Shown: positions 1 to 64,000, counted from the stretch's first letter. The stretch is 64,000 nucleotides of DNA from Candidatus Dojkabacteria bacterium (GCA_035444565.1 DAOMOX010000002.1:105335-169334), one strand, 5' to 3'. Program-made: numbers and translations. Notes: generated from the letters alone by a model not told the origin.

Positions 1-934
1 TCTGAGGCATATCTCGATAACTCCTTGGGATATGAGCGAAAATTTGAGTATGATGAGGACAATTCATAGGCTTAATTGCCATTTCTTCTCCATCCCTGGT
101 CTGTAATCTAAACAAATCTTCTGCGTATTTGGTCCAATGTCCACTTGTCTCATAAAGGGCTTTTTTGGTGATATGTGGAACAGTAACCTTCTCGTAACCT
201 TTGGCTTTTCTTAATTCCCATACATATTGATCTAATAAATCCCTTAATATTGTTCCCTTCGGTGTCCACATTGGTAATCCGGGACCGACCAGTTCTGAAA
301 AAGTAAACAAATCAAGTTGTTGACCAAGTTTTCTATGATCCCTTTTTTTTGCTTCTTCTTTCTGCCATAAAAATTTCTCAAGCTCTTCCTTAGAGAAAAA
401 TGCAGTACCATAAACTCTTGTTAACATTTCATTCTTTTCATCTCCCTTCCAATAAGCCCCTGCAATATTTAATACTTTGAATGCCTTGATTTCTCCAGTA
501 GAATCGATATGAGGGCCTTTGCATAAATCCACGAACACGTCACCAGTATAATAGACAGATAAACTTTCTCCAGTTTTTACGAACTCAGTTATAAGCTCTT
601 GTTTGAACGGATTATCTTTGAAAAGCTCTCTCGCTTCTTCCTCACTAACGTCTTTTCTACTTATCTGTAAATCGGCATCAATAATCTCTTTCATTTTAGC
701 TTCAATCTTCTCGAAATCTTCTTCTGTTGGTGCCACTTCCCATCTCGAGTCATTATAAAAGCCCTCTGAGATTGCAGGGCCAATAGCTCTTTTAATTTTT
801 CCAGGCCAAATCTCCTCGATTGCCTGATTGAAAACATGCTCAGTTGTATGTCTTAATTTGTAAAGTTTGAAATCTTCTTCATTTCTGACATAGTCAGGAA
901 GCAGATTTTTAAAATCTTCGTAATTGTCGTTCAT
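1..934 (-). CDS. thrS: Threonyl-tRNA synthetase, N-terminal part (gene continues beyond window start)
   Basis: Reverse translation from ATG (complement 932-934) gives MNDNYEDF...HTTEHVF...CKGPH...RDHRKLGQQLDLF, i.e. ThrRS N2 editing-domain motifs and the start of the class II catalytic core. No stop codon before position 1. Confidence 0.6.
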   Translation of the reverse strand, partial: MNDNYEDFKNLLPDYVRNEEDFKLYKLRHTTEHVFNQAIEEIWPGKIKRAIGPAISEGFYNDSRWEVAPTEEDFEKIEAKMKEIIDADLQISRKDVSEEEARELFKDNPFKQELITEFVKTGESLSVYYTGDVFVDLCKGPHIDSTGEIKAFKVLNIAGAYWKGDEKNEMLTRVYGTAFFSKEELEKFLWQKEEAKKRDHRKLGQQLDLFTFSELVGPGLPMWTPKGTILRDLLDQYVWELRKAKGYEKVTVPHITKKALYETSGHWTKYAEDLFRLQTRDGEEMAIKPMNCPHHTQIFAHIPRSYRDMPQ

Positions 935-1209
935 CGAAAATTGTTAATAATTAATTTTTACGTCTCATTAGCACCTAAACCATACAAATGCTAAAAGACC
1001 CTTTACTTATCTATTAATAGATTAGTCAAGGGTCTTCGAGGACGGTTCCACCTTTAGTTTAACTTTAGGTAATATTTGATTGTATGGTATGAACTTTTTA
1101 GAAAATTTTCACTAATATTTTCTTCTCTGCGTTTTTAATTTAGTGTATATTATAAACAATTTGATAGTACAAAATCAAAAAAGTAATTTATACCAAGTGA
1201 AACTGTCCA

Positions 1210-2460
1210 ATGTCCCTTAAAGTTCTTATGTTCGGGTGGGAGTTAGCTCCCATAGTTTATGGAGGATTAGGGGTTGTCTGTCGTTCAATAACAGAAAGAC
1301 TTATTCAATCTAACATCCGGGTCACGTATGTTATTCCGAAGTTGCCGGTACCTATCGACATCCCTAATTTAAATTTAGTAAACGCATCCGAAATTGTATT
1401 GGACGAAAAAATGTTTAGAAAATTATCGATCGACTCCACTTTAACCCCTTACGTTAATAACGAAAGTTATTCCCAATTTGTCAATTTCCTTCGTAAAAAC
1501 CACATAGGTGAACAAAATTCAGATGTCTACGGGATGGACTTATTTACAGAGGTGGAGAGATATTCTTACCGAGCAAGAGATCTCGTCAAATCTGCTGATT
1601 TTGATGTGATTCATTGTCATGATTGGATGACCTTCAAAGCAGGAGTCTTCGCTAAACAAATCTCGGGCAAACCACTTATTGTCCACGTTCATGCTACAGA
1701 ATATGATAGATCGGCCGGAAACCCAAACCCAGCAGTATTAGACTACGAGAGGTTTGGTCTAGAAAATGCTGACAAAATCATAGCTGTATCAAATTTCACA
1801 AAAGAAAAAATAGTAGAAAAATACAATATTGATCCATCGAAAATTAGAGTAGTTCATAACGCAATAGAGAAAAATATTACGAATAGTTCTGTCAGACCAG
1901 AAATGACAAAACAAAAAGATGAAAAGATGATATTATTCCTTGGAAGACTCACAATTGCTAAAGGAGCAGATTATTTACTCCAAGCAGCTCAGAAAGTAAT
2001 CAAAATTATTCCTGAAGCAAAGTTTGTATTCGTAGGAAAAGGTGAGATGATCAAAGAATTGATAGACATGAGTATAGAACTTGGTATTTCAGAGAATATT
2101 GTATTCACCGGATGGTTAAATCACGAACAAGTTGACCAAGCATACAAACAAGCGGATTTGTTTGTGATGCCCTCGATTACAGAGCCATTTGGACTAACAG
2201 CACTTGAGGCTATGAGGAATGGAACGCCAGTGCTGTTATCAAGACAAAGCGGAGTGAGCGAAGTTGTACAAAATTGTCTAAAAGTTGATTTCTGGGATAT
2301 TGATGCAATGGCAAATAAAATTCTATCAGTACTTAGATATCAACCTTTACAAGAAACGTTACGTGAAAATGGTAACCACGATGTGAACCATCTAAGTTGG
2401 GAATCACAAACAAATAAAATTATCGATTTATATAACGAATTGATTGTTAATGAAAATTAA
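1210..2460 (+). CDS. Glycogen synthase-like glycosyltransferase (GT5/GT4 fold, archaeal GS type)
   Basis: WELAPIVYGGLGVV N-terminus, CHDWMTF, EPFGLTALEAM motifs resemble ADP/UDP-glucose glycogen synthases of Pyrococcus type. Overlaps next gene, operon-like. Confidence 0.6.
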   Translation: MSLKVLMFGWELAPIVYGGLGVVCRSITERLIQSNIRVTYVIPKLPVPIDIPNLNLVNASEIVLDEKMFRKLSIDSTLTPYVNNESYSQFVNFLRKNHIGEQNSDVYGMDLFTEVERYSYRARDLVKSADFDVIHCHDWMTFKAGVFAKQISGKPLIVHVHATEYDRSAGNPNPAVLDYERFGLENADKIIAVSNFTKEKIVEKYNIDPSKIRVVHNAIEKNITNSSVRPEMTKQKDEKMILFLGRLTIAKGADYLLQAAQKVIKIIPEAKFVFVGKGEMIKELIDMSIELGISENIVFTGWLNHEQVDQAYKQADLFVMPSITEPFGLTALEAMRNGTPVLLSRQSGVSEVVQNCLKVDFWDIDAMANKILSVLRYQPLQETLRENGNHDVNHLSWESQTNKIIDLYNELIVNEN

Positions 2461-3772
2461 GGAAAACACAAATTATAGAAAGTCCGTATGTTTCTACTTC
2501 CAGGTACACCAACCTTTACGCCTTACACAGTTTAATTACTTTAACAAAGGCAATACAAGTGGTTATTTCAAAGGGGATTTGCCACACACAAATAAATTTT
2601 TCATAGAGAAAGTCGGAAAGAAAAGTTACCACCCTACTAACAATTTGTTGCTTAATTTATTAGCAAATCACAAAGAATTTAAATGTAGCTTCTCTATCTC
2701 AGGTATCGCCCTTGAACAGTTCGAGAAATATGACCCAACATTGATTGAAAGCTTCCAAAGCTTGGTCAAGACCCGCAGAGTTGAACTACTAAGTGAGACT
2801 TATTACCATTCACTTAGCTGGATCTACTCAAAACAAGAATTCGCAGAACAAATAATTCTACACAGAAAGAAAATTTATAAACTTTTCAAAAAACGACCCA
2901 AAGTATTTCGTAATACTGAATTGATTTATAATAATGAACTTGCCAATTTCATTAGAAAAATGGGATTTGATGCGATACTTGCTGAAGGTTGGGATTACTA
3001 TTTAAAGTCAAAATCACCTAACTACGTCTACAATGCTCCGAAATTCGACTTACATCCCGAAGATGAAAAGATTATCAGAAATTACAAGATTAAAGACAGA
3101 GCAAATCGTAAAATCGCCCTACTCTTGAAAAATTACAAGCTTTCGGATGACATCGCATTTAGATTTTCCGATGTAAATTGGAAAGAACATCCCCTTAGTG
3201 TTGAGAAATTCGTGGATTGGGTTGAACAAGCAGATGGGGAGACTATTAACCTATTCATGGATTACGAAACTTTCGGAGAACATCAATGGGAAGACAGCGG
3301 TATTTTCAAATTCTTGGAAATGTTGCCTGCAGAACTTATTAGGAGAGGTATAGGTTTTCGAACTCCGAGCGAAACAGTGAGAGATTTTGAAGCAAGAGAC
3401 GAAATTGATATTCATAATCTAATATCATGGGCAGATATTGAGAGGGACTTATCAGCTTGGTTAGGAAATAAAATGCAAAGACATGCAGCTGACCAAATAT
3501 ACAAATATGAGCAACTGGTAAGAAGTGCAATTGGAACAATTTCTGACAAATTAACCAAACGAAAACTTCTTTCTACTTGGAGAAAGTTACAAACCTCAGA
3601 CCATTTTTACTACATGTCGACGAAATATTGGAATGACGGAGATATTCATAAATACTTCAGTCCATATGAGTCACCTTACGATGCATATATTAACTACATG
3701 AATGTCGTAAGTGATTTTAGCGATAAGCTAAAGCAAATGGTCAGTTATAAATCCTACTTGAAAAATGATTAA
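2444..3772 (+). CDS. GH57 family glycoside hydrolase (alpha-amylase/branching-enzyme family)
   Basis: FYFQVHQPLRL (GH57 region I HQP motif). Size and context in an alpha-glucan operon. Confidence 0.5.
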   Translation: MLMKIKENTNYRKSVCFYFQVHQPLRLTQFNYFNKGNTSGYFKGDLPHTNKFFIEKVGKKSYHPTNNLLLNLLANHKEFKCSFSISGIALEQFEKYDPTLIESFQSLVKTRRVELLSETYYHSLSWIYSKQEFAEQIILHRKKIYKLFKKRPKVFRNTELIYNNELANFIRKMGFDAILAEGWDYYLKSKSPNYVYNAPKFDLHPEDEKIIRNYKIKDRANRKIALLLKNYKLSDDIAFRFSDVNWKEHPLSVEKFVDWVEQADGETINLFMDYETFGEHQWEDSGIFKFLEMLPAELIRRGIGFRTPSETVRDFEARDEIDIHNLISWADIERDLSAWLGNKMQRHAADQIYKYEQLVRSAIGTISDKLTKRKLLSTWRKLQTSDHFYYMSTKYWNDGDIHKYFSPYESPYDAYINYMNVVSDFSDKLKQMVSYKSYLKND

Positions 3773-5693
3773 TTTTGGTTCATACCAAAGAGAATTCCTT
3801 ATTACAAATAAGCTGGGTACGTATTCATCAGCTAATTTCCTCTATGGCAACACAAGAAAATATCATTCTCTACTTGCTAGTACTCAAGGGCATCTTAGTA
3901 GAACAAATGTATTAAATAGGGTACTTGATCGTATCGAGACAACACAAGGCGATTTCGCACTTTCTACAAATATTTATCAAAATTATCACTTTGATCCCGA
4001 AGGATTCCGAAACATTGCAAATTTCGAGTTCGAACCACTCCCAAAGTGGTTGTATAGAGTTCCGGGTATTAGTATCGAGAAAACAATAATGTTACTCTCA
4101 GAGGATGATACACTTCTCATAAAATACAACATTAACTCATCAACAGCAGGAAAATTATTTTTGTCACCACTAATAAATATCAGAGATATTCATGAAAATG
4201 GAACTAATGAGGCGTTCAAAAATTACAAATTATTGTCTTTGGGTAATTATGGGAATGTAACATCAGAACAAAACCTTTCCATTAAATTTATTTCAGACAG
4301 TGCGAGATTCATACTTAAACCAGATACATATTTTCACATCTATTACCCGGACGAAGAGCAAAGAGGTTACAATCCGTATGAAGACTTATTTATGCCGGGA
4401 CATTTCGAATCAAACTTCATAGCTGGTGAGACAGATCACTATTTTGCATTTCATTTCAATCAAACGACTGAAGAAAACAAAATTGAAGATATGTGGCAAG
4501 ACGAATACGATAGATACTACTCCGATTCCGTGGTTAAACCACGGAATGACCTTGAGAAATCCTTGTTATCCCAGAGCGACAAACTGAAAATCTCCAGTGC
4601 TAAACACACAGGAATTGTAGCGGGATATCACTGGTTTGACGAATGGGCAAGAGATACATTTATTTCAATTCATGGTTTGGCACTTTCTCAGAATGACTTT
4701 GATTTTGCAAAGAAATTATTCGTGGAATGGGGTAAAAGTTTTCAAGATGGAATGCTTCCGAATCGATTGTTCATTAACAAAATCATGAATTCAGTAGATG
4801 GGATGTTTTGGTTTGTGGTTCGCTTGTATGAATACGTTGAAATGACCTCGGATTATGATACAGCCAAATTGTTACTACCCAATATTGAAGAAATTTTTAC
4901 AAGTATTTTAGAAGGTAAAAACAAACTTCATATCACTTCTGATGGTTTTCTCTCTGATGATAGCATAACAGAAGCACGTACATGGATGGATGCCATTGTC
5001 GAGGGCAAATCCGTAACCGATAGAAGTGGATGCGCAGTCGAGATTCAAGCACTCTGGTACAACTATCTAAGAATATTAATAATTTTCAAAGAAAAATTCG
5101 AGGATCGAACTCATTTAAATCAACTAAAAGACTTAAAAGTCACAATTGAACAAAATTTCGAAGAGAAGTTTTGGAATCAATCAACAAACTGCTTATATGA
5201 CGTCATTGGGTTAAAAGAATTAGACAAATCTATCCGACCAAACCAAATAATAGCTTTATATCTTCCATTTAAACTCCTCACAAGCAAGAGAAGTAAAATG
5301 ATTTTAGCTACTATTGAGCAAAAACTACTTACTGATGTCGGATTAAGAACATTATCTCGAGAAGACGAAAAATATATTGGTGATTACTCTGGAAATCAGA
5401 AACAGAGAGATATAAGCTACCATCAGGGCACAATTTGGCCATATTTATTGGGGTTCTACTTAGTCTCCTATCTTAAAACCTACAATTACTCTTCATCAAG
5501 TATGAAGTATGTAGATGAAAAGCTAAAGAGTTTTAATGAAAGCATTCAATCAAAAAACTTAAAGTATATTCCTGAGGTCTTTAGTGCAGATTTAGTAGAA
5601 CCAAACGGATGTTTACTTCAAGCTTGGAGCGTTGCAACGTTGTTGGAAACAATTTATTATTTAAAGATTAATAGCGATATTCATGTCAACTAG
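3765..5693 (+). CDS. Glycogen debranching enzyme-like (amylo-alpha-1,6-glucosidase, GDE_C type)
   Basis: Large (alpha/alpha)6-barrel-like protein with WFDEWARDTFIS motif. Operon context. Confidence 0.45.
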   Translation: MINFGSYQREFLITNKLGTYSSANFLYGNTRKYHSLLASTQGHLSRTNVLNRVLDRIETTQGDFALSTNIYQNYHFDPEGFRNIANFEFEPLPKWLYRVPGISIEKTIMLLSEDDTLLIKYNINSSTAGKLFLSPLINIRDIHENGTNEAFKNYKLLSLGNYGNVTSEQNLSIKFISDSARFILKPDTYFHIYYPDEEQRGYNPYEDLFMPGHFESNFIAGETDHYFAFHFNQTTEENKIEDMWQDEYDRYYSDSVVKPRNDLEKSLLSQSDKLKISSAKHTGIVAGYHWFDEWARDTFISIHGLALSQNDFDFAKKLFVEWGKSFQDGMLPNRLFINKIMNSVDGMFWFVVRLYEYVEMTSDYDTAKLLLPNIEEIFTSILEGKNKLHITSDGFLSDDSITEARTWMDAIVEGKSVTDRSGCAVEIQALWYNYLRILIIFKEKFEDRTHLNQLKDLKVTIEQNFEEKFWNQSTNCLYDVIGLKELDKSIRPNQIIALYLPFKLLTSKRSKMILATIEQKLLTDVGLRTLSREDEKYIGDYSGNQKQRDISYHQGTIWPYLLGFYLVSYLKTYNYSSSSMKYVDEKLKSFNESIQSKNLKYIPEVFSADLVEPNGCLLQAWSVATLLETIYYLKINSDIHVN

Positions 5694-7659
5694 TTTAGTA
5701 CTTGGAAACGGATCCACTCTTGTAAATATAGATGATGACTTAAATCTGAAAGATTTCTATTGGCCTTTTGTTGGAGAAGCAAATCATTTGAGTGAGAAAG
5801 CTAACGAGATTTTCTTTCTAATTGATGGGAATATAGTCCATCTCAATAAAGATAACTTCATTATCAAAACCAGTTATTTTGATAACTCACTCGTCTCAAG
5901 TTCAACAGCTATTAGCGAATTGTATAGACTGGAAATCACATTTACAGATTTCGTTCTTTACGATAAGGACGTATTCCTCAGAAAGATGAACATCGTAAAC
6001 AAAGATGAAGAATATCGTGAAATCAAAGTTTTCTTCAAACACAACTATTATATGAGAGAAGATGACAGTGGAAATACAGCGACATGGTATGAGCCCGCAA
6101 AAATTATGTGCCACTACAAAAAAAATTCATATCTAGGAATGGGTTTTTGTTCAAAGGTTCACGAATACACCTGTGCAGCACCAAATGACAATAATAACAA
6201 AGGTGCATTTCCAGACAGTGAAGGTAAGTTAGCTTTTAACCCCGTTAGTACAGGCACATCTCAATCATGCATTTCTTCTTTACTGAAGATTCAAGGAAAT
6301 TCATCGGAAAAACTCGAATATTTTATCGTTTGTGGTCAGAACTACAATGAAATCGCAGATTTAGCAAGGTTTATACGTAAAGCAGACAGGAAGAATATCG
6401 AAGAAAAAACCAACTACTTCTGGCAAAATTGGCTTAATCCAAAAACAAACATCAAGTTTTATAAGGATGAAGAAAAGAATCGTCAACTTGAAACGCTTTA
6501 TACGAGATCCCTATTAATATTAAGAACTCAGACCGACAACAACGGTGCAATAATTGCAGCAAACGACTCAACATTCGTCAAACAAGGTGGAAAAGATTCG
6601 TATTCATACATGTGGCCAAGAGATGGAGCACATACAGCAATGGCGTACATCGAAGCCGGTTATCCCGAATTAGCAAAGAATTTCTTTTTATTTTGTGAAA
6701 AAGTCATAACAAAAGAAGGCTTTTTACATCATAAATACTATTCCGACCTCTCCAAAGGTATCGGTAGTAGCTGGCATCCATGGGTAGACAAATATGGAAA
6801 CGAACAACTACCTATCCAAGAGGACGAGACAGCCGGTGTTATAGTTGCATTAAACAAATATTATCAACACTATGAAGATCGCGGACTCATCACAGAACTT
6901 TGGAATTCTTTCATTGTACCTGCCCTGAACTTTCTCATCGATTATAGATTTCTAAGTAACAATCTTACTGATAATCATCCAATAGGTTTTAAACTTGCCG
7001 GCTCTATGCTCCCAAAGCCTAGCTACGACATTTGGGAAATTCACTGGGGAGTTCATAGCTATACCATAGCCATGGTTTACTCTGCTTTGAAAGCTGGAGC
7101 ACAGTTGGCCGAAAGTATGAAGTACGAACATCTAATAGAGTCATGTGCACAAGCTGCTGACAGCATAAAAGAAGCATACGAAAAGTACTTTTATGATGAG
7201 AAAGACAGTACTTTCATAAATAGTATCTATTGCGATCCACATCATACAAAATCACGAATTGACAAGTTGTCAGATGCATCTATACACGCTCTGTGGATGT
7301 ATGGAATGTTCGACATTGACGACAAACGTATTAAATCCACTATTGAGAAAATTGAGGCTGATTTGTGGCTTGATACTGAGGTGGGTGGAATTGCTAGAAA
7401 AATGGAAGATCACTACATGCTTATAGATAAATCCCTCCCCGGTAACCCTTGGTTTATCTCTGCTCTATGGATGGTTCAATACTATTTAAAAATTGGAGAC
7501 AAATCAAAGGCCACTAGATATCTTGACTGGGTAATCGATCATACTGACCACACAGGCCTCATGGCCGAACAAGCTCATCCTCATACAGGGTTCGGACTTT
7601 CTATGAAACCGCTAACCTGGTCACATTCCGAGTTTGTGAGAACACTTAATTTGACCTAA
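5683..7659 (+). CDS. GH15 glucoamylase/glucodextranase-like glycoside hydrolase
   Basis: SYDIWEIHWG (GH15 catalytic LWEE-like region), MWPRDGAH. Follows debranching enzyme with overlapping start. Confidence 0.5.
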   Translation: MSTSLVLGNGSTLVNIDDDLNLKDFYWPFVGEANHLSEKANEIFFLIDGNIVHLNKDNFIIKTSYFDNSLVSSSTAISELYRLEITFTDFVLYDKDVFLRKMNIVNKDEEYREIKVFFKHNYYMREDDSGNTATWYEPAKIMCHYKKNSYLGMGFCSKVHEYTCAAPNDNNNKGAFPDSEGKLAFNPVSTGTSQSCISSLLKIQGNSSEKLEYFIVCGQNYNEIADLARFIRKADRKNIEEKTNYFWQNWLNPKTNIKFYKDEEKNRQLETLYTRSLLILRTQTDNNGAIIAANDSTFVKQGGKDSYSYMWPRDGAHTAMAYIEAGYPELAKNFFLFCEKVITKEGFLHHKYYSDLSKGIGSSWHPWVDKYGNEQLPIQEDETAGVIVALNKYYQHYEDRGLITELWNSFIVPALNFLIDYRFLSNNLTDNHPIGFKLAGSMLPKPSYDIWEIHWGVHSYTIAMVYSALKAGAQLAESMKYEHLIESCAQAADSIKEAYEKYFYDEKDSTFINSIYCDPHHTKSRIDKLSDASIHALWMYGMFDIDDKRIKSTIEKIEADLWLDTEVGGIARKMEDHYMLIDKSLPGNPWFISALWMVQYYLKIGDKSKATRYLDWVIDHTDHTGLMAEQAHPHTGFGLSMKPLTWSHSEFVRTLNLT

Positions 7660-7729
7660 CACCATCAAATATTTGATTTTCCAGACAAAGGTAGTTGTAT
7701 GATATAATTAATATATATACTATCTTGGA

Positions 7730-8278
7730 ATGTTAGACAAATTAAAACATACCTTTTCTCGAGCAGAAGAGTTCTACAATAATAGAATCAATGGAAATCT
7801 CGGCTACAACTTAATGTTAACAGCAGGACTTATACTAGGTAATTTAAATATGAACAAAGCATATTTGACCGGTTTTGATGGAAATATTGATGCGTTTGCC
7901 TCCGTCTGGTTATCGAATGCTCTTTTAGTAACCGCTTTTGCTTCCCCATTCATTGGTATAGGACTAGATATAAAAAATAGATTAATTCCTGCAAGAAAAG
8001 AATACACAATTGCACATCAAGAAGGAAATCTCGACATAATTGACGAAAAATATAAATTTCTAGAATCTCAAAATAAAATAATGTTTAGAAATTTTTTGAT
8101 AAACTTACTTCCTCTTATTGGTTTCGCAGGATTTACATCACCAGATTTGTTCAATGGAAATCTAAATCCAGATAATATAACTCCAACTCCTCATCTAGCA
8201 CCACAATTTGATTTACCTGCACCAGAAGTAATTCCAAATGCCCCTAAATTACCCAAGGGATTTGATCTAAGAGCCTAG
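7730..8278 (+). CDS. Hypothetical protein (hydrophobic N-terminal half)
   Basis: ORF with shared upstream 16-mer tatatatactatcttg (also before 21353). No recognisable domain. Confidence 0.3.
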   Translation: MLDKLKHTFSRAEEFYNNRINGNLGYNLMLTAGLILGNLNMNKAYLTGFDGNIDAFASVWLSNALLVTAFASPFIGIGLDIKNRLIPARKEYTIAHQEGNLDIIDEKYKFLESQNKIMFRNFLINLLPLIGFAGFTSPDLFNGNLNPDNITPTPHLAPQFDLPAPEVIPNAPKLPKGFDLRA

Positions 8279-8303
8279 ATAATTATTGAGTCTGTTTAAT
8301 ATC

Positions 8304-8500
8304 CATGACTTGATCTCGCGTATGTTACTAGACGGGACGAATCTCTAGGTAGTAATTTTCCGAGTAATAATGGTAGGTATTCGTGAGAAAGAAATCCCTA
8401 TTCTGTCATTAAATGGTGGGATTGAAGGGATATTTTTTTGTTTTACGTTTGCAAGAGATCCCCTCCCGTCATCTTAATGGTAGGATCGAAGGGAAATCAT
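8304..8500. repeat. Composite intergenic repeat element, copy 1 (unit A plus two hairpin B units, degenerate)
   Basis: catgacttgatc...ggacgaatctctaggt followed by gagaNatccc..gtcat..N..gg(t)gggat(c)gaaggg hairpins. Homologous to 42322-42492 and 45303-45478. Confidence 0.7.
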
Positions 8501-8607
8501 AACCCGCTGAGTTCTGAACTCTTAATTCTGAATGTTCCATTTCCTTTATACCTCTTTGACACAGAGTAATTCACTATGATATATAATATTAAAATTAATC
8601 AATATTA

Positions 8608-9000
8608 ATGGATATGGAAGAAGAAAATACACAATTAAAAAAGACCGAACCTCCTGTTGGACAATTTCTAAAAGATTATGCCCCTGGTTCAAGTCTTGAA
8701 ACTCTTAAGCATGATGAAAAAGTGGAGTCGAAATCTGGGAGATTTGGCTTTAGGGAACAAATGGCTCTAATAACGGGATTGAATATTGGTCTTGGAATTA
8801 TCTTTTCAACAACTGATATGTCGGTGCCCGGTAACTCAGCAAATTTGTTAGCCTTCTTAGGGACAGCCTTTGCAGGCGAACTATCAGTAGTCCCATCTCT
8901 ATACGCTAGATCCGCCAGGAATTTCTGGGACAAAGTGTTTGCAATAGCACCATTCGCTTCGATAGTTGGCACACCTGTTGTAACATCGATGATTAACTAA
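8608..9000 (+). CDS. Hypothetical small Gly/Ala-rich membrane-associated protein
   Basis: ORF only; hydrophobic GLNIGLGIIF.. segment. Confidence 0.3.
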   Translation: MDMEEENTQLKKTEPPVGQFLKDYAPGSSLETLKHDEKVESKSGRFGFREQMALITGLNIGLGIIFSTTDMSVPGNSANLLAFLGTAFAGELSVVPSLYARSARNFWDKVFAIAPFASIVGTPVVTSMIN

Positions 9001-9075
9001 CTTGTAGATTTTTCCAAATTGATTTTTTAGAACAGACGAGAAGAAAAAGTTACTGAATTCTTAATTCTAAATATT

Positions 9076-10476
9076 TCAAGTGTTTACCACCACCATCTTC
9101 CCCCTCGTCATCAAGTCTAGTGTTTCAATCGTACCTTGCATTAATTGACCTGAGTCTTTCACTCCTCCAAACGGGAAATTGTCAGGACCACGATCTGGTT
9201 TGGCATTGATTTGAACTGTGCCGACTTCTAATTTGTCAGACAATCTGAATGCTTGGTTGATGTCTTTTGTGTATAGACTTGCTTGTAGACCGTAAGGCGA
9301 ACCATTTACCAATTTGATTAGCTCTTCTTCTGTTTCATATTTTCCAATTGGTAGTAATGGACCAAATTGCTCTTCGTAGAATACTCTCATATCTGGATTT
9401 ACATTCGAGACAACTGCTGGTGAGAGTTTGTTTGATTCATGGGTTGGTGATACGTTTACCTCTGCACCTTTTGAAGTAGCATCATTATATAATTCCATTA
9501 CATAGTTCGAAGCTGACTCATCAATCATAGGATTTAATTCTAATTTCTTTACCTCTTCTGCAACTCTGTGAGTAAATTCGTCATATTGCGAATTATGTAC
9601 TATTGCTAACTTCTGTGCAGTACAACGTTGCCCACAGTAGGAGAATGCGCCTTTGACAATTTCCTTCACGGCTAACTCTAAATCTGCATTTTCTGTTACG
9701 ACTCCAATATCTTTGCCTCCCAACTCTAACAACAGAGGAACACCAAGAGATACTTTACGGATATGATTACCAACTTCGGTGCTTCCGGTAAATGCAATTA
9801 ATTTTACCAATGGATGCGTCAAAAGTGGATCGCCGATTTCTTTCGAACTACCACTCACAATATTTAGAACGCCATTTGGTAACCCAGCATCCACAAAATG
9901 TTTATAGAATTCGTAGCTTGTATACGAACCTTGTGTAGAAGGTTTGAGAACAACTGTATTTCCTGATAATAATGCAGGTGCTACTTTTGTGATTGACAAG
10001 TTGATTGGATAATTGAAAGGAGAAATCGCCAGAACAACTCCAAGGGGTACTCTTGAGTAAATCCCAGTTTTCTTATTCCGTGGATATTTTGGATCAATAT
10101 CACCATAATAGAGTGTGCCCTTCCAGTGTTTCATCGCAGAGAGCATGAGCTCCATGTAATCAATGGATCTATTTATCTCACTTCTGGCATCATCTTCAAA
10201 TTTCCCAATTTCTTTATGAAGTAACTGTGATAACCTTTCTGAGTCTTCTCTCAAACTTTTAATTGCTTTGGTAAAAATTTCAGTTCTATCCGAAAGATTA
10301 CTGTATCTCCAAGTCTGGAAAGCCTCATCTGAACTATCAACAGCAGTTTCTGCTTGTGCCTTACTAGCAGATGCTACAGAAACAAATGTTTGTAAATCCC
10401 AAGGTGACTTGATCTCAATATTACCCTGTTCACCTTCTAAATTTTGACCGTTTATTATTAATTTTTGATTTTCCAT
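9076..10476 (-). CDS. Aldehyde dehydrogenase family protein (GapN-like NAD(P)-dependent)
   Basis: LELGGKD glutamate motif and FSYCGQRCTAQ catalytic cysteine motif. Confidence 0.7.
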   Translation of the reverse strand: MENQKLIINGQNLEGEQGNIEIKSPWDLQTFVSVASASKAQAETAVDSSDEAFQTWRYSNLSDRTEIFTKAIKSLREDSERLSQLLHKEIGKFEDDARSEINRSIDYMELMLSAMKHWKGTLYYGDIDPKYPRNKKTGIYSRVPLGVVLAISPFNYPINLSITKVAPALLSGNTVVLKPSTQGSYTSYEFYKHFVDAGLPNGVLNIVSGSSKEIGDPLLTHPLVKLIAFTGSTEVGNHIRKVSLGVPLLLELGGKDIGVVTENADLELAVKEIVKGAFSYCGQRCTAQKLAIVHNSQYDEFTHRVAEEVKKLELNPMIDESASNYVMELYNDATSKGAEVNVSPTHESNKLSPAVVSNVNPDMRVFYEEQFGPLLPIGKYETEEELIKLVNGSPYGLQASLYTKDINQAFRLSDKLEVGTVQINAKPDRGPDNFPFGGVKDSGQLMQGTIETLDLMTRGKMVVVNT

Positions 10477-10589
10477 AATTTATAGATTGTTTACAAAATT
10501 TTGATTATAGGAGTAATTAATATAAATAATATAGCCGATTGCTATAAGTATTAGAATTATTAATATAATAGTTTTATGATATTCTTTCA

Positions 10590-11258
10590 TTATTCCAGTA
10601 TAGGCTTGGCAACGACTATCAGCCTTTTTTCTGCCGATAATCCACTGCATGTATAAAGTGTAAGTACGTTTTCTTTCGTGGGAGCTTCCACCGAGATATC
10701 TTCAGGATTAGTTTCATATACCTTCTCTATCTTATATTTATATTCTTTTTCTCTCCAAAAGACAATAACTTCTTCACCCACTGTTAGTTTGTTAAGGTGG
10801 TAAAAGGTATTTTTGCCTTGACCAAAATACCTATGCCCAACAACTACTGTATTTCCATTTTTTTCAGGAGTAGAAGTTAATGGTCTTCTCCACGATTGTC
10901 CTTGGTTGAGAATGTCTATTGTCTCTCCTTCTAATATTTCTGCATCAACATTTATTGCTGGTATAACAACTCTATTCTCTTTCGGTATTGGCTTTAACTT
11001 TTCTTCGTCAACCCCTGCCTCTTGTGCGGATGTACTATTATAAACAAAACCTTGCGTTTCATCTTGTTTTTGATTCAGGATCAACTCTAATTCAGGAATA
11101 AAAGGAGAAACCATTATATAGATGGATAGACAAAACAAGATTATTGACAAGACCTTGTTGATTCTTGGTAGGTTTTTGTTAGTTTTTGAAGATTTTTTTA
11201 ACGAAAATTTTTTCATATTCGCTATTATAACATTTATTAATTTGGAGGAATTAATCAA
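10590..11258 (-). CDS. Sortase-family transpeptidase with N-terminal TM anchor
   Basis: TLYTCSG catalytic motif (TLxTC), VVVGHRYF His region, N-terminal hydrophobic segment. Confidence 0.6.
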   Translation of the reverse strand: MINSSKLINVIIANMKKFSLKKSSKTNKNLPRINKVLSIILFCLSIYIMVSPFIPELELILNQKQDETQGFVYNSTSAQEAGVDEEKLKPIPKENRVVIPAINVDAEILEGETIDILNQGQSWRRPLTSTPEKNGNTVVVGHRYFGQGKNTFYHLNKLTVGEEVIVFWREKEYKYKIEKVYETNPEDISVEAPTKENVLTLYTCSGLSAEKRLIVVAKPILE

Positions 11259-11294
11259 TAATATTTCTTGCAGTGATTTTTTTTCTGACGCATA

Positions 11295-13331
11295 ATGTTA
11301 GTTCACAAAGGTAATTATATGTCAGAAGATACTAAACAAAAACTATTCCATGTGCTCGATAATCTATATTATTCATGGGATTATCACTCTACCCTTCCTG
11401 TCATTGATGAGTTTGAAGAAGGTTGGAGAAGACACCCTTCCCCCAAAAGCCATTTAGAGGATTTCGGATCTCATAAACTTGAAGAATTAGTAGAAAATAG
11501 TTCATCAAGTATCAACGACAGTTCAACAAGACTCCATAATTATTTAACACGTAATACCTGGTTCGATAAATTTGTAAATGAAAACCCTAAGTTTGAAGTA
11601 TTAAAAACAAACCCAATTGCTTATTTCTGCATGGAGTTTGGACTTATTGACTGGCTACAAATATATTCAGGAGGTCTCGGAGTATTAGCTGGAGACTATT
11701 TGAAGGAAGTCAGCGATCTAGGGATTCCTGTTGTTGGAATTGGGATTTTCTATAACCAAGGATATTTCCACCAAAGATTTTCGTCAGATGGAAGACAACT
11801 CGATGAATATCTTACACAAGATCCTTTAGATTTCCCTCTTACACTAGTGAAAGATAAACTTGGAAGCACTTTGAAGGTCCAAATTGATATCAAGGATCAC
11901 GTTGTCTATGCACAAGCCTGGGAATTAAAGATTGGTAAAGTTTCTCTTTACCTACTTGACACAAATATTGACGAAAATAGACTCGAAGAAGATAAAATGA
12001 TAAGCGCACACCTTTACGGTGGTGATAATGACACTCGAATTCGTCAGGAAATTTTACTAGGAATTGGAGGAGCAAGACTCCTAAGACAGCTTGAAATTGA
12101 CCCATCAATATTCCATATGAATGAGGGACACTCTGGCTTCCTGGTTCTTGAAATTGCCAAACAGCTTATGCAGGAGAAGAATATTGACTTTTTGACTGCA
12201 ATGAGAGAAGTCGATGCTGAACTAGTTTTTACAAACCATACTCTAAAACCTGCTGGGAATGATAATTTCCCGTATGAATTAGTCGCAAGTTACCTTTATG
12301 CATATTGCGATGACCTAGACACTAACCTGGAGGCGATATTCGAACTAGGCAGAGATGACGATTATTCGTCTGGAAATTTTTCGATGACTATGCTTGGATT
12401 TAGACATGCAAAAGTGTCTACGGCTGTGAGTAAATTACACGGAGAAGCAGCATCTAGAATATGGCCTAAATATCCTCTGTTGCCAGTTACGAATGGCACA
12501 CATGTCCCAACATGGTTAAATCCTGAATTAAACAAACTATTAGAAAATCATCTTGGTTTTGATTGGGCACTGAACCCTCTCGAAGTTGATCTAAATAAAA
12601 TTTACAATATCCCTCAAAAAGATTTATGGGACGTGCATATTCGTAGAAAACATAAACTGATTAATACATTAAATCGTGAACTATCATTAAATCTAAACCC
12701 TGAAGCACTTACAATTGCATGGTCAAGAAGACTAGCATCATATAAACGTCCTGATTTAATAATCTCGGATATCGAGAGAATGAAGCGAATAGTAAACAAT
12801 TCAGAACGACCTGTTCAAATATTAATCGCAGGTAAAGCACACCCCAGAGATATCTCAGCTGTGGATTTATTACAGGAAATTAACCAAGAACTCAGTTCTG
12901 CCATAAATTCAGAACTTTCACAAAAAGTTGTTGTTATACCTGATTACAACTGGAAGCTTGCAAAAGCGATGGTGTCTGGATCAGATGTTTGGTTAAATAC
13001 TCCATTCCGATTTGAAGAGGCATCAGGAACTAGTGGTATGAAAGCTTGCTTAAATGGAGTCTTGCAATTAACCACATTAGATGGCTGGACAGACGAAGTC
13101 GAGTGGACTGACAAAGGCTTTGTTGTCGACCACAACGACCCTGTCACATCCTTACATGACAACCTTGAATTTATTGTTGCCCCACTTTTCTTTGATAGAA
13201 ACCACGATGGGTATAATGAAAAATGGGTTAAAATGATGATTGAGAGTATAGTATTAGCTGTCAAAAACTTCTCCTCTACCAGAATGGTGAAAGACTACCT
13301 CGATCAAGTGTACTCACAAATCCTCACATAA
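11295..13331 (+). CDS. glgP: Alpha-glucan (glycogen/maltodextrin) phosphorylase, GT35
   Basis: EASGTSGMK pyridoxal-phosphate lysine signature, GLGVLAGD motif. Probable true start at ATG 11319. Confidence 0.75.
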   Translation: MLVHKGNYMSEDTKQKLFHVLDNLYYSWDYHSTLPVIDEFEEGWRRHPSPKSHLEDFGSHKLEELVENSSSSINDSSTRLHNYLTRNTWFDKFVNENPKFEVLKTNPIAYFCMEFGLIDWLQIYSGGLGVLAGDYLKEVSDLGIPVVGIGIFYNQGYFHQRFSSDGRQLDEYLTQDPLDFPLTLVKDKLGSTLKVQIDIKDHVVYAQAWELKIGKVSLYLLDTNIDENRLEEDKMISAHLYGGDNDTRIRQEILLGIGGARLLRQLEIDPSIFHMNEGHSGFLVLEIAKQLMQEKNIDFLTAMREVDAELVFTNHTLKPAGNDNFPYELVASYLYAYCDDLDTNLEAIFELGRDDDYSSGNFSMTMLGFRHAKVSTAVSKLHGEAASRIWPKYPLLPVTNGTHVPTWLNPELNKLLENHLGFDWALNPLEVDLNKIYNIPQKDLWDVHIRRKHKLINTLNRELSLNLNPEALTIAWSRRLASYKRPDLIISDIERMKRIVNNSERPVQILIAGKAHPRDISAVDLLQEINQELSSAINSELSQKVVVIPDYNWKLAKAMVSGSDVWLNTPFRFEEASGTSGMKACLNGVLQLTTLDGWTDEVEWTDKGFVVDHNDPVTSLHDNLEFIVAPLFFDRNHDGYNEKWVKMMIESIVLAVKNFSSTRMVKDYLDQVYSQILT

Positions 13332-13358
13332 AAGCATTGAATCTGATAAAATACATTC

Positions 13359-14021
13359 ATGAATGTAAGGATTCACCCCAGCTGGAAAAAACTACTCAAA
13401 AACGAGTTTGAGAAAGAATATTTTCTTAATTTAGCCGATTTTGTTAAGAACGAATATACTTCAAATATAATTTACCCTCCTGGACCTCTGATTTTTAATG
13501 CATTTAATCAAACTCCACTTGATCTAGTAAAGGTAGTTATCTTGGGTCAAGACCCTTATCATGGTCAAGGTCAAGCACATGGTCTTGCCTTCTCTGTCCA
13601 AGATGGTGTACCACTCCCTCCTTCACTTAAAAACATCTTTAAAGAACTCAAATCCGACTTAGGAATTGAATTACCATCAAGTGGCAATCTTACCAGATGG
13701 GCAGAACAAGGAGTGTTTTTATTAAATAGTGTGTTAACTGTACGAAAAGCTACTCCTGGAAGTCATGCAAAAAAAGGCTGGGAGACATTTACCGACTCAG
13801 TTATCAAAGTCCTTTCTGAGAATAAAGAGCATCTGGTTTTTCTTCTTTGGGGAAACTATGCAATTTCGAAAGAAAGCTTGATTGATAAAAATAAACATCT
13901 AATTCTTAAAGCTCCCCATCCATCACCATTTTCTGCTGACAGGGGATTTTTTGGTTGTAAGCATTTTAGTAAGACTAACGTTTACTTAAATAAGAACAAT
14001 ATTTCAACTATTAATTGGTAG
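13359..14021 (+). CDS. ung: Uracil-DNA glycosylase, family 1 (Ung type)
   Basis: [18 protein letters not shown] and HPSPFSA motifs characteristic of family 1 UDG. Confidence 0.8.
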
Positions 14022-14099
14022 ATTATCTTAGAGGCACCTTACTATCAAAAAATCACTACAATAGGAAAAATCGGATTTGGCTCACTTTTATATGAGACC

Positions 14100-14498
14100 G
14101 TGATTAATTTCGTATTAGGAATCGATGAAGGACCTAATTTTGTAGAAAATAATAATACCCTCGAAAATATTCGGACAGCCCATACATTCGTTTATTCACC
14201 TGAAGGTAATGCATTCTGGTATGGAGAAATCTTTTACCCTCATGCTTGTATCGAGATCCCTTATGGAGTAATCAATAAGAAATTATTTATTGGTTATGAA
14301 TTAGAATTAAAGGACACTTCCGGAAGTGTTGTAATATTTGTTAAACCTGTAGATTTATATAATGACGTTGGTTTATCGGATGTTGTTTTATCAAATGATG
14401 AGATTAATAATCTATATAGAATAGGAAAACTCCCATTAGACAGTAACTGTAACTTAGTTCTACCGACTCCTGCAGAGCATATTACTACTCTCAATTAA
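14100..14498 (+). CDS. Hypothetical protein
   Basis: ORF only (GTG start in ORF track). Confidence 0.25.
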   Translation: MINFVLGIDEGPNFVENNNTLENIRTAHTFVYSPEGNAFWYGEIFYPHACIEIPYGVINKKLFIGYELELKDTSGSVVIFVKPVDLYNDVGLSDVVLSNDEINNLYRIGKLPLDSNCNLVLPTPAEHITTLN

Positions 14499-14528
14499 CG
14501 GTGGAATAGCCCAACAAAGGTTTTATAA

Positions 14529-15215
14529 CTAGAATTCCGAAGTGATCACATCAAGTTCATTAAAATAGAAATTGTTGTTATTGCTTAACATTTCATATGA
14601 TTCAAAAAAATCGTGAAATGGTTTCTTTATGAAAGTTTTAATATCTGTAGTTTTGATCCATTCATATTCACCCTCTTCATTGGGATTTAATTCACCTTCG
14701 GGATCATCAAATCGGACATAAAACATAAATTTATCCTCAAGTAGTTTCTTTTCTTCAGAATAAACCTTGAAATGCCTAAGCCCTTTTACTTCAGGTTCTC
14801 CTTTTAAACCGGCTTCTTCATATAATTCCCTTTTTGCAGTTTCTAATACAGTCTCCCCATAATTAATTTTTCCCGAGAAGAATCCCTGATAATTATAAAA
14901 AGGATGTTTTTTTCTAGTATAAATCAATACTTTAGTACCTTCATCTTTGAAACAACAACATAGAACTGATAATTTAGCTTGTTTTACTTTAAGTTGACTA
15001 TCAGTATCCATAGTATTAGCAAACTCTTTGCCCTTAAGGGTTAATTTGTATATGGTGCCATTCTTTTCAATTAACTTTAGTCCTATTAGCTTCTGTAAAT
15101 GAAAATTATGTTGGTTTGTTTCAATATTTTCTCCAATTAATTGAGAAAATGTAGAACCTTCTGAAAAAAGTAATTTCTTAAGAATCTGCATTTGTAGATA
15201 ATGTAGTTGATCCAT
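14529..15215 (-). CDS. Nudix hydrolase with N-terminal winged-helix-like domain
   Basis: Nudix box GKINYGETVLETAKRELYEEAGL (GX5EX7REUXEEXGU). Confidence 0.65.
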   Translation of the reverse strand: MDQLHYLQMQILKKLLFSEGSTFSQLIGENIETNQHNFHLQKLIGLKLIEKNGTIYKLTLKGKEFANTMDTDSQLKVKQAKLSVLCCCFKDEGTKVLIYTRKKHPFYNYQGFFSGKINYGETVLETAKRELYEEAGLKGEPEVKGLRHFKVYSEEKKLLEDKFMFYVRFDDPEGELNPNEEGEYEWIKTTDIKTFIKKPFHDFFESYEMLSNNNNFYFNELDVITSEF

Positions 15216-15325
15216 ATTTAATTAATAATAATATCCGATCATAATGCTTGGATAATGCGTTTACAAGTCAAATTGATTTGACTTGTAGGTATTTACGTTA
15301 TGAACCATCGAGTAAAAAATATGCC

Positions 15326-15595
15326 TTATTCTATATTCTCCACCTGCATAATATTAAAACCATGTTTTGCAACATCTTCATCACTCCAATACGGCAAATC
15401 TTTAGTTTTCAAAACAAATGCCACCTTCATTTCTAATTTTCTCCCTGTGAAATCTTTCAATTCTGGGTCCCATTCTTCGAAGACGATCGTATCGCCTTCC
15501 TTGACTTCGAAGTCTGCTAATCTGACATCAAATCTCTTTCTTCCATCTTTCAACATTTGAAAATAATCTGGCCATGTTTTTTTACGGTGTGTCAT
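15326..15595 (-). CDS. ASCH/DUF3850-like PUA-fold small protein
   Basis: DYFQMLKDGRKRFDVRLADFEVKEGDTIVFEEW resembles DUF3850/ASCH beta-barrel signature. Confidence 0.4.
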   Translation of the reverse strand: MTHRKKTWPDYFQMLKDGRKRFDVRLADFEVKEGDTIVFEEWDPELKDFTGRKLEMKVAFVLKTKDLPYWSDEDVAKHGFNIMQVENIE

Positions 15596-15611
15596 AGATT
15601 AAAAGTAAAAG

Positions 15612-16325
15612 TTAATTCTTCCCATTCATCGCTCTCCCAAACCTCCTCACAATAAATGCAATACTTAATAAAGTTGTAAAGAGTGCGATATAGATTATTA
15701 CCATATAGAGAGGATTGCGCTCGAATAGTCCCATAACAATTAATATCGCGGGAAATATCTGAAAAGGCATGCTAATAGCTGATGAAATCAGATACGATCT
15801 AAATGAAATCTTCGAAAAACCCGCTATATAAGCCAGATAATCCATCGAAGAAAAGGCTAGGAATCTATACATTATTAAATGATGTGGTTTTAATCTGTGG
15901 TCATACCCATCAATTTTATTTATTAATTTGGGGAATCTCTTAATTAATCTCTCCCTACCATAATGTCTGGCGATATAGAAACTCATCGATGTAGCTGTCA
16001 AATAACTCGCATAAATTGCTACAAACGTCTTCAATGGACCAAAGACGACTGTTCCTACATAAATAAGGAAATTATCTGGAAATGGAGTTAGTGAGAATAA
16101 AACTTGGAGAAAATACAACATAACTATACCTGCTTTTTCGATAGGTTCGACTAACGGCTCAATGATAGTTCGATCTATGTCGTACTTTATGAAAAGACCT
16201 AGAATGATGAAATAGATAAATGCGCCGATAGAAATCAAAACAACACGTTTTCTAACGTAAGGTGAAGCTGAATACTTCTTATAGTAGTACAGAAAATCAG
16301 AAATTAATGGAATATTTTTGGACAT
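15612..16325 (-). CDS. DedA/TVP38-family membrane protein
   Basis: Multiple TM segments; GPLKTFVAIYASYLTATSMSFYIARHYGRE resembles DedA core motif. Confidence 0.5.
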   Translation of the reverse strand: MSKNIPLISDFLYYYKKYSASPYVRKRVVLISIGAFIYFIILGLFIKYDIDRTIIEPLVEPIEKAGIVMLYFLQVLFSLTPFPDNFLIYVGTVVFGPLKTFVAIYASYLTATSMSFYIARHYGRERLIKRFPKLINKIDGYDHRLKPHHLIMYRFLAFSSMDYLAYIAGFSKISFRSYLISSAISMPFQIFPAILIVMGLFERNPLYMVIIYIALFTTLLSIAFIVRRFGRAMNGKN

Positions 16326-16376
16326 CCAGAATTAATAACTGTTACATATTAACATTTATGTAAATCTGGTCGAGAG

Positions 16377-17573
16377 TTAATGTTGATGATGTAGTTCGGT
16401 TTCATCCTCAAATTTAATTTTATACTTAGTGACGACATAACAAGCAAGAGCAGTGGTAATAGGAACTGCGATTATAAGCCCTATGCTTCCTACAAGCATA
16501 CGGACAATCTCAGTAGCCACTAGCTCATAACTAAGGAGTTCCTCGAATGGTCGTGGATTGTTCATAAATAGCAGTAGAAGAGGCATAGATGCACCTGTAT
16601 ATACCAAAACCAAAGTATTCACCATTGATGAAATATGGTCTTTGCCAACCTTGATAGATCTCGAAAACAGTTCACTAAAAGTTATCTTTTTTTTCAAATC
16701 GTAGTGTTGGAAAACAATAGAAGTCTGCGAAACGGTAACATCATCCATCACACCCATAGTTCCTATGATTATACCTGCCAGCAGTAAGTCCCTAAGGTTA
16801 TAAATGGTACCCCCAATATTTTGCAGGAACAAAGCCTCTTCCGAAGCACCACCTGTGAGATTGACTAAATTTACAAAATAAACTGCAAGTAAGCCTGTAA
16901 TAACAAGTGATATGAAAGTGCCAACGATGGAGATAGTTGTTTTAAGTTGAAACCCGTGTGAAAGATAGAAAGTAATGGGAATTATGACAATTGAGGACAA
17001 TATCGCAACTAACACAGGGTCTTTTCCTGCCTGTATCTGAGGTAGTACAAATATAAAAATAATAGCGAAAGATATAATCAAAGAAAGAATCGATAATGCA
17101 CCTCTTTTAAAGCCAATTAACAAAGTCAGCAACACAAATCCTAAAAACAAAACTGCCAATCCATTCGAACGATCAAAATCAGTTATGAAAAATAAAGCTT
17201 TTCCATTCTGATCTCGTGTATAACTCAAGTATACAGTATCCCCTACTTCATAGATAATTTCCTGCAATGATGCAGTACTTCCATTCTCTACCTCAACTTT
17301 CTCACCTTTGAAATCACCATTTGTGATGGTTATTAATAACCTTTGATACATTTGTTCCCCATCTATGTATTCTACTAACTCCTCTTCGAGGATTTCTGTT
17401 ACCGTTCCTTTGAAATATTCCGTTTCTGGGATTTCAGGTTCTGGTTGGATTGTAAAATCTTTCATTGTTGTTTCATCTTCTAGTGAGGGATCTTGTGCGT
17501 ACGAGATACTTTTATTAGTAAAACCTAAGAAAAGTAGTGTAACTAATATTGTTAATAGGAATAGTTTTTTCAA
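16377..17573 (-). CDS. YibE/F-like polytopic membrane protein with N-terminal signal and extracytoplasmic domain
   Basis: Signal-like N-terminus, then about 7 hydrophobic helices; architecture only. Confidence 0.35.
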   Translation of the reverse strand: MKKLFLLTILVTLLFLGFTNKSISYAQDPSLEDETTMKDFTIQPEPEIPETEYFKGTVTEILEEELVEYIDGEQMYQRLLITITNGDFKGEKVEVENGSTASLQEIIYEVGDTVYLSYTRDQNGKALFFITDFDRSNGLAVLFLGFVLLTLLIGFKRGALSILSLIISFAIIFIFVLPQIQAGKDPVLVAILSSIVIIPITFYLSHGFQLKTTISIVGTFISLVITGLLAVYFVNLVNLTGGASEEALFLQNIGGTIYNLRDLLLAGIIIGTMGVMDDVTVSQTSIVFQHYDLKKKITFSELFSRSIKVGKDHISSMVNTLVLVYTGASMPLLLLFMNNPRPFEELLSYELVATEIVRMLVGSIGLIIAVPITTALACYVVTKYKIKFEDETELHHQH

Positions 17574-17642
17574 ATTTAACTCAGTTATCGAAAAAATAAA
17601 TTCATTGAAACAGATTTTACTAAATTTTCAGCAATGACGTTA

Positions 17643-17690
17643 GAGAGAGATCCCCCTCCCGTCATATTTTCAGACGGGATCGAGGGAAAT
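17643..17690. repeat. Solitary hairpin B unit of the composite repeat family
   Basis: gagagatccccctcccgtcatattttcagacgggatcgagggaaat matches B units at 42397-42492 and 45424-45478. Confidence 0.7.
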
Positions 17691-17730
17691 TGAAGATACT
17701 GAATTCCTCAATCTCTCAATTTCTACATTT

Positions 17731-18429
17731 CTAAATTCCTTCATTAATAAGTGCCAACAACTCTCCCTCATAGCACCTCTTATACTCCGTATGCGAGTTT
17801 TCAGTCCTTACAATCCTCATCTGAGGAATCAATCTCCTGATCTTCTCCACTGACGCAGGTCTTACAAATTCATCATCTCTTCCATGGATATATGTCAATT
17901 TTCCTTTATAACTTAACTCATCAGGAACTTTATAATCAATAATTTCCAACCATCTTTTCAATACTATTTTTAATTTGTTGTCTTCTAGGTCTCTTAATAA
18001 TTTGAAATAACCAAGTCTTGCGACAGCTTTTGCCATTAACTTCCTATAAATTCTGGAATATTTCGCTGGAATAGAAACAAATTTTAGTAATAGTTTTTGA
18101 TAATGCTTGAAGTATTCTCCGGTACCTAGAACTATTACATTTTCGACTTTCAAACCCATATTAATTAAGTCCAGGATGATATTCCCACCGTAAGATTCCC
18201 CTATTAACGTGATGGCTTCATCTCTTTTCGAAAGGAACTCGTAAATTTCTTGAGTAATTGTTTTGAGGTTTTCACTTTTCCAAGTATCACTTATTCCGGG
18301 GTATTTCAGGACTATTGATGATTGTTTTAAATTTTTTGAAAAATTATTAAAGTCCGTGGGATCTCCAACTCCTGGGGGCAGAAACACAACCAATTCATTT
18401 GATTTTTTATTATTAAAGATGTAATCCAA
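17731..18429 (-). CDS. Alpha/beta hydrolase fold protein
   Basis: GESYGG nucleophile elbow (GxSxG). Confidence 0.5.
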   Translation of the reverse strand: MDYIFNNKKSNELVVFLPPGVGDPTDFNNFSKNLKQSSIVLKYPGISDTWKSENLKTITQEIYEFLSKRDEAITLIGESYGGNIILDLINMGLKVENVIVLGTGEYFKHYQKLLLKFVSIPAKYSRIYRKLMAKAVARLGYFKLLRDLEDNKLKIVLKRWLEIIDYKVPDELSYKGKLTYIHGRDDEFVRPASVEKIRRLIPQMRIVRTENSHTEYKRCYEGELLALINEGI

Positions 18430-18483
18430 GTTAAAAATAATTAATTATTAAATAATTGACTCAAAGATAATTATTAAATAAGA

Positions 18484-18978
18484 TTGAGTAAATTACTACT
18501 CATGGAGGAAATAAATCAAAACGAAAATAAAACACAATTAAAAACAGAAGAACCTAAAAAAGTTCCTAAGTTTTCCTATTACTTCACCTTAATAGTATTG
18601 TATGGTATCAATCCCATCTTTATTAATTTTTTTCTGACGTTATTCGCCTTTTCTATGGGTTTGAATTTATATTTTGTAGTAATAGCTGCCGTGTTGATTA
18701 TAGTAGCCTACGTCCCAACATCGAAATCTATTATTAGAGAAGATCCTAATATAAAAATATCTAGGATCCTTATTGTCCTAGCCCTAGCAATCTTCGCATC
18801 ATATTCATTTGAAACAATGATTTGTAGTATATCTTGGGACCCCTGCGATAAATCTGAAATGTATACACTAACTAGTCTTTTCCAGAGATACTTTTGGCAT
18901 TTGCTTGTATTTACTATTTTAGTTTTGAGTAAATACAGATATCAGAAAACTCAGATTAAACAACCCCTCGTTAACTAA
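18484..18978 (+). CDS. Hypothetical integral membrane protein
   Basis: Four hydrophobic helices. Confidence 0.3.
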   Translation: MSKLLLMEEINQNENKTQLKTEEPKKVPKFSYYFTLIVLYGINPIFINFFLTLFAFSMGLNLYFVVIAAVLIIVAYVPTSKSIIREDPNIKISRILIVLALAIFASYSFETMICSISWDPCDKSEMYTLTSLFQRYFWHLLVFTILVLSKYRYQKTQIKQPLVN

Positions 18979-19565
18979 TCCTCTCGTTCATTCCTATACT
19001 TCCCCAAATACTCACTTAACTCATTTATAAATTTCTTCCTTCTATCTTGTGTTTTCTCATCTAGTTCTGCAGTGAAATTTTCTTTAAACTCTAGTGAATT
19101 CTCCATTTCTAATATTTCTTCAGGGACTACGCAAATATTCATGTTTGATTTTCCATCCCAGTTTTCATTTACTTCAAATCCAAGTCCTGCTAAAGCTTTG
19201 TCCCAGGTGATATCGATATCTAGCCATTTATCAAATCTTTTAACCCTTAGGAAGTTGTGGGGATCCGGAATTTTGCCTTTATTTAGTAATTCGACCAACT
19301 TATCTGAAAGTTTTACAGGCAGGTTGTTGAAGAAATGAATCGCAATCATATCTATCACCTCGAAACCTAAATATTTGTAGATGTCGTTGAGTAAGAAATG
19401 TTTCCCCGAGCATGTTCCCATGTTTGATTTTAGGATATCTTCTGGATTCCTAGAACCAATCGAACCATAAGGTATATCTCTGACATAAAGTGTTACTTTT
19501 CTAAATAAATCAGGGTCTTTAAGATCGAAATTTTCCTCTAAATAGGGTTTGAAATAGTCTTTCAT
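18975..19565 (-). CDS. Transglutaminase-like cysteine protease domain protein
   Basis: GTCSGKHFLLNDIYKYLG (TGase-like catalytic Cys region). Confidence 0.4.
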   Translation of the reverse strand: MKDYFKPYLEENFDLKDPDLFRKVTLYVRDIPYGSIGSRNPEDILKSNMGTCSGKHFLLNDIYKYLGFEVIDMIAIHFFNNLPVKLSDKLVELLNKGKIPDPHNFLRVKRFDKWLDIDITWDKALAGLGFEVNENWDGKSNMNICVVPEEILEMENSLEFKENFTAELDEKTQDRRKKFINELSEYLGKYRNERED

Positions 19566-19666
19566 TTTGTTTTATTAAAAGATTATTTTAGCAAAGGTGA
19601 TTATTCTTGTCCTCATAGTCATTTTGTATTTGCATGATATAATTAAGACATATTTATTGGTATTTA

Positions 19667-19903
19667 ATGGGATCGAGACCTGAAGGACCTAAGCAAACGG
19701 AACCTAAATCTCAAAGTTCATTAGATAGGATTACAACAAGACTCGCAGTCTTAGGTGTAGTAATGTATACAGGGAGCCTCATTGGAGAAGCTCTGGCACC
19801 GGAAGGTTGTGAAACTTTTGGCTCACTAATCGGGGCATATACTCCTGCATTTTTAGCTTTCGTTGGATTATTGGGAAATGCTTGGAGGAATAGAAATCAT
19901 TAA
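19667..19903 (+). CDS. Small Gly/Ala-rich hydrophobic protein
   Basis: ORF only; tandem with 19934-20161, which has similar composition. Confidence 0.25.
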   Translation: MGSRPEGPKQTEPKSQSSLDRITTRLAVLGVVMYTGSLIGEALAPEGCETFGSLIGAYTPAFLAFVGLLGNAWRNRNH

Positions 19904-19933
19904 CCTTAATCTTAGTTTTTATATGCGCTTGTA

Positions 19934-20161
19934 ATGGATGAAGGAGAAAAATACATAACACCCAAAGACGTATCTTGTGGGGATATAAGAAGAAGAAATA
20001 TCAAGACTTTGCTATTAGCATCCATTCCACCACTCGCTTTTGGAATAGCAGGAGGCATATTTGGTTACCATGTAGAACCCTCAGCTATGGCAGTAATTGT
20101 CGGAGCCTCAGGAGGGACAGCAGCAGGATTGGCAGTTGATTTAGTGGCAACTTCTTTTTAA
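19934..20161 (+). CDS. Small Gly/Ala-rich hydrophobic protein
   Basis: ORF only. Confidence 0.25.
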   Translation: MDEGEKYITPKDVSCGDIRRRNIKTLLLASIPPLAFGIAGGIFGYHVEPSAMAVIVGASGGTAAGLAVDLVATSF

Positions 20162-20228
20162 AAATTCATATTGGGTTACTGTTTGCTAAATCCTCAGTTC
20201 CTTAACTTCTACATTTTCCTTCTTGTCC

Positions 20229-20813
20229 CTATCTCACAATCCTCACAAACTCCCCCTCATCAAGCGTTAAAATTGGTTTACTTGGAGATTTTTCTTTCAG
20301 CATGTCAATTTTCAATTCCCTTTTTCTTTCTATATCCCAATGACAGAGTAGATTGATATCAATTAATCCAAGTCCATCATGTACACTTAGTTCATCTTGA
20401 TAGTCAAATGACAGAATGTAGTGTGAACAAACCATAAATGCTCCCATAGAACCACCTGCATACGTTTTTCCTTCGAGTTGTTTCTCTAGATCTGTGAATT
20501 TTTGGTAGTAGGGTTCAATCAACTTTGCATCTCCTCCCACAACATATAAAACATCGAATTGATCGATTTTCGCATTAAAGTCATCTACGTCCTCAACAAC
20601 TTCTACTTCAACATTTTTATCTGAGTTCTCAGTAATTTTCTTTTTGTAACTTTCCTTTTTTACATCCCAAAACTTCTTTTCCACTGCCCATAGACACAGG
20701 AGTAATCTAACATTATCTTTACGTGGAACATCCACCATCTCTTTGAAAAACCTTGAATTACTTTCTATTTTTAGAGATGTGTTACCTCCATGGAGTAGAT
20801 ATTTTGTGTGCAT
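20229..20813 (-). CDS. Peptidase S51 (dipeptidase E/cyanophycinase)-like protein
   Basis: VLYVVGGDAKLIEPY...GKTYAGGSMGAFMVC matches S51 GG-N-T/SAG catalytic Ser region. Confidence 0.45.
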   Translation of the reverse strand: MHTKYLLHGGNTSLKIESNSRFFKEMVDVPRKDNVRLLLCLWAVEKKFWDVKKESYKKKITENSDKNVEVEVVEDVDDFNAKIDQFDVLYVVGGDAKLIEPYYQKFTDLEKQLEGKTYAGGSMGAFMVCSHYILSFDYQDELSVHDGLGLIDINLLCHWDIERKRELKIDMLKEKSPSKPILTLDEGEFVRIVR

Positions 20814-20904
20814 TGGGTTTTGTTTATTTTGTTAATTATATCAAATGATTAATCTATCCTAAACAGGCAATTATTGATATAATACATATATAGTAGTTTT
20901 TAAA

Positions 20905-21162
20905 ATGGATTCTGAATTTACAAGTAAAATTAGCGAACTTGCACCTATAGTAGCAGTACCTTTGGGTCTAGCTTTAGTGTATTTCGGGGGAAGATTAATT
21001 CACAGATTAAGTAATTCTGAAGATCCATTGATGCAAGGAAGAAAGAGATACATTGAATCAGGCGATATTGAAGATTTACACCAGGAAGATGGTATGAGAG
21101 AAGCACTTAAGAAGGGCGAAACTCCGGGTAGTATGTTACGAGATATTGCTAATCGGGAGTAA
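20905..21162 (+). CDS. Small hypothetical protein with N-terminal TM
   Basis: ORF only. Confidence 0.2.
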   Translation: MDSEFTSKISELAPIVAVPLGLALVYFGGRLIHRLSNSEDPLMQGRKRYIESGDIEDLHQEDGMREALKKGETPGSMLRDIANRE

Positions 21163-21352
21163 AGTTACTTCTTTAAAATATATAATGTAGAGTGAATTCA
21201 TACATTTTATATTTCCTCAATCTCCCAATTCCATAACTTCTCAATTTCTACATTTTTTAACTCCTTCATTTCCTCCCACTAAACCTGCATTATTTGAGTA
21301 CATCACTAAACATGATATAATTACTATATATACTATCTTGAGGTTTTAAATA

Positions 21353-22000
21353 ATGTTGGCCGAATTAAATACACAAATAAACGCAGAAAATTTTTACACC
21401 CATCGCATTACTGATAATGGAATAACAACTGAAGTTACGGGTTACTACTTACCGGGGCCAGAATTCATGAGAGAATCAATTCTTAGTATGTATACAATAA
21501 AAAGAGAAAGAGGAGAGGTTTCAGCTATGGGGATTTTTGTAAAAAATAGAGAAGTCTCTCTACTGGAATTGGGTACTAGAAACAGTTTTGAATTATACTC
21601 TCCTACAGGAACCGGCAAAGAACCAGAAACATATATACATACTCATCTCAAAATTTACGGAATTCCTGGTGATGTTTTCCTAGCATTAAAACTAGACACT
21701 GCAGGTAATATAGGGATTACCCCACATGTCGAATTACCACTAAGCAAAATAAGAAATTATGACTTAGTAAATGACTACGACGAAACTCACTGGCAAATAA
21801 ATACAAATAGGGGGTCTGTACTAATTCCAAAAACTATAACAATTGAGGAAATACAAAAACGAATCGAGGGCTTAGCAAGTGAAGACAACCCATGGGAGAA
21901 TAATTGTAATACATATAATGTCTTGGATGATACAACTAGTACTTATACAGAAGTCCAGATGCAAACTTTCTCACTGTTAGGGATAGTTCCTGAAGAATAA
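21353..22000 (+). CDS. Hypothetical protein
   Basis: ORF with the shared upstream 16-mer promoter-like motif; no recognised domain. Confidence 0.3.
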   Translation: MLAELNTQINAENFYTHRITDNGITTEVTGYYLPGPEFMRESILSMYTIKRERGEVSAMGIFVKNREVSLLELGTRNSFELYSPTGTGKEPETYIHTHLKIYGIPGDVFLALKLDTAGNIGITPHVELPLSKIRNYDLVNDYDETHWQINTNRGSVLIPKTITIEEIQKRIEGLASEDNPWENNCNTYNVLDDTTSTYTEVQMQTFSLLGIVPEE

Positions 22001-22094
22001 AGTGAATTTAGAGTTCAGAGTTACTTAATCTCTAAATTTCTACATCACTACATTTTCCTTCCACATTTCTGAATTCCTAAATTACTTAATTTCT

Positions 22095-22283
22095 TCATTT
22101 ACTAGATGGTGGCCAAACAACCGCCTGTAACCCAGGATCATTTAAATCTTCATCAGTGACGTGCCCTCCTCCACCCGCATCTTCAGCATCTCGCACCTCT
22201 GCCAGATTTTCAGCATCCCCTGGAGTAACTTGGAGTCTTTCTCCGTCATAACCTAAGGGTTTTGGTGTCGGATTTGTTTCCAT
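22095..22283 (-). CDS. Small acidic hypothetical protein (locally GC-rich ORF)
   Basis: ORF only; noticeably higher GC than surroundings. Confidence 0.2.
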   Translation of the reverse strand: METNPTPKPLGYDGERLQVTPGDAENLAEVRDAEDAGGGGHVTDEDLNDPGLQAVVWPPSSK

Positions 22284-22329
22284 ATTTTAATTTCTTAATC
22301 TCTAAATTTCTTAATTTCTTCATTTTCCT

Positions 22330-22929
22330 CTATTCCTCATCTTCTTCCATCTCTTCCTCATCATCTATATTCTCATCATCAGCCAAAGAGTCAATCATTC
22401 CAATAGCGATTTCTTCTAATTTCTGATTAGTATCAATCTCCTCATTTAGTGTTTTTTCTAAAATCTCCGCAGCTTCGGTGTGTCCCATCAAATGTGCTAA
22501 TGCTACGGCAGTATTATATTCTACAATTTCATAATATTCGACTTTCATCGCTCCTGTGTTCAATCCCATGTCCATAGAAACTTCATCAAGTTCTGTTTTG
22601 ACTAATTCTTCAGCTTCTTTAATTAAACCTTCCATCCCAACACATTTTTTCCCGTTAATTGCGACATCTTGTAGCATTTCAGCAATTTCTTCCAATCTTT
22701 TAACATGTACTTCTGTCTCAGCCAGATGATCTTCAAATGCTGATTTCATAGTAGAATCCGTAGTTGCATCAATCATAGTAGGAAGACCTGTGGAAACTAA
22801 TTGTTTCTCCGCACTGTAAAGGTCCTTAAGTACATCGACAAAGAGTTCATGTAGAAATTCATTTTTCATAATGAAAATATTAAAAAGTAGGGTATATATA
22901 ATGATAAGCTGGTTGGGATAAATGGTCAA
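22330..22929 (-). CDS. Ferritin-like DUF892/YciF-family protein with acidic C-terminal tail
   Basis: LKDLYSAEKQL...AFEDHLAETEVHVKRLEEI matches YciE/YciF ferritin-like signature. Confidence 0.55.
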   Translation of the reverse strand: MTIYPNQLIIIYTLLFNIFIMKNEFLHELFVDVLKDLYSAEKQLVSTGLPTMIDATTDSTMKSAFEDHLAETEVHVKRLEEIAEMLQDVAINGKKCVGMEGLIKEAEELVKTELDEVSMDMGLNTGAMKVEYYEIVEYNTAVALAHLMGHTEAAEILEKTLNEEIDTNQKLEEIAIGMIDSLADDENIDDEEEMEEDEE

Positions 22930-23644
22930 TGAAGTTTACGGAAGTTTAACATGGGATTGGGAGGATTTTTACATTTCTTACTTTCTTAATTTCATCATCT
23001 CTTCATTTTCTATAATTCGCCTAATTGGTATTACAACACAAGTTAAATAATTAGATACTCTGCTAGACTTTACCTGTTTAATTTGGTTTCCTCTTACTTA
23101 AAAAGGATGTTAAAATTTAATATGAATACATCTCCAAAAAAACAAAAAAGTATTTCACAAAAGAAATCTTTGTCATCAAAAGTAATAAACAGAGATTTTG
23201 GAACAAACGTGGACAGAGACCTAGGAAAATACCTTCAAAGAAGAGGATTACCAGCACTTGCTGAAATCCTAAAAATTGACAAATAGAACTTCAATACAAC
23301 AACCCCTACATTTTACGTTACCTTATGGAGATTCGCATGTTGAATTCTGCATTCTGAATTCCTTAGTTTCTTAATTTCCACATCTTCCTCACCCCCTTGC
23401 CTTTCCCACCCCATTCTTATAAAATTTATCAAGTATCTCAAAGACTTTGATTTGCTGAAAGAGCAGAAATTGTCGCTTCGGCTGCCAGCCAACCCCTTAA
23501 AGGTTGAAGCAGATGGAGGAACTGTTGTACTAGTAGCCTTTGGTGCCCTCCACAGCAAATCAGATTCAGAATTCTGAATTTTGAATTTTGAATTTCTAAA
23601 TCTCTTCATTTCTTCATTTCTCCAACCTCTCTTTCCCCCACATA

Positions 23645-24109
23645 TTGAAATTACGTCTTCTCATCAGGTATAATCCAAAAATCTTAATTAATAAAATGAA
23701 TAATCAAGAACAAGGACCAGTTTACGACTTTGTGCCAAATGACACTGGACGAAGACTCCTTATGACAGGCTTACTATCAATTGCAAATGGAATATCAGTA
23801 TGGGCAGCTTACAGTTTAGTGCAAATGGATAGTGAATTCGCTTCAATGGCAACTAAATTTGTAGCCGGAATACATGGATTACAGATAGCATCCGCAGGTC
23901 TTCAAATAATAAGAGATTTAAGGACTCCTGATCCTCGTCTTCATGATGGAGGCGTAATGGCCCGAGGATGGAGAGAACGAATAGCAAAAAGAAATTTGGT
24001 ATTTAATGTAATGCCACTATTTGTTTCACTAGCAACTTTATCGGCTTTATACGCTGGAAACTCAACACCAACACCGCTACCAACTCCTGGAGGAGAGATA
24101 CAGGTGTAA
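23645..24109 (+). CDS. Hypothetical membrane protein
   Basis: ORF with two or three hydrophobic helices. Confidence 0.25.
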   Translation: MKLRLLIRYNPKILINKMNNQEQGPVYDFVPNDTGRRLLMTGLLSIANGISVWAAYSLVQMDSEFASMATKFVAGIHGLQIASAGLQIIRDLRTPDPRLHDGGVMARGWRERIAKRNLVFNVMPLFVSLATLSALYAGNSTPTPLPTPGGEIQV

Positions 24110-24149
24110 CCTTGATAAATATCTTAGATAAAGTGTTGGAATTTGGAAT

Positions 24150-24260
24150 TATTCATTCTGATTTTTTCCAACCTGCTCTTCATCCAATTCCATATACGGG
24201 AATATCTCTTTTTGTATCGTGTAATGATTTTCTCGATTCTTGTTTCTGGGTTAGTTAAAA
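24150..24260 (-). pseudogene. Decayed duplicate of the 3' end of the DCD-domain gene (frameshifted)
   Basis: About 100 bp nearly identical to 24680-24780 (…IEKIITRYKK…), with a 1-nt indel destroying the frame. Confidence 0.55.
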
Positions 24261-24660
24261 TTCCTGAGGACATTCTTCCTTAATTTATACATACTTATAA
24301 CAAATAAGTTCCTAGTTCACTAGGAACTAGGAACTTTCTTAGTTTTCCATGAAATACGTTTAAACAAGTGTATGGGTTTGAATTTTGAACTTCTTCATAT
24401 CTAAATTCCTACATCTTTTAATTCCTTAATTTCTACATTCCTAAATCTCTTCATTTTTCCTTTTGTAATTTCTCTAAACTTCTAATCCTTTTCTCTGCTT
24501 CTTTTTCTTTGCGTAGGATTTCTTTAGGATCATCAGTACTCTTTATCAACTCAATTTTTCCTAGTTCGATATCATTAATGAAGTCTTTCATGGAGTTTGA
24601 ATAACTTAAGTAATTTGAAGTTATATTAATTATATGCTTTTATTATATTTTTTTCTGAAT

Positions 24661-25035
24661 TCAGGATTCTGCATTCTGAATTTTTTCAACCTGCCCTTCA
24701 TCTAATTCCATATACGGAAATATCCCCTTCTTATACCTAGTAATTATTTTCTCGATTCTTGAGAATGGGATGGTTTTGGTTTCGGGGAGTAATTCGAACT
24801 TGATTTGTGATGGGAATTTGTCTTGCCATGCTCCTTTTACTAAATATTCTCCACCTTCTGATACTGGTTTATAAGGTCCACTGAATTCATAAGTTGAAGT
24901 GTTGTAGAGAAATAGCAAATCAGCAGGAGTAATACTTTTCACAAGTTGTAAATAATCTCGTTCTTCTCCGAAGAGCATTCTTTCAAACACTTCGTCTTTG
25001 GTTTTTGAGTTGCAGCGGAAGATGAAGGCTTTCAT
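24661..25035 (-). CDS. DCD (development and cell death)/EVE-like PUA-fold domain protein
   Basis: AFIFRCNSKTKDEVFERMLFGEERDYLQLVKSITPADLLFLYNTSTYEFSGPYKPVSEGGEYLVKGAWQDKFPSQIKFEL matches the DCD consensus (FxCN..T....LFG...LFLYN....L.G.Y.A.S.G......AW...FP.QV). Immediately downstream of hsdR, same strand. Confidence 0.55.
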   Translation of the reverse strand: MKAFIFRCNSKTKDEVFERMLFGEERDYLQLVKSITPADLLFLYNTSTYEFSGPYKPVSEGGEYLVKGAWQDKFPSQIKFELLPETKTIPFSRIEKIITRYKKGIFPYMELDEGQVEKIQNAES

Positions 25036-25056
25036 TTTTTATTTAAGTTAATAAAT

Positions 25057-27900
25057 TTACCACTCAAACACCTCCACAATGTTCTGAATCGCATTTCTTA
25101 CCCTATCAACGATGCTTTCACGCTCTAATATTCCAGTATTTGAATTTTTCAAATCAATAATTTCTTGCCCCAGAGGTAGTCTTTGAGTATATAGATATTC
25201 ACCAACAAGACTTTCAAATTTTTCGATTGGAATATCCTCTGTCTTTGCAATGTCACGAAGTGCTTGGGATCTCTCACTTTGCCAAAATTCCTGGAATGCT
25301 TCTTCCACATGACCTGATGTTGATATTGATGGTAGGCTCTCTTCTATAAATTTCTTGATTAACTCTTTCTTTTTTCTTAATTTAATATCTCTATCGAATA
25401 ATTTAAGAATATCTTCCTTCTTAATATCCCTAACGACATCAGAACTTATCTCTTTAAGTCCAGAAATCAAGAAAATGATATAGTCAAAATTAATTATATC
25501 TCGAGAGGTTAACTCTAGCTCGAAATCAATTTGATCTAAAATCGATTCTTTTTCACTAGCGTCGTTTTTAATACTCTCGTAAATATCCAGATACTTACTT
25601 TGGTAATCACTAAACTCTTGTTCTGTAATTCCTAAATCCTCGAAGTTAAATTCTGCGAAAGTTTCTATAGAGGATTTTATTCTCAATAAATCTCTGAAAA
25701 TTTTCACGAAGACTGCCTTTTCTTGTTCTCCCTGCAGTCGGTCGACAGAATCTACAGTTGGAACTCTAACTAACAAATCTTTAATCTTAGACTCAAATTC
25801 TTTGGCCTGTTCTTCATATGGTCTTTTGAAAACAATTTCTTTAGCGTTCTCGTCACCGAATAACGCCAAAGCTTGATCCGTTTCTAATTTCAAATTTCTG
25901 AACGAAACAATATTTCCGTGAGGTTTATCTGAATCATAAAGTCGGTTTGTTCTAGAATATGCTTGAATCAAACCATGATATTTCAAGTTTTTATCAACAT
26001 AGAGTGTGTTCAAGAATTTACTATCAAAACCAGTTAAGAACATATTAACTACAAGTACGAGGTCTACGTCATTCTTTTTAATACGTTCCTGCAGGTTTTT
26101 ATAATAGTTATAAAATTTCTCAGTTGAGTAATTTGTTTTATAAGTTTCATTATATTCTTTGATACAATTTTCTAGGAAGTCTCTGGAGTGTTCATTTATT
26201 GGTTCACCTTCGGTTGGCATATCTGGCTCTTCTGAATACATATCTATACTCTCATCTTCATTTGCACGATATGTAAAAATAGTCGCAATTTTGAAGTCCT
26301 CAGGCTTTTTCTTATTGAACAAAGTATAATATCTCTTCAACACATCGATACTGGGAGTTGCAAATAGTGCATTAAACTTTCCATTTTTTGTTTTTCTTTT
26401 CCAATCCGCGAGAATATAGTCTGAGATTTTATTCAATCTATCGTCACTCTCTAAGACTTCTTTGGTATTAATTCCTTCTACAAGTGCATCTGCAAATATA
26501 TCCGCATCAAGTGTGTCTTGATCTCTCTGTGTATACCTCCCAACGTATTCCACAGCGAAACCAAGCACATTGTTGTCATCGATTGCATGAGTGATGATGT
26601 ATTTGTGCAGACATTCGCCAAAGACGTCTTTCGTAGTGACTCCACCTTGGCTGTTTTCTGCAAAAATCGGAGTACCAGTAAACCCAAACAGCTGAGCCTT
26701 GTTGAAGAATTTCTTAATCCTCGCATGAGTAAGCCCAAACTGTCCTCTGTGACATTCATCGAAAATTATTACCATCTTTTCATCTCGGAGATTTTCAAAC
26801 TGCTTCAGATACGAATCTCTTGATATTGCTATGTCTAATTTCTGAATAGTGGTGACGATGAGCTTACGATTTGGATCTTTGAGTTGCTTTACTAAATTTC
26901 TGGTTTTATCGGTACCATCTACCGAGCCAGCGGAGAATGAATTAAACTCTTTAGTAGTCTGAATATCTAAATCTTTTCTATCCACTACAAACACAACCTT
27001 CTTAATTTCTGGCAATTCTGATAAAACTTGACTGGTTTTAAACGAAGTAAGAGTCTTACCAGAACCAGTTGTATGCCAGATATATCCATTTTTGTTTGAT
27101 TCTTTCACTCTTTTCTCGATAGCCTTCACTGCATAGTACTGATATGGTCTCAAAACCATAGGTATAGACTCTGCCTCCGCAAGTACAGTGTATTCTGAAA
27201 TCATGCTAGATAAAGTACATTTCTCCAGGAACGAATCTGCAAAGTCAGCGAGTTTAGTAATCTTGTTATTATTTACATCAGTCCAGAAAAATGTTTGTTG
27301 GAACTTTTGCTTTGGGTTGTTAGCGAAATATTTGGTATTTACACCGTTACTAATCACAAAAATCTGCACATATTCGAAAAGCGTCCCGGTGAATGAGTGC
27401 TTGTGATAACGCTGTATCTGGTTAAACGCTTCTTTCATTTCCACACCTCTACGCTTTAGCTCTATATGAACTAGTGGAAAACCATTCACAAGCAAACTCA
27501 CATCGTATCTGTTTTGATATTTCTCAGTTTGGGTAATCTGGTTTGTAACTTGGTATTCGTTTTTACACCACTGATCTGTGTTAAAAAATCTGATGTAGCA
27601 ACTAGTACCATCATCTCGAGTAAGTGCAAATCTATCTCTGAGTGTCTTCGCTTTCTGAAATCTATCGCCTTTGTTTAGATGGTTTCGTATCTTAGTAAAC
27701 TCCAAATCCGAAAATTCGGTCTTGTTGAATTTTTCGAGCTGAACTTTCAGATTATCTTCCAGTGCTTGCTTGTCTAATATGCTAACTCGCTCAAAGCCGA
27801 GATAGCCTAGCTGGGCGATAAGTTCATTTTCAAGTTGTTGTTCGGATTGATGCATATTTTGTTTTCTATTCCTTATTAAATACCGATAGCCTTTCAGCAA
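25057..27900 (-). CDS. hsdR: Type I restriction enzyme R subunit
   Basis: WHTTGSGKTLTSF Walker A, IFDECHRGQFG DEAH box, 947 aa SF2 helicase-nuclease architecture. Confidence 0.85.
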   Translation of the reverse strand: MLKGYRYLIRNRKQNMHQSEQQLENELIAQLGYLGFERVSILDKQALEDNLKVQLEKFNKTEFSDLEFTKIRNHLNKGDRFQKAKTLRDRFALTRDDGTSCYIRFFNTDQWCKNEYQVTNQITQTEKYQNRYDVSLLVNGFPLVHIELKRRGVEMKEAFNQIQRYHKHSFTGTLFEYVQIFVISNGVNTKYFANNPKQKFQQTFFWTDVNNNKITKLADFADSFLEKCTLSSMISEYTVLAEAESIPMVLRPYQYYAVKAIEKRVKESNKNGYIWHTTGSGKTLTSFKTSQVLSELPEIKKVVFVVDRKDLDIQTTKEFNSFSAGSVDGTDKTRNLVKQLKDPNRKLIVTTIQKLDIAISRDSYLKQFENLRDEKMVIIFDECHRGQFGLTHARIKKFFNKAQLFGFTGTPIFAENSQGGVTTKDVFGECLHKYIITHAIDDNNVLGFAVEYVGRYTQRDQDTLDADIFADALVEGINTKEVLESDDRLNKISDYILADWKRKTKNGKFNALFATPSIDVLKRYYTLFNKKKPEDFKIATIFTYRANEDESIDMYSEEPDMPTEGEPINEHSRDFLENCIKEYNETYKTNYSTEKFYNYYKNLQERIKKNDVDLVLVVNMFLTGFDSKFLNTLYVDKNLKYHGLIQAYSRTNRLYDSDKPHGNIVSFRNLKLETDQALALFGDENAKEIVFKRPYEEQAKEFESKIKDLLVRVPTVDSVDRLQGEQEKAVFVKIFRDLLRIKSSIETFAEFNFEDLGITEQEFSDYQSKYLDIYESIKNDASEKESILDQIDFELELTSRDIINFDYIIFLISGLKEISSDVVRDIKKEDILKLFDRDIKLRKKKELIKKFIEESLPSISTSGHVEEAFQEFWQSERSQALRDIAKTEDIPIEKFESLVGEYLYTQRLPLGQEIIDLKNSNTGILERESIVDRVRNAIQNIVEVFEW

Positions 27901-29431
27901 GACTTCTGTCTACACTTTTTTGAGGTGAAATAAATAATTGAATACCTTCTGCATCTTTAAAAAAACATTGTTTACTTTCAAAAACTGATAGCAATAAGGG
28001 ATCATCTGGCATCATTTTCTTTATTTCTTCCTTCAAATATATATAGTCCAAACCTAAAGACATGTACTTCGCAAAATATATGTACCATATTAATTCATAG
28101 ACAGACTTTAACTGCATAGCTTTATCAATTTCTTTTAAAATAATCTTTTTTATATCTTCCTTTAAAGGTTTATGGATTTTACGATATTTAATAAAAACCA
28201 ATTCAATAATCGACAAGATATGGCATAAGGCCTTTGGAGATTCACGTTTCAACATTATTAACAATGAGAATGTTTTTATAATCTCTTTATATTCCATCTC
28301 TTTACTCTTCTTTGTGAATTGTATTTTCAATCCGTACGAATCATTAATTAACTCGCATAAGAACTTTTCAATAATGCTAGTCCCTCTATACTTCTGATGA
28401 ATATCTAAAACTCTCAATAATGTCAATTCGAAAGTTTTAAAGGGGATGTATTTTTTGTGTTTAAGTGAATAATTATAATAATCTCTATCGTGTTTCCTAT
28501 ATAGCCCTTGAGGAAGTTTTTCAACGCTAGTCTTTTCCTCGTTGATAAGCAGATTAAATTCTTCTAATTCATCCCTTAAAGTTTTAATTATTAAATTTGC
28601 ATCATCGTCGTTCATACATAAAAATCTATAGTCGTCTTTAAATCTTGTTGCAATAAAGTCAACATTTTCATTTTTAAGTTTCAAAGATACCTGCGTGTCA
28701 ATCCTAGATAATATTATCTCAGCTATTAAATCGCTTAATGCTGATCCTATAGGTATACCGTTTGTCCTAAGTTCATTAGAAAGCATATAACATCTATCTA
28801 TTTTTGAACCAAATAGTTTCTGCTCCTTTATGTCGCGCAAGGATTGATCACGTCCATGAATTGCCCACCCAATGCTGTGAGTGTATATTGATTTGTAAAA
28901 ATTAGTAATATCTGACTTTATAATATAATTGTACTTGTATACTTCTGTTATTAAGTCCTTCTCAGCCATTTCAATCCACTCATATATAAGTCTACCTGAC
29001 CTTAGTTTCCCAACCACACCTTTGGTGGTCGTATCTAAAGGAATAGGAAAGCTATATGAGTAAACCCTTAAGTCTTTGTCAAACAATATCTTTTTTATCT
29101 CTTCCCAGTTCTGATAAAGATGAAAAACAATATTATGGTAGTATTTTGGATTTTGAATGGAGAACACCCGAGAGGCGATGTTACTTTTTGGGTAAGCAAC
29201 CTTTACCAATTTATCAGACTTATTAGAATTAAACGCATTCTTTTTAAGAATAAAATTGCTAATCGTGTAAGAAGGTGGCAACACATTCTGCTCAGGGTAA
29301 TATCCTTCATTTAAAAGCCAGAGTGCAATGTCCTCTTTAGGTATTAAATCTAAATACCTCTCTGTTTCTTTTTGATGTTCTATAATAAAGTTATTCAAAT
29401 AAACATTTTTTGCATCACCCCTTTCTTCCAC
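27866..29431 (-). CDS. Reverse transcriptase of Abi/defence-associated (UG-like) type, embedded between hsdS and hsdR
   Basis: RT motif A region KSDITNFYKSI, motif B NGIPIGSALSDLIAEIIL, motif C variant TRFKDDYRFL (FKDD instead of YxDD). Both ends overlap flanking hsd genes. Confidence 0.6.
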   Translation of the reverse strand: MEERGDAKNVYLNNFIIEHQKETERYLDLIPKEDIALWLLNEGYYPEQNVLPPSYTISNFILKKNAFNSNKSDKLVKVAYPKSNIASRVFSIQNPKYYHNIVFHLYQNWEEIKKILFDKDLRVYSYSFPIPLDTTTKGVVGKLRSGRLIYEWIEMAEKDLITEVYKYNYIIKSDITNFYKSIYTHSIGWAIHGRDQSLRDIKEQKLFGSKIDRCYMLSNELRTNGIPIGSALSDLIAEIILSRIDTQVSLKLKNENVDFIATRFKDDYRFLCMNDDDANLIIKTLRDELEEFNLLINEEKTSVEKLPQGLYRKHDRDYYNYSLKHKKYIPFKTFELTLLRVLDIHQKYRGTSIIEKFLCELINDSYGLKIQFTKKSKEMEYKEIIKTFSLLIMLKRESPKALCHILSIIELVFIKYRKIHKPLKEDIKKIILKEIDKAMQLKSVYELIWYIYFAKYMSLGLDYIYLKEEIKKMMPDDPLLLSVFESKQCFFKDAEGIQLFISPQKSVDRSLAERLSVFNKE

Positions 29432-30552
29432 TTCTCAGCCTGGGTAATGCGTTGGTTGGTTATATTAATTAGATCGTCAATTGACGATAGGAAGTCTGCG
29501 ATTTTCTGTTGTTCTGATAATGTAGGTTTACTAAATATCATTTTCGACAAGATAGAAAAGTGTCGCTTGTAGCCCTCTGGTTTTATTTGATTTGATTGTA
29601 GTAGGTAGAACAAAAACTTTAAATTATCTTCATTGCTTTTAGCCATCAATATTTTAGTTCCGTCTGCTCCGATAATGAAATCGAAATTGATATACTTTAA
29701 AATTGTAGTATGATCCCCAAAAACAATAACCGGAGTCGATTCAAATACCTTGTTTGAATTATTTGAATAACCGGCAATTAAGCTTTTTCCTTGATCAACT
29801 ACCTTATATTCTCCTGTAGCTATAATTTCAGAGCTTTTGATTTGGAAGTACTTAGGAGATGTACTAACTAATATTTCATTAAACCTCTTCTCCTCCCACT
29901 CCGGATAATCACTCCCATCCTCATCTTTAAACCTTATCTCCTGCGAAAAGATTTTCTGCATCATCCCTTTTTTGTATTTCTCCTGTGCTTCTTTTTGCTT
30001 TTTTAGATTCTCAATCCAGTCGTCTACGGAGGTGAGGAAGGAGGCGATTTTGCGTTGTTCTTCGGATTTCGGGAATTCGAATTTCAACGATCTTAAATCA
30101 TTTGTGTAGATTCTCGTGATAGTCGTTGAATTTAGTTTGTCCCATCTACAATTAGTTAGCAGAAGGAAAAGAAAATCATCATCAACAACTTCATTATCGT
30201 TATCGATCCAGACAATGTTAGAATCTTGATAATAACTATCACGACCATCGAATTGAACGCACTTACCGATCGTTCCACTACAAGTGATTAAAGTCTGTCC
30301 TTTTCTTGGAAAGTTATATTGTAATTTATAGTTCTTAAATAAATTTTTATTGATAAATGCATCAGCGACACTCCCTAAGGTGCCTATTTTATAGAAAGGT
30401 ACTTCTCCAACTTCCTTAGTTTGGTGGGCAAAGATTCTTTTGCACATTTTGACAGAACCTAAGTCTCCTAATTTTCTTTCCTCCCACTCACCAGAGAATT
30501 CGGGGAAGCGGAGGGTTGGGGTTAGAGTTGTTTTGGTATCAGGCCTATTCAT
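29395..30552 (-). CDS. hsdS: Type I restriction-modification specificity subunit
   Basis: N-terminal LRFPEFSGEWEERKLGDLG, two TRD halves, conserved ...SEEQRKIASFLTSVDDWIENL / LSEQQKIADFLSSIDDLI repeats. Confidence 0.8.
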   Translation of the reverse strand: MNRPDTKTTLTPTLRFPEFSGEWEERKLGDLGSVKMCKRIFAHQTKEVGEVPFYKIGTLGSVADAFINKNLFKNYKLQYNFPRKGQTLITCSGTIGKCVQFDGRDSYYQDSNIVWIDNDNEVVDDDFLFLLLTNCRWDKLNSTTITRIYTNDLRSLKFEFPKSEEQRKIASFLTSVDDWIENLKKQKEAQEKYKKGMMQKIFSQEIRFKDEDGSDYPEWEEKRFNEILVSTSPKYFQIKSSEIIATGEYKVVDQGKSLIAGYSNNSNKVFESTPVIVFGDHTTILKYINFDFIIGADGTKILMAKSNEDNLKFLFYLLQSNQIKPEGYKRHFSILSKMIFSKPTLSEQQKIADFLSSIDDLINITNQRITQAEKWKKGVMQKMFI

Positions 30553-30854
30553 CTATTGCAATATTTGTAAATTTCAAAAGCTAAGTTTAAGGCCGCTACT
30601 ATCACAGCTAGAAGTCCAACAAGAACTCCTGCTTTACTAATTTTATTAAGTGCTCTAGTTAACTTTTCAGAGGATTCATTTGCCTCTTTGATGTTTTTGT
30701 TTAGCTCTACAAGCACTCCACGCATCTTACCCAATTCTTCATTGACTCCACTCAATTTTTTCGTTAATCCAAGATAAGTAGGTATCTCTGAGAAATATAG
30801 AGTCATATTTTCAATTAATTTTTCAGTTTTGGGATCATTTATGTCTACCTTCAT
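30549..30854 (-). CDS. Small protein with C-terminal TM helix, inserted between abiEii and hsdS
   Basis: ORF; coiled-coil-like N-terminus plus VLVGLLAVIVAALNLAF helix; unknown function. Confidence 0.35.
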   Translation of the reverse strand: MKVDINDPKTEKLIENMTLYFSEIPTYLGLTKKLSGVNEELGKMRGVLVELNKNIKEANESSEKLTRALNKISKAGVLVGLLAVIVAALNLAFEIYKYCNR

Positions 30855-30861
30855 GAATACT

Positions 30862-32184
30862 TCATTTCAATAAATCATCAAATTCACAATTTAAAAGTGC
30901 TGATTTTGTCAGAACTATCTGTTCCGATCTATTTAATCTATCTGCTGTAAGACGTATAAGCCTTGTGGTCAATCTATCACCCACAACTTCTCTATTTGAT
31001 TTTGAAATATAATCCTCAATCTTTTTATGAAACAACGTTGCATATTGCTTTATCTTGTCACTCTTACCGGACTCAGTTATCTTTTCGACAACTTCTCGAG
31101 ATATATCAATTGTAATATCTCCATCCGCGAAACTTATCCAATAATCGCTAATATTAATTATAAACCAAACTGACTTTCCTTCTTCCGTCTTGTACTCATA
31201 TGCAAAAGTGTAATTATCAGTAAAGAATTCTGTTTTAATTTCTATCCTTTCAAGTTCTTTAATCCGGTGTATAGGATAGGACTGAACCAATTTTAAATAA
31301 CTCTCATGCCAGTTAGTCAGCCAATTAGTAATATAGTTATTATCAGTAAACAGCGGAATTAGATCCTGCTCAAGATTATCTACTTCCACTGTATTCATTT
31401 TTATAGTCAATTCATCAAACAGTTTCTGTAGATTAGAAGTGTTCACACCTTTGGCTTTTAAATAATCTAGATCAGGTATCGCCTTTTTATCCATATACCA
31501 GAGCAAGTCATATATATCCCTACCTTTTTCATTAAATGTTTTGCTCCCAATATTTCTCTCTCCTCTTAAAAAGATAGCTGCTATTTTACTTGCCATAAGA
31601 TTCGACATATTGTAAGTCTTGATTACAAACGATAACTGATCTCTACTTATCGGAATTTTTTCTGTTGTTGACTTTTCTGAATTGAATTGGTTCAAGTCAA
31701 TCTTTAGATGAATTTGGTCCGAAGCATGACCCAATCCTAGTTTTTCTCCAATATGGAAATTCAATCGGAGTCCACGAACACCACTAATTTTTACGGTCAT
31801 AAATGTCGAATCTGTTTTATACTGATTTGAAAAGTACGACTCAATTTCGGATTTCAGCTCTTCCAGAAAATCCTGTGTGACTTCGGTTTTAATTTCAAAA
31901 TCTAAATCTACCGACATTCGATTAAGTCCATGGCAGATACGTAAAGCTGAACCTCCATACATAACCCATTTACTGTATTCTGGATGATGGTATATGAAAT
32001 TTAGAACATAAAACTGTAATTCCTCTTTTAGCACATTCCTTTGTATCTCGACACTAACAGATTCAGATGCTTTTACTTCTTCTAGTTTTGTCTTTAGTTT
32101 TAATAATACTTGATTATTCATGTTCTTTATATTTCTCGACCATTGAATGAAACTGATCCTGCTCCTTCTTTTCCATTTCATCAA
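30862..32184 (-). CDS. abiEii: AbiEii/AbiGii-family nucleotidyltransferase toxin (type IV TA / abortive infection)
   Basis: MYGGSALRICHGLNRMSVDLDFE matches DUF1814 signature GGTAL..hg.R.S.DLD. Probable true start at internal Met about 21 codons downstream. Confidence 0.65.
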   Translation of the reverse strand: MMKWKRRSRISFIQWSRNIKNMNNQVLLKLKTKLEEVKASESVSVEIQRNVLKEELQFYVLNFIYHHPEYSKWVMYGGSALRICHGLNRMSVDLDFEIKTEVTQDFLEELKSEIESYFSNQYKTDSTFMTVKISGVRGLRLNFHIGEKLGLGHASDQIHLKIDLNQFNSEKSTTEKIPISRDQLSFVIKTYNMSNLMASKIAAIFLRGERNIGSKTFNEKGRDIYDLLWYMDKKAIPDLDYLKAKGVNTSNLQKLFDELTIKMNTVEVDNLEQDLIPLFTDNNYITNWLTNWHESYLKLVQSYPIHRIKELERIEIKTEFFTDNYTFAYEYKTEEGKSVWFIINISDYWISFADGDITIDISREVVEKITESGKSDKIKQYATLFHKKIEDYISKSNREVVGDRLTTRLIRLTADRLNRSEQIVLTKSALLNCEFDDLLK

Positions 32185-32752
32185 AATCGATACGTAGTTC
32201 TTCTAATAAATTACTTATATCTCTAACCTCAATTGATCGAAATCTATTTGTCCTAAAATACAGCAAGTCGAAAAGGGCTTTAGAGGGGGAGGCAATATAA
32301 AAATCAAATTTATTATCTGATTCAGAATCTCCTTTAACCAACAAATAATCAGAAAAGATCTTTTCATTGATAGACTTATAAAAGAATGTACCGATTTTTG
32401 TCTGATAATCTCTGGTTACCTTTTGTGTTACAGAGGTAATAGCACCGATTTCCTCAGTAGCTAGAGAGTAATATTGCAATGCCGTCCACGAGCTTATATA
32501 TGATGGTTTCCTCAACACGTTCGCCAAATAGTACAAATACGTTACATCATTTTTATTTTTCTCATAGAAATCCCTAGAAACGTACAATTCTCTTCTTAGC
32601 TGGATAATATCTTTGCTTTTTATATACCTACTAATATAAGTATCTATAGTCACATCTTCTAAAGCATACTGCTCAGCTATTTGCACCAAAACAGCCTTAG
32701 TAAAATAAGGTAACGGTTTCAAGTTTTCGATTAGATTTTTCTTGCTTTTCAT
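32114..32752 (-). CDS. abiEi: AbiEi-family antitoxin/transcriptional regulator
   Basis: Size, position directly upstream of AbiEii and ...YISSWTALQYYSL... AbiEi-like segment. Confidence 0.5.
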   Translation of the reverse strand: MKSKKNLIENLKPLPYFTKAVLVQIAEQYALEDVTIDTYISRYIKSKDIIQLRRELYVSRDFYEKNKNDVTYLYYLANVLRKPSYISSWTALQYYSLATEEIGAITSVTQKVTRDYQTKIGTFFYKSINEKIFSDYLLVKGDSESDNKFDFYIASPSKALFDLLYFRTNRFRSIEVRDISNLLEELRIDFDEMEKKEQDQFHSMVEKYKEHE

Positions 32753-32806
32753 ATATATGACACTATTGTATCAGATATAAAACATAGATTCAATACACAA
32801 ACATAT

Positions 32807-34384
32807 TTAAAATGGACTCTCAATCCCTAATTCTTTAGTAAATACTTCAATTTTCTTTTTTAAATTCTCTTCTTCACCTGCCAATTCTTTCGCTTCTTTC
32901 GCCACAGCTTCGATATCTATTTCTGGCTCTTCATCGAATGTATCGACGTATCTTGGGATATTTAGATTAAATTCATTTTCTTCGATCTCTTTAAGTGTCG
33001 CTTTGTGTGAATATTTCTCTATTTCTTTTCTGTCTTTGTATGTTTCAAATATTTTGGATATATTCTCATCGGTTAGTTTGTTTTGATTTTTACCTTTTTC
33101 GAACTCTTTCGAAGCATCGATAAACAAAATATCATCGTCTTCTTTTCTGCATTTTTTGAATACCAAAACTGTTGCTGGAATAGATGTCCCGTAGAACAGA
33201 TTTGCTGGAAGACCGATTACTGCATCGAGATAATTCTGTTTCTCTATGATATATTTCCGAATCTGACCTTCTGCTCCAGATCTGAATAACGCTCCATGTG
33301 GAAGGACAACTGCCATCGTTCCATTGTCAGCCAGATGATAGAGCATGTGAGTGACAAATGCATAGTCAGCTGCACCTTTTGGTGCTAGACGACCGTATTG
33401 AGAAAATCTTTCATCATTCGCCAGTACAGGATCTGTATCACTTTTCCATTTAGCTGAAAAGGGCGGATTTGCCACCACCGCCTCTGCTTGCAAATCTTGA
33501 TGCATGTCATCCATAAGAGTGTCCCCCTGCCTGATGCTAAACTTATCAAAGTGAAGTCCATGTAAAATCATATTCATCCTAGCCAAGTTGTATGTTGTGG
33601 GATTGAGCTCTTGACCAAGATAACTTGTAACATTTGTGAAATCTCCGACACGCAAAAGCAGTGAGCCAGAACCACATGTTGGATCATAAACCGATTTAAG
33701 CCTGGTTTTACCTTCTGAAACAATTTGAGCCAATAACCTCGAAACCTGCGCTGGCGTGTAGAATTCTCCGCCTTTCTTTCCTGCACCGGAAGCAAATTCA
33801 CCTATCAAATATTCATATGCATCACCTAAAAGATCACTTTTCGAGTCTTCAATTTTAAAATCAATCCCTGCCAAAGCAGTTAATACTTCTACTATCACCT
33901 CGTTTTTCTTGTTTTCAGACTTACCAAGCTTTGATGAAGATAAATCCACATCATCAAACAATCCTTTGAAATCATCTTCGCTGGCTGTTCCCATTGAGGT
34001 TTGCTCTATTTTATTCAGAACATTTTTCAAATCTTCAAGTATGAACTTGTCCACTCCATTAATTTCACCATTTCCAGCTTTGACTAAATATGAAAACAAC
34101 TCTCTAGGCTTCAAGAAGAATCCAAGATATTCAGTTGTAGCTTTTTGCACAGCTTCTAGGATCTTTTCACCTTCTTGTGTTTCTTCATCAATTTCGTCAA
34201 ACTTGTACTTTTCGCCCTTTAAAAGTTCCTCATCAACATATGCAGACAGTTTCTCCGAAAGATATTTGTAGAAAATAAAGCCAAGAATGTAATTTTTGTA
34301 TTCATCGGCATTCATTTTTCCGCGGAGGATGTTTGCTACTGACCAGAGTTGCTTCTCGAGGAGTTGCTTGTGTTCATCAGCCAT
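32807..34384 (-). CDS. hsdM: Type I restriction-modification N6-adenine DNA methyltransferase subunit
   Basis: DPTCGSGSLLL (motif I) and VANPPFSAKW (motif IV NPPF). Confidence 0.85.
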   Translation of the reverse strand: MADEHKQLLEKQLWSVANILRGKMNADEYKNYILGFIFYKYLSEKLSAYVDEELLKGEKYKFDEIDEETQEGEKILEAVQKATTEYLGFFLKPRELFSYLVKAGNGEINGVDKFILEDLKNVLNKIEQTSMGTASEDDFKGLFDDVDLSSSKLGKSENKKNEVIVEVLTALAGIDFKIEDSKSDLLGDAYEYLIGEFASGAGKKGGEFYTPAQVSRLLAQIVSEGKTRLKSVYDPTCGSGSLLLRVGDFTNVTSYLGQELNPTTYNLARMNMILHGLHFDKFSIRQGDTLMDDMHQDLQAEAVVANPPFSAKWKSDTDPVLANDERFSQYGRLAPKGAADYAFVTHMLYHLADNGTMAVVLPHGALFRSGAEGQIRKYIIEKQNYLDAVIGLPANLFYGTSIPATVLVFKKCRKEDDDILFIDASKEFEKGKNQNKLTDENISKIFETYKDRKEIEKYSHKATLKEIEENEFNLNIPRYVDTFDEEPEIDIEAVAKEAKELAGEEENLKKKIEVFTKELGIESPF

Positions 34385-34499
34385 TGTTGTAATTATAAAT
34401 TAATAATAACCTAGATTATACATGCAAGACTTATACATAATCCACATACAAACATTTCTAATTAGTTCAAAACTCCGAATTAAATATTTCTTATAAATC

Positions 34500-35543
34500 T
34501 TAAGATGCTATAAAATTATCATTAACAGTATCTATCAACAAAACTATCTGATTTGCCATATCTTTTATAACTATATCTTCAGTAACATCAAGTTTTGGAA
34601 ATATAGGAAAATAAATCCGATCTTTCTGAATTATTTTTGTATCAATAAGTCTTTCAGTTTTATGGCAACTTTCTATAAGTTGAGGTGTCGTGGCCCAGTT
34701 CTTGCTATCTTGGAAACCTATCCAAAAAGGCGTATCCAAATACTTAGACCAAAGATCCATACTGAAATATAGTGTTAGTGCAAGCTTTTCATAATACCCA
34801 AACCTGACGTAACCATCTCTTTGAGGTGTCGCTCGCAATTTCTCTGTCATAAATTTACCATTATTCCTTAGCTCTTCGACAAGGTTATCAATTAAATCAC
34901 AGTATGACATTAATCTTCTGGGATACTTAGGGGACAAATCATCACTTTGTATTGGAAGGAAAGAGTTATCATCAATAACTTTACAAAAACCGATTAATTG
35001 ATCAATGTCTGATACTAAGCTTGTTGAACCTTCCTGTACTAAGTTGCTCTTAATAATAGCTAGGATTTCATCCCACGTTTTTATTAGAATATATTTATTT
35101 TCAGGCAATTCAATTAACCTATCATTTGCACTTTTCTCTGGTATTTCAATTTTTACAACCCTATTTTTGATTTCTGAATACAAAGATCGACTTCTCAGTG
35201 TTGGGCAAATAAATAAAAGTACGGATGACTCGCCAATTCTTTTCAGATACTCTAGCGGTTGATTCTCAGTCAATGATGCCCAAAACTTAGCTTCGATGAT
35301 TAATCTTTCATTTTCATCCGTGGTTGTTACTCCAGATATATCCGGACGTTCTAAATTTTCCCCGATTGATTGGGCAATATATTTTAAATCTGGAAGATTA
35401 ATCCCGGTATCGTTTGAGATTACATTTTGTAGCGCATCTCTAGCACCTTTTGATTTATTCAAAATATAAGATAATCCGGTTGATGCAATATCTTCCTGTG
35501 ATCCTCTGATACGTGAATAAAATTGTCCTAGTAGTGATTCCAT
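34500..35543 (-). CDS. Hypothetical protein with possible PD-(D/E)xK-like signature (PDISGV...ERLIIEAKFW)
   Basis: ORF directly upstream of hsdM on same strand; D...E-A-K spacing only. Confidence 0.3.
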   Translation of the reverse strand: MESLLGQFYSRIRGSQEDIASTGLSYILNKSKGARDALQNVISNDTGINLPDLKYIAQSIGENLERPDISGVTTTDENERLIIEAKFWASLTENQPLEYLKRIGESSVLLFICPTLRSRSLYSEIKNRVVKIEIPEKSANDRLIELPENKYILIKTWDEILAIIKSNLVQEGSTSLVSDIDQLIGFCKVIDDNSFLPIQSDDLSPKYPRRLMSYCDLIDNLVEELRNNGKFMTEKLRATPQRDGYVRFGYYEKLALTLYFSMDLWSKYLDTPFWIGFQDSKNWATTPQLIESCHKTERLIDTKIIQKDRIYFPIFPKLDVTEDIVIKDMANQIVLLIDTVNDNFIAS

Positions 35544-35653
35544 GAATGTGTTTGATAATAATTATTAAGTAAAACTCACAGTTCTTTTATCATTTAATTC
35601 CTCAATTCCTAAATTTCTCAATCTTTACATTTTATTTCCTCATTCCTCAATCT

Positions 35654-36385
35654 CTAAATTCCTAAATCCCTCAATTTCCCTTGATACCCACACCACTCAC
35701 ACCCCTCCCTATACCCCGGAATCTCCTCCCCCATCAAACAATCCTTAATCTCTCTCAACTTCCCCTCAATCCAGCTGTCGTCTCCGGTGTATGGAATTAC
35801 GGAGATTTTGAATTCTAGTTTTGCATCGAAGGCTTGTTTGTCTTTGATGCCATTGCAATAAACAAAGTAACCCGTATTCGATACTTCAAAACCATTTCTT
35901 CGTAGTAACCATTGATAGATTTCCATTTGTCTCTTGTATGACATTTGCCAGTCTGCATCGATATTTACCTCCTCTTTTTTTGAAGTTGATTTGTAGTCCA
36001 CTACTATTAATTCTCCTTTTGGATTCACCCAAACATCATCAACTGCTCCTGCCACCAGAAGATTGGTTTCTTCGTGTAGGTATTGAACACCTTGGAAATT
36101 TTCTCTCCAGATGTCGATATCTTTGTGAGTGAAAGGAATTGCATCAATTCCATATGTGGTCATCAGTGGATGAGGGTCACCCTTGATACGATGGGTATCG
36201 AATTCTTGCTTCAATAAGTGGTCAACCGCAGAATTCAAACTAAACGGAGGACCTGAGGGCTGCTTTAATCCAAGTCTTCTATCCAGATAAAAACAATGCG
36301 GACAATTAATGAAGAATTCTATTCCCGATCTGCTGATTTTGTAAGCTTCGTCTTTGAGTGGATCAAACTGCCCTCGATAAGCCAT
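35654..36385 (-). CDS. Cas4-like / RecB-family PD-(D/E)xK exonuclease with Fe-S cysteines (stand-alone, no CRISPR nearby)
   Basis: N-terminal CPHC, LLVAGAVDDVWV (motif II), LIVVDYKST (motif III DYK), QMEIYQWLL (QxxxY), C-terminal C..GCEWCGY cysteine cluster. Confidence 0.55.
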   Translation of the reverse strand: MAYRGQFDPLKDEAYKISRSGIEFFINCPHCFYLDRRLGLKQPSGPPFSLNSAVDHLLKQEFDTHRIKGDPHPLMTTYGIDAIPFTHKDIDIWRENFQGVQYLHEETNLLVAGAVDDVWVNPKGELIVVDYKSTSKKEEVNIDADWQMSYKRQMEIYQWLLRRNGFEVSNTGYFVYCNGIKDKQAFDAKLEFKISVIPYTGDDSWIEGKLREIKDCLMGEEIPGYREGCEWCGYQGKLRDLGI

Positions 36386-36472
36386 ATTTGTGGTTTCTAG
36401 GTTGAAGTTGATTATACTATTATTAACTATTCAAAGAAAGTAATCACCAGTAAGAATTTTGGTGATTGAGAC

Positions 36473-37192
36473 TTATACCTTAAAGTAATCCATCTTCTGA
36501 GTATTTTTACACGTAGGGAAGTTTGTACATCCCCAGAATATCCCATATTTTCCTTCAACAATCTTCATCCTGCTGTCGCATTTGTTACAGAACTTGACTG
36601 AATCCCTATTAATTAATGGTCTGAGAGGAATTTCTACATTATATTTTTTTATTATACTCACTAGTTCATAGCCATTTATCAATCTAATAGGTCTTTCACT
36701 TGCGAAACGCTTTGCATCTAGCGTGAAAATATTAGTAGTTACAAAATATGCATTGGCATTATTCAGTTTATCTACTGTGGCACCATAAAAATCTCTCATA
36801 TCACTAAGAGTTACAACTCGGTTTATGTACTTTTTACATTGTATATAGTGAGTTTTTTCCCCTTTTTTTACAATTATATCTATTCCTCCATCCCTCAGGC
36901 CACCAATCACATTTGTCGTGTAGCCTAATTGTTGAAATATTTTTCCAACAAACTCTTCAAATTCATGTGGTGAGAGATTTTTAATTGCCGAGAGCATTTC
37001 TTTATCACTTTTCCAAGTGAATTCTTTCCTCTCCGGAGTGCTTTGCTGTTGGGTGGGGATAGTGGGTAAAGACGAACTTACAGGTGGTGCTTTCTCATCT
37101 TTAGTAGCACTCAGAGCTTTGATAAGGAAAACTACGAGAGAAAGAATTACTACTAGATAGATACTACAAAACAGAAAAAAGAAATTCTCCAA
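36473..37192 (-). CDS. Mrr-cat-type restriction endonuclease domain protein with N-terminal TM and C-terminal topoisomerase-type C4 zinc finger
   Basis: FEEFVGKIFQQLGYTTNVIGGLRDGGIDIIVKK...HYIQCKKY (Mrr_cat D..D.K), C-terminal CNKCDSRM...CTNFPTC. Confidence 0.55.
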   Translation of the reverse strand: MENFFFLFCSIYLVVILSLVVFLIKALSATKDEKAPPVSSSLPTIPTQQQSTPERKEFTWKSDKEMLSAIKNLSPHEFEEFVGKIFQQLGYTTNVIGGLRDGGIDIIVKKGEKTHYIQCKKYINRVVTLSDMRDFYGATVDKLNNANAYFVTTNIFTLDAKRFASERPIRLINGYELVSIIKKYNVEIPLRPLINRDSVKFCNKCDSRMKIVEGKYGIFWGCTNFPTCKNTQKMDYFKV

Positions 37193-37310
37193 TGCTATGT
37201 AAAATATTTATAAATACATAGCTACATAGTACAAAAATTTATTCAAGATTTCCAAAATCGATATTTCCGAAATAAAGTATTAAAAATGGGGGTGTTACCA
37301 GTTCTGAGAA

Positions 37311-37865
37311 TTATTGATAGTTTTTGTTACTTGAAATTATTGATTTAACATCTTTCGCTACATCAAATACAAATTCCAAGTCTTGATCGTTATAGAGTTT
37401 ATCAATTCTTTTAAGATTTCCAATATGAAGCCTATTTCTAAAAGATCTTACTCTATCCAGGTTACTTTCTAGTTCTGGTTCAATTATGTGATATTTAGAA
37501 CAATAGTCTATAACTCTGTTAAAGTCCAATTTATTGATATCGATAGGCATTTGTTCACGTATTAATCCAACTACTTGTTTGTTCGGACTTATCTTGTAAA
37601 GCATTCTAATGTCAGTGTATTTCCAAGAATCTTTTGTTTTAATATTTCCAGAATTTACCTCATATTTAACTATGATCATCAATAGAGCCTCTATAATTGA
37701 AGCGGTGTGAATAATTATTGTTTTCCTAAAACTACTCAATGTAATAAGAGAATCGTCAAAATCCTTCTTCAACAATAAAGTAGAAAGTACAAGTATATGA
37801 TTGAAAGTAATATTGAGGTTAGTGCGTAGAATCGGATCTTTAATTTCAGGGAAATTATTTATCAC
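37311..37865 (-). CDS. Hypothetical protein (weak HEPN-like R-x6-H: RSFRNRLH). GTG start in ORF track
   Basis: ORF at head of the minus-strand defence gene string. Confidence 0.3.
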   Translation of the reverse strand: MINNFPEIKDPILRTNLNITFNHILVLSTLLLKKDFDDSLITLSSFRKTIIIHTASIIEALLMIIVKYEVNSGNIKTKDSWKYTDIRMLYKISPNKQVVGLIREQMPIDINKLDFNRVIDYCSKYHIIEPELESNLDRVRSFRNRLHIGNLKRIDKLYNDQDLEFVFDVAKDVKSIISSNKNYQ

Positions 37866-38034
37866 CTTCGACCATCATATCCACTAATGAAGGGAATCCG
37901 CCCTCTCTAAGGTAATCACCTAGCTTTGTGTTTGGGTCGACGGATAATTCGATACCATAAAGCTCCTTTAACTCGGAAACTTTAGTATTTCTGGTAAGAA
38001 TTATCTGGTTTTTGTCTTTTTTAACTTTTCTCAT
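37855..38034 (-). CDS. Unannotated 59-aa ORF overlapping start of 37311-37865 gene (possible small partner/antitoxin-like)
   Basis: ATG at complement 38032-38034, TAA at complement 37855-37857; MRKVKKDKNQIILTRNTKVSELKELYGIELSVDPNTKLGDYLREGGFPSLVDMMVEGDK. Below the 60-aa threshold of the supplied track. Confidence 0.25.
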   Translation of the reverse strand: MRKVKKDKNQIILTRNTKVSELKELYGIELSVDPNTKLGDYLREGGFPSLVDMMVEGDK

Positions 38035-38295
38035 AAGAAACTATACCACAAATTTAAATATGAACATTGTGCCGTAAGGCAAATATGAGTAACTTTCTAG
38101 AGAAATCCCCGTCTCGAATCAAGTTTCGTTTAAATTCCAAAAAAATCATCATTAAGATTAATATCAAAGATAAGTCATTAAAAAAATTTAATCAAAATTG
38201 CAGAAGACACTCTTCCAAATCTCCGTAACACACATACGGAGCGTATTATGGTATAATTGTATATGATTTTAAATCAATTTCGAACTAAATATTAA

Positions 38296-41200
38296 ATGGG
38301 GGACTTAGGCTTAGATAATAATCGCTGGTTGATTCCGAGATTGGACTATTTACCTGACGTTAATCCTTGGGATATGTTTAATCGAGAACGATTGCGCGTA
38401 TTTGGGGAGATAGTAGATAACTATTTTGTTCCACAATGCAATTTTCTTAGTTATGAAGATACAGAACAAGATTTAGATTATTTTGTTCAGAAATATCCAT
38501 TTTTATTAGATGGACAAGGAAGCCTTCCTCAATTGCATAGGAAAGTTTACGAACTTCAATCAAATGGGGTTTCTACACTAACAATTTTTGATATTTGTAT
38601 AGAATTTGACTGTCTTGATAAACTCGGCCAACAATTTCTAGAAAATCCACCACCTCATTTAGAATTAGGACTTAAAATTACAAACTCTGCAGAATATAAT
38701 TTGATACAACAAGCAGTAACAAGAAATCACCTACCTCAAGTTTTAAATTTTCTAAATTCTCTAATCCCCTTAAAAGAACCTGAAGGTGAAGAATACTTAA
38801 AACATCCAACACTCTGGTTAGAGCTACTAGGGAGTTCTTCAATGTACCGACCTAATGCAGTTATTCTGGCTGCTGAAAAAGGCAGTCTAAATCATCTAAC
38901 TGAAACAATCAAGTATTTGTCTACTATAGATGAAAACAGAACATTAAATTTATTCGAGAATGAATTTCAATTAGGTATGGGCGAATCAAATTTCTTACAT
39001 CATCTATTAAAAGGAAAACAATTGCATTCATCATTGATTGAGATGATTCAACAAGTTTATTCATCAAGCACTTATCGTCTTAAATCATTGCTTAATCAAA
39101 AAGACTTCTATGGGAATATTCCGACTCATGCCATATTGGGTCCTTACAGAGATTTTATTATACCATTAATAGATTTCGCTTATACGGAAGATAATGAAGG
39201 TTTAAAGTTGTTGCTAGAAAAATTTGGAATCTCAAATTTAATTAGGACCAGTGCCACGAGTAATTTACTACCAGGTCTAATAACTAAAACTTATAGTGAT
39301 GCAACTGAAATACTCTTAGAATACGTAACACCAGTCATCCATGACATTCTTAGAAATATTTCAATCACAGGAAACTTGGAGTCATTTGAAATATTGAAAC
39401 TAGCTTATTCATCTCATCCGGGAGAATTATTTAAAACATTTATTGAATCAGAGTCAAATGCTGAACTACTAATACATGCTGCTCAAAATCATCATGTAGC
39501 ATCTGCTAGGGAATACATAAAATACATATTTAAAGACCATCCAGATTTATTGCAAGAATATTTACATCGACCAGATTCAAATACTATCGCACAAGAAAAT
39601 GATACATACCAAATCGCATTTTTAAGATACCTTTCCTCTCCTCATGATTTCATTCCAGCAATGGAAATTTTGGAACAAGCATATTTAACTAATGATCAAA
39701 ACGGCGAGAACTCTCAAAAATTATCTGGGAAGAATATAATTCAACCTTTTTTAAAAGTAGCTTCGACTAATCCTGAAATCTTAACTTGTGAAGTAATTTC
39801 TAGGTTCAAATTGATATTAGATAGAAGTAATTACACTTATCTAATTAGTAATCCAGATGTAAGAGAAGTATTAGTAAATTATGAAATAGAACATATAGTA
39901 CCACGTTCAAATACATTTTTTCGAATGGGTATAGATGAACAATATTCAGGAGATATGGCACGTATTGCAGTAGAAGCATATACAGAATATTCTTATTTTA
40001 AACAAGTACTTGAATCCTACCCTACTATACTATCAAAAGTATTAGGGACTGAGCTTATAGTTAATCTTGGACCTACGGAAAACGAGGCAAGAAGTGCCTA
40101 TGATAGAGAAATTTTAGACATAAGTAAGAAATTTATATCGTTATTAGAAAATCATTTTAATATCAGAGGAAACTTTTACATTATTGACGAATCTGAACAA
40201 GATCAAGACATTCAGCCAACTGAGGATCTAATATCTCGCCTATTTCCGACTAGAAAGCATCAATTTTTTGTAAACGAAAAATTAATCACAGACATTTTCG
40301 AACAACCTCCTTTAACAAGGCTTGGTTTTCTTGCAAGAAGAGCATTATTGGGGGGAGACTTCCCTGATAGGCCAGAGGACAAAGCTTTGAGAAGTATTTT
40401 CCCAGAGGATTTTACAATGTTTTACAAGCCTGATAACGACTACTTGCCTATACCAATACTCCCAGAACACTGGGCAGAACTTGCTTTAAAGTTATCTCAT
40501 TGTACTCCTAATTTAGAAAATGGATCTTTCCTAGATAGCATACAAGTTATTTCTGGTATTGTAGACTCATTAAAGGAAATTGCTAAATTATCGGAAATAC
40601 CACTGACCGACAGGTTATTAACTGACATTGAAAGTTTTGCAAAGTTGTTAGGTAGATATTATATCAATACAGTTTATGCAACTGATAATACAAAGATTAA
40701 ATCCAAGGAAGAGGTAGATAAACACCCAATTATTATAAAAATCTTAGATCCAGATGATAACGAAGATTTGGCAGATTTTATAAGATATCGATTTGCAGGG
40801 GATCCCATACAAGATCTCAAACTTACGGCTCAATACAAACATTTGCCATCCGAAATTGGTTTGATGGCTTACGATCCACATACAACCGTAGCCCTCTTGT
40901 ATGAAAATCGTTCGGATGTAACTATTTCACTTGAAGAAGAGCATCCAATGGATAATGATTTTATGGATGAAATTTCAAAAGAAGAATTAAGGTATAACAT
41001 TGAACGATTAGCTTTTGGTTATGTAACAATAACTGAGGGTACATTTAGAACCTCAGAAGAGGAAGATGCTCGTCGTATAATCATCCTAGGAGACGCCGAG
41101 ATGGGATCTTACCGCAGCAATGCTAATGTTGCAGAAATCTTATTAACTCTCGCACGAACTCTAAAACAAAAAACAGGTCTGGATGTGATAATTTCTACCG

Positions 41201-41409
41201 CGTATCACAAAATTTTTGTAAACGAAAGTACTGCAGAAAGCTCAGATATATCAATACCGCCTACAACCTCTAAAATCAAGCGCAATTCAGAAACAAAAGT
41301 AACGGATAATACAGGGATACCGCTTTCAGAAGAAGTGTATTTACATCATCAAGAGGATAAAACGAAGGCACCAACGGCAGCAGAAAATTACTGGTTTATG
41401 ATTAGCTGA
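38296..41409 (+). CDS. Large orphan protein (1037 aa) with ankyrin-like N-terminal repeats and a DUF1524-like EHIVPRS motif
   Basis: Repeated ...NAVILAAEKGSLNHL..., ...NIPTHAILGPYRDFIIPLIDF... (ankyrin-like helices). YEIEHIVPRSNTF resembles the DHHIVPRSWG His-Me finger motif of the GmrSD gene at 57814-60090. Confidence 0.4.
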   Translation: MGDLGLDNNRWLIPRLDYLPDVNPWDMFNRERLRVFGEIVDNYFVPQCNFLSYEDTEQDLDYFVQKYPFLLDGQGSLPQLHRKVYELQSNGVSTLTIFDICIEFDCLDKLGQQFLENPPPHLELGLKITNSAEYNLIQQAVTRNHLPQVLNFLNSLIPLKEPEGEEYLKHPTLWLELLGSSSMYRPNAVILAAEKGSLNHLTETIKYLSTIDENRTLNLFENEFQLGMGESNFLHHLLKGKQLHSSLIEMIQQVYSSSTYRLKSLLNQKDFYGNIPTHAILGPYRDFIIPLIDFAYTEDNEGLKLLLEKFGISNLIRTSATSNLLPGLITKTYSDATEILLEYVTPVIHDILRNISITGNLESFEILKLAYSSHPGELFKTFIESESNAELLIHAAQNHHVASAREYIKYIFKDHPDLLQEYLHRPDSNTIAQENDTYQIAFLRYLSSPHDFIPAMEILEQAYLTNDQNGENSQKLSGKNIIQPFLKVASTNPEILTCEVISRFKLILDRSNYTYLISNPDVREVLVNYEIEHIVPRSNTFFRMGIDEQYSGDMARIAVEAYTEYSYFKQVLESYPTILSKVLGTELIVNLGPTENEARSAYDREILDISKKFISLLENHFNIRGNFYIIDESEQDQDIQPTEDLISRLFPTRKHQFFVNEKLITDIFEQPPLTRLGFLARRALLGGDFPDRPEDKALRSIFPEDFTMFYKPDNDYLPIPILPEHWAELALKLSHCTPNLENGSFLDSIQVISGIVDSLKEIAKLSEIPLTDRLLTDIESFAKLLGRYYINTVYATDNTKIKSKEEVDKHPIIIKILDPDDNEDLADFIRYRFAGDPIQDLKLTAQYKHLPSEIGLMAYDPHTTVALLYENRSDVTISLEEEHPMDNDFMDEISKEELRYNIERLAFGYVTITEGTFRTSEEEDARRIIILGDAEMGSYRSNANVAEILLTLARTLKQKTGLDVIISTAYHKIFVNESTAESSDISIPPTTSKIKRNSETKVTDNTGIPLSEEVYLHHQEDKTKAPTAAENYWFMIS

Positions 41410-41721
41410 GATTAATTATAGAATCAAAGCTTTTCTGATATAAGAATCGTTCTATAAATAATTCTTTCATTATCAAGAACTCCCCATTTCAATAAAATAT
41501 TGTTTCCGAATTCAGCATTAATCTAATTAAGAAATATCTCTCCCCCTATGTTTTTAGTCTGAATCAGAGGAAAATCTCAATTCTGGAATAAAAATGGAAA
41601 ATATCATGATTTCCCAAATCAGTTTGAAAAATAACACGTAAGTTAATATAATGTAATTAATCACGAGGGAGAAACGACTGTACTTTTTCGTAAAGTATGC
41701 TACGCCTCCCACTTTTTATAC

Positions 41722-42249
41722 TCAAGCCAATTCCACCTTCTTTCTCTCTCTTTCTAAAAAAACTTTTTCATTTTGGAATCTTTTAAGTAAAGACGATTCA
41801 GATTTACGATTTGGAATAATGATTTTCAACAACTTCCTTTCTCTTTTCAAATATTGGTGTAAACAATAAAAATCTCCATCACCAGACACAATGACAGCTT
41901 GATTATAATTTTCGTATTGGATTATTGCAGAATGCAACACCAATTCTGCGTCGACATTCCCTTTTGGTTTTCCGGAGTGATCTTTTATTGTAGGCTTGAA
42001 AATTAGTTTATAGTCATAACTTCTTAATGCATCATACAACTTCTGATTTTCAGGTATAAATCCTATAAACAGAAAAACCTTCTTAGCCTTAAATTTGTCT
42101 GTTAAATAAATTCGAAACTTTTTATAATCTAATTTCCAACCTGAATATATTCTTTTCTTCCCTCTCTAAATATCTTTACTTGTTCCTAGATTTAGATTCT
42201 GACTGTCAATAAATACGTAAATCTTAGATTTATCAAATTCCCTAATCAT
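41722..42249 (-). pseudogene. NYN/LabA-like (PIN-fold) domain gene interrupted by in-frame TAG at complement 42166-42168
   Basis: MIREFDKSKIYVFIDSQNLNLGTSKDI-[TAG]-RGKKRIYSGWKLDYKKFRIYL...AVIVSGDGDFYCL; same frame on both sides of the amber codon. TAG is used as a normal stop elsewhere (e.g. gene ending 5693). Confidence 0.5.
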
Positions 42250-42321
42250 CAGTGAATCATTAATAACATAAGTTTACACGAGTTTTCTGGATATTTTATG
42301 AATTACCAAATGTATTAATTT

Positions 42322-42492
42322 CCCTGACTTGATCCCGCCTCCGTTACATGGCGGGACGGATCTCTAGGTTATGATTTACCTAAACAAATGTTTGAGAGAG
42401 ATCCCCTCCCGTCATGTTTTAAGACGGGATCGAGGGGAAATATATGAGAGAGATTCCCTCCCGTCATGTTTTTAGACGGGATCGAGGGGAAA
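42322..42492. repeat. Composite repeat element, copy 2 (unit A plus two hairpin B units), upstream of RND transporter
   Basis: ccctgacttgatcccgcctccgttacatggcgggacggatctctaggtt ... 2x gagagatcccctcccgtcatgttttaagacgggatcgaggggaaa. Confidence 0.8.
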
Positions 42493-42585
42493 ATTTGACG
42501 TACTGAATCCTGAATATATCTTTCTGAATTCTCTCTTTTCGCCCATGATATAATTCCTGCTAGCTTAATATTAGTTAATAACACA

Positions 42586-45246
42586 ATGAATAACAACTTG
42601 GTTACGAGATTTAGCGAAATTTTCTTCAAACGAAGTAGACTTACAATTCTACTTATAATTTCAGTACTTTTGCTTGGATTCTATTCATATTCAACTCTTC
42701 TGAAGCGAGAAGGTTTTCCAGTAATCAACTTACCAATTATTGTTGTAAATACCCCTTATCTTTCAGGAGATCCAGCAAAGACCGAAGCTGATATAACTGG
42801 GAAGATTTCCTCGAAAATCACAGAAATTGAAGGAGTAAAGGAAATCCAAACCACTTCCACATCAAATCTATCTTCAATTTTTGTCTCGCTTGATGATGGT
42901 ATCACGACTGCAGATGATGCGAAGGACAAGATTGAAAATGAAATATCAAAACTTAATCTAGAATCAGAGCCTATAATAATAGTTCCGAATGCAGCTCTCG
43001 TGGATGGTCAAAATGATCTTGTTTTTTCAATTTATTCAAAAGACTTAACAATCGAACAACTTCAGCAAAAAGCATTGTTGATTGAAACAGAACTTGAGAA
43101 AAGCGATTTGATAAAAGAGGTTAATATTAAAAATCAAATCACTACAGAGTTCGACTTTGCTACCCAGCAAGAGGTCACAGCAACACGTTCATATGCGAGA
43201 TCACTTGTGAAAAATGATGGCGAACTTGAGGCTTATGACTCACTTGATATTGGTGTTGTAAAGAAAAATACAGATGTAGGAACTATTGAGCTATCCGATG
43301 AAGTGAAAGCAATTGTCGAGAGAAGTTTAGAGAAAGAAGAGTTAGATGGAATTAGCGCACTTTATAGCGCAGATCCAGCAACATATCTCAGAGCGCAGAT
43401 ATCTTCCCTAGAATCAAATGCATTAGCTGCGATGATTACAATTTTTGTCATCTTACTGTTGTTTATAAACCTTCGTTCAGCAATTTTATTAGCATTATTC
43501 ATCCCTCTCACACTCGCATCAGTGTTTTTCATCTTCTCAATCTTCGGCTATACATTAAATACAATTTCATTGTTTGCTTTGATTTTAGTACTTGGGCTTT
43601 TCGTAGATGATGGGACAATCATCGTAGAGGCAATCGACTACTACAAAAGGCAAGGCCAGAAAGGTTTCCAAGCTGTCAGAAGTGCAATTAACGATATTGG
43701 AATCGCCGATATCTCAGGAACACTTACAACAGTTTTAGTGTTTCTTCCACTTGTTTTTGTTACTGGAATTTTGGGAGATTTTATAAAAATTCTTCCAATG
43801 ACAGTGATAATCGCTCTATTAGTTTCTCTATTTATCGCCCTAACAATCCTTCCATTTCTCTCTTCGTTCTTAATCAAAGACTTAGACAACAAGAAGAAAA
43901 GCAAAGAGAACATCCTATCAATCATAGTCAACTTCGTTCCAAAACTTATGATTAATTTCTCTGAAAAAAGTGGAAGAACTGTAAAACAAACATTGGAATC
44001 AAGATATTACCGCTTAGGCTTATTCGCCGTCTCATTAATATTAATTGGTATTGGGGGATACTATGCTAGCCAATTAAAGTTTGCATTCTTCGCACCTGCA
44101 AAAGACTCTGATTTGATTACAATTTCAGTTACGAATAAAATTCCTACTGACATTACGACAGCGAAATCTGCCACAACAGAACTCGAAAAATTAGTTGTTG
44201 ATAATTTCTCGGAAGAAATTCAAGAAATTGCCTACCTCGATGCAAATCAAAGAGGTGCTGAGATTAGAGTTTCTTTGAGTCCAATCACTGAGAGAGACAT
44301 TACTGCTGGGGATATTGTTCGAGAAATTAATGAATTAACCAAAGACAATGAAAGCTTAGTAGTAAGCGCTTCTATCGTTTCTGCTGGACCTCCCGTCGCT
44401 CAGTTTCCATTTGCAATGCAACTTTTCTCCGAAAATCAAACTGTCTTAGAAACAAAGTCTGCAGAGATTGCCGAATTCATAAAATCAACAGAACTTGATA
44501 AAGATGTTCAAGTTGAAGATGTAAAGGTTGATTACACCAAAGAAATCCGAAGAAAAGACAATGAAAGATTTGCCGAAATTAGAGTAAAGTTCAATGATAA
44601 ATACGATAGTGCCACATTATTGGAATTACAAGAAATTATAGAAGGTGAATACAACGGTGAGGACAATTCCGAATTCTCTCTTGGATTTGATTTCGGACAA
44701 GAGAGTGAAAATGCAAACTCCTTTAATTCTGTAGTATTTGCAGGATTAATAGCACTAATTGTTATGTATATTTTATTAGTATTGCAGTTCAACTCATTCA
44801 CACAGCCACTACTGATTTTGGTAGCAATACCATTTAGTTTTCCAATTTTATTCCCTGGACTGTTCTACACAGATAATCCAATGAGTTTCTTCGTTGTGAT
44901 TGGTCTTACCGGTCTGATTGGAATCGTAGTTAATAACACTATCATATTGATAGAATATGCCAACGCACAAAGGAAGTCTGGAAAATCCATAATTGACTCA
45001 ATAGCAGAATCAGTGAGATTGAGGACAAGACCGATTTTCACTACATCACTCACAACCATAGCTGGATTACTTCCTTTGGCACTCACTGAACCATTCTGGG
45101 AGCCATTGGCTTTCACTATCATCTTTGGATTAATCTCCAGTGTGATGATGATTGTCATCGCCTTCCCGGTTTACTACTTCTTTGTGGAATCCGCACGAGA
45201 TTTGTTCTACAAGAATGTTAAGAAGTTTAAGATGAGGGGGTTGTAA
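42586..45246 (+). CDS. RND-superfamily transporter (MMPL/AcrB-like; two TM bundles with large extracytoplasmic loops)
   Basis: 886 aa with hydrophobic clusters at about 270-430 and 720-880 and a duplicated domain layout. Confidence 0.5.
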   Translation: MNNNLVTRFSEIFFKRSRLTILLIISVLLLGFYSYSTLLKREGFPVINLPIIVVNTPYLSGDPAKTEADITGKISSKITEIEGVKEIQTTSTSNLSSIFVSLDDGITTADDAKDKIENEISKLNLESEPIIIVPNAALVDGQNDLVFSIYSKDLTIEQLQQKALLIETELEKSDLIKEVNIKNQITTEFDFATQQEVTATRSYARSLVKNDGELEAYDSLDIGVVKKNTDVGTIELSDEVKAIVERSLEKEELDGISALYSADPATYLRAQISSLESNALAAMITIFVILLLFINLRSAILLALFIPLTLASVFFIFSIFGYTLNTISLFALILVLGLFVDDGTIIVEAIDYYKRQGQKGFQAVRSAINDIGIADISGTLTTVLVFLPLVFVTGILGDFIKILPMTVIIALLVSLFIALTILPFLSSFLIKDLDNKKKSKENILSIIVNFVPKLMINFSEKSGRTVKQTLESRYYRLGLFAVSLILIGIGGYYASQLKFAFFAPAKDSDLITISVTNKIPTDITTAKSATTELEKLVVDNFSEEIQEIAYLDANQRGAEIRVSLSPITERDITAGDIVREINELTKDNESLVVSASIVSAGPPVAQFPFAMQLFSENQTVLETKSAEIAEFIKSTELDKDVQVEDVKVDYTKEIRRKDNERFAEIRVKFNDKYDSATLLELQEIIEGEYNGEDNSEFSLGFDFGQESENANSFNSVVFAGLIALIVMYILLVLQFNSFTQPLLILVAIPFSFPILFPGLFYTDNPMSFFVVIGLTGLIGIVVNNTIILIEYANAQRKSGKSIIDSIAESVRLRTRPIFTTSLTTIAGLLPLALTEPFWEPLAFTIIFGLISSVMMIVIAFPVYYFFVESARDLFYKNVKKFKMRGL

Positions 45247-45302
45247 AAAGTGTGAAATTAAAAGACAGACTCCTCTTCAAAAGAAATCAAGTGCATCAAC
45301 TT

Positions 45303-45478
45303 TCCCTGACTTGATCTCCTCCGTTACATGGCGGTACGGATCTCTAGGTTGTGTATTACCTTAGAAATACTTAGGTAAAACGTTTGTGAGAGATCCCCTT
45401 TTTCAAGGGGAGATGTTGAATTTTTCGTTTACGAGAGATCCCCCTCCCGTCAAGTTTCTAGACGGGACCAGGGGGAAA
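45303..45478. repeat. Composite repeat element, copy 3 (unit A, a truncated B and a full B unit), downstream of RND transporter, same orientation as copy 2
   Basis: ccctgacttgatctcctccgttacatggcggtacggatctctaggtt ... gagagatcccctttttcaagggga ... gagagatccccctcccgtcaagtttctagacgggaccagggggaaat (compensatory extra C/G in stem). Confidence 0.8.
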
Positions 45479-45618
45479 TTATGTTACTAAAGCTGAAACT
45501 AAAATTTTTATTCCCTAATTTTTAAATCTTTCATGTAACGGAACGCAAGGAATTCCTCTTTACTTAGTGATAAGATTCATTCAGATACAAACTAATTCAC
45601 ATTTGTTATAATAAAACA

Positions 45619-45852
45619 TTGAATCTACACATGATGAATCACAATTTCACCATCACAACTTGGCGAGAGGACGACCTCTTTGTGGCCCAATGTTTAGACG
45701 TAGATGTTTCAAGTTTCGGCGCAACCCAAAACGAAGCTTTAGAAAATATAAAAGAAGCTATTGAACTGTATTTGGAAGACGCTAATGATATAGACATCCC
45801 TGAAATTCAAACTCCAGCTATTACACAGACGAAAATTAGCCTAGATGCCTAA
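45619..45852 (+). CDS. hicB: HicB-family antitoxin (UPF0150)
   Basis: FTITTWREDDLFVAQCLDVDVSSFGATQNEALENIKEAIELYLED matches HicB N-terminal fold signature. Overlaps hicA start. Confidence 0.6.
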   Translation: MNLHMMNHNFTITTWREDDLFVAQCLDVDVSSFGATQNEALENIKEAIELYLEDANDIDIPEIQTPAITQTKISLDA

Positions 45853-46051
45853 ACAATATTCCTCAAATGACGTTATATCAACTCTAAAATCTATTGGATT
45901 TGAGTTTATTTCTCAAAAAGGTAGCCATAAAAAATTTAGGAAAGGGAAATTAGTCGTAATTGTACCTTCGGGAAGAAAAGTAATTCCTCTTGGAACTTTG
46001 AGATCTATAAAAAGACAGGCAGGACTTGGAAAAGATATTTTTGCGAGGTAA
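45845..46051 (+). CDS. hicA: HicA-family mRNA interferase toxin
   Basis: LKSIGFEFISQKGSHKKFRKGKLVVIVPSGRKVIPLGTLRSIKRQAGL matches the HicA (YcfA) signature. Confidence 0.7.
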   Translation: MPKQYSSNDVISTLKSIGFEFISQKGSHKKFRKGKLVVIVPSGRKVIPLGTLRSIKRQAGLGKDIFAR

Positions 46052-46065
46052 CTATCAACTCTTAC

Positions 46066-46088
46066 ACTGTCACTCCTGCGAAAGCAGG
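46066..46088. terminator. Stem-loop actcctgc-gaaa-gcaggagt, probable bidirectional terminator
   Basis: Perfect 8-bp stem with GAAA loop 15 nt after the hicA stop. Confidence 0.4.
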
Positions 46089-46091
46089 AGT

Positions 46092-46271
46092 CTAACCCCC
46101 TTCATTCTCCCCAAAAAGCTCGGTCTTCCTTTTCTCTACCAGCTCTACCAATCCTTCCCAAACTTTCTGTACATCCTTATTTATTACAACCTTATTCTTT
46201 ACCTCTACTAACATATCAAACTTTATTTTATGCTTTCTCCAACTTCTACCTTCATCTAGATAGATATTCAT
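46092..46271 (-). CDS. Unannotated 59-aa ORF (MNIYLDEGRSWRKHKIKFDMLVEVKNKVVINKDVQKVWEGLVELVEKRKTELFGENEGG)
   Basis: ATG at complement 46269-46271, stop at complement 46092-46094; fills gap between hicA and HD gene. No known domain. Confidence 0.2.
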   Translation of the reverse strand: MNIYLDEGRSWRKHKIKFDMLVEVKNKVVINKDVQKVWEGLVELVEKRKTELFGENEGG

Positions 46272-46316
46272 GACTGGTAGGATTTTATCGAGGGTATAAA
46301 CAAATTCAGATTCAGG

Positions 46317-46685
46317 CTATTCCTTTTTCTCATACTCGTGAATTAATTTTAATAGTTCAGGAAATTCGCTAAATTCTTTTCCAATTTTTTCTAATGCAAC
46401 TTTCTCTTTCTGGACTTTTAACTCTTTTGAAGCCTTGTCTGCGTAGAAAAATGTGTCCCCTGCATAAATCTCAACCAAATCATGAACTAATGCATACTTT
46501 ATTATTTTATCGATGTCGTATTTCAGTTTCTCTGTGGAAATTATGTACCAGGAGACCATGGCGAGTTGAAAGCTATGTTCAGAATCATTTTCTAATCGAT
46601 TTTCTCCTGTTGCGTAAATTCTCCGCTCAAGCTGATTAAATTTAATTATAAATTCTGAGAAGTTAAGGATTCTTTTGATGTTCAT
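46317..46685 (-). CDS. HD-domain phosphohydrolase (YfbR-like short form)
   Basis: SEHSFQLAM ... ALVHDLVEIYAGD (H...HD...D metal ligands). Confidence 0.55.
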   Translation of the reverse strand: MNIKRILNFSEFIIKFNQLERRIYATGENRLENDSEHSFQLAMVSWYIISTEKLKYDIDKIIKYALVHDLVEIYAGDTFFYADKASKELKVQKEKVALEKIGKEFSEFPELLKLIHEYEKKE

Positions 46686-46753
46686 AATGTTTTATTTATG
46701 AAATACCTTACCATCTTGTAATTTAAAAGTAGGACTCAAGGAAGGTGAATATT

Positions 46754-47080
46754 TTATTGGTTGAGTTTATCACTAATTTCTTTATCCAAACTATCCATCG
46801 TCTCCATAAATACCTTCTCTAAATCAATATCATACTTTTTCGCAATTATGAGAATAGACCAAAGACAGTCCGAGAGCTCATGTGCTAACTTTTCTTGAGA
46901 ATTTTCTATCTCACGTTTACCATTTTGAGCCTGTATGAGTTTTACTAAATCTCCAATGTCACCAACTAATCCCATGGTCAAATCCTCAATTGACCAAGGT
47001 TTACCATACTTATTTGTCTCGAATTGTTCGTATTTTTCTCTGATTTCTAAAGCTCTTTTTTGGATTTCTGTGAGATTCAT
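46754..47080 (-). CDS. MazG-like nucleotide pyrophosphohydrolase (small all-alpha NTP-PPase)
   Basis: LTMGLVGDIGDLVKLI and AHELSDCLWSILIIAKKYDIDLE match MazG EExxE/D motifs. Confidence 0.55.
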   Translation of the reverse strand: MNLTEIQKRALEIREKYEQFETNKYGKPWSIEDLTMGLVGDIGDLVKLIQAQNGKREIENSQEKLAHELSDCLWSILIIAKKYDIDLEKVFMETMDSLDKEISDKLNQ

Positions 47081-47105
47081 TATGATTGATGTTAAATATG
47101 TATAA

Positions 47106-47149
47106 ATCGGGCTGGTGAGACTTCCCTGCTTTCGCAGGGATAAACTACA
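47106..47149 (-). repeat. tRNA 3'-end pseudo-fragment type A (T-stem/acceptor ...TCTCACCAGCCCGA) with conserved TTTATCCC-hairpin-GGGAAG insertion, copy 1
   Basis: Minus-sense GTAGTTTATCCCTGCGAAAGCAGGGAAGTCTCACCAGCCCGAT; identical copy at 47318-47361. Confidence 0.6.
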
Positions 47150-47233
47150 TTTCCTATAGCATCGTAGCCATGCCTACGCTAAAGCTACGGCAGACTCACG
47201 ATTGAGTAATTTCTCACTTCGTTCTAAAACTCA

Positions 47234-47285
47234 ATCGGAGCGACTAGACTTCCCTGCTTCCGCAGGGATAAACTCCCTAGCGACT
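47234..47285 (-). repeat. Pseudo-fragment of tRNA-Pro(GGG) 3' end (T-arm and acceptor) with the T-loop replaced by the conserved hairpin insertion
   Basis: Minus-sense GTCGCTAG[GGAGTTTATCCCTGCGGAAGCAGGGA]AGTCTAGTCGCTCCGAT versus intact gene GTCGCTAG[TTCG]AGTCTAGTCGCTCCGAT. Confidence 0.65.
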
Positions 47286-47317
47286 TAATAACTAATGTAG
47301 TTACACCATTCTTTGCA

Positions 47318-47361
47318 AATCGGGCTGGTGAGACTTCCCTGCCTTCGCAGGGATAAACTAC
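47318..47361 (-). repeat. tRNA 3'-end pseudo-fragment type A, copy 2
   Basis: Same as 47106-47149 with one loop substitution (ttt to ctt). Confidence 0.6.
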
Positions 47362-47374
47362 ATTTTATTTAAAA

Positions 47375-47448
47375 TCGGAGCGACTAGACTCGAACTAGCG
47401 ACCTCACGCACCCCATGCGTGCGTTCTAGCCAACTGAACTACGCTCCG
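47375..47448 (-). tRNA. tRNA-Pro (anticodon GGG)
   Basis: Minus-sense CGGAGCG TA GTTC AGTTGGCTA GAAC G CACGC ATGGGGT GCGTG AGGTC GCTAG TTCGAGT CTAGT CGCTCCG A, followed by TTTT. Confidence 0.8.
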
Positions 47449-47555
47449 CTAAATAAATTATACATCCTGAACTTAATTTTTACTAAATGCTTATCAATAA
47501 CATCATTAATCTGGTAAAATCTGTTACGATCTTTGAATGACCGGAGTTAACCTGT

Positions 47556-47879
47556 GGTGACATGGCCAAGCTTGTCCCGCCAAGGCGGGATGAAGTAAGG
47601 CATGGGTCAATCTTTCTAAGATGACCATATTGAAAAAGGAGATAAAAAACATAGCTATTTTAAAAAAGAATTAAAAGAGAGGAGAATAAACTCACCGGAG
47701 GATTCCTCGGATTAAGTGGTGACATGGCCAAGCTTGTCCCGCCAAGGCGGGATGAAGTAAGGCATGGGTCAATCTTTCTAAGATGACCATATTGAAAAAG
47801 GAGATAAAAAACATAGCTATTTTAAAAAAGAATTAAAAGAGAGGAGAATAAACTCACCGGAGGATTCCTCGGATTAAGT
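47556..47879 (+). repeat. Tandem direct repeat, 2 x 162 bp, each unit beginning with a 5' fragment of tRNA-Cys (nt 1-31) carrying a 25-nt D-loop hairpin insertion
   Basis: Units 47556-47717 and 47718-47879 identical: GGTGACATGGCCAAG[cttgtcccgccaaggcgggatgaag]TAAGGCATGGGTC|aatctttctaag... A third unit would start exactly at the intact tRNA-Cys (47880). Confidence 0.8.
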
Positions 47880-47950
47880 GGTGACATGGCCAAGTGGTAA
47901 GGCATGGGTCTGCAAAACCCTTATCCCGGGTTCGATTCCCGGTGTCACCT
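47880..47950 (+). tRNA. tRNA-Cys (anticodon GCA)
   Basis: GGTGACA TG GCC..GGC A TGGGT CTGCAAA ACCCT TATC CCGGG TTCGATT CCCGG TGTCACC T; U33, A37, no encoded CCA. Confidence 0.8.
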
Positions 47951-47952
47951 TT

Positions 47953-48037
47953 GCCGTGGTGGCGGAATTGGTATACGCGCTGGACTTAAAATCCAGTGGC
48001 CTTAACAGCCTTAAGGGTTCGAGTCCCTTCCGCGGCA
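47953..48037 (+). tRNA. tRNA-Leu (anticodon TAA), class II with long variable arm
   Basis: GCCGTGG ... CTGGA CTTAAAA TCCAG T GGC CTTAACA GCC TT AAGGG TTCGAGT CCCTT CCGCGGC A. Confidence 0.75.
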
Positions 48038-48066
48038 GTTGTTTTAATAATAAATGGTGCTTTTTG

Positions 48067-48133
48067 AAGGGACGAGAAGTTTATCCCGTGAAATTTATGA
48101 AAGAAATTTATACGGGAAGTCCCTTACGCGGCA
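48067..48133 (+). repeat. Pseudo-fragment of tRNA-Leu 3' end with T-loop replaced by a 49-nt insertion of the same family; downstream flank ttgttttaataat also duplicated
   Basis: AAGGG[ACGAGAAGTTTATCCCGTGAAATTTATGAAAGAAATTTATACGGGAAGT]CCCTTACGCGGCA versus AAGGG[TTCGAGT]CCCTTCCGCGGCA in the intact gene 30 nt upstream. Confidence 0.65.
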
Positions 48134-48185
48134 TTTGTTTTAATAATCCAGCAAATCCCGAATACTGAATTTTGAATTATTTAAC

Positions 48186-48289
48186 ACGGGATATAATTCA
48201 ATTTCCACCAGAGGCGGACCAGCCTTTGGCTGGGGCTAGAATGTACGCTTCGGGTGCGTAATGTTCCCGGTTCAAGTCCGGGTATCCCG
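48186..48289 (+). tRNA. tRNA-Pro (anticodon CGG) with about 28-nt insertion (putative non-canonical intron) in the D-loop; CCA follows at 48290-48292
   Basis: CGGGATA TA ATTC [A-ATTTCCACCAGAGGCGGACCAGCCTTTG-GCTGGGGCTA] GAAT G TACGC TTCGGGT GCGTA ATGTT CCCGG TTCAAGT CCGGG TATCCCG A. All stems Watson-Crick, G37 as expected for Pro. Confidence 0.6.
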
Positions 48290-48569
48290 ACCAATCAAGA
48301 CGTGATTTTTTGAAATATCACGTAAAGCCTCATACAGAGGGCTTATTTCCATGTTCGTAAGTTCGTAATTTTTATATGTGGGTACGTTCGTAAACATACT
48401 TCCCAAAATATCCCTTCTTTGATTAAAGGTTGCAATTTCCCAGTATCGGTCTATTTTTGCACCAAATTGGGCTAACATTGTTGAAGATTGGCAAATTCAT
48501 CTAGTAGGTTAATTCTCTTGTTACCTTTAAGGGTTGAAGGTTAAACCCTCAAAATTTGAGCAGTTGAAA

Positions 48570-48607
48570 CTTACTTTCTTTATCTCTAGCCGAAATAAGA
48601 AAGTAAG
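48570..48607. promoter_or_regulatory. 11-bp perfect inverted repeat cttactttctt-N16-aagaaagtaag upstream of XRE regulator/hsdR operon
   Basis: Perfect palindrome arms read directly from the sequence. Confidence 0.4.
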
Positions 48608-48616
48608 CAAAGAAAG

Positions 48617-48892
48617 TTGGCATTTCACTTACAAAAGTTGTATGATACAGTAATATCATATTACCAGTATTTGAACACTATGTTTACAAACATTGGAGAG
48701 AAAATTAAGAAAGTAAGAAACGATAAAGGGTTGACACAGGAGGAGTTAGCCCAAAAGGCTAATATCTCCTATATAACCCTTGTGAAAATTGAGCAAGGAA
48801 AGGTTGAGAATCCTACAATGAAGACTTTGCAAAAAATTGCAAAGGCATTGGAAATTTCTCTTGATGAAATAGTTAAAAATGTAAAACAATGA
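48617..48892 (+). CDS. XRE-family helix-turn-helix transcriptional regulator (controller of R-M operon), probable true start 48680
   Basis: IGEKIKKVRNDKGLTQEELAQKANISYITLVKIEQGK (HTH_XRE); stop overlaps hsdR start. Confidence 0.65.
   Translation: MAFHLQKLYDTVISYYQYLNTMFTNIGEKIKKVRNDKGLTQEELAQKANISYITLVKIEQGKVENPTMKTLQKIAKALEISLDEIVKNVKQ
48650..48664. promoter_or_regulatory. Operator-like palindrome GTAATAT-C-ATATTAC just upstream of probable XRE start (ATG 48680)
   Basis: Perfect 7-bp inverted repeat. Confidence 0.35.
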
Positions 48893-51279
48893 ATAAAAAT
48901 CAATTATCAGAAACAGACATTAGAACAAAGTTTATTACACCCGCAATTCAAGATGCAGGTTGGAATATTCAAAAGCAAGTGCGAGAGGAAGTCCACTTTA
49001 CTGATGGAAGGATAATTGTTAAAGGAGAAACAGTAAAAAGAGCTAAAGGTAAGAAAGCTGATTATATCCTGTACTACAAATCAAACCTTCCCATTGCAAT
49101 TGTCGAAGCTAAAGACAACAAACACTCGATTGGAGATGGTATGCAACAAGGACTTGATTATGCTGAAATCCTTGATATACCTTTTGTATTCTCAAGCAAT
49201 GGAGATGGTTTCCTAGAACATGATAGAACTATTTCAGAGGGAAAAGTAGAAAGAGAAATATCATTACAGCAATTTCCTTCACCAGAAGAACTTTATCAAC
49301 GTTATAAAATTTGGAAGGGGTTATCTAGCGAGCAAGAACAAATTTTAAAACAAGACTACTACTACTCACCAACAAGTAAGACACCAAGATACTATCAAGA
49401 AATAGCTATCAACAGGACTGTTGAATCTATAGCAAAGGGAAAAGATAGACTTCTTCTTGTAATGGCAACAGGTACAGGGAAAACCTTTACTGCCTTTCAG
49501 ATAATGTGGCGGTTATGGCAAGCAAAGAAAAAGAAAAGAATTCTTTTTGTCGCTGACAGAAATATTCTAGTTGATGATCCGATGAGAAGAGATTTTTCTC
49601 CATTTGGTGAGAAAATGACAAAGATTAATAGACTTAACTTTAATATTCAGAAATACTCTGCATACGAAATTTTTATTGGATTGTATCAAAGCATAACTGG
49701 TTTGGATGAATCCCAAAAAATTTATAAACAGTTTCCAAGAGATTTTTTTGATTTGATAGTCATTGACGAAGCACACAGAGGAAGTGCTTCTGATGATTCT
49801 GCTTGGAGAGAAATATTAGAGTATTTTAACAGTTCGACTCAAGTCGGTATGACTGCTACTCCAAAGCAAGAGCATGGAGCAGATAATATTGAATACTTTG
49901 GTGAACCAGTTTACACATATTCACTAAAACAAGGGATTGAAGATGGTTTTCTTGCCCCTTACAGGGTAATTAGAGTGACTCTTGATACGGATTCAGAAGG
50001 CTTTAGACCTTACACAGGTCAAGTTGATAAGTATGGAAACGAAATTCCAGATGAAGAATATAACGTGAAAGATTTTGATAGAAGAATTGTTATTGATGAA
50101 AGAACAGAAATCATTGCAAGAAAGATTACTGAATTTCTAAAAAATACAGACCGATTCTCAAAAACAATCGTTTTTTGTGTAGATATTGCTCATGCAGAAC
50201 GTATGAGACAAGCTTTAATGAATGAGAATGTTGATCTAGTAAACGAAAATCGAAAATATGTGATGCGAATTACTGGTGATAACGAGGAAGGTAAAAACGA
50301 ATTGGATAACTTTATTGACCCAGAACAAAAATATCCAGTTGTTGTAACTACTTCGAAGCTACTTACAACAGGAGTTGACGCTAAAACTTGTAAATTGATT
50401 GTGCTAGATACAAATATCAACTCAATGACTGAATTTAAACAGATTATTGGCAGAGGTACGAGACTTGACCCTGATTTTGACAAGTATTTCTTTACAATAA
50501 TGGACTTTAGACAGGCTACTAAGTTATTTGCTGACCCTGCATTTGACGGTCCTGCAATAAGCACATCTGAAAAAACAGAAGATGATGAGATTACTCTACC
50601 ATCTGAAGATGAATATGTAGTCACCCCAGAGGAAGCAGAAGCATTAAAAGATTCAGCTGATATTGAATATATAAGTTCAAAAAATGATGTTTCGATAGAT
50701 GGTGCACCTGAAAAGCCTAAGAAGTATTATGTAAATGGTGTTGATGTTGAAGTTATAAATGAAACAGTTCAGTACTATGATGAGAACGGAAAACTTACAA
50801 CAGAATCATTAAGAAGCTATACGAAGAAAAGTCTTATTAAAAGATATAAAACACTTAATGAATTTCTGAATGATTGGAATGATGCTGAAATGAAATCTGC
50901 AATACTAGAGGAGCTTGAGGAACAGGGAATCTTTTTTGAAGAATTGAAAAAAGAAGTTGGAAAAGAATTAGATCCTTTCGATATGATTCTACACATTGCT
51001 TTTGATAAACCACCTCTTACACGTAGAGAAAGAGCTAATAATGTCATTAAGAGAAACTATTTTGAAAAGTATGGAGAGGAAGCTCGAAAAGTTTTACAGG
51101 CACTTCTTGATAAATACTCCGATGAAGGAATTATGGCACTTGAAGATATGGAAGTACTGAAAGTTCAGCCAATAAATCAGTTTGGTTCTCCTGTAGAAAT
51201 CGTGAGTTATTTCGGAGGTAGAGAGCAATATGTTGAAGCAGTCCAACAAATGGAACAATTAATTTATATGCAAGCTTAA
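48889..51279 (+). CDS. hsdR: Type I restriction enzyme R subunit (short form)
   Basis: HsdR N-terminal nuclease region (KADYILYY...IVEAKD), MATGTGKT Walker A, IVIDEAHRG DEAH box. Confidence 0.8.
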   Translation: MNKNQLSETDIRTKFITPAIQDAGWNIQKQVREEVHFTDGRIIVKGETVKRAKGKKADYILYYKSNLPIAIVEAKDNKHSIGDGMQQGLDYAEILDIPFVFSSNGDGFLEHDRTISEGKVEREISLQQFPSPEELYQRYKIWKGLSSEQEQILKQDYYYSPTSKTPRYYQEIAINRTVESIAKGKDRLLLVMATGTGKTFTAFQIMWRLWQAKKKKRILFVADRNILVDDPMRRDFSPFGEKMTKINRLNFNIQKYSAYEIFIGLYQSITGLDESQKIYKQFPRDFFDLIVIDEAHRGSASDDSAWREILEYFNSSTQVGMTATPKQEHGADNIEYFGEPVYTYSLKQGIEDGFLAPYRVIRVTLDTDSEGFRPYTGQVDKYGNEIPDEEYNVKDFDRRIVIDERTEIIARKITEFLKNTDRFSKTIVFCVDIAHAERMRQALMNENVDLVNENRKYVMRITGDNEEGKNELDNFIDPEQKYPVVVTTSKLLTTGVDAKTCKLIVLDTNINSMTEFKQIIGRGTRLDPDFDKYFFTIMDFRQATKLFADPAFDGPAISTSEKTEDDEITLPSEDEYVVTPEEAEALKDSADIEYISSKNDVSIDGAPEKPKKYYVNGVDVEVINETVQYYDENGKLTTESLRSYTKKSLIKRYKTLNEFLNDWNDAEMKSAILEELEEQGIFFEELKKEVGKELDPFDMILHIAFDKPPLTRRERANNVIKRNYFEKYGEEARKVLQALLDKYSDEGIMALEDMEVLKVQPINQFGSPVEIVSYFGGREQYVEAVQQMEQLIYMQA

Positions 51280-51285
51280 ATCACT

Positions 51286-52716
51286 ATGGCACTATCAAAC
51301 CTCATAAAAACAATTCAGAATATAATGAGAAAAGATACAGGAGTTGATGGAGATGCTCAGCGAATCTCTCAGCTTACTTGGATGCTTTTCCTCAAGATAT
51401 TTGATGATAAAGAAAGTGAATATGAATTATTGGATTCAAATTATAAGTCCCCAATTCCAGAAGAACTTCGTTGGAGAAATTGGGCAGTAGAAGATACTGG
51501 AATTACAGGTGATGAATTGATAGATTTTATCAACGAAAAGCTTTTCCCTGGTCTAAAAAATATGAGTTGGCAGAAAGGAGATGATCCTAAGGGGTTTATT
51601 GTCAAAGAAATCTTTCAAGATAGCTACAATTATATGAAGTCAGGAACATTGATGAGGCAAGTTATCAATGTGATAGATAACGAAATTGACTTCAATAATA
51701 GTAAGCAAACTCATATTTTTAATGATATTTATGAGAAAATTTTAAAAGACCTCCAAAGTGCAGGAAACGCTGGCGAGTACTATACCCCACGAGCTGTAAC
51801 CAAGTTTGTTGTTGAGATGGTAGATCCACAACTCGGAGATAAGATTCTAGACCCTGCATGTGGTACAGGCGGATTTTTAATCGATTCACTTGAGCATATC
51901 AGAAACAATCAGGTTAAAACACCAGAAGAAGAAAAGCTATTGCAGAATTCAATTTATGGAACTGAAAAGAAGCCTCTTCCTCATATGCTTGTTATGACCA
52001 ACTTGATTCTACATGGCATTGAAGCTCCCCTAAATGTAAGGCGAGGAAATTCGTTAGCAAATTCTATTAGAGATATTACTCAAAAAGATCGTGTTGACGT
52101 TGTTATTACAAATCCTCCATTTGGTGGAATAGAACAAGATATGATCAAAAAAGGTTTTCCTACTCAATTCCAAACTAGTGAGACTGCAGACCTATTCTTA
52201 ATTATGATTATTGAGCTTCTGAAATCTGGTGGAAAAGCAGGAATAGTCTTACCAGATGGCTCACTTACTGGGGATGGGGTGAAAGCAAGAATTAGGGAAA
52301 AACTAATAACTGATTGCAACCTACATACGATTGTTAGGTTACCCAATTCGGTATTCGCACCATATGCGACTGTTGCTACAAATCTACTTTTTTTCACAAA
52401 AGGTGAATCAACAAAAGAAGTTTGGTATTACGAGCATACATTACCAGAAGGACAAAAATCATATTCAAAGACAAAAACTATTAATTTTGAAGAGTTTAAG
52501 CCAATACAAGAATGGTGGATTGATAGGAAAGAAAGTGAGGTGTCTTGGAAAGTAACTATCGATGATCTTCAAGAGACTGGCTTCAACTTAGATATTAAGA
52601 ATCCAAACAAGAAGGAGGATACTATTGAATTTACATCTGCTGAATTAATTAAGAAATTAGAAGATTCATTTGCAGATAGTAGAAAGCTACTTGAGGAAAT
52701 TAAAAAGGAATTATGA
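51286..52716 (+). CDS. hsdM: Type I R-M N6-adenine methyltransferase subunit
   Basis: DPACGTGGFLI motif I, ITNPPFGG motif IV. Confidence 0.85.
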   Translation: MALSNLIKTIQNIMRKDTGVDGDAQRISQLTWMLFLKIFDDKESEYELLDSNYKSPIPEELRWRNWAVEDTGITGDELIDFINEKLFPGLKNMSWQKGDDPKGFIVKEIFQDSYNYMKSGTLMRQVINVIDNEIDFNNSKQTHIFNDIYEKILKDLQSAGNAGEYYTPRAVTKFVVEMVDPQLGDKILDPACGTGGFLIDSLEHIRNNQVKTPEEEKLLQNSIYGTEKKPLPHMLVMTNLILHGIEAPLNVRRGNSLANSIRDITQKDRVDVVITNPPFGGIEQDMIKKGFPTQFQTSETADLFLIMIIELLKSGGKAGIVLPDGSLTGDGVKARIREKLITDCNLHTIVRLPNSVFAPYATVATNLLFFTKGESTKEVWYYEHTLPEGQKSYSKTKTINFEEFKPIQEWWIDRKESEVSWKVTIDDLQETGFNLDIKNPNKKEDTIEFTSAELIKKLEDSFADSRKLLEEIKKEL

Positions 52717-55403
52717 AACAGGAGTCATTATATGAAAATATTATTGAATGGTTAAAAGATAAGCCTTTATTTGTGCAAGACTCTGCTCGCAGGCTACTGC
52801 ACAATTCGGTTTTATCTGACAAGGACAAGGATGATATATTTATTTTACTTAAAAAAGAATGTGGTTTTGAGGGAATAGAACTAGTAAGCCAAGCAGTGAC
52901 ATCCTCTGACATCCCCTCAACAATTGCAAGCAATCAAGGATATCCGAAGTTATTATCAATCAAAAACCCTGTAAATATTAATGCCTTAAATACAAATGCT
53001 GTACTAAACTTTGATCCCAATGGTATTACTGTTGTATATGGGAAAAATGGATCTGGGAAATCAAGTTATTCAAGAATTTTAAAGCGCTTTTGTTGGAGTA
53101 GACATAAGGATACTAACATACTGCCAAATATTTATAGTTCCAATAATAATCCTCAATCTGTTGTTGTTGAGACAGATACCAATGAGCATAATTTAAAAAT
53201 AGCCGATCAAATATCAGTATCTGAATTAAATTCTATCTATGTATTCGATTCAAATTGTTCGTCTGTATATGTGAATAATGAAACTGAGACTCAATATAAA
53301 CCTGCAGAAATTGATCTTATACAAGATCTTGTAAACCTATTAAAGGATTTAAATCAACAGGTGAATAATGAAGAAGATAAATTAGTTACTACCAAACCAG
53401 AGCTGTCTTTTGAGGATTACCGTAACACTAATATTTATAGTTGGTATTCAAATATTGAAAAAGAATCATCTGAGAATATTTCATCTAAACTAACGATTAG
53501 TAAAGAGAATCGGAAGAGACACGGCGATTTAGAGGAGTTGCTCGCTAAAAGTGATCCAAGCAAGGAAAATCAAGATCTAATACAAAAGAAAACACGATAT
53601 GAGACCTTAAGAAATGAATTACTTAGAATTGAGAAAGCGTTTTCTAAGCTGAACTTTCAAAATATTAGGAAACTGAAAAACGATTTTAATATAAAGAAAG
53701 GTGCATACGAACTGTCGAAATCAATGATTGAAAAATATAATAAGTTAGCGGGCATAGGCTCTGAGTCTTGGAAACTATTATGGCAAGCTGCTAAGAAGTA
53801 TGCTACAACTGAAGTACATCCTCACGTGTCTGAGTATCCCTCTGGCACAAGTGCCAATGTATGTATGCTCTGTCAGCAGGATTTAGATAATGAAGCAAAG
53901 AAAAAGCAAATAGACTTTGACTCTTTTATCCAGAGTAATGCCAGTGCAGAATTTGATCAAGCGAAAAAAACTGTTTTAGATAAATACAACCAAATTGTCA
54001 ATGTAAAAATCACTGCCTCACAAGATACAATAGTAGAGATAAAACAAGACGTAGATGGATTTGAGGCTAAATATAATACATTTGAAACAGAATTTAAGAA
54101 AGTACAAGCTAGCTGGCTCAAATATTTAGATGAAAATGAAGCTACAAATGAGATCCTAATATCTGCTTATCAGGAAAAAGAAGAAGTATCAGAAAGTAAA
54201 GTAACACTCGAAGAAGTGAAAAGTGATCAAGTTCAAGTAATTGATAGTGTTATATATAAAGAGGAATTGAAGTGCATTTCCGATTTAATCGCTAAAGAGG
54301 TAGAAAATATAGAAGAAAAGATTCTCGCAAATAAGAAATTATTAGAAGATAGACCAACTTTGGAAAAGGAAAAAAAAGAGTTAGATGCATTGCTCTACCT
54401 TGAATCAAAGAAAACCGAACTTCTGGGATATTTAACAGAGTCTTCTCTTAAAGAAAGATATAAGTCTTGCAAAGCTAAGCTTAATACATCTCAATACTCA
54501 AAAAAAATAGGGGACTTATTAGAAACTAATGGTATTAATTTGTTGAAAACTGAATTTACATCTGTACTTAATTTCTTCAATACTGATCTTGCTTCAAAAG
54601 TTTGCTTAGAAAAAACCAGAACAGATAGCGGTACTACTTTCCACCAATTGGGATTCTCAACAATTAACGGAAGTATGAATTCTGTTTTGAGTGAAGGTGA
54701 ACAGAAAATAATTTCACTCTCTGGGTTCTTAGCCGAATGTACCATTGGTGGTGCGAAGAACACGATCGTATTCGATGATCCTGTAAATTCTCTTGATCAA
54801 GATTATCGAGAGGCTATAGCTGATAAATTAATAGAGCTTTGTAAGGACAGACAAATAATAGTATTTACTCACGACCTTTATTTTCTTAGCTTACTTATGT
54901 ATGGTTCAAAGGAAACTAATGGAGAAGAGTGTAAATCTTTGTCTTTAGAATTTGCGGAGAGTAGTGGAATCGTCACTGATGAAGTACCATTCTTAGCTAA
55001 GAATGTTCAACAAAGAATTGATAATATCAAAAGTGAACTTAATAAATTATCTTCGTTAACAAGTGGAAAAGATACCGCATTAGATTCAATTCGGAAGAAA
55101 ATGCGTTTTCTTGTCGAGAAATCAATAGAAGAGATACTTTCAAATAAAGCAATCCAAAGATTTAGCAAGAACATTACGGTCAAGAAAGACCTACTGGCCA
55201 GTTATGTGGTCACAGACAAAAATGATATTAACTACTTGATTGATTTATATGGAAAGTATTCTATTACAGAACATGATGGGGGCTTCGAGATTGTCCCAAA
55301 ACTTCCAGATGAAACTGCTATTAGAAACGATCTAACTGAGTTTTCAACTTGGAAGGATAAATTTAAAACTAAACTCGATACGTATAAAAATAATGGAATA
55401 TAA
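52713..55403 (+). CDS. RloC/PrrC-like ABC ATPase with long coiled coil and CxxC zinc hook, located between hsdM and hsdS (candidate anticodon nuclease or other R-M-linked effector)
   Basis: Walker A VVYGKNGSGKSS, central CMLCQQD in predicted coiled coil, ABC signature LSEGEQ, Walker B IVFDDPVNSLD, H-loop IVFTHD, about 160-aa C-terminal domain of unknown function. Confidence 0.45.
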   Translation: MKQESLYENIIEWLKDKPLFVQDSARRLLHNSVLSDKDKDDIFILLKKECGFEGIELVSQAVTSSDIPSTIASNQGYPKLLSIKNPVNINALNTNAVLNFDPNGITVVYGKNGSGKSSYSRILKRFCWSRHKDTNILPNIYSSNNNPQSVVVETDTNEHNLKIADQISVSELNSIYVFDSNCSSVYVNNETETQYKPAEIDLIQDLVNLLKDLNQQVNNEEDKLVTTKPELSFEDYRNTNIYSWYSNIEKESSENISSKLTISKENRKRHGDLEELLAKSDPSKENQDLIQKKTRYETLRNELLRIEKAFSKLNFQNIRKLKNDFNIKKGAYELSKSMIEKYNKLAGIGSESWKLLWQAAKKYATTEVHPHVSEYPSGTSANVCMLCQQDLDNEAKKKQIDFDSFIQSNASAEFDQAKKTVLDKYNQIVNVKITASQDTIVEIKQDVDGFEAKYNTFETEFKKVQASWLKYLDENEATNEILISAYQEKEEVSESKVTLEEVKSDQVQVIDSVIYKEELKCISDLIAKEVENIEEKILANKKLLEDRPTLEKEKKELDALLYLESKKTELLGYLTESSLKERYKSCKAKLNTSQYSKKIGDLLETNGINLLKTEFTSVLNFFNTDLASKVCLEKTRTDSGTTFHQLGFSTINGSMNSVLSEGEQKIISLSGFLAECTIGGAKNTIVFDDPVNSLDQDYREAIADKLIELCKDRQIIVFTHDLYFLSLLMYGSKETNGEECKSLSLEFAESSGIVTDEVPFLAKNVQQRIDNIKSELNKLSSLTSGKDTALDSIRKKMRFLVEKSIEEILSNKAIQRFSKNITVKKDLLASYVVTDKNDINYLIDLYGKYSITEHDGGFEIVPKLPDETAIRNDLTEFSTWKDKFKTKLDTYKNNGI

Positions 55404-56568
55404 AATCCAGAAAGTAAAACTCAAGGATGTTTGTAAAATAGAAAAAGGCAAGATAGGTATTACGAAAGCAGTAAAAGGAGAATATCCTTTGGTTGTAACT
55501 GCTGAAGAAAGATTAAGCCACAACGAATGGCATTTCAATGAACCTGCGACAATTGTACCCCTTGTCTCTTCTACTGGTCACGGGCATGCAAGTATAAAAA
55601 GGCTACATTACGCAGATGGTAAATATGCTGTTGGAAATATACTTGCTACTCTTATTCCAATAGATCATGACTATCTTAATGCTAAATATCTTTATGTGTA
55701 TCTAACAATAAATAAAGAGGAATTATTGGTATCGCAAATGACTGGGGCAGCTAACGTCACTCTAACACTTACTAGATTAGCAGATGTAGAAATTGAAATT
55801 CCCGATTATGCCACTCAACTAAAAGTTATAAACCGTTATGAAGATTCTGAAAATTTCAAGAATCAGATGGGTTCACAAATAGAAGTTAGATCCCAGTTAA
55901 TTGAAAATCTCCGCCAACAAATTCTCAATGATGCGATAACAGGTAAATTATCAGAAAAATGGAGGAGAGACAATCTGGGAGACGTAATTACTGACATAGG
56001 TACAGGTTGGAAAATATGTAGGTTATTTGAAGTGGCAGACTTTTTTAATGGCAAGGCTCATGAACCTATTGTCTCTGAGAATGGTAAATTTATATTAATT
56101 AACTCTAAATTTGTTTCGAACTCAGGTGATACAAAGATAAAAATGGTAACGGAAAGGCTAACACCACTTCAAAGTGGAGATATTGCATTTGTTATGAGTG
56201 ATGTACCAGGTGGAAGAGCACTTGCAAGAACATATTTAGTTGAACGAGATGATAAATATTCCCTTAATCAAAGGATTTGTGGTTTTAAAGCAAAAAGTTG
56301 TATTTTACCCGCTTTCTTGAATGTAATTCTGAATAGAAATGATTATTTTTTATCTTTTGATGATGGAAAAAAGCAAACAAATTTAAGAAAAGACCAAATC
56401 ATACAGTTTGAATTTTCTCTTCCTTCAATTTCAGAACAACACTATATTGTGGAGGGAATAAAATCTCTATTTATAAAGATCGATCGAATAAATCAAATAA
56501 ACAATGAGAATCTGACCATGGTTGATCTTCTGAACAAAGTATCACTTAAAGAATTGTTCGGCAATTAA
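55393..56568 (+). CDS. hsdS: Type I R-M specificity subunit
   Basis: Two TRD halves with conserved spacer helices (…LRQQILNDAITGKL…, …VEGIKSLFIKIDRINQI…). Confidence 0.75.
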   Translation: MEYKIQKVKLKDVCKIEKGKIGITKAVKGEYPLVVTAEERLSHNEWHFNEPATIVPLVSSTGHGHASIKRLHYADGKYAVGNILATLIPIDHDYLNAKYLYVYLTINKEELLVSQMTGAANVTLTLTRLADVEIEIPDYATQLKVINRYEDSENFKNQMGSQIEVRSQLIENLRQQILNDAITGKLSEKWRRDNLGDVITDIGTGWKICRLFEVADFFNGKAHEPIVSENGKFILINSKFVSNSGDTKIKMVTERLTPLQSGDIAFVMSDVPGGRALARTYLVERDDKYSLNQRICGFKAKSCILPAFLNVILNRNDYFLSFDDGKKQTNLRKDQIIQFEFSLPSISEQHYIVEGIKSLFIKIDRINQINNENLTMVDLLNKVSLKELFGN

Positions 56569-56585
56569 GTTATAATAATATACTT

Positions 56586-57791
56586 ATGGCAACAACTATA
56601 AAATGCGAACAATGCGGAAATGTAATTGAAATTACGGATGCAATCCGCAAAGAACTTGAGGCTAAAGTACTTCAAGAGACTCAAGCAAAACATGATGCTG
56701 AAATAAAAGCTTTAAAAGAAAAACAAGAGCAACTTGAAGAGCAAAAGCAAAAGGAAATTGAACAAGTTAAACAAGAAATATCAGAATCAGCAAAAAAAGA
56801 TGCAATAGAAAAAGTCCGCAAAGAATATGATACGAAGATCAATTCAACTAAAGAAGAGTCGGAAGAAAGAGAAAAACAAAACCAAGAATTACAAAAACAA
56901 GTTTCGGATCTCATTAAACAACTTAGAGAATCAAAGGATACAGAGGGAAAATTAAAGATACAATTTGAGAAACAGTTGCTAGAGGAACAAGACAATATTA
57001 AGCAAGGAGCTAAAAAAGAAGCACAAGAAGAACTAAGCCTACAAATAGCACAAAAGGATAAGATGCTCGAAGATCTTAAAAAACAACTTCAAGAAGCACA
57101 AAGGAAAGCTCAACAAGGTTCTCAGCAACTTCAAGGTGAAGTACAGGAACTTGCTCTTGAAGACCAACTAAAACAAGCATTTATATACGATGAAGTTTCA
57201 GAAGTACCTAAAGGTATAAATGGAGCAGATGTGATACAGACCGTAAGAACCAATTTCGGTACTTCTTGCGGAACTATTGTTTGGGAATCTAAAAATACCA
57301 AAGCATGGTCTCAACAATGGGTTGCAAAGCTAAAAGAAGATACAAGAACATTAAAAGCGGATATATCAGTTTTAGTATCATCTGTACTACCAGAAGGAAT
57401 TCAATCATTTGCTCAAATAGACGGAGTATGGGTGTGCGATATGAAGAGTGCAATACCATTAGCATTTGCTCTCAGAGAGAGGATTATCGCCGTTAGAAAT
57501 ATTCAAGAGGCAAATAAAGGAAAAGCAACTAAAGCGGAGGTTGTATACAATTACTTAATAAGTAATGATTTTAAACAGCGAATTGAAGTTTGGATTGAGT
57601 ATTTCAAATCAAGGAAGGAAGAGTTAGATATAGAGAAGCGGTATTTCATGAAGAAGTGGGATAAAGAAGATAAGAATATTATGAAAGTCCTCCATAACAC
57701 AGCAGGAATGTATGGCGATTTACAGGGACTTATTGGTACTGCTTTACCGAAGGTTCAGTATCTGGAACTACCAGAAGAGATACATAATTAA
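56586..57791 (+). CDS. Hypothetical coiled-coil protein with N-terminal CxxC and C-terminal globular domain (DUF2130-like), R-M associated
   Basis: MATTIKCEQCGNV..., long KE-rich coiled coil, C-terminal GADVIQTVRTNFGTSCGTIVWESKNTKAW... Confidence 0.35.
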   Translation: MATTIKCEQCGNVIEITDAIRKELEAKVLQETQAKHDAEIKALKEKQEQLEEQKQKEIEQVKQEISESAKKDAIEKVRKEYDTKINSTKEESEEREKQNQELQKQVSDLIKQLRESKDTEGKLKIQFEKQLLEEQDNIKQGAKKEAQEELSLQIAQKDKMLEDLKKQLQEAQRKAQQGSQQLQGEVQELALEDQLKQAFIYDEVSEVPKGINGADVIQTVRTNFGTSCGTIVWESKNTKAWSQQWVAKLKEDTRTLKADISVLVSSVLPEGIQSFAQIDGVWVCDMKSAIPLAFALRERIIAVRNIQEANKGKATKAEVVYNYLISNDFKQRIEVWIEYFKSRKEELDIEKRYFMKKWDKEDKNIMKVLHNTAGMYGDLQGLIGTALPKVQYLELPEEIHN

Positions 57792-57813
57792 AATACTTAT
57801 ATTAAAATATCTT

Positions 57814-60090
57814 ATGAGGCATATAGAAAAAACTGAAAAAGTATCATTACAAAATTTACTCTCTCAGATTCACAAAGGGGAATTTGTAATTCCTGATTTC
57901 CAACGAGAGTTTGAGTGGAATCCTTGGGATGTAGCAGATTTGTTAAAGTCCATTTTTATGGACTACTATGTAGGTACTCTTCTTTTTTGGAAAGCTTCTG
58001 ATGAAAATATCAAAATACTTAATTGTGAGCCAATATATGGTTATAGAAGTAATGGTGATCCTAGACACATTGTACTAGATGGTCAGCAACGTCTATCAGC
58101 CTTGTATTACGCCTTTTTTGCAAAGGACATTCCTTTTCCCAAAAGAAAATCAAGTTGCCATTTTTTTATTGATATTAACAACTTGTTAGATTCCGATTAT
58201 GATGAAGCATTTTATTATGAATGGGAATCTAAAAGTATAAAAAGTCTATTAAGTAACCCAGAACAACAATACAAGAACAACATTTTACCAATCTCTGTTC
58301 TAACAGAGACCTTTGCCTTCTTTACTTGGCTTAACGGATATAAGGAATTCCTTCTAAAACAAGGTGTAGACGCTGAGAAAGTAAACGAAATATATGATGC
58401 TTTAAAGCAAATAGTAGAAGTAACGCTAAGCGAATACAGCATAAGCTACATTGAATTGGACAGGAATATGCCTATTGAAAAAGTATGTGATATCTTTACA
58501 AAGATTAACAGCAAAGGAGTACCTTTAAGTATATTCGACCTTCTCAATGCAATATTACGCCCTCATGAGATCAATCTAAAAGAAAATTGGAGGATTATAA
58601 AAGATGAGTTAATGTTTGTTGATGAAGCAAGAACAAAAGTTCATCTTTTACAGAATATGTCTATAAAACTACAAGACTATTGCTCTCCAAGATATTTGTA
58701 CTATCTTGTACCTAATGCAACGAAAACAATTCGGTTAGAAGACAATACTAAGGAAGAGAAGATACTTGTTGCAGATGCAGTTACTTTTGAGAAGGAATGG
58801 CATGCTTCAATTGAAGCATATAAGAATGCTGTTAAAACGCTTAGAAATCCTCGTGAATATGGAGTAATCGATATGAGATTTCTCCCTTACAATGGAATAT
58901 TACCAATATTTTCGGCACTTAAAGCCTACATTGATAATAATTTAGAAGAAAATCATCTTTCGGCAATCAAGAAACTTAGACAGTGGTATTGGGCATCAGT
59001 TTTTACACAAAACTACTCTAGTTCGGTTGAATCACAGTCTGCAAAAGACTACAAATTGATGATTAAGTGGTTTGAAGATGATGATGCAATACCTGAAATC
59101 GTACAGAGATTTAAAGATTCATACCAAAATTTAGACCTAACCCGAGAAACAAAACAAAATTCAGCGATTTATAATGCAATTTTTAATCTCTATATCATTA
59201 ATGGAGCTAGAGACTGGAAGACACTTGATTTACCTGACTATTCACAACTTGATGATCATCATATTGTTCCACGCTCATGGGGAAAGGATGTTGTTGGTGA
59301 GGATATAAATTCAATACTTAATAGAACGCCTTTACTACCTACAACTAACAGACACATAATTAGTGATACATTACCTAATGAATACTTGCCCAAATTATTT
59401 AGTAGTAATAATGCAGATGAAATTTATAAACTTTTTGCCTCTCATCAGATTAGCAAAAAAGCAATAGAAATATTATCTAAAGAGTCCTTTAATAAAGATG
59501 ATTACTATGAATTTTTAGAGGAAAGAAAGAAACTAATCCTCACTCAGATTCAAACCATATTTGAAGACCCAACAAATGATTCAAATCCAGATACAATTGA
59601 AGAACTCATTGCACTTGGCGAAAATTCCAAGCTTGAGTTTAAATCCTCTTATAGATGGGATATGGACAGAGATATTCAAGATAAAAAAATGGAAGAAATC
59701 ATTTTTAAAACAATATCAGCATTTAATAACGCTCATGGTGGAACATTAATAATTGGGGTTGATGATAACGGTGTTGCATTGGGTCTTGATAAAGATTATT
59801 TGACCTTAAAAGATGGGAACAAGGATGAGTTTGAAATACATTTAAGAAATCAACTTAATAAAACCTTTGGTACTGTTTTTAGTACAACTAATTTAATAGT
59901 TACATTTCCTGTCTTGGATGGAAAAGAAATTTGTAGAATAGATGTAGAAGCAGGTAAGGAGCCTGTTTTCCTAGAAGTTATGGATAAACATGGGCGGAAG
60001 TTTGAGAGATTTTATATCAGAAGTGGGAATACATCACAGCCATTAGAGAAAGGGAGTGAGATAACTGAGTATATAAGAAAAAGGTTTTAA
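57814..60090 (+). CDS. GmrSD-family type IV (modification-dependent) restriction enzyme: DUF262 plus DUF1524 His-Me finger, fused to C-terminal AlbA_2/Schlafen-like domain
   Basis: FVIPDFQREFEW and IVLDGQQRLSALY (DUF262), LDDHHIVPRSWG...NRTPLLPTTN (DUF1524), C-terminal LEFKSSYRW...AFNNAHGGTLIIGVDDNGVALGLDKD (AlbA_2). ATG at 57814 chosen over upstream overlapping start. Confidence 0.65.
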   Translation: MRHIEKTEKVSLQNLLSQIHKGEFVIPDFQREFEWNPWDVADLLKSIFMDYYVGTLLFWKASDENIKILNCEPIYGYRSNGDPRHIVLDGQQRLSALYYAFFAKDIPFPKRKSSCHFFIDINNLLDSDYDEAFYYEWESKSIKSLLSNPEQQYKNNILPISVLTETFAFFTWLNGYKEFLLKQGVDAEKVNEIYDALKQIVEVTLSEYSISYIELDRNMPIEKVCDIFTKINSKGVPLSIFDLLNAILRPHEINLKENWRIIKDELMFVDEARTKVHLLQNMSIKLQDYCSPRYLYYLVPNATKTIRLEDNTKEEKILVADAVTFEKEWHASIEAYKNAVKTLRNPREYGVIDMRFLPYNGILPIFSALKAYIDNNLEENHLSAIKKLRQWYWASVFTQNYSSSVESQSAKDYKLMIKWFEDDDAIPEIVQRFKDSYQNLDLTRETKQNSAIYNAIFNLYIINGARDWKTLDLPDYSQLDDHHIVPRSWGKDVVGEDINSILNRTPLLPTTNRHIISDTLPNEYLPKLFSSNNADEIYKLFASHQISKKAIEILSKESFNKDDYYEFLEERKKLILTQIQTIFEDPTNDSNPDTIEELIALGENSKLEFKSSYRWDMDRDIQDKKMEEIIFKTISAFNNAHGGTLIIGVDDNGVALGLDKDYLTLKDGNKDEFEIHLRNQLNKTFGTVFSTTNLIVTFPVLDGKEICRIDVEAGKEPVFLEVMDKHGRKFERFYIRSGNTSQPLEKGSEITEYIRKRF

Positions 60091-60093
60091 CAC

Positions 60094-60744
60094 TTAGTTA
60101 GGTACATTTAGTGCTAGTACAACCTTTCCGTTTATCAGAAGATCTTCATTCTCAAAAATAAATATCGGTTGGTGCTTTTGATTTGAAGAATTCGGTTTTA
60201 GTACGATAGAATTTTCCGTCTTATTATAAACTTTAATAGTTGCACCCCCATTAATAATGGCAAGTACTATATCACCCTCATTTATTTGCGCTTCTTTGTC
60301 AATAACTGCAAAACTGTTATCACTTAGAAGTGTTGCATAGGGGGACTTTTTACTCGGAGCATATTGCTGATTCATAGAGTCCCCATCTACCTTTACGGCA
60401 AATAAATTGCCATTATTTTTTACCACAGTTGAGTCAACCTCAATAATCCCCATTCTTTCTTCTTCCGCATTCGCAAGTGGCTGTCCTGCATTAGCAACTC
60501 CTAATAGAGGAATTCTAGTAAATTTTAAGCTTTCTACTAATTGCAGAGTTCTCTTACCAATAGAGTTATCTTTGGTTATAAAACCTTCGTTCTCGAGTAC
60601 TTTTACATGGTAATGTACGCCTGCCCTTGATTCTATATCAACGTTATCAGCGATCTCCTCTAATGTTGGCGACACTGAATTTTCGGCAAAATACTCACGA
60701 ATAAAAGCAAGAATCTGTTTTTGTTTTTGAGTTAGTTGAGCCAT
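60094..60744 (-). CDS. LexA-like repressor (wHTH plus S24 self-cleaving peptidase domain)
   Basis: N-terminal LexA-type wHTH (QKQILAFIREYFAENSVSPTLEEIA), AVKVDGDSMNQ Ser motif and downstream INGKVV Lys region. Confidence 0.65.
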   Translation of the reverse strand: MAQLTQKQKQILAFIREYFAENSVSPTLEEIADNVDIESRAGVHYHVKVLENEGFITKDNSIGKRTLQLVESLKFTRIPLLGVANAGQPLANAEEERMGIIEVDSTVVKNNGNLFAVKVDGDSMNQQYAPSKKSPYATLLSDNSFAVIDKEAQINEGDIVLAIINGGATIKVYNKTENSIVLKPNSSNQKHQPIFIFENEDLLINGKVVLALNVPN

Positions 60745-60852
60745 ACTTTGACATTTGTTAAATATTCTGTTAAGCTACATTCTAACATCTTCTAACTTTT
60801 GTTTCAAGTGTTAATAACTGCCCAAACTACTTTAATTAATATATTTATTCAA

Positions 60853-61098
60853 ATGGGTAAGTCGAATATTCATGTTACGAAAAGACAGGACGGTAAGTGG
60901 CAGGACAAAAAGGCAGGTGGAGATAAAGCCTCTGGTGTATTTAATACTCAGAAAGAAGCTGAAAAGCATGCAAAGCAAATATTAAGGAATCAGGGCGGAG
61001 GTGAAGTTAGGATTCACGGACTTGATGGGAAGATAAGGGATTCTGACACAGTAAAACCTGCAAATGATCCTAACCCACCAAAAGATAAAGTACATTAA
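60853..61098 (+). CDS. DUF2188-family small protein (ATG 60853 rather than upstream start of the 99-aa ORF)
   Basis: MGKSNIHVTKRQDGKWQDKKAGGDKASGVFNTQKEAEKHAKQILRNQGGGEVRIHGLDGKIRDSDT matches DUF2188 pattern. Confidence 0.5.
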   Translation: MGKSNIHVTKRQDGKWQDKKAGGDKASGVFNTQKEAEKHAKQILRNQGGGEVRIHGLDGKIRDSDTVKPANDPNPPKDKVH

Positions 61099-61109
61099 TA
61101 AGCATTAAC

Positions 61110-61607
61110 ATGAAAGAATTTATTGAAAACATATCTTTAATTCAATGGATTATCGGCGGCATTATTACTGCATTAATCCCTTTTCTAATCTTTATTCGTA
61201 AATACGTAATTTTACAATTTAGGTTTGCGAATAATCTAAGGAGAAAGATTTATTTTTTAAGATTAGAGGATTCAGCTCCACTAATTTCAGAAAGAGAACT
61301 AATCAGCAAGACAAAGCTATTTAATGTGGAAAAAGATATATACACAGTATCTGATGACCCAAAAGTACTCCAACTTATGGAAAAACATAGCCTATTCGTA
61401 ATTGGCTATGATGCTAACTATAGCAAGTATAAGGAGCTGATAGATAAAGCACAGGAGAACAATACACCAATCATAATTTATGCAAAACAGGGAGAGATAG
61501 AAGATTCAAAACATTGGGATCTCTTCAATAACTACATTTATTGTGATGTAGCCAACACAAGTAGTAGATTAACAGTAATTATTTTAAATACCATGTATAT
61601 TGTCTAA
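61110..61607 (+). CDS. Hypothetical protein with N-terminal TM helix plus about 130-aa soluble domain, first/second gene of the nucleotidyltransferase operon
   Basis: IQWIIGGIITALIPFLIFI helix; 11-nt gap from DUF2188 gene, 2-nt gap to next gene. Confidence 0.35.
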   Translation: MKEFIENISLIQWIIGGIITALIPFLIFIRKYVILQFRFANNLRRKIYFLRLEDSAPLISERELISKTKLFNVEKDIYTVSDDPKVLQLMEKHSLFVIGYDANYSKYKELIDKAQENNTPIIIYAKQGEIEDSKHWDLFNNYIYCDVANTSSRLTVIILNTMYIV

Positions 61608-61609
61608 AA

Positions 61610-62668
61610 ATGAATGATAATAAAATGAATATTAATAGCCTCTTGGAGGAATTTGTGTCTTCAAATCTTTCACCAACAGAGAGTGAGCGAAAAGAAGTTA
61701 GTGCAAAGTATGATGAGTTATCATCAATTTTGAAGGGGCGAAATTTCATATCAGGCTCTTATGGACGATTTACATCCATCACTCCTTTGCATGATGTTGA
61801 TGTGATATGGGAATTACCAGAAGAAACAGTTACAAACAATATTCGTAAATCTATTTCTTTAAAAGTAAGTCCAGATGAGCTTGATGTTAAAAATATACTT
61901 GAGAGTCTTGCAAAAAGGCTACGTGAGGAATATGAAAAGTTTGGTGTCAAGGTGAACGTACTTTCCGAAACACACTCTGTGACTATTGAATTTCTGAACA
62001 GCTCTCATGAGTTTACAATAGATGTTGTTCCTGCAGTGCCTATTACAGAAAAAAATGAATTTGGGTTACCATTGTATATTGTTCCCGAAATTATAAAAGA
62101 CTCGCACAGAGTGAGAAAAGATAAATACTCAAGTAAAGAACCGATTATATGGATTAAAACCGATCCCGAAGGATACATAGAGGAGGCAAGTAAAGCTAAC
62201 GAAGAGAATCAGTCATTTAGAAAATCCGTAAAATTCTTAAAGGGATGGAGAAGAAAATCGAAAGAGGGAGAAGATAACTTTAAACTTAAATCATTCCATA
62301 TAGAACAATATGTCCTGCACTTTCTTCGCGAGAATCACCAGAAAAACACATGGGAAGTAGTTACTACTTTTTTTGATGAAGTTGAACAGATTATTTCAAG
62401 TCCACAAATCCCAGATAGAGCTAATGATACAATATTCATTGATGCCTACATTTCTGAATTAACGGAAGAGGAAACTAGGTTAATTTTGACAAACGCACAG
62501 TTAGCTACAAATCTTCTCAATAAAATCGAACAGGCACAATCTGAGTCGGAAGTGAAGGAATACCTACAGGAAATCTCGCTTATTCAAAAAACTAATAAAA
62601 ATACTATTTATCCAATCACCAAAGATCATGCACCAACAAAACCATGGTATTCAGGTGATTTCAGATAA
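61610..62668 (+). CDS. cGAS/DncV-like nucleotidyltransferase (CD-NTase-like, Pol-beta NTase fold)
   Basis: GSYGRFTSITPLHDVDVIWEL (GS...DxD), third acidic residue in IDVVPAVP, helical-domain motif SVKFLKGWRRK (LKxW). 352 aa, typical CD-NTase size. Confidence 0.5.
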   Translation: MNDNKMNINSLLEEFVSSNLSPTESERKEVSAKYDELSSILKGRNFISGSYGRFTSITPLHDVDVIWELPEETVTNNIRKSISLKVSPDELDVKNILESLAKRLREEYEKFGVKVNVLSETHSVTIEFLNSSHEFTIDVVPAVPITEKNEFGLPLYIVPEIIKDSHRVRKDKYSSKEPIIWIKTDPEGYIEEASKANEENQSFRKSVKFLKGWRRKSKEGEDNFKLKSFHIEQYVLHFLRENHQKNTWEVVTTFFDEVEQIISSPQIPDRANDTIFIDAYISELTEEETRLILTNAQLATNLLNKIEQAQSESEVKEYLQEISLIQKTNKNTIYPITKDHAPTKPWYSGDFR

Positions 62669-63383
62669 ATCGCAAATTCTCGAATACTTAGAATTAGCAC
62701 AACCAAACCTCAAGCTAGAATCTAGTAGTTTGATAAAAGGTAGATTGGTGTTTGCAATGAGAGAAGTTGAAAGAGGTTATGAACTACTCAATCCTTCTAT
62801 ACATTATGATGATCCACGCATTATCCAAGATGAATATTTTATTTCAATAGAGTGGAATATCATTAACAAGCCCTACCCCGTAGTAAAGGAAGATGGAAAT
62901 AGGATTTGTGATTCATTTAAGTGGCTATCAAAAAAGGTTACTTGGATAAGCCACTTAAGAGATCTACATCTTTACGAGGAAGATAACAGTCTATGTCTTT
63001 GCACTAATACAGAATACGAAATACGCTATCCAGATGGTATAAAAATAAACGAACTTGTTGAAGAGCTAATTATTCCGTTTTTTTATTATCAATCCTATCT
63101 CCAGAGAAACCTAAAAGAACCATATTCAGGTAGAGGTCATGGTGTATTAGGTATTTTGGAATACTTAGAAGAGAATAGGCAAATTCCACAATTAGACAGA
63201 ATTACGTTTGAGATATTGCAGAGAGAATATCCTCAGATATTTAATTCAATTAGAGTGAAGAAACCATCTAGTAGTCGAACGTGCATATGTGGCAGTAATC
63301 GAAAGGGAAAGAAATGTCATTGGTCTGCAACAAGAGGTGCTAAACTGCTCTATGAATATATACAAGATGCTAATCCCTCATGA
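62628..63383 (+). CDS. Hypothetical protein with C-terminal SEC-C zinc-binding motif, downstream partner of the nucleotidyltransferase (candidate effector/sensor)
   Basis: C-terminal CICGSNRKGKKCH (SEC-C CxCGS..K..KCH); overlaps cyclase gene by 41 nt (alternative start 62757). Confidence 0.35.
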   Translation: MHQQNHGIQVISDKSQILEYLELAQPNLKLESSSLIKGRLVFAMREVERGYELLNPSIHYDDPRIIQDEYFISIEWNIINKPYPVVKEDGNRICDSFKWLSKKVTWISHLRDLHLYEEDNSLCLCTNTEYEIRYPDGIKINELVEELIIPFFYYQSYLQRNLKEPYSGRGHGVLGILEYLEENRQIPQLDRITFEILQREYPQIFNSIRVKKPSSSRTCICGSNRKGKKCHWSATRGAKLLYEYIQDANPS

Positions 63384-63675
63384 CGTTCTTGATTTAAGAA
63401 TTTCCTTAATTGCAATAACCATTATTTGGAATGGCAACAAAATCAACCCCATCAAACAGCCATAATTTCTAAACCCCGAATTATAATAAACACTCGCCCC
63501 TTTTCCTCTTTTATAAATCATAACAATCGCCCTAACAACTTAAATCTAAAGTTGGAAGCTCAGATAAGAACTTCCACTTATACTCAAACTCCTTTAAACA
63601 TGAGATAATCGTATCAATAAAGGGAAGGAGTCGTTCGTACATAGTACGATCGCCCCGAAAACTTATTCGAATTTT

Positions 63676-64000
63676 ATGAATACAAACCCACACGCTAAAA
63701 GGATTTTATGTTACGGGGATTCATATACTTGGGGATACATCCCAAGTTCTAATCATGAACGATATCCAGCTAATGTTCGATTGACAGGAGTTCTTCAAGA
63801 ACTTCTTGGAGCAAACTTTGAAATTATCGAAGAAGGTTTAAATTCCAGGACTCTTATAAGTGATGATTCAAGACCAGGGAAAGAAGGTAGGAATGGTTCT
63901 ACTTATCTAATTCCGTGTCTGGACACACACGATCCTATCGATTTAGTAATACTATTACTTGGCACGAATGAGCTAAAGGACGAATATAACTCAAAAGAAA
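63676..64000 (+). CDS. SGNH/GDSL-family hydrolase, N-terminal part (continues beyond window end)
   Basis: ILCYGDSYTWG (GDSxTxG block I) and LLGTNEL. Confidence 0.55.
   Translation, partial: MNTNPHAKRILCYGDSYTWGYIPSSNHERYPANVRLTGVLQELLGANFEIIEEGLNSRTLISDDSRPGKEGRNGSTYLIPCLDTHDPIDLVILLLGTNELKDEYNSKE

Follow-up and report, generated by a model that had tools for sequence, protein, structure and literature searches.

Does a cGAS/DncV-like nucleotidyltransferase (CD-NTase) encoded in a short operon, back to back with the gene for a LexA-like repressor, belong to a new nucleotide-signalling defence system or to one that is already classified, and what part would the repressor play in it? This question is raised by a locus in the 64,000-nucleotide stretch of Candidatus Dojkabacteria DNA analysed here (the window), for which an earlier note had proposed an undescribed system. 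The five ORFs and the motifs quoted in that note are real and lie where it had placed them (Table 1). Its gaps of 11 and 2 nt, its overlap (41 nt, the first 41 nt of the E2 gene being dual-coding with the tail of the CD-NTase), and its 108-bp intergenic region are all correct, and its grouping of the four plus-strand genes into an operon is accepted here. The setting is a tRNA-adjacent defence island of this CPR bacterium, in which cassettes accumulate. The reading that we consider likely is that the interval holds a type II-short (E2-only) CBASS anti-phage operon, made up of a DUF2188 protein, a 1TM effector, a CD-NTase, and an E2, paired divergently with a LexA that controls it.

Table 1. 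Features of the locus, with positions counted from the first letter of the window.
Feature	Position	Strand	Basis or remark
lexA-like gene	60094-60744	-	ORF check
Divergent intergenic/regulatory region, 108 bp	60745-60852	.	Sequence and footprint alignment
Candidate operon promoter, TTGACA-17-TAAGCT	60748-60776	+	Inferred from sequence and footprint
Tandem TAACA-N7-TAACA, candidate LexA operator	60756-60772	-	Between lexA -10 box and lexA ATG
Inverted repeat TGTTA-N10-TAACA	60768-60787	+	Overlaps lexA -10 box and candidate operon -10 box
lexA promoter-like site, TTGAAA-17-TAGAAT, TG extension	60779-60807	-	Consensus scan, 10/12 matches
DUF2188 protein, 81 aa, operon gene 1	60853-61098	+	Pfam, PADLOC
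1TM effector (TM protein), 165 aa	61110-61607	+	PADLOC, hydropathy, alignment
CD-NTase, 352 aa	61610-62668	+	PADLOC, Pfam SMODS, AF2/Foldseek
CBASS E2-like protein, 251 aa	62628-63383	+	PADLOC, structure model
Second tandem TAACA-N7-TAACA	63521-63537	+	Intergenic, between E2 stop and next operon

The identification of the third gene product as a cGAS/DncV-like CD-NTase has been borne out. The protein is matched by the PADLOC cyclase model PDLC00785 (1.2e-74) and contains the Pfam domain SMODS, while the structure prediction and structural search that the note had called for yielded an AF2 model (pLDDT 84.5) closest in Foldseek to CdnC (7e-14), CdnD (1e-11), and cGAS (~2e-10). Across 20 homologues, neither the active-site residues G49, S50, D62, D64, and D138 nor the K211/W213 motif vary; the Pol-beta signature that had been read in this protein holds for its residues, but not for its spacing, which is GS-x11-DxD and not x9. 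The best NCBIfam model, CBASS_cyclase_b, scores under its cutoff and, judging from the NCBIfam models and the nearest solved relatives, the enzyme appears not to belong to clade G, which is typical of type II-short CBASS (74% of cases) without being strictly defining (PMC12948482).

The last protein of the operon, in which the SEC-C zinc motif CICGSNRKGKKCH is indeed found at residues 219-231, has no match in Pfam or in PDB sequence searches. It is matched, however, by seven PADLOC models for CBASS E2 or E1-E2 proteins (best 4.8e-23), and its structure model, which gives the fold that remained to be identified, retrieves UBC folds, Cap2 among them. The protein is thus predicted to adopt the UBC fold and to possess the catalytic cysteine: the active-site motif D-L-H114...C123 is invariant, as are H171 and the C-terminal zinc knuckle CxC-x8-CH. 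Its gene stands alone next to that of the CD-NTase, and no E1 or JAB domain is found in the operon or its flanks by Pfam and by inspection of the neighbouring genes.

The TM protein between DUF2188 and the CD-NTase belongs to a recognised class of CBASS effectors, being matched by the PADLOC models 'Effector 1TM' (9.9e-10) and C3a59 TM (3e-13). Hydropathy places a single N-terminal TM helix at residues ~8-30, followed by a cytosolic domain of ~120 aa that has no match in Pfam or NCBIfam, and that is conserved in an alignment of 30 homologues with the motifs IGY, P[VI]IVYA, and CNTPLRLxSDxF.

The earlier note considered these partners unlike any known CBASS effector or regulator (no 2TM, no E1/E2), which would make the locus a categorically new nucleotide-signalling defence system. 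Pfam alone recognises neither the TM protein nor the 251-aa protein, and the PDB searches return nothing for the latter, so that both look novel when judged by sequence reading alone. However, the PADLOC models derived from CBASS match the TM effector, the cyclase, and the E2 with values from 1e-9 to 1e-74, the 251-aa protein has a supported E2 fold with invariant catalytic Cys and His, and E2-only CBASS is a published class with more than 600 systems (PMC12948482). The claim about the partners is therefore wrong, and an entirely new system is very improbable. The PADLOC matches lead to the assignment to type II-short CBASS, and the core of the operon is accordingly an ordinary, already classified one; although the system type is known, the variant with a LexA regulator is probably undescribed.

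The characterized type II-short CBASS CdnG-E2 from Serratia marcescens (PMC12948482) shares with the operon of the window a CD-NTase followed by a stand-alone E2, a single effector, the lack of E1 and JAB, an invariant catalytic Cys in the E2, and a motif in the CD-NTase tail that tracks with the presence of E2. This P-[WY]-small motif appears in nearly all E2-linked enzymes and is absent from the long AGS-C-type ones. Despite these similarities, both systems exhibit clear differences. The E2 of the window has an N-terminal extension and the invariant zinc knuckle, while SmE2 is a protein of ~18 kDa; the CD-NTase is nearest to CdnC and CdnD instead of falling into clade G; and the LexA regulator and the CPR host are both unlike those of the Serratia system. 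The CD-NTase tail (residues 328-352), disordered in the AF2 model, ends in KPWYSGDFR, with G349, three residues from the end, as its sole Gly, in contrast to the Gly-Gly end of the Serratia enzyme. For Serratia E2-CBASS it has been demonstrated experimentally that the E2 processes and covalently engages the tail of the CD-NTase (PMC12948482). Because the tail motif co-varies with E2, it is postulated that the E2 of the window would process and covalently engage the disordered tail through Cys123, priming or regulating the CD-NTase.

In response to infection, this enzyme would synthesize a cyclic oligonucleotide, with the cyclic tri-AMP class the likeliest, given that the enzyme is nearest to CdnC/CdnD and that the cA3-activated NucC is the effector of sister operons (L002, L004, L019, L113, and L121), where it occupies the slot of the 1TM protein. 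The 1TM effector would then bind the signal with its cytosolic domain, damage the membrane, and abort the infection. By both sequence and structure, the closest solved relatives of the enzyme are CdnC from E. coli MS115-1 and CdnD from P. aeruginosa, which come from type III CBASS with NucC; contrary to these systems, the operon of the window lacks HORMA and TRIP13, holds an E2 as regulator in their stead, and carries a 1TM effector and not NucC.

Regarding the repressor, the presence of a divergently encoded LexA-like protein with wHTH and S24-peptidase domains has been confirmed. The 216-aa protein matches the Pfam families LexA_DNA_bind (1.6e-13) and Peptidase_S24 (4.3e-19), scores 119.7 bits against the lexA equivalog TIGR00498 (cutoff 110.95), and conserves in alignment the cleavage site Ala86-Gly87 and the residues Ser123 (GDSMN) and Lys171 (ATIK). 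An identical sequence is named transcriptional repressor LexA (Candidatus Dojkabacteria bacterium) by NCBI. The domain architecture, the catalytic residues, the equivalog score, and the repeats at the lexA promoter that suggest autoregulation are those of a canonical SOS LexA, from which the window protein differs in the abortive-infection immune operon that lies directly beside it and in its candidate operator, which is unlike the classical LexA palindromes.

This operator has been sought in the intergenic region by comparison with L008 and L009, whose proteins are merely 80-84% identical to those of the window. The footprint alignment shows that the lexA-proximal ~50 bp of the region are almost invariant, and that the candidate operon promoter, whose weak -10 box falls under the threshold of the consensus scan, is kept in both loci as TTGACT-17-TAAGCT. 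The hexamer CTAACA and its reverse complement TGTTAG are also repeated at five other Dojkabacteria lexA promoters (L010, L013a, L165, and L167 among them), with tandem CTAACA pairs 12-13 bp apart at an equivalent position. Three tandem sites are found in the window, compared with 0.44 expected, a number that 1 of 100 shuffles reaches. The inverted repeat TGTTA-N10-TAACA, from which the earlier note had argued for DNA-damage control, is present as a single occurrence in the 64 kb, but alone it does not reach significance (0.30 expected; 28 of 100 shuffles contain at least one), and its spacing varies between N9 and N13 in L010, where its counterpart reads CTGTTAGGA-N13-TACTAACAG, and in L167. 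The palindrome was therefore discarded as a stand-alone operator, and the tandem CTAACA repeats together with the inverted copies are favoured as the candidate LexA operator of Dojkabacteria. When the region was inspected visually for a GAAC-N4-GTTC box of the Gram-positive type, only a weak TAAC-N4-GTTT was seen.

Comparative footprinting suggests that LexA binds the CTAACA/TGTTAG repeats filling the lexA-proximal half of the region and that, once bound, it may repress lexA and the CBASS operon alike. DNA damage or phage replication would give rise to RecA-ssDNA filaments, inducing the self-cleavage of LexA at Ala86-Gly87 by the Ser123/Lys171 dyad, which would increase the expression of the operon. 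The same region also lends itself to another explanation, in which LexA is a housekeeping SOS repressor that lies by chance beside an inserted E2-type CBASS cassette and regulates only itself, the CBASS promoter being independent of it. The clearest operator repeats are indeed on the lexA side, the whole region is an island that gathers cassettes, and the window LexA groups with other Dojkabacteria LexAs (45-67% identity) whose neighbours are not CBASS but, in L014, DNA-repair genes, in L010, a type IIG R-M gene with DUF3892, and, in L013, OLD-type nucleases. However, the start codons of lexA and the DUF2188 gene are just 108 bp apart, and the footprint alignment indicates that a plus-strand promoter is likely only in the conserved block and not in the DUF2188-proximal part.

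The relatives of the CD-NTase, a clade concentrated in CPR/Patescibacteria, also speak against chance. Of the 82 non-redundant members whose upstream DNA is long enough, 27 (33%) are immediately preceded by a LexA-like gene; in the proximal upstream DNA (324 kb) there are 33 LexA-like matches, versus 1 in the rest of the flanks (607 kb), a 62-fold enrichment (p=1.7e-14). Seventeen of these upstream genes are co-directional with the operon, several of them lying within it and overlapping or abutting the next CBASS gene, and the ten LexA-likes tested are all full-length and LexA-type, six of them scoring over the equivalog cutoff. Operons with LexA in this slot comprise E2-type and AGS-C-type systems, with NucC or 1TM effectors, and their hosts include CPR phyla, Acidobacteriota, Zixibacteria, and a Gammaproteobacteria MAG. 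Moreover, the sister locus L002 (62% identity), which encodes NucC (2e-75), a CD-NTase, and an E2 matched by the same cyclase and E2 models as in the window, holds a dedicated CapH/CapP pair (CapP 1e-11, CapH 2.9e-9) in the position of LexA. Due mainly to the clade-wide enrichment, a merely chance adjacency has been down-weighted and is considered unlikely, and a LexA that controls the CBASS operon remains the preferred reading. As for the co-occurrence of the genes, LexA and DUF2188 recur in the clade, and NucC takes the effector slot in sister loci.

The analogy with CapH/CapP that had been drawn for the LexA switch is plausible in view of L002 and of the recurrence of LexA-likes upstream of the clade. 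CapH/CapP-controlled CBASS (Lau et al., bioRxiv 10.1101/2022.04.27.489752) likewise has a divergent upstream repressor that responds to DNA damage and is inactivated by proteolysis, as predicted for the window, and DUF2188 can be its first downstream gene. The two differ in that CapH/CapP consists of an XRE-HTH repressor and a separate ssDNA-activated, ImmA/IrrE-like metallopeptidase, a pair that is found in L002 only and not in the window, where repressor and protease are a single polypeptide (wHTH and S24, a self-cleaving LexA), presumably activated by RecA filaments.

DUF2188 is not an unfamiliar partner either. The protein matches Pfam DUF2188 (PF09954, 1.9e-21) and the PADLOC candidate PDC-S16 (5e-24), already reported beside CapH/CapP-type regulators (Lau et al., bioRxiv 10.1101/2022.04.27.489752). 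It always adjoins the LexA regulator in L054, L065, L078, L143, L160, and L166, the last of which repeats the divergent lexA/DUF2188 pair of the window, and the CapH-like regulator in L046/47 and L118. DUF2188 is part of the regulator cassette and not of the CBASS core. A TTG start at 60799 was rejected for this gene, as the ATG at 60853 is conserved and agrees with the gene calls.

A LexA-like repressor may also control the operon in response to a signal other than RecA-ssDNA, such as a phage protein or a RecA-independent cleavage. RecA-independent LexA-like regulators exist, IrvR being an example (PMC7101444), and many of the LexA-likes linked to CBASS fall into a divergent clade in which Cys-Gly replaces Ala-Gly at the cleavage site and scores lie under the LexA equivalog cutoff. 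The canonical LexA of the window, in contrast, has an Ala-Gly site and scores over that cutoff, and the second operator-like site lies ahead of a MazG/NUDIX operon, typical SOS-like cargo, which makes this option improbable and leaves RecA-dependent cleavage as the favoured trigger.

As far as found, the DNA-damage-responsive regulators described beside immune operons in recent papers are only CapW/BrxR, CapH with CapP, and CapK with CapS, and the searchable literature yielded no description of LexA-type CBASS regulators. It is tentatively proposed, as a quite possible generalization, that self-cleaving repressors of the LexA family may constitute a widespread, uncatalogued fourth class of dedicated regulators of this kind. 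The class would include the Cys-Gly clade that travels with E2- and AGS-C-type CBASS across many CPR phyla and other bacteria, often with DUF2188, and in reduced CPR genomes, that of this Dojkabacterium included, the host LexA itself may have been co-opted, abortive infection thereby joining the SOS regulon. If true, such a class would connect the classical RecA/LexA SOS pathway directly with CBASS expression and would provide a very simple one-protein switch. Little is known of the immune repertoires or SOS operators of the CPR/Patescibacteria, which are ultrasmall episymbionts.

From its similarity to the candidate operator, the tandem site downstream of the E2 gene is possibly a further putative LexA target. 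The operon 3' of this site begins with a GDSL lipase gene at ~63676, followed by genes for MazG, an S51 peptidase, and a NUDIX protein (from L001).

A PADLOC scan decided the identity of the operon. The nucleotidyltransferase matches the CBASS cyclase model PDLC00785 (1.2e-74), the TM protein the CBASS "1TM effector" model (9.9e-10) and the TM model C3a59 (3e-13), the 251-aa "SEC-C" protein seven CBASS E2/E1-E2 models (best 4.8e-23), and the DUF2188 protein the candidate system PDC-S16 (5e-24). The Pfam domains found at the locus are LexA_DNA_bind plus Peptidase_S24, DUF2188, and SMODS. Given these E2 and 1TM matches, the earlier note was wrong to consider the partners unlike known CBASS components and to exclude E2 and TM effectors explicitly, and its proposal of an undescribed system is not supported, because what the operon encodes is an E2-only CBASS whose effector is of the 1TM kind. 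This class, also called "type II-short", has been published: it is carried by 616 genomes, and its E2 cleaves the C-terminus of the CD-NTase and becomes covalently linked to it (PMC12948482).

The architecture first described for the locus (ORFs, gaps, overlap, and a 108-bp region between the lexA-like and DUF2188 genes) agrees in full with the ORF map and the sequence. The quoted motifs are also present, except that the spacing in the NTase is GS-x11-DxD, and not x9.

Features of the LexA-CBASS unit, its control region, and its surroundings
Feature	Position	Strand	Remarks
TAACA-N7-TAACA	42579-42595		overlaps start codon of RND efflux permease ORF
tRNA-Pro, tRNA-Cys, tRNA-Leu cluster	47375-48038		left edge of island
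HsdR	48889-51279		type I R-M
HsdM	51286-52716		type I R-M
PDC-S06 AAA ATPase	52713-55403		5e-149; embedded between HsdM and HsdS
HsdS	55393-56568		type I R-M
DUF2130 protein	56586-57791
GmrSD_N-Schlafen/AlbA_2 fusion	to 60090		PADLOC HEC-05/PDC-M55C
lexA-like	60094-60744	-	ORF map, sequence
Possible promoter TTGACA-17-TAAGCT	60748-60776	+	within conserved block; our reading, below scan threshold
Tandem TAACA repeats	60756-60772		within conserved block
lexA promoter TTGAAA-17-TAGAAT, TG extension			within conserved block; promoter scan
TGTTA-N10-TAACA	60768-60787
DUF2188	60853-61098	+	starts at ATG 60853; ORF map, sequence
TM protein	61110-61607	+	11-nt gap after DUF2188 gene
NTase	61610-62668	+	2-nt gap after TM protein gene
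251-aa ORF (E2)	62628-63383	+	41-nt overlap with NTase (62628-62668)
TAACA-N7-TAACA	63521-63537		~140 bp upstream of GDSL lipase-MazG-S51 peptidase-NUDIX operon

The five-gene unit is intact at 80-98% identity in five related loci (L001, L008, L009, L016, L093). Relatives at ~60% identity retain the CD-NTase-E2 pair with NucC as the effector (2e-75), and in one of them, L002, the divergent regulator slot is occupied by CapH (2.9e-9) and CapP (1e-11). It follows that the effector-CD-NTase-E2 core is modular, with exchangeable regulator and effector. In L002, a 91-aa ORF without a family match (5905-6180) takes the place of DUF2188, between the CapH and NucC genes.

The AlphaFold model of the CD-NTase (pLDDT 84.5, pTM 0.84, tail 328-352 disordered) is nearest to E. 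coli CdnC (7e-14) and P. aeruginosa CdnD (1e-11), followed by mammalian cGAS and the cyclic-trinucleotide synthase CdnD, and a PDB sequence search returned the same enzymes. NucC is a cA3-activated nuclease; from its presence in the sister operons and the affinity to CdnC/CdnD we infer, as a best guess, that the signal is a cyclic trinucleotide. According to record titles (L096-L164), members of this CD-NTase clade come to a striking degree from CPR/Patescibacteria (Saccharibacteria, WWE3, Woese-, Davies-, Moranii-, Kaiser-, Uhr-, Peregrini-, and Magasanikbacteria), and some are found in two archaeal MAGs and in Alpha- and Gammaproteobacteria, Bacteroidota, Ignavibacteriota, and Acidobacteriota.

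The E2 model is weaker than that of the NTase (pLDDT 73.9), and Foldseek and PDB sequence searches gave no match for this protein. In 44 distant E2 homologues gathered from related loci, there is little or no variation in the D-[LM]-H114...C123 motif, in H171, or in the zinc-knuckle ligands C219/C221/C230/H231. A tail of the form P-[WY]-small residue ends nearly every E2-linked CD-NTase (exceptions are L109 and L121) and a few short CD-NTases without a detected E2, and was found in none of the long AGS-C-type relatives, a distribution that would be expected if the tail were the E2 substrate. The overlap of the two genes is dual-coding: one frame gives the conserved C-terminal tail of the CD-NTase, the other the conserved N-terminus of the E2. 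It is kept in the 60%-identical relatives L002 and L004. Directly 3' of the E2 gene, several E2-type operons (L002:8759-9865, and also L003, L040, L042, L054, L103, L108, and L109) encode a protein of ~368 aa without Pfam or PADLOC match, absent from the window, which may be an uncharacterised accessory gene.

The idea of LexA control is supported by comparative genomics. Exact-sequence look-ups assign the window to a 310-kb contig of a Candidatus Dojkabacteria (CPR) genome, and NCBI names its repressor LexA. A CD-NTase alignment was used to scan metagenomes and GTDB genomes, and the window proteins to search all ORFs; the resulting 155 loci form 125 non-redundant CD-NTase clusters, 82 of them with 2 kb or more of DNA upstream. 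Of these 82, 27 (33%; 11/27 E2-type, 14/47 long AGS-C-type, 2/8 others) have a LexA-like gene no farther than 3.5 kb upstream, and five have a CapH-like gene in its place. As an internal control, 33 LexA-like genes occur in 324 kb of proximal upstream DNA versus one in the remaining 607 kb of flanks, a 62-fold enrichment (binomial p=1.7e-14). Seventeen of the 33 are co-directional and 16 divergent; the co-directional ones of L030, L051, L065, L066, L078, L094, and L143 belong to the CBASS operon, since they overlap the next CBASS gene or lie no more than 3 nt from it. Each of the ten representatives tested is a full-length protein of LexA type (wHTH plus S24 domain); six score above the NCBI LexA equivalog cutoff, and nearly all retain the Ser/Lys dyad. 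Named hosts include Saccharibacteria, Woesebacteria, Peregrinibacteria, Moraniibacteriota, Minisyncoccales, Termititenax, Zixibacteria, Acidobacteriota, and a Gammaproteobacteria MAG.

In a neighbour-joining tree these regulators are polyphyletic, with a NucC-linked clade, a Woesebacteria clade, and a large clade (L021, L036, L037, L042, L051, L054, L078, L103, L108, L109, L128) in which Cys-Gly replaces Ala-Gly at the predicted site of self-cleavage and whose scores of 60-78 bits, below the equivalog cutoff, are as expected for dedicated paralogues. The window LexA nests among ordinary Dojkabacteria LexAs, whose other members lie beside genes for repair, R-M, or OLD-type nucleases. In our reading, LexA-family proteins repeatedly fill the regulator slot in this CBASS clade, and in the window Dojkabacterium it is the lineage's own LexA that occupies it. 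In papers up to mid-2026, the DNA-damage-responsive regulators adjoining immune operons are CapW/BrxR, CapH+CapP, and CapK+CapS, with LexA/S24 unmentioned; no description of a CBASS/CD-NTase/SMODS association with LexA/S24 was found in the literature covered, and one may exist in subscription papers. The proposed LexA control appears to be the new element of the finding.

The TGTTA-N10-TAACA repeat of the earlier note was located but is not significant alone, because chance would give 0.30 copies. In a comparison with L008/L009, whose proteins share only 80-84% identity, the ~50 bp of intergenic DNA next to lexA are almost unchanged, and the DUF2188-proximal part has drifted. The conserved block also contains inverted TGTTAG copies, and the lexA promoters of L010, L013a, L165, and L167 share the window's layout: a tandem CTAACA pair, 12-13 bp apart, lies between the -10 box and the start codon ATG, and inverted TGTTAG occurs upstream. 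These comparisons give good support to a candidate operator that would overlap both divergent promoters. TAACA-N7/8-TAACA occurs three times in the window versus 0.44 expected, a number reached by one in 100 shuffles. The two TAACA-N7-TAACA sites away from this region are possible additional LexA targets, and the one following the CBASS genes hints at a small local LexA regulon.

DUF2188, wherever present in these loci, lies directly beside the regulator, either LexA (window, L054, L065, L078, L143, L160, L166) or a CapH-like protein (L046/47, L118), and in L166 the lexA/DUF2188 pair has no adjacent TM effector. DUF2188 and DUF3892 operons under CapH/CapP have already been reported (Lau et al., bioRxiv 10.1101/2022.04.27.489752). 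On all these grounds, DUF2188 is best viewed as part of the damage-responsive regulatory cassette. The reported CapH/CapP cassettes are mirrored in Dojkabacteria by divergent lexA pairs, with DUF3892 instead of DUF2188 in L010 (6606-7627) and with DUF2188 in L166 (172-1171).

The region is a typical defence island, which extends over 48889-60090 directly upstream of the LexA-CBASS unit and begins just past the tRNA cluster, a likely integration hotspot. In the defence island of another Dojkabacteria contig (L013:7001-11401), two lexA paralogues lie 3 kb apart, near Vsr, C5-methylase, FokI-like nuclease, and AbiEii genes. One of them heads an operon for KTSC, an Old/GajA-like AAA-TOPRIM nuclease (8.5e-38), and a 343-aa protein, so that non-CBASS defence genes may likewise be under LexA-type regulators.
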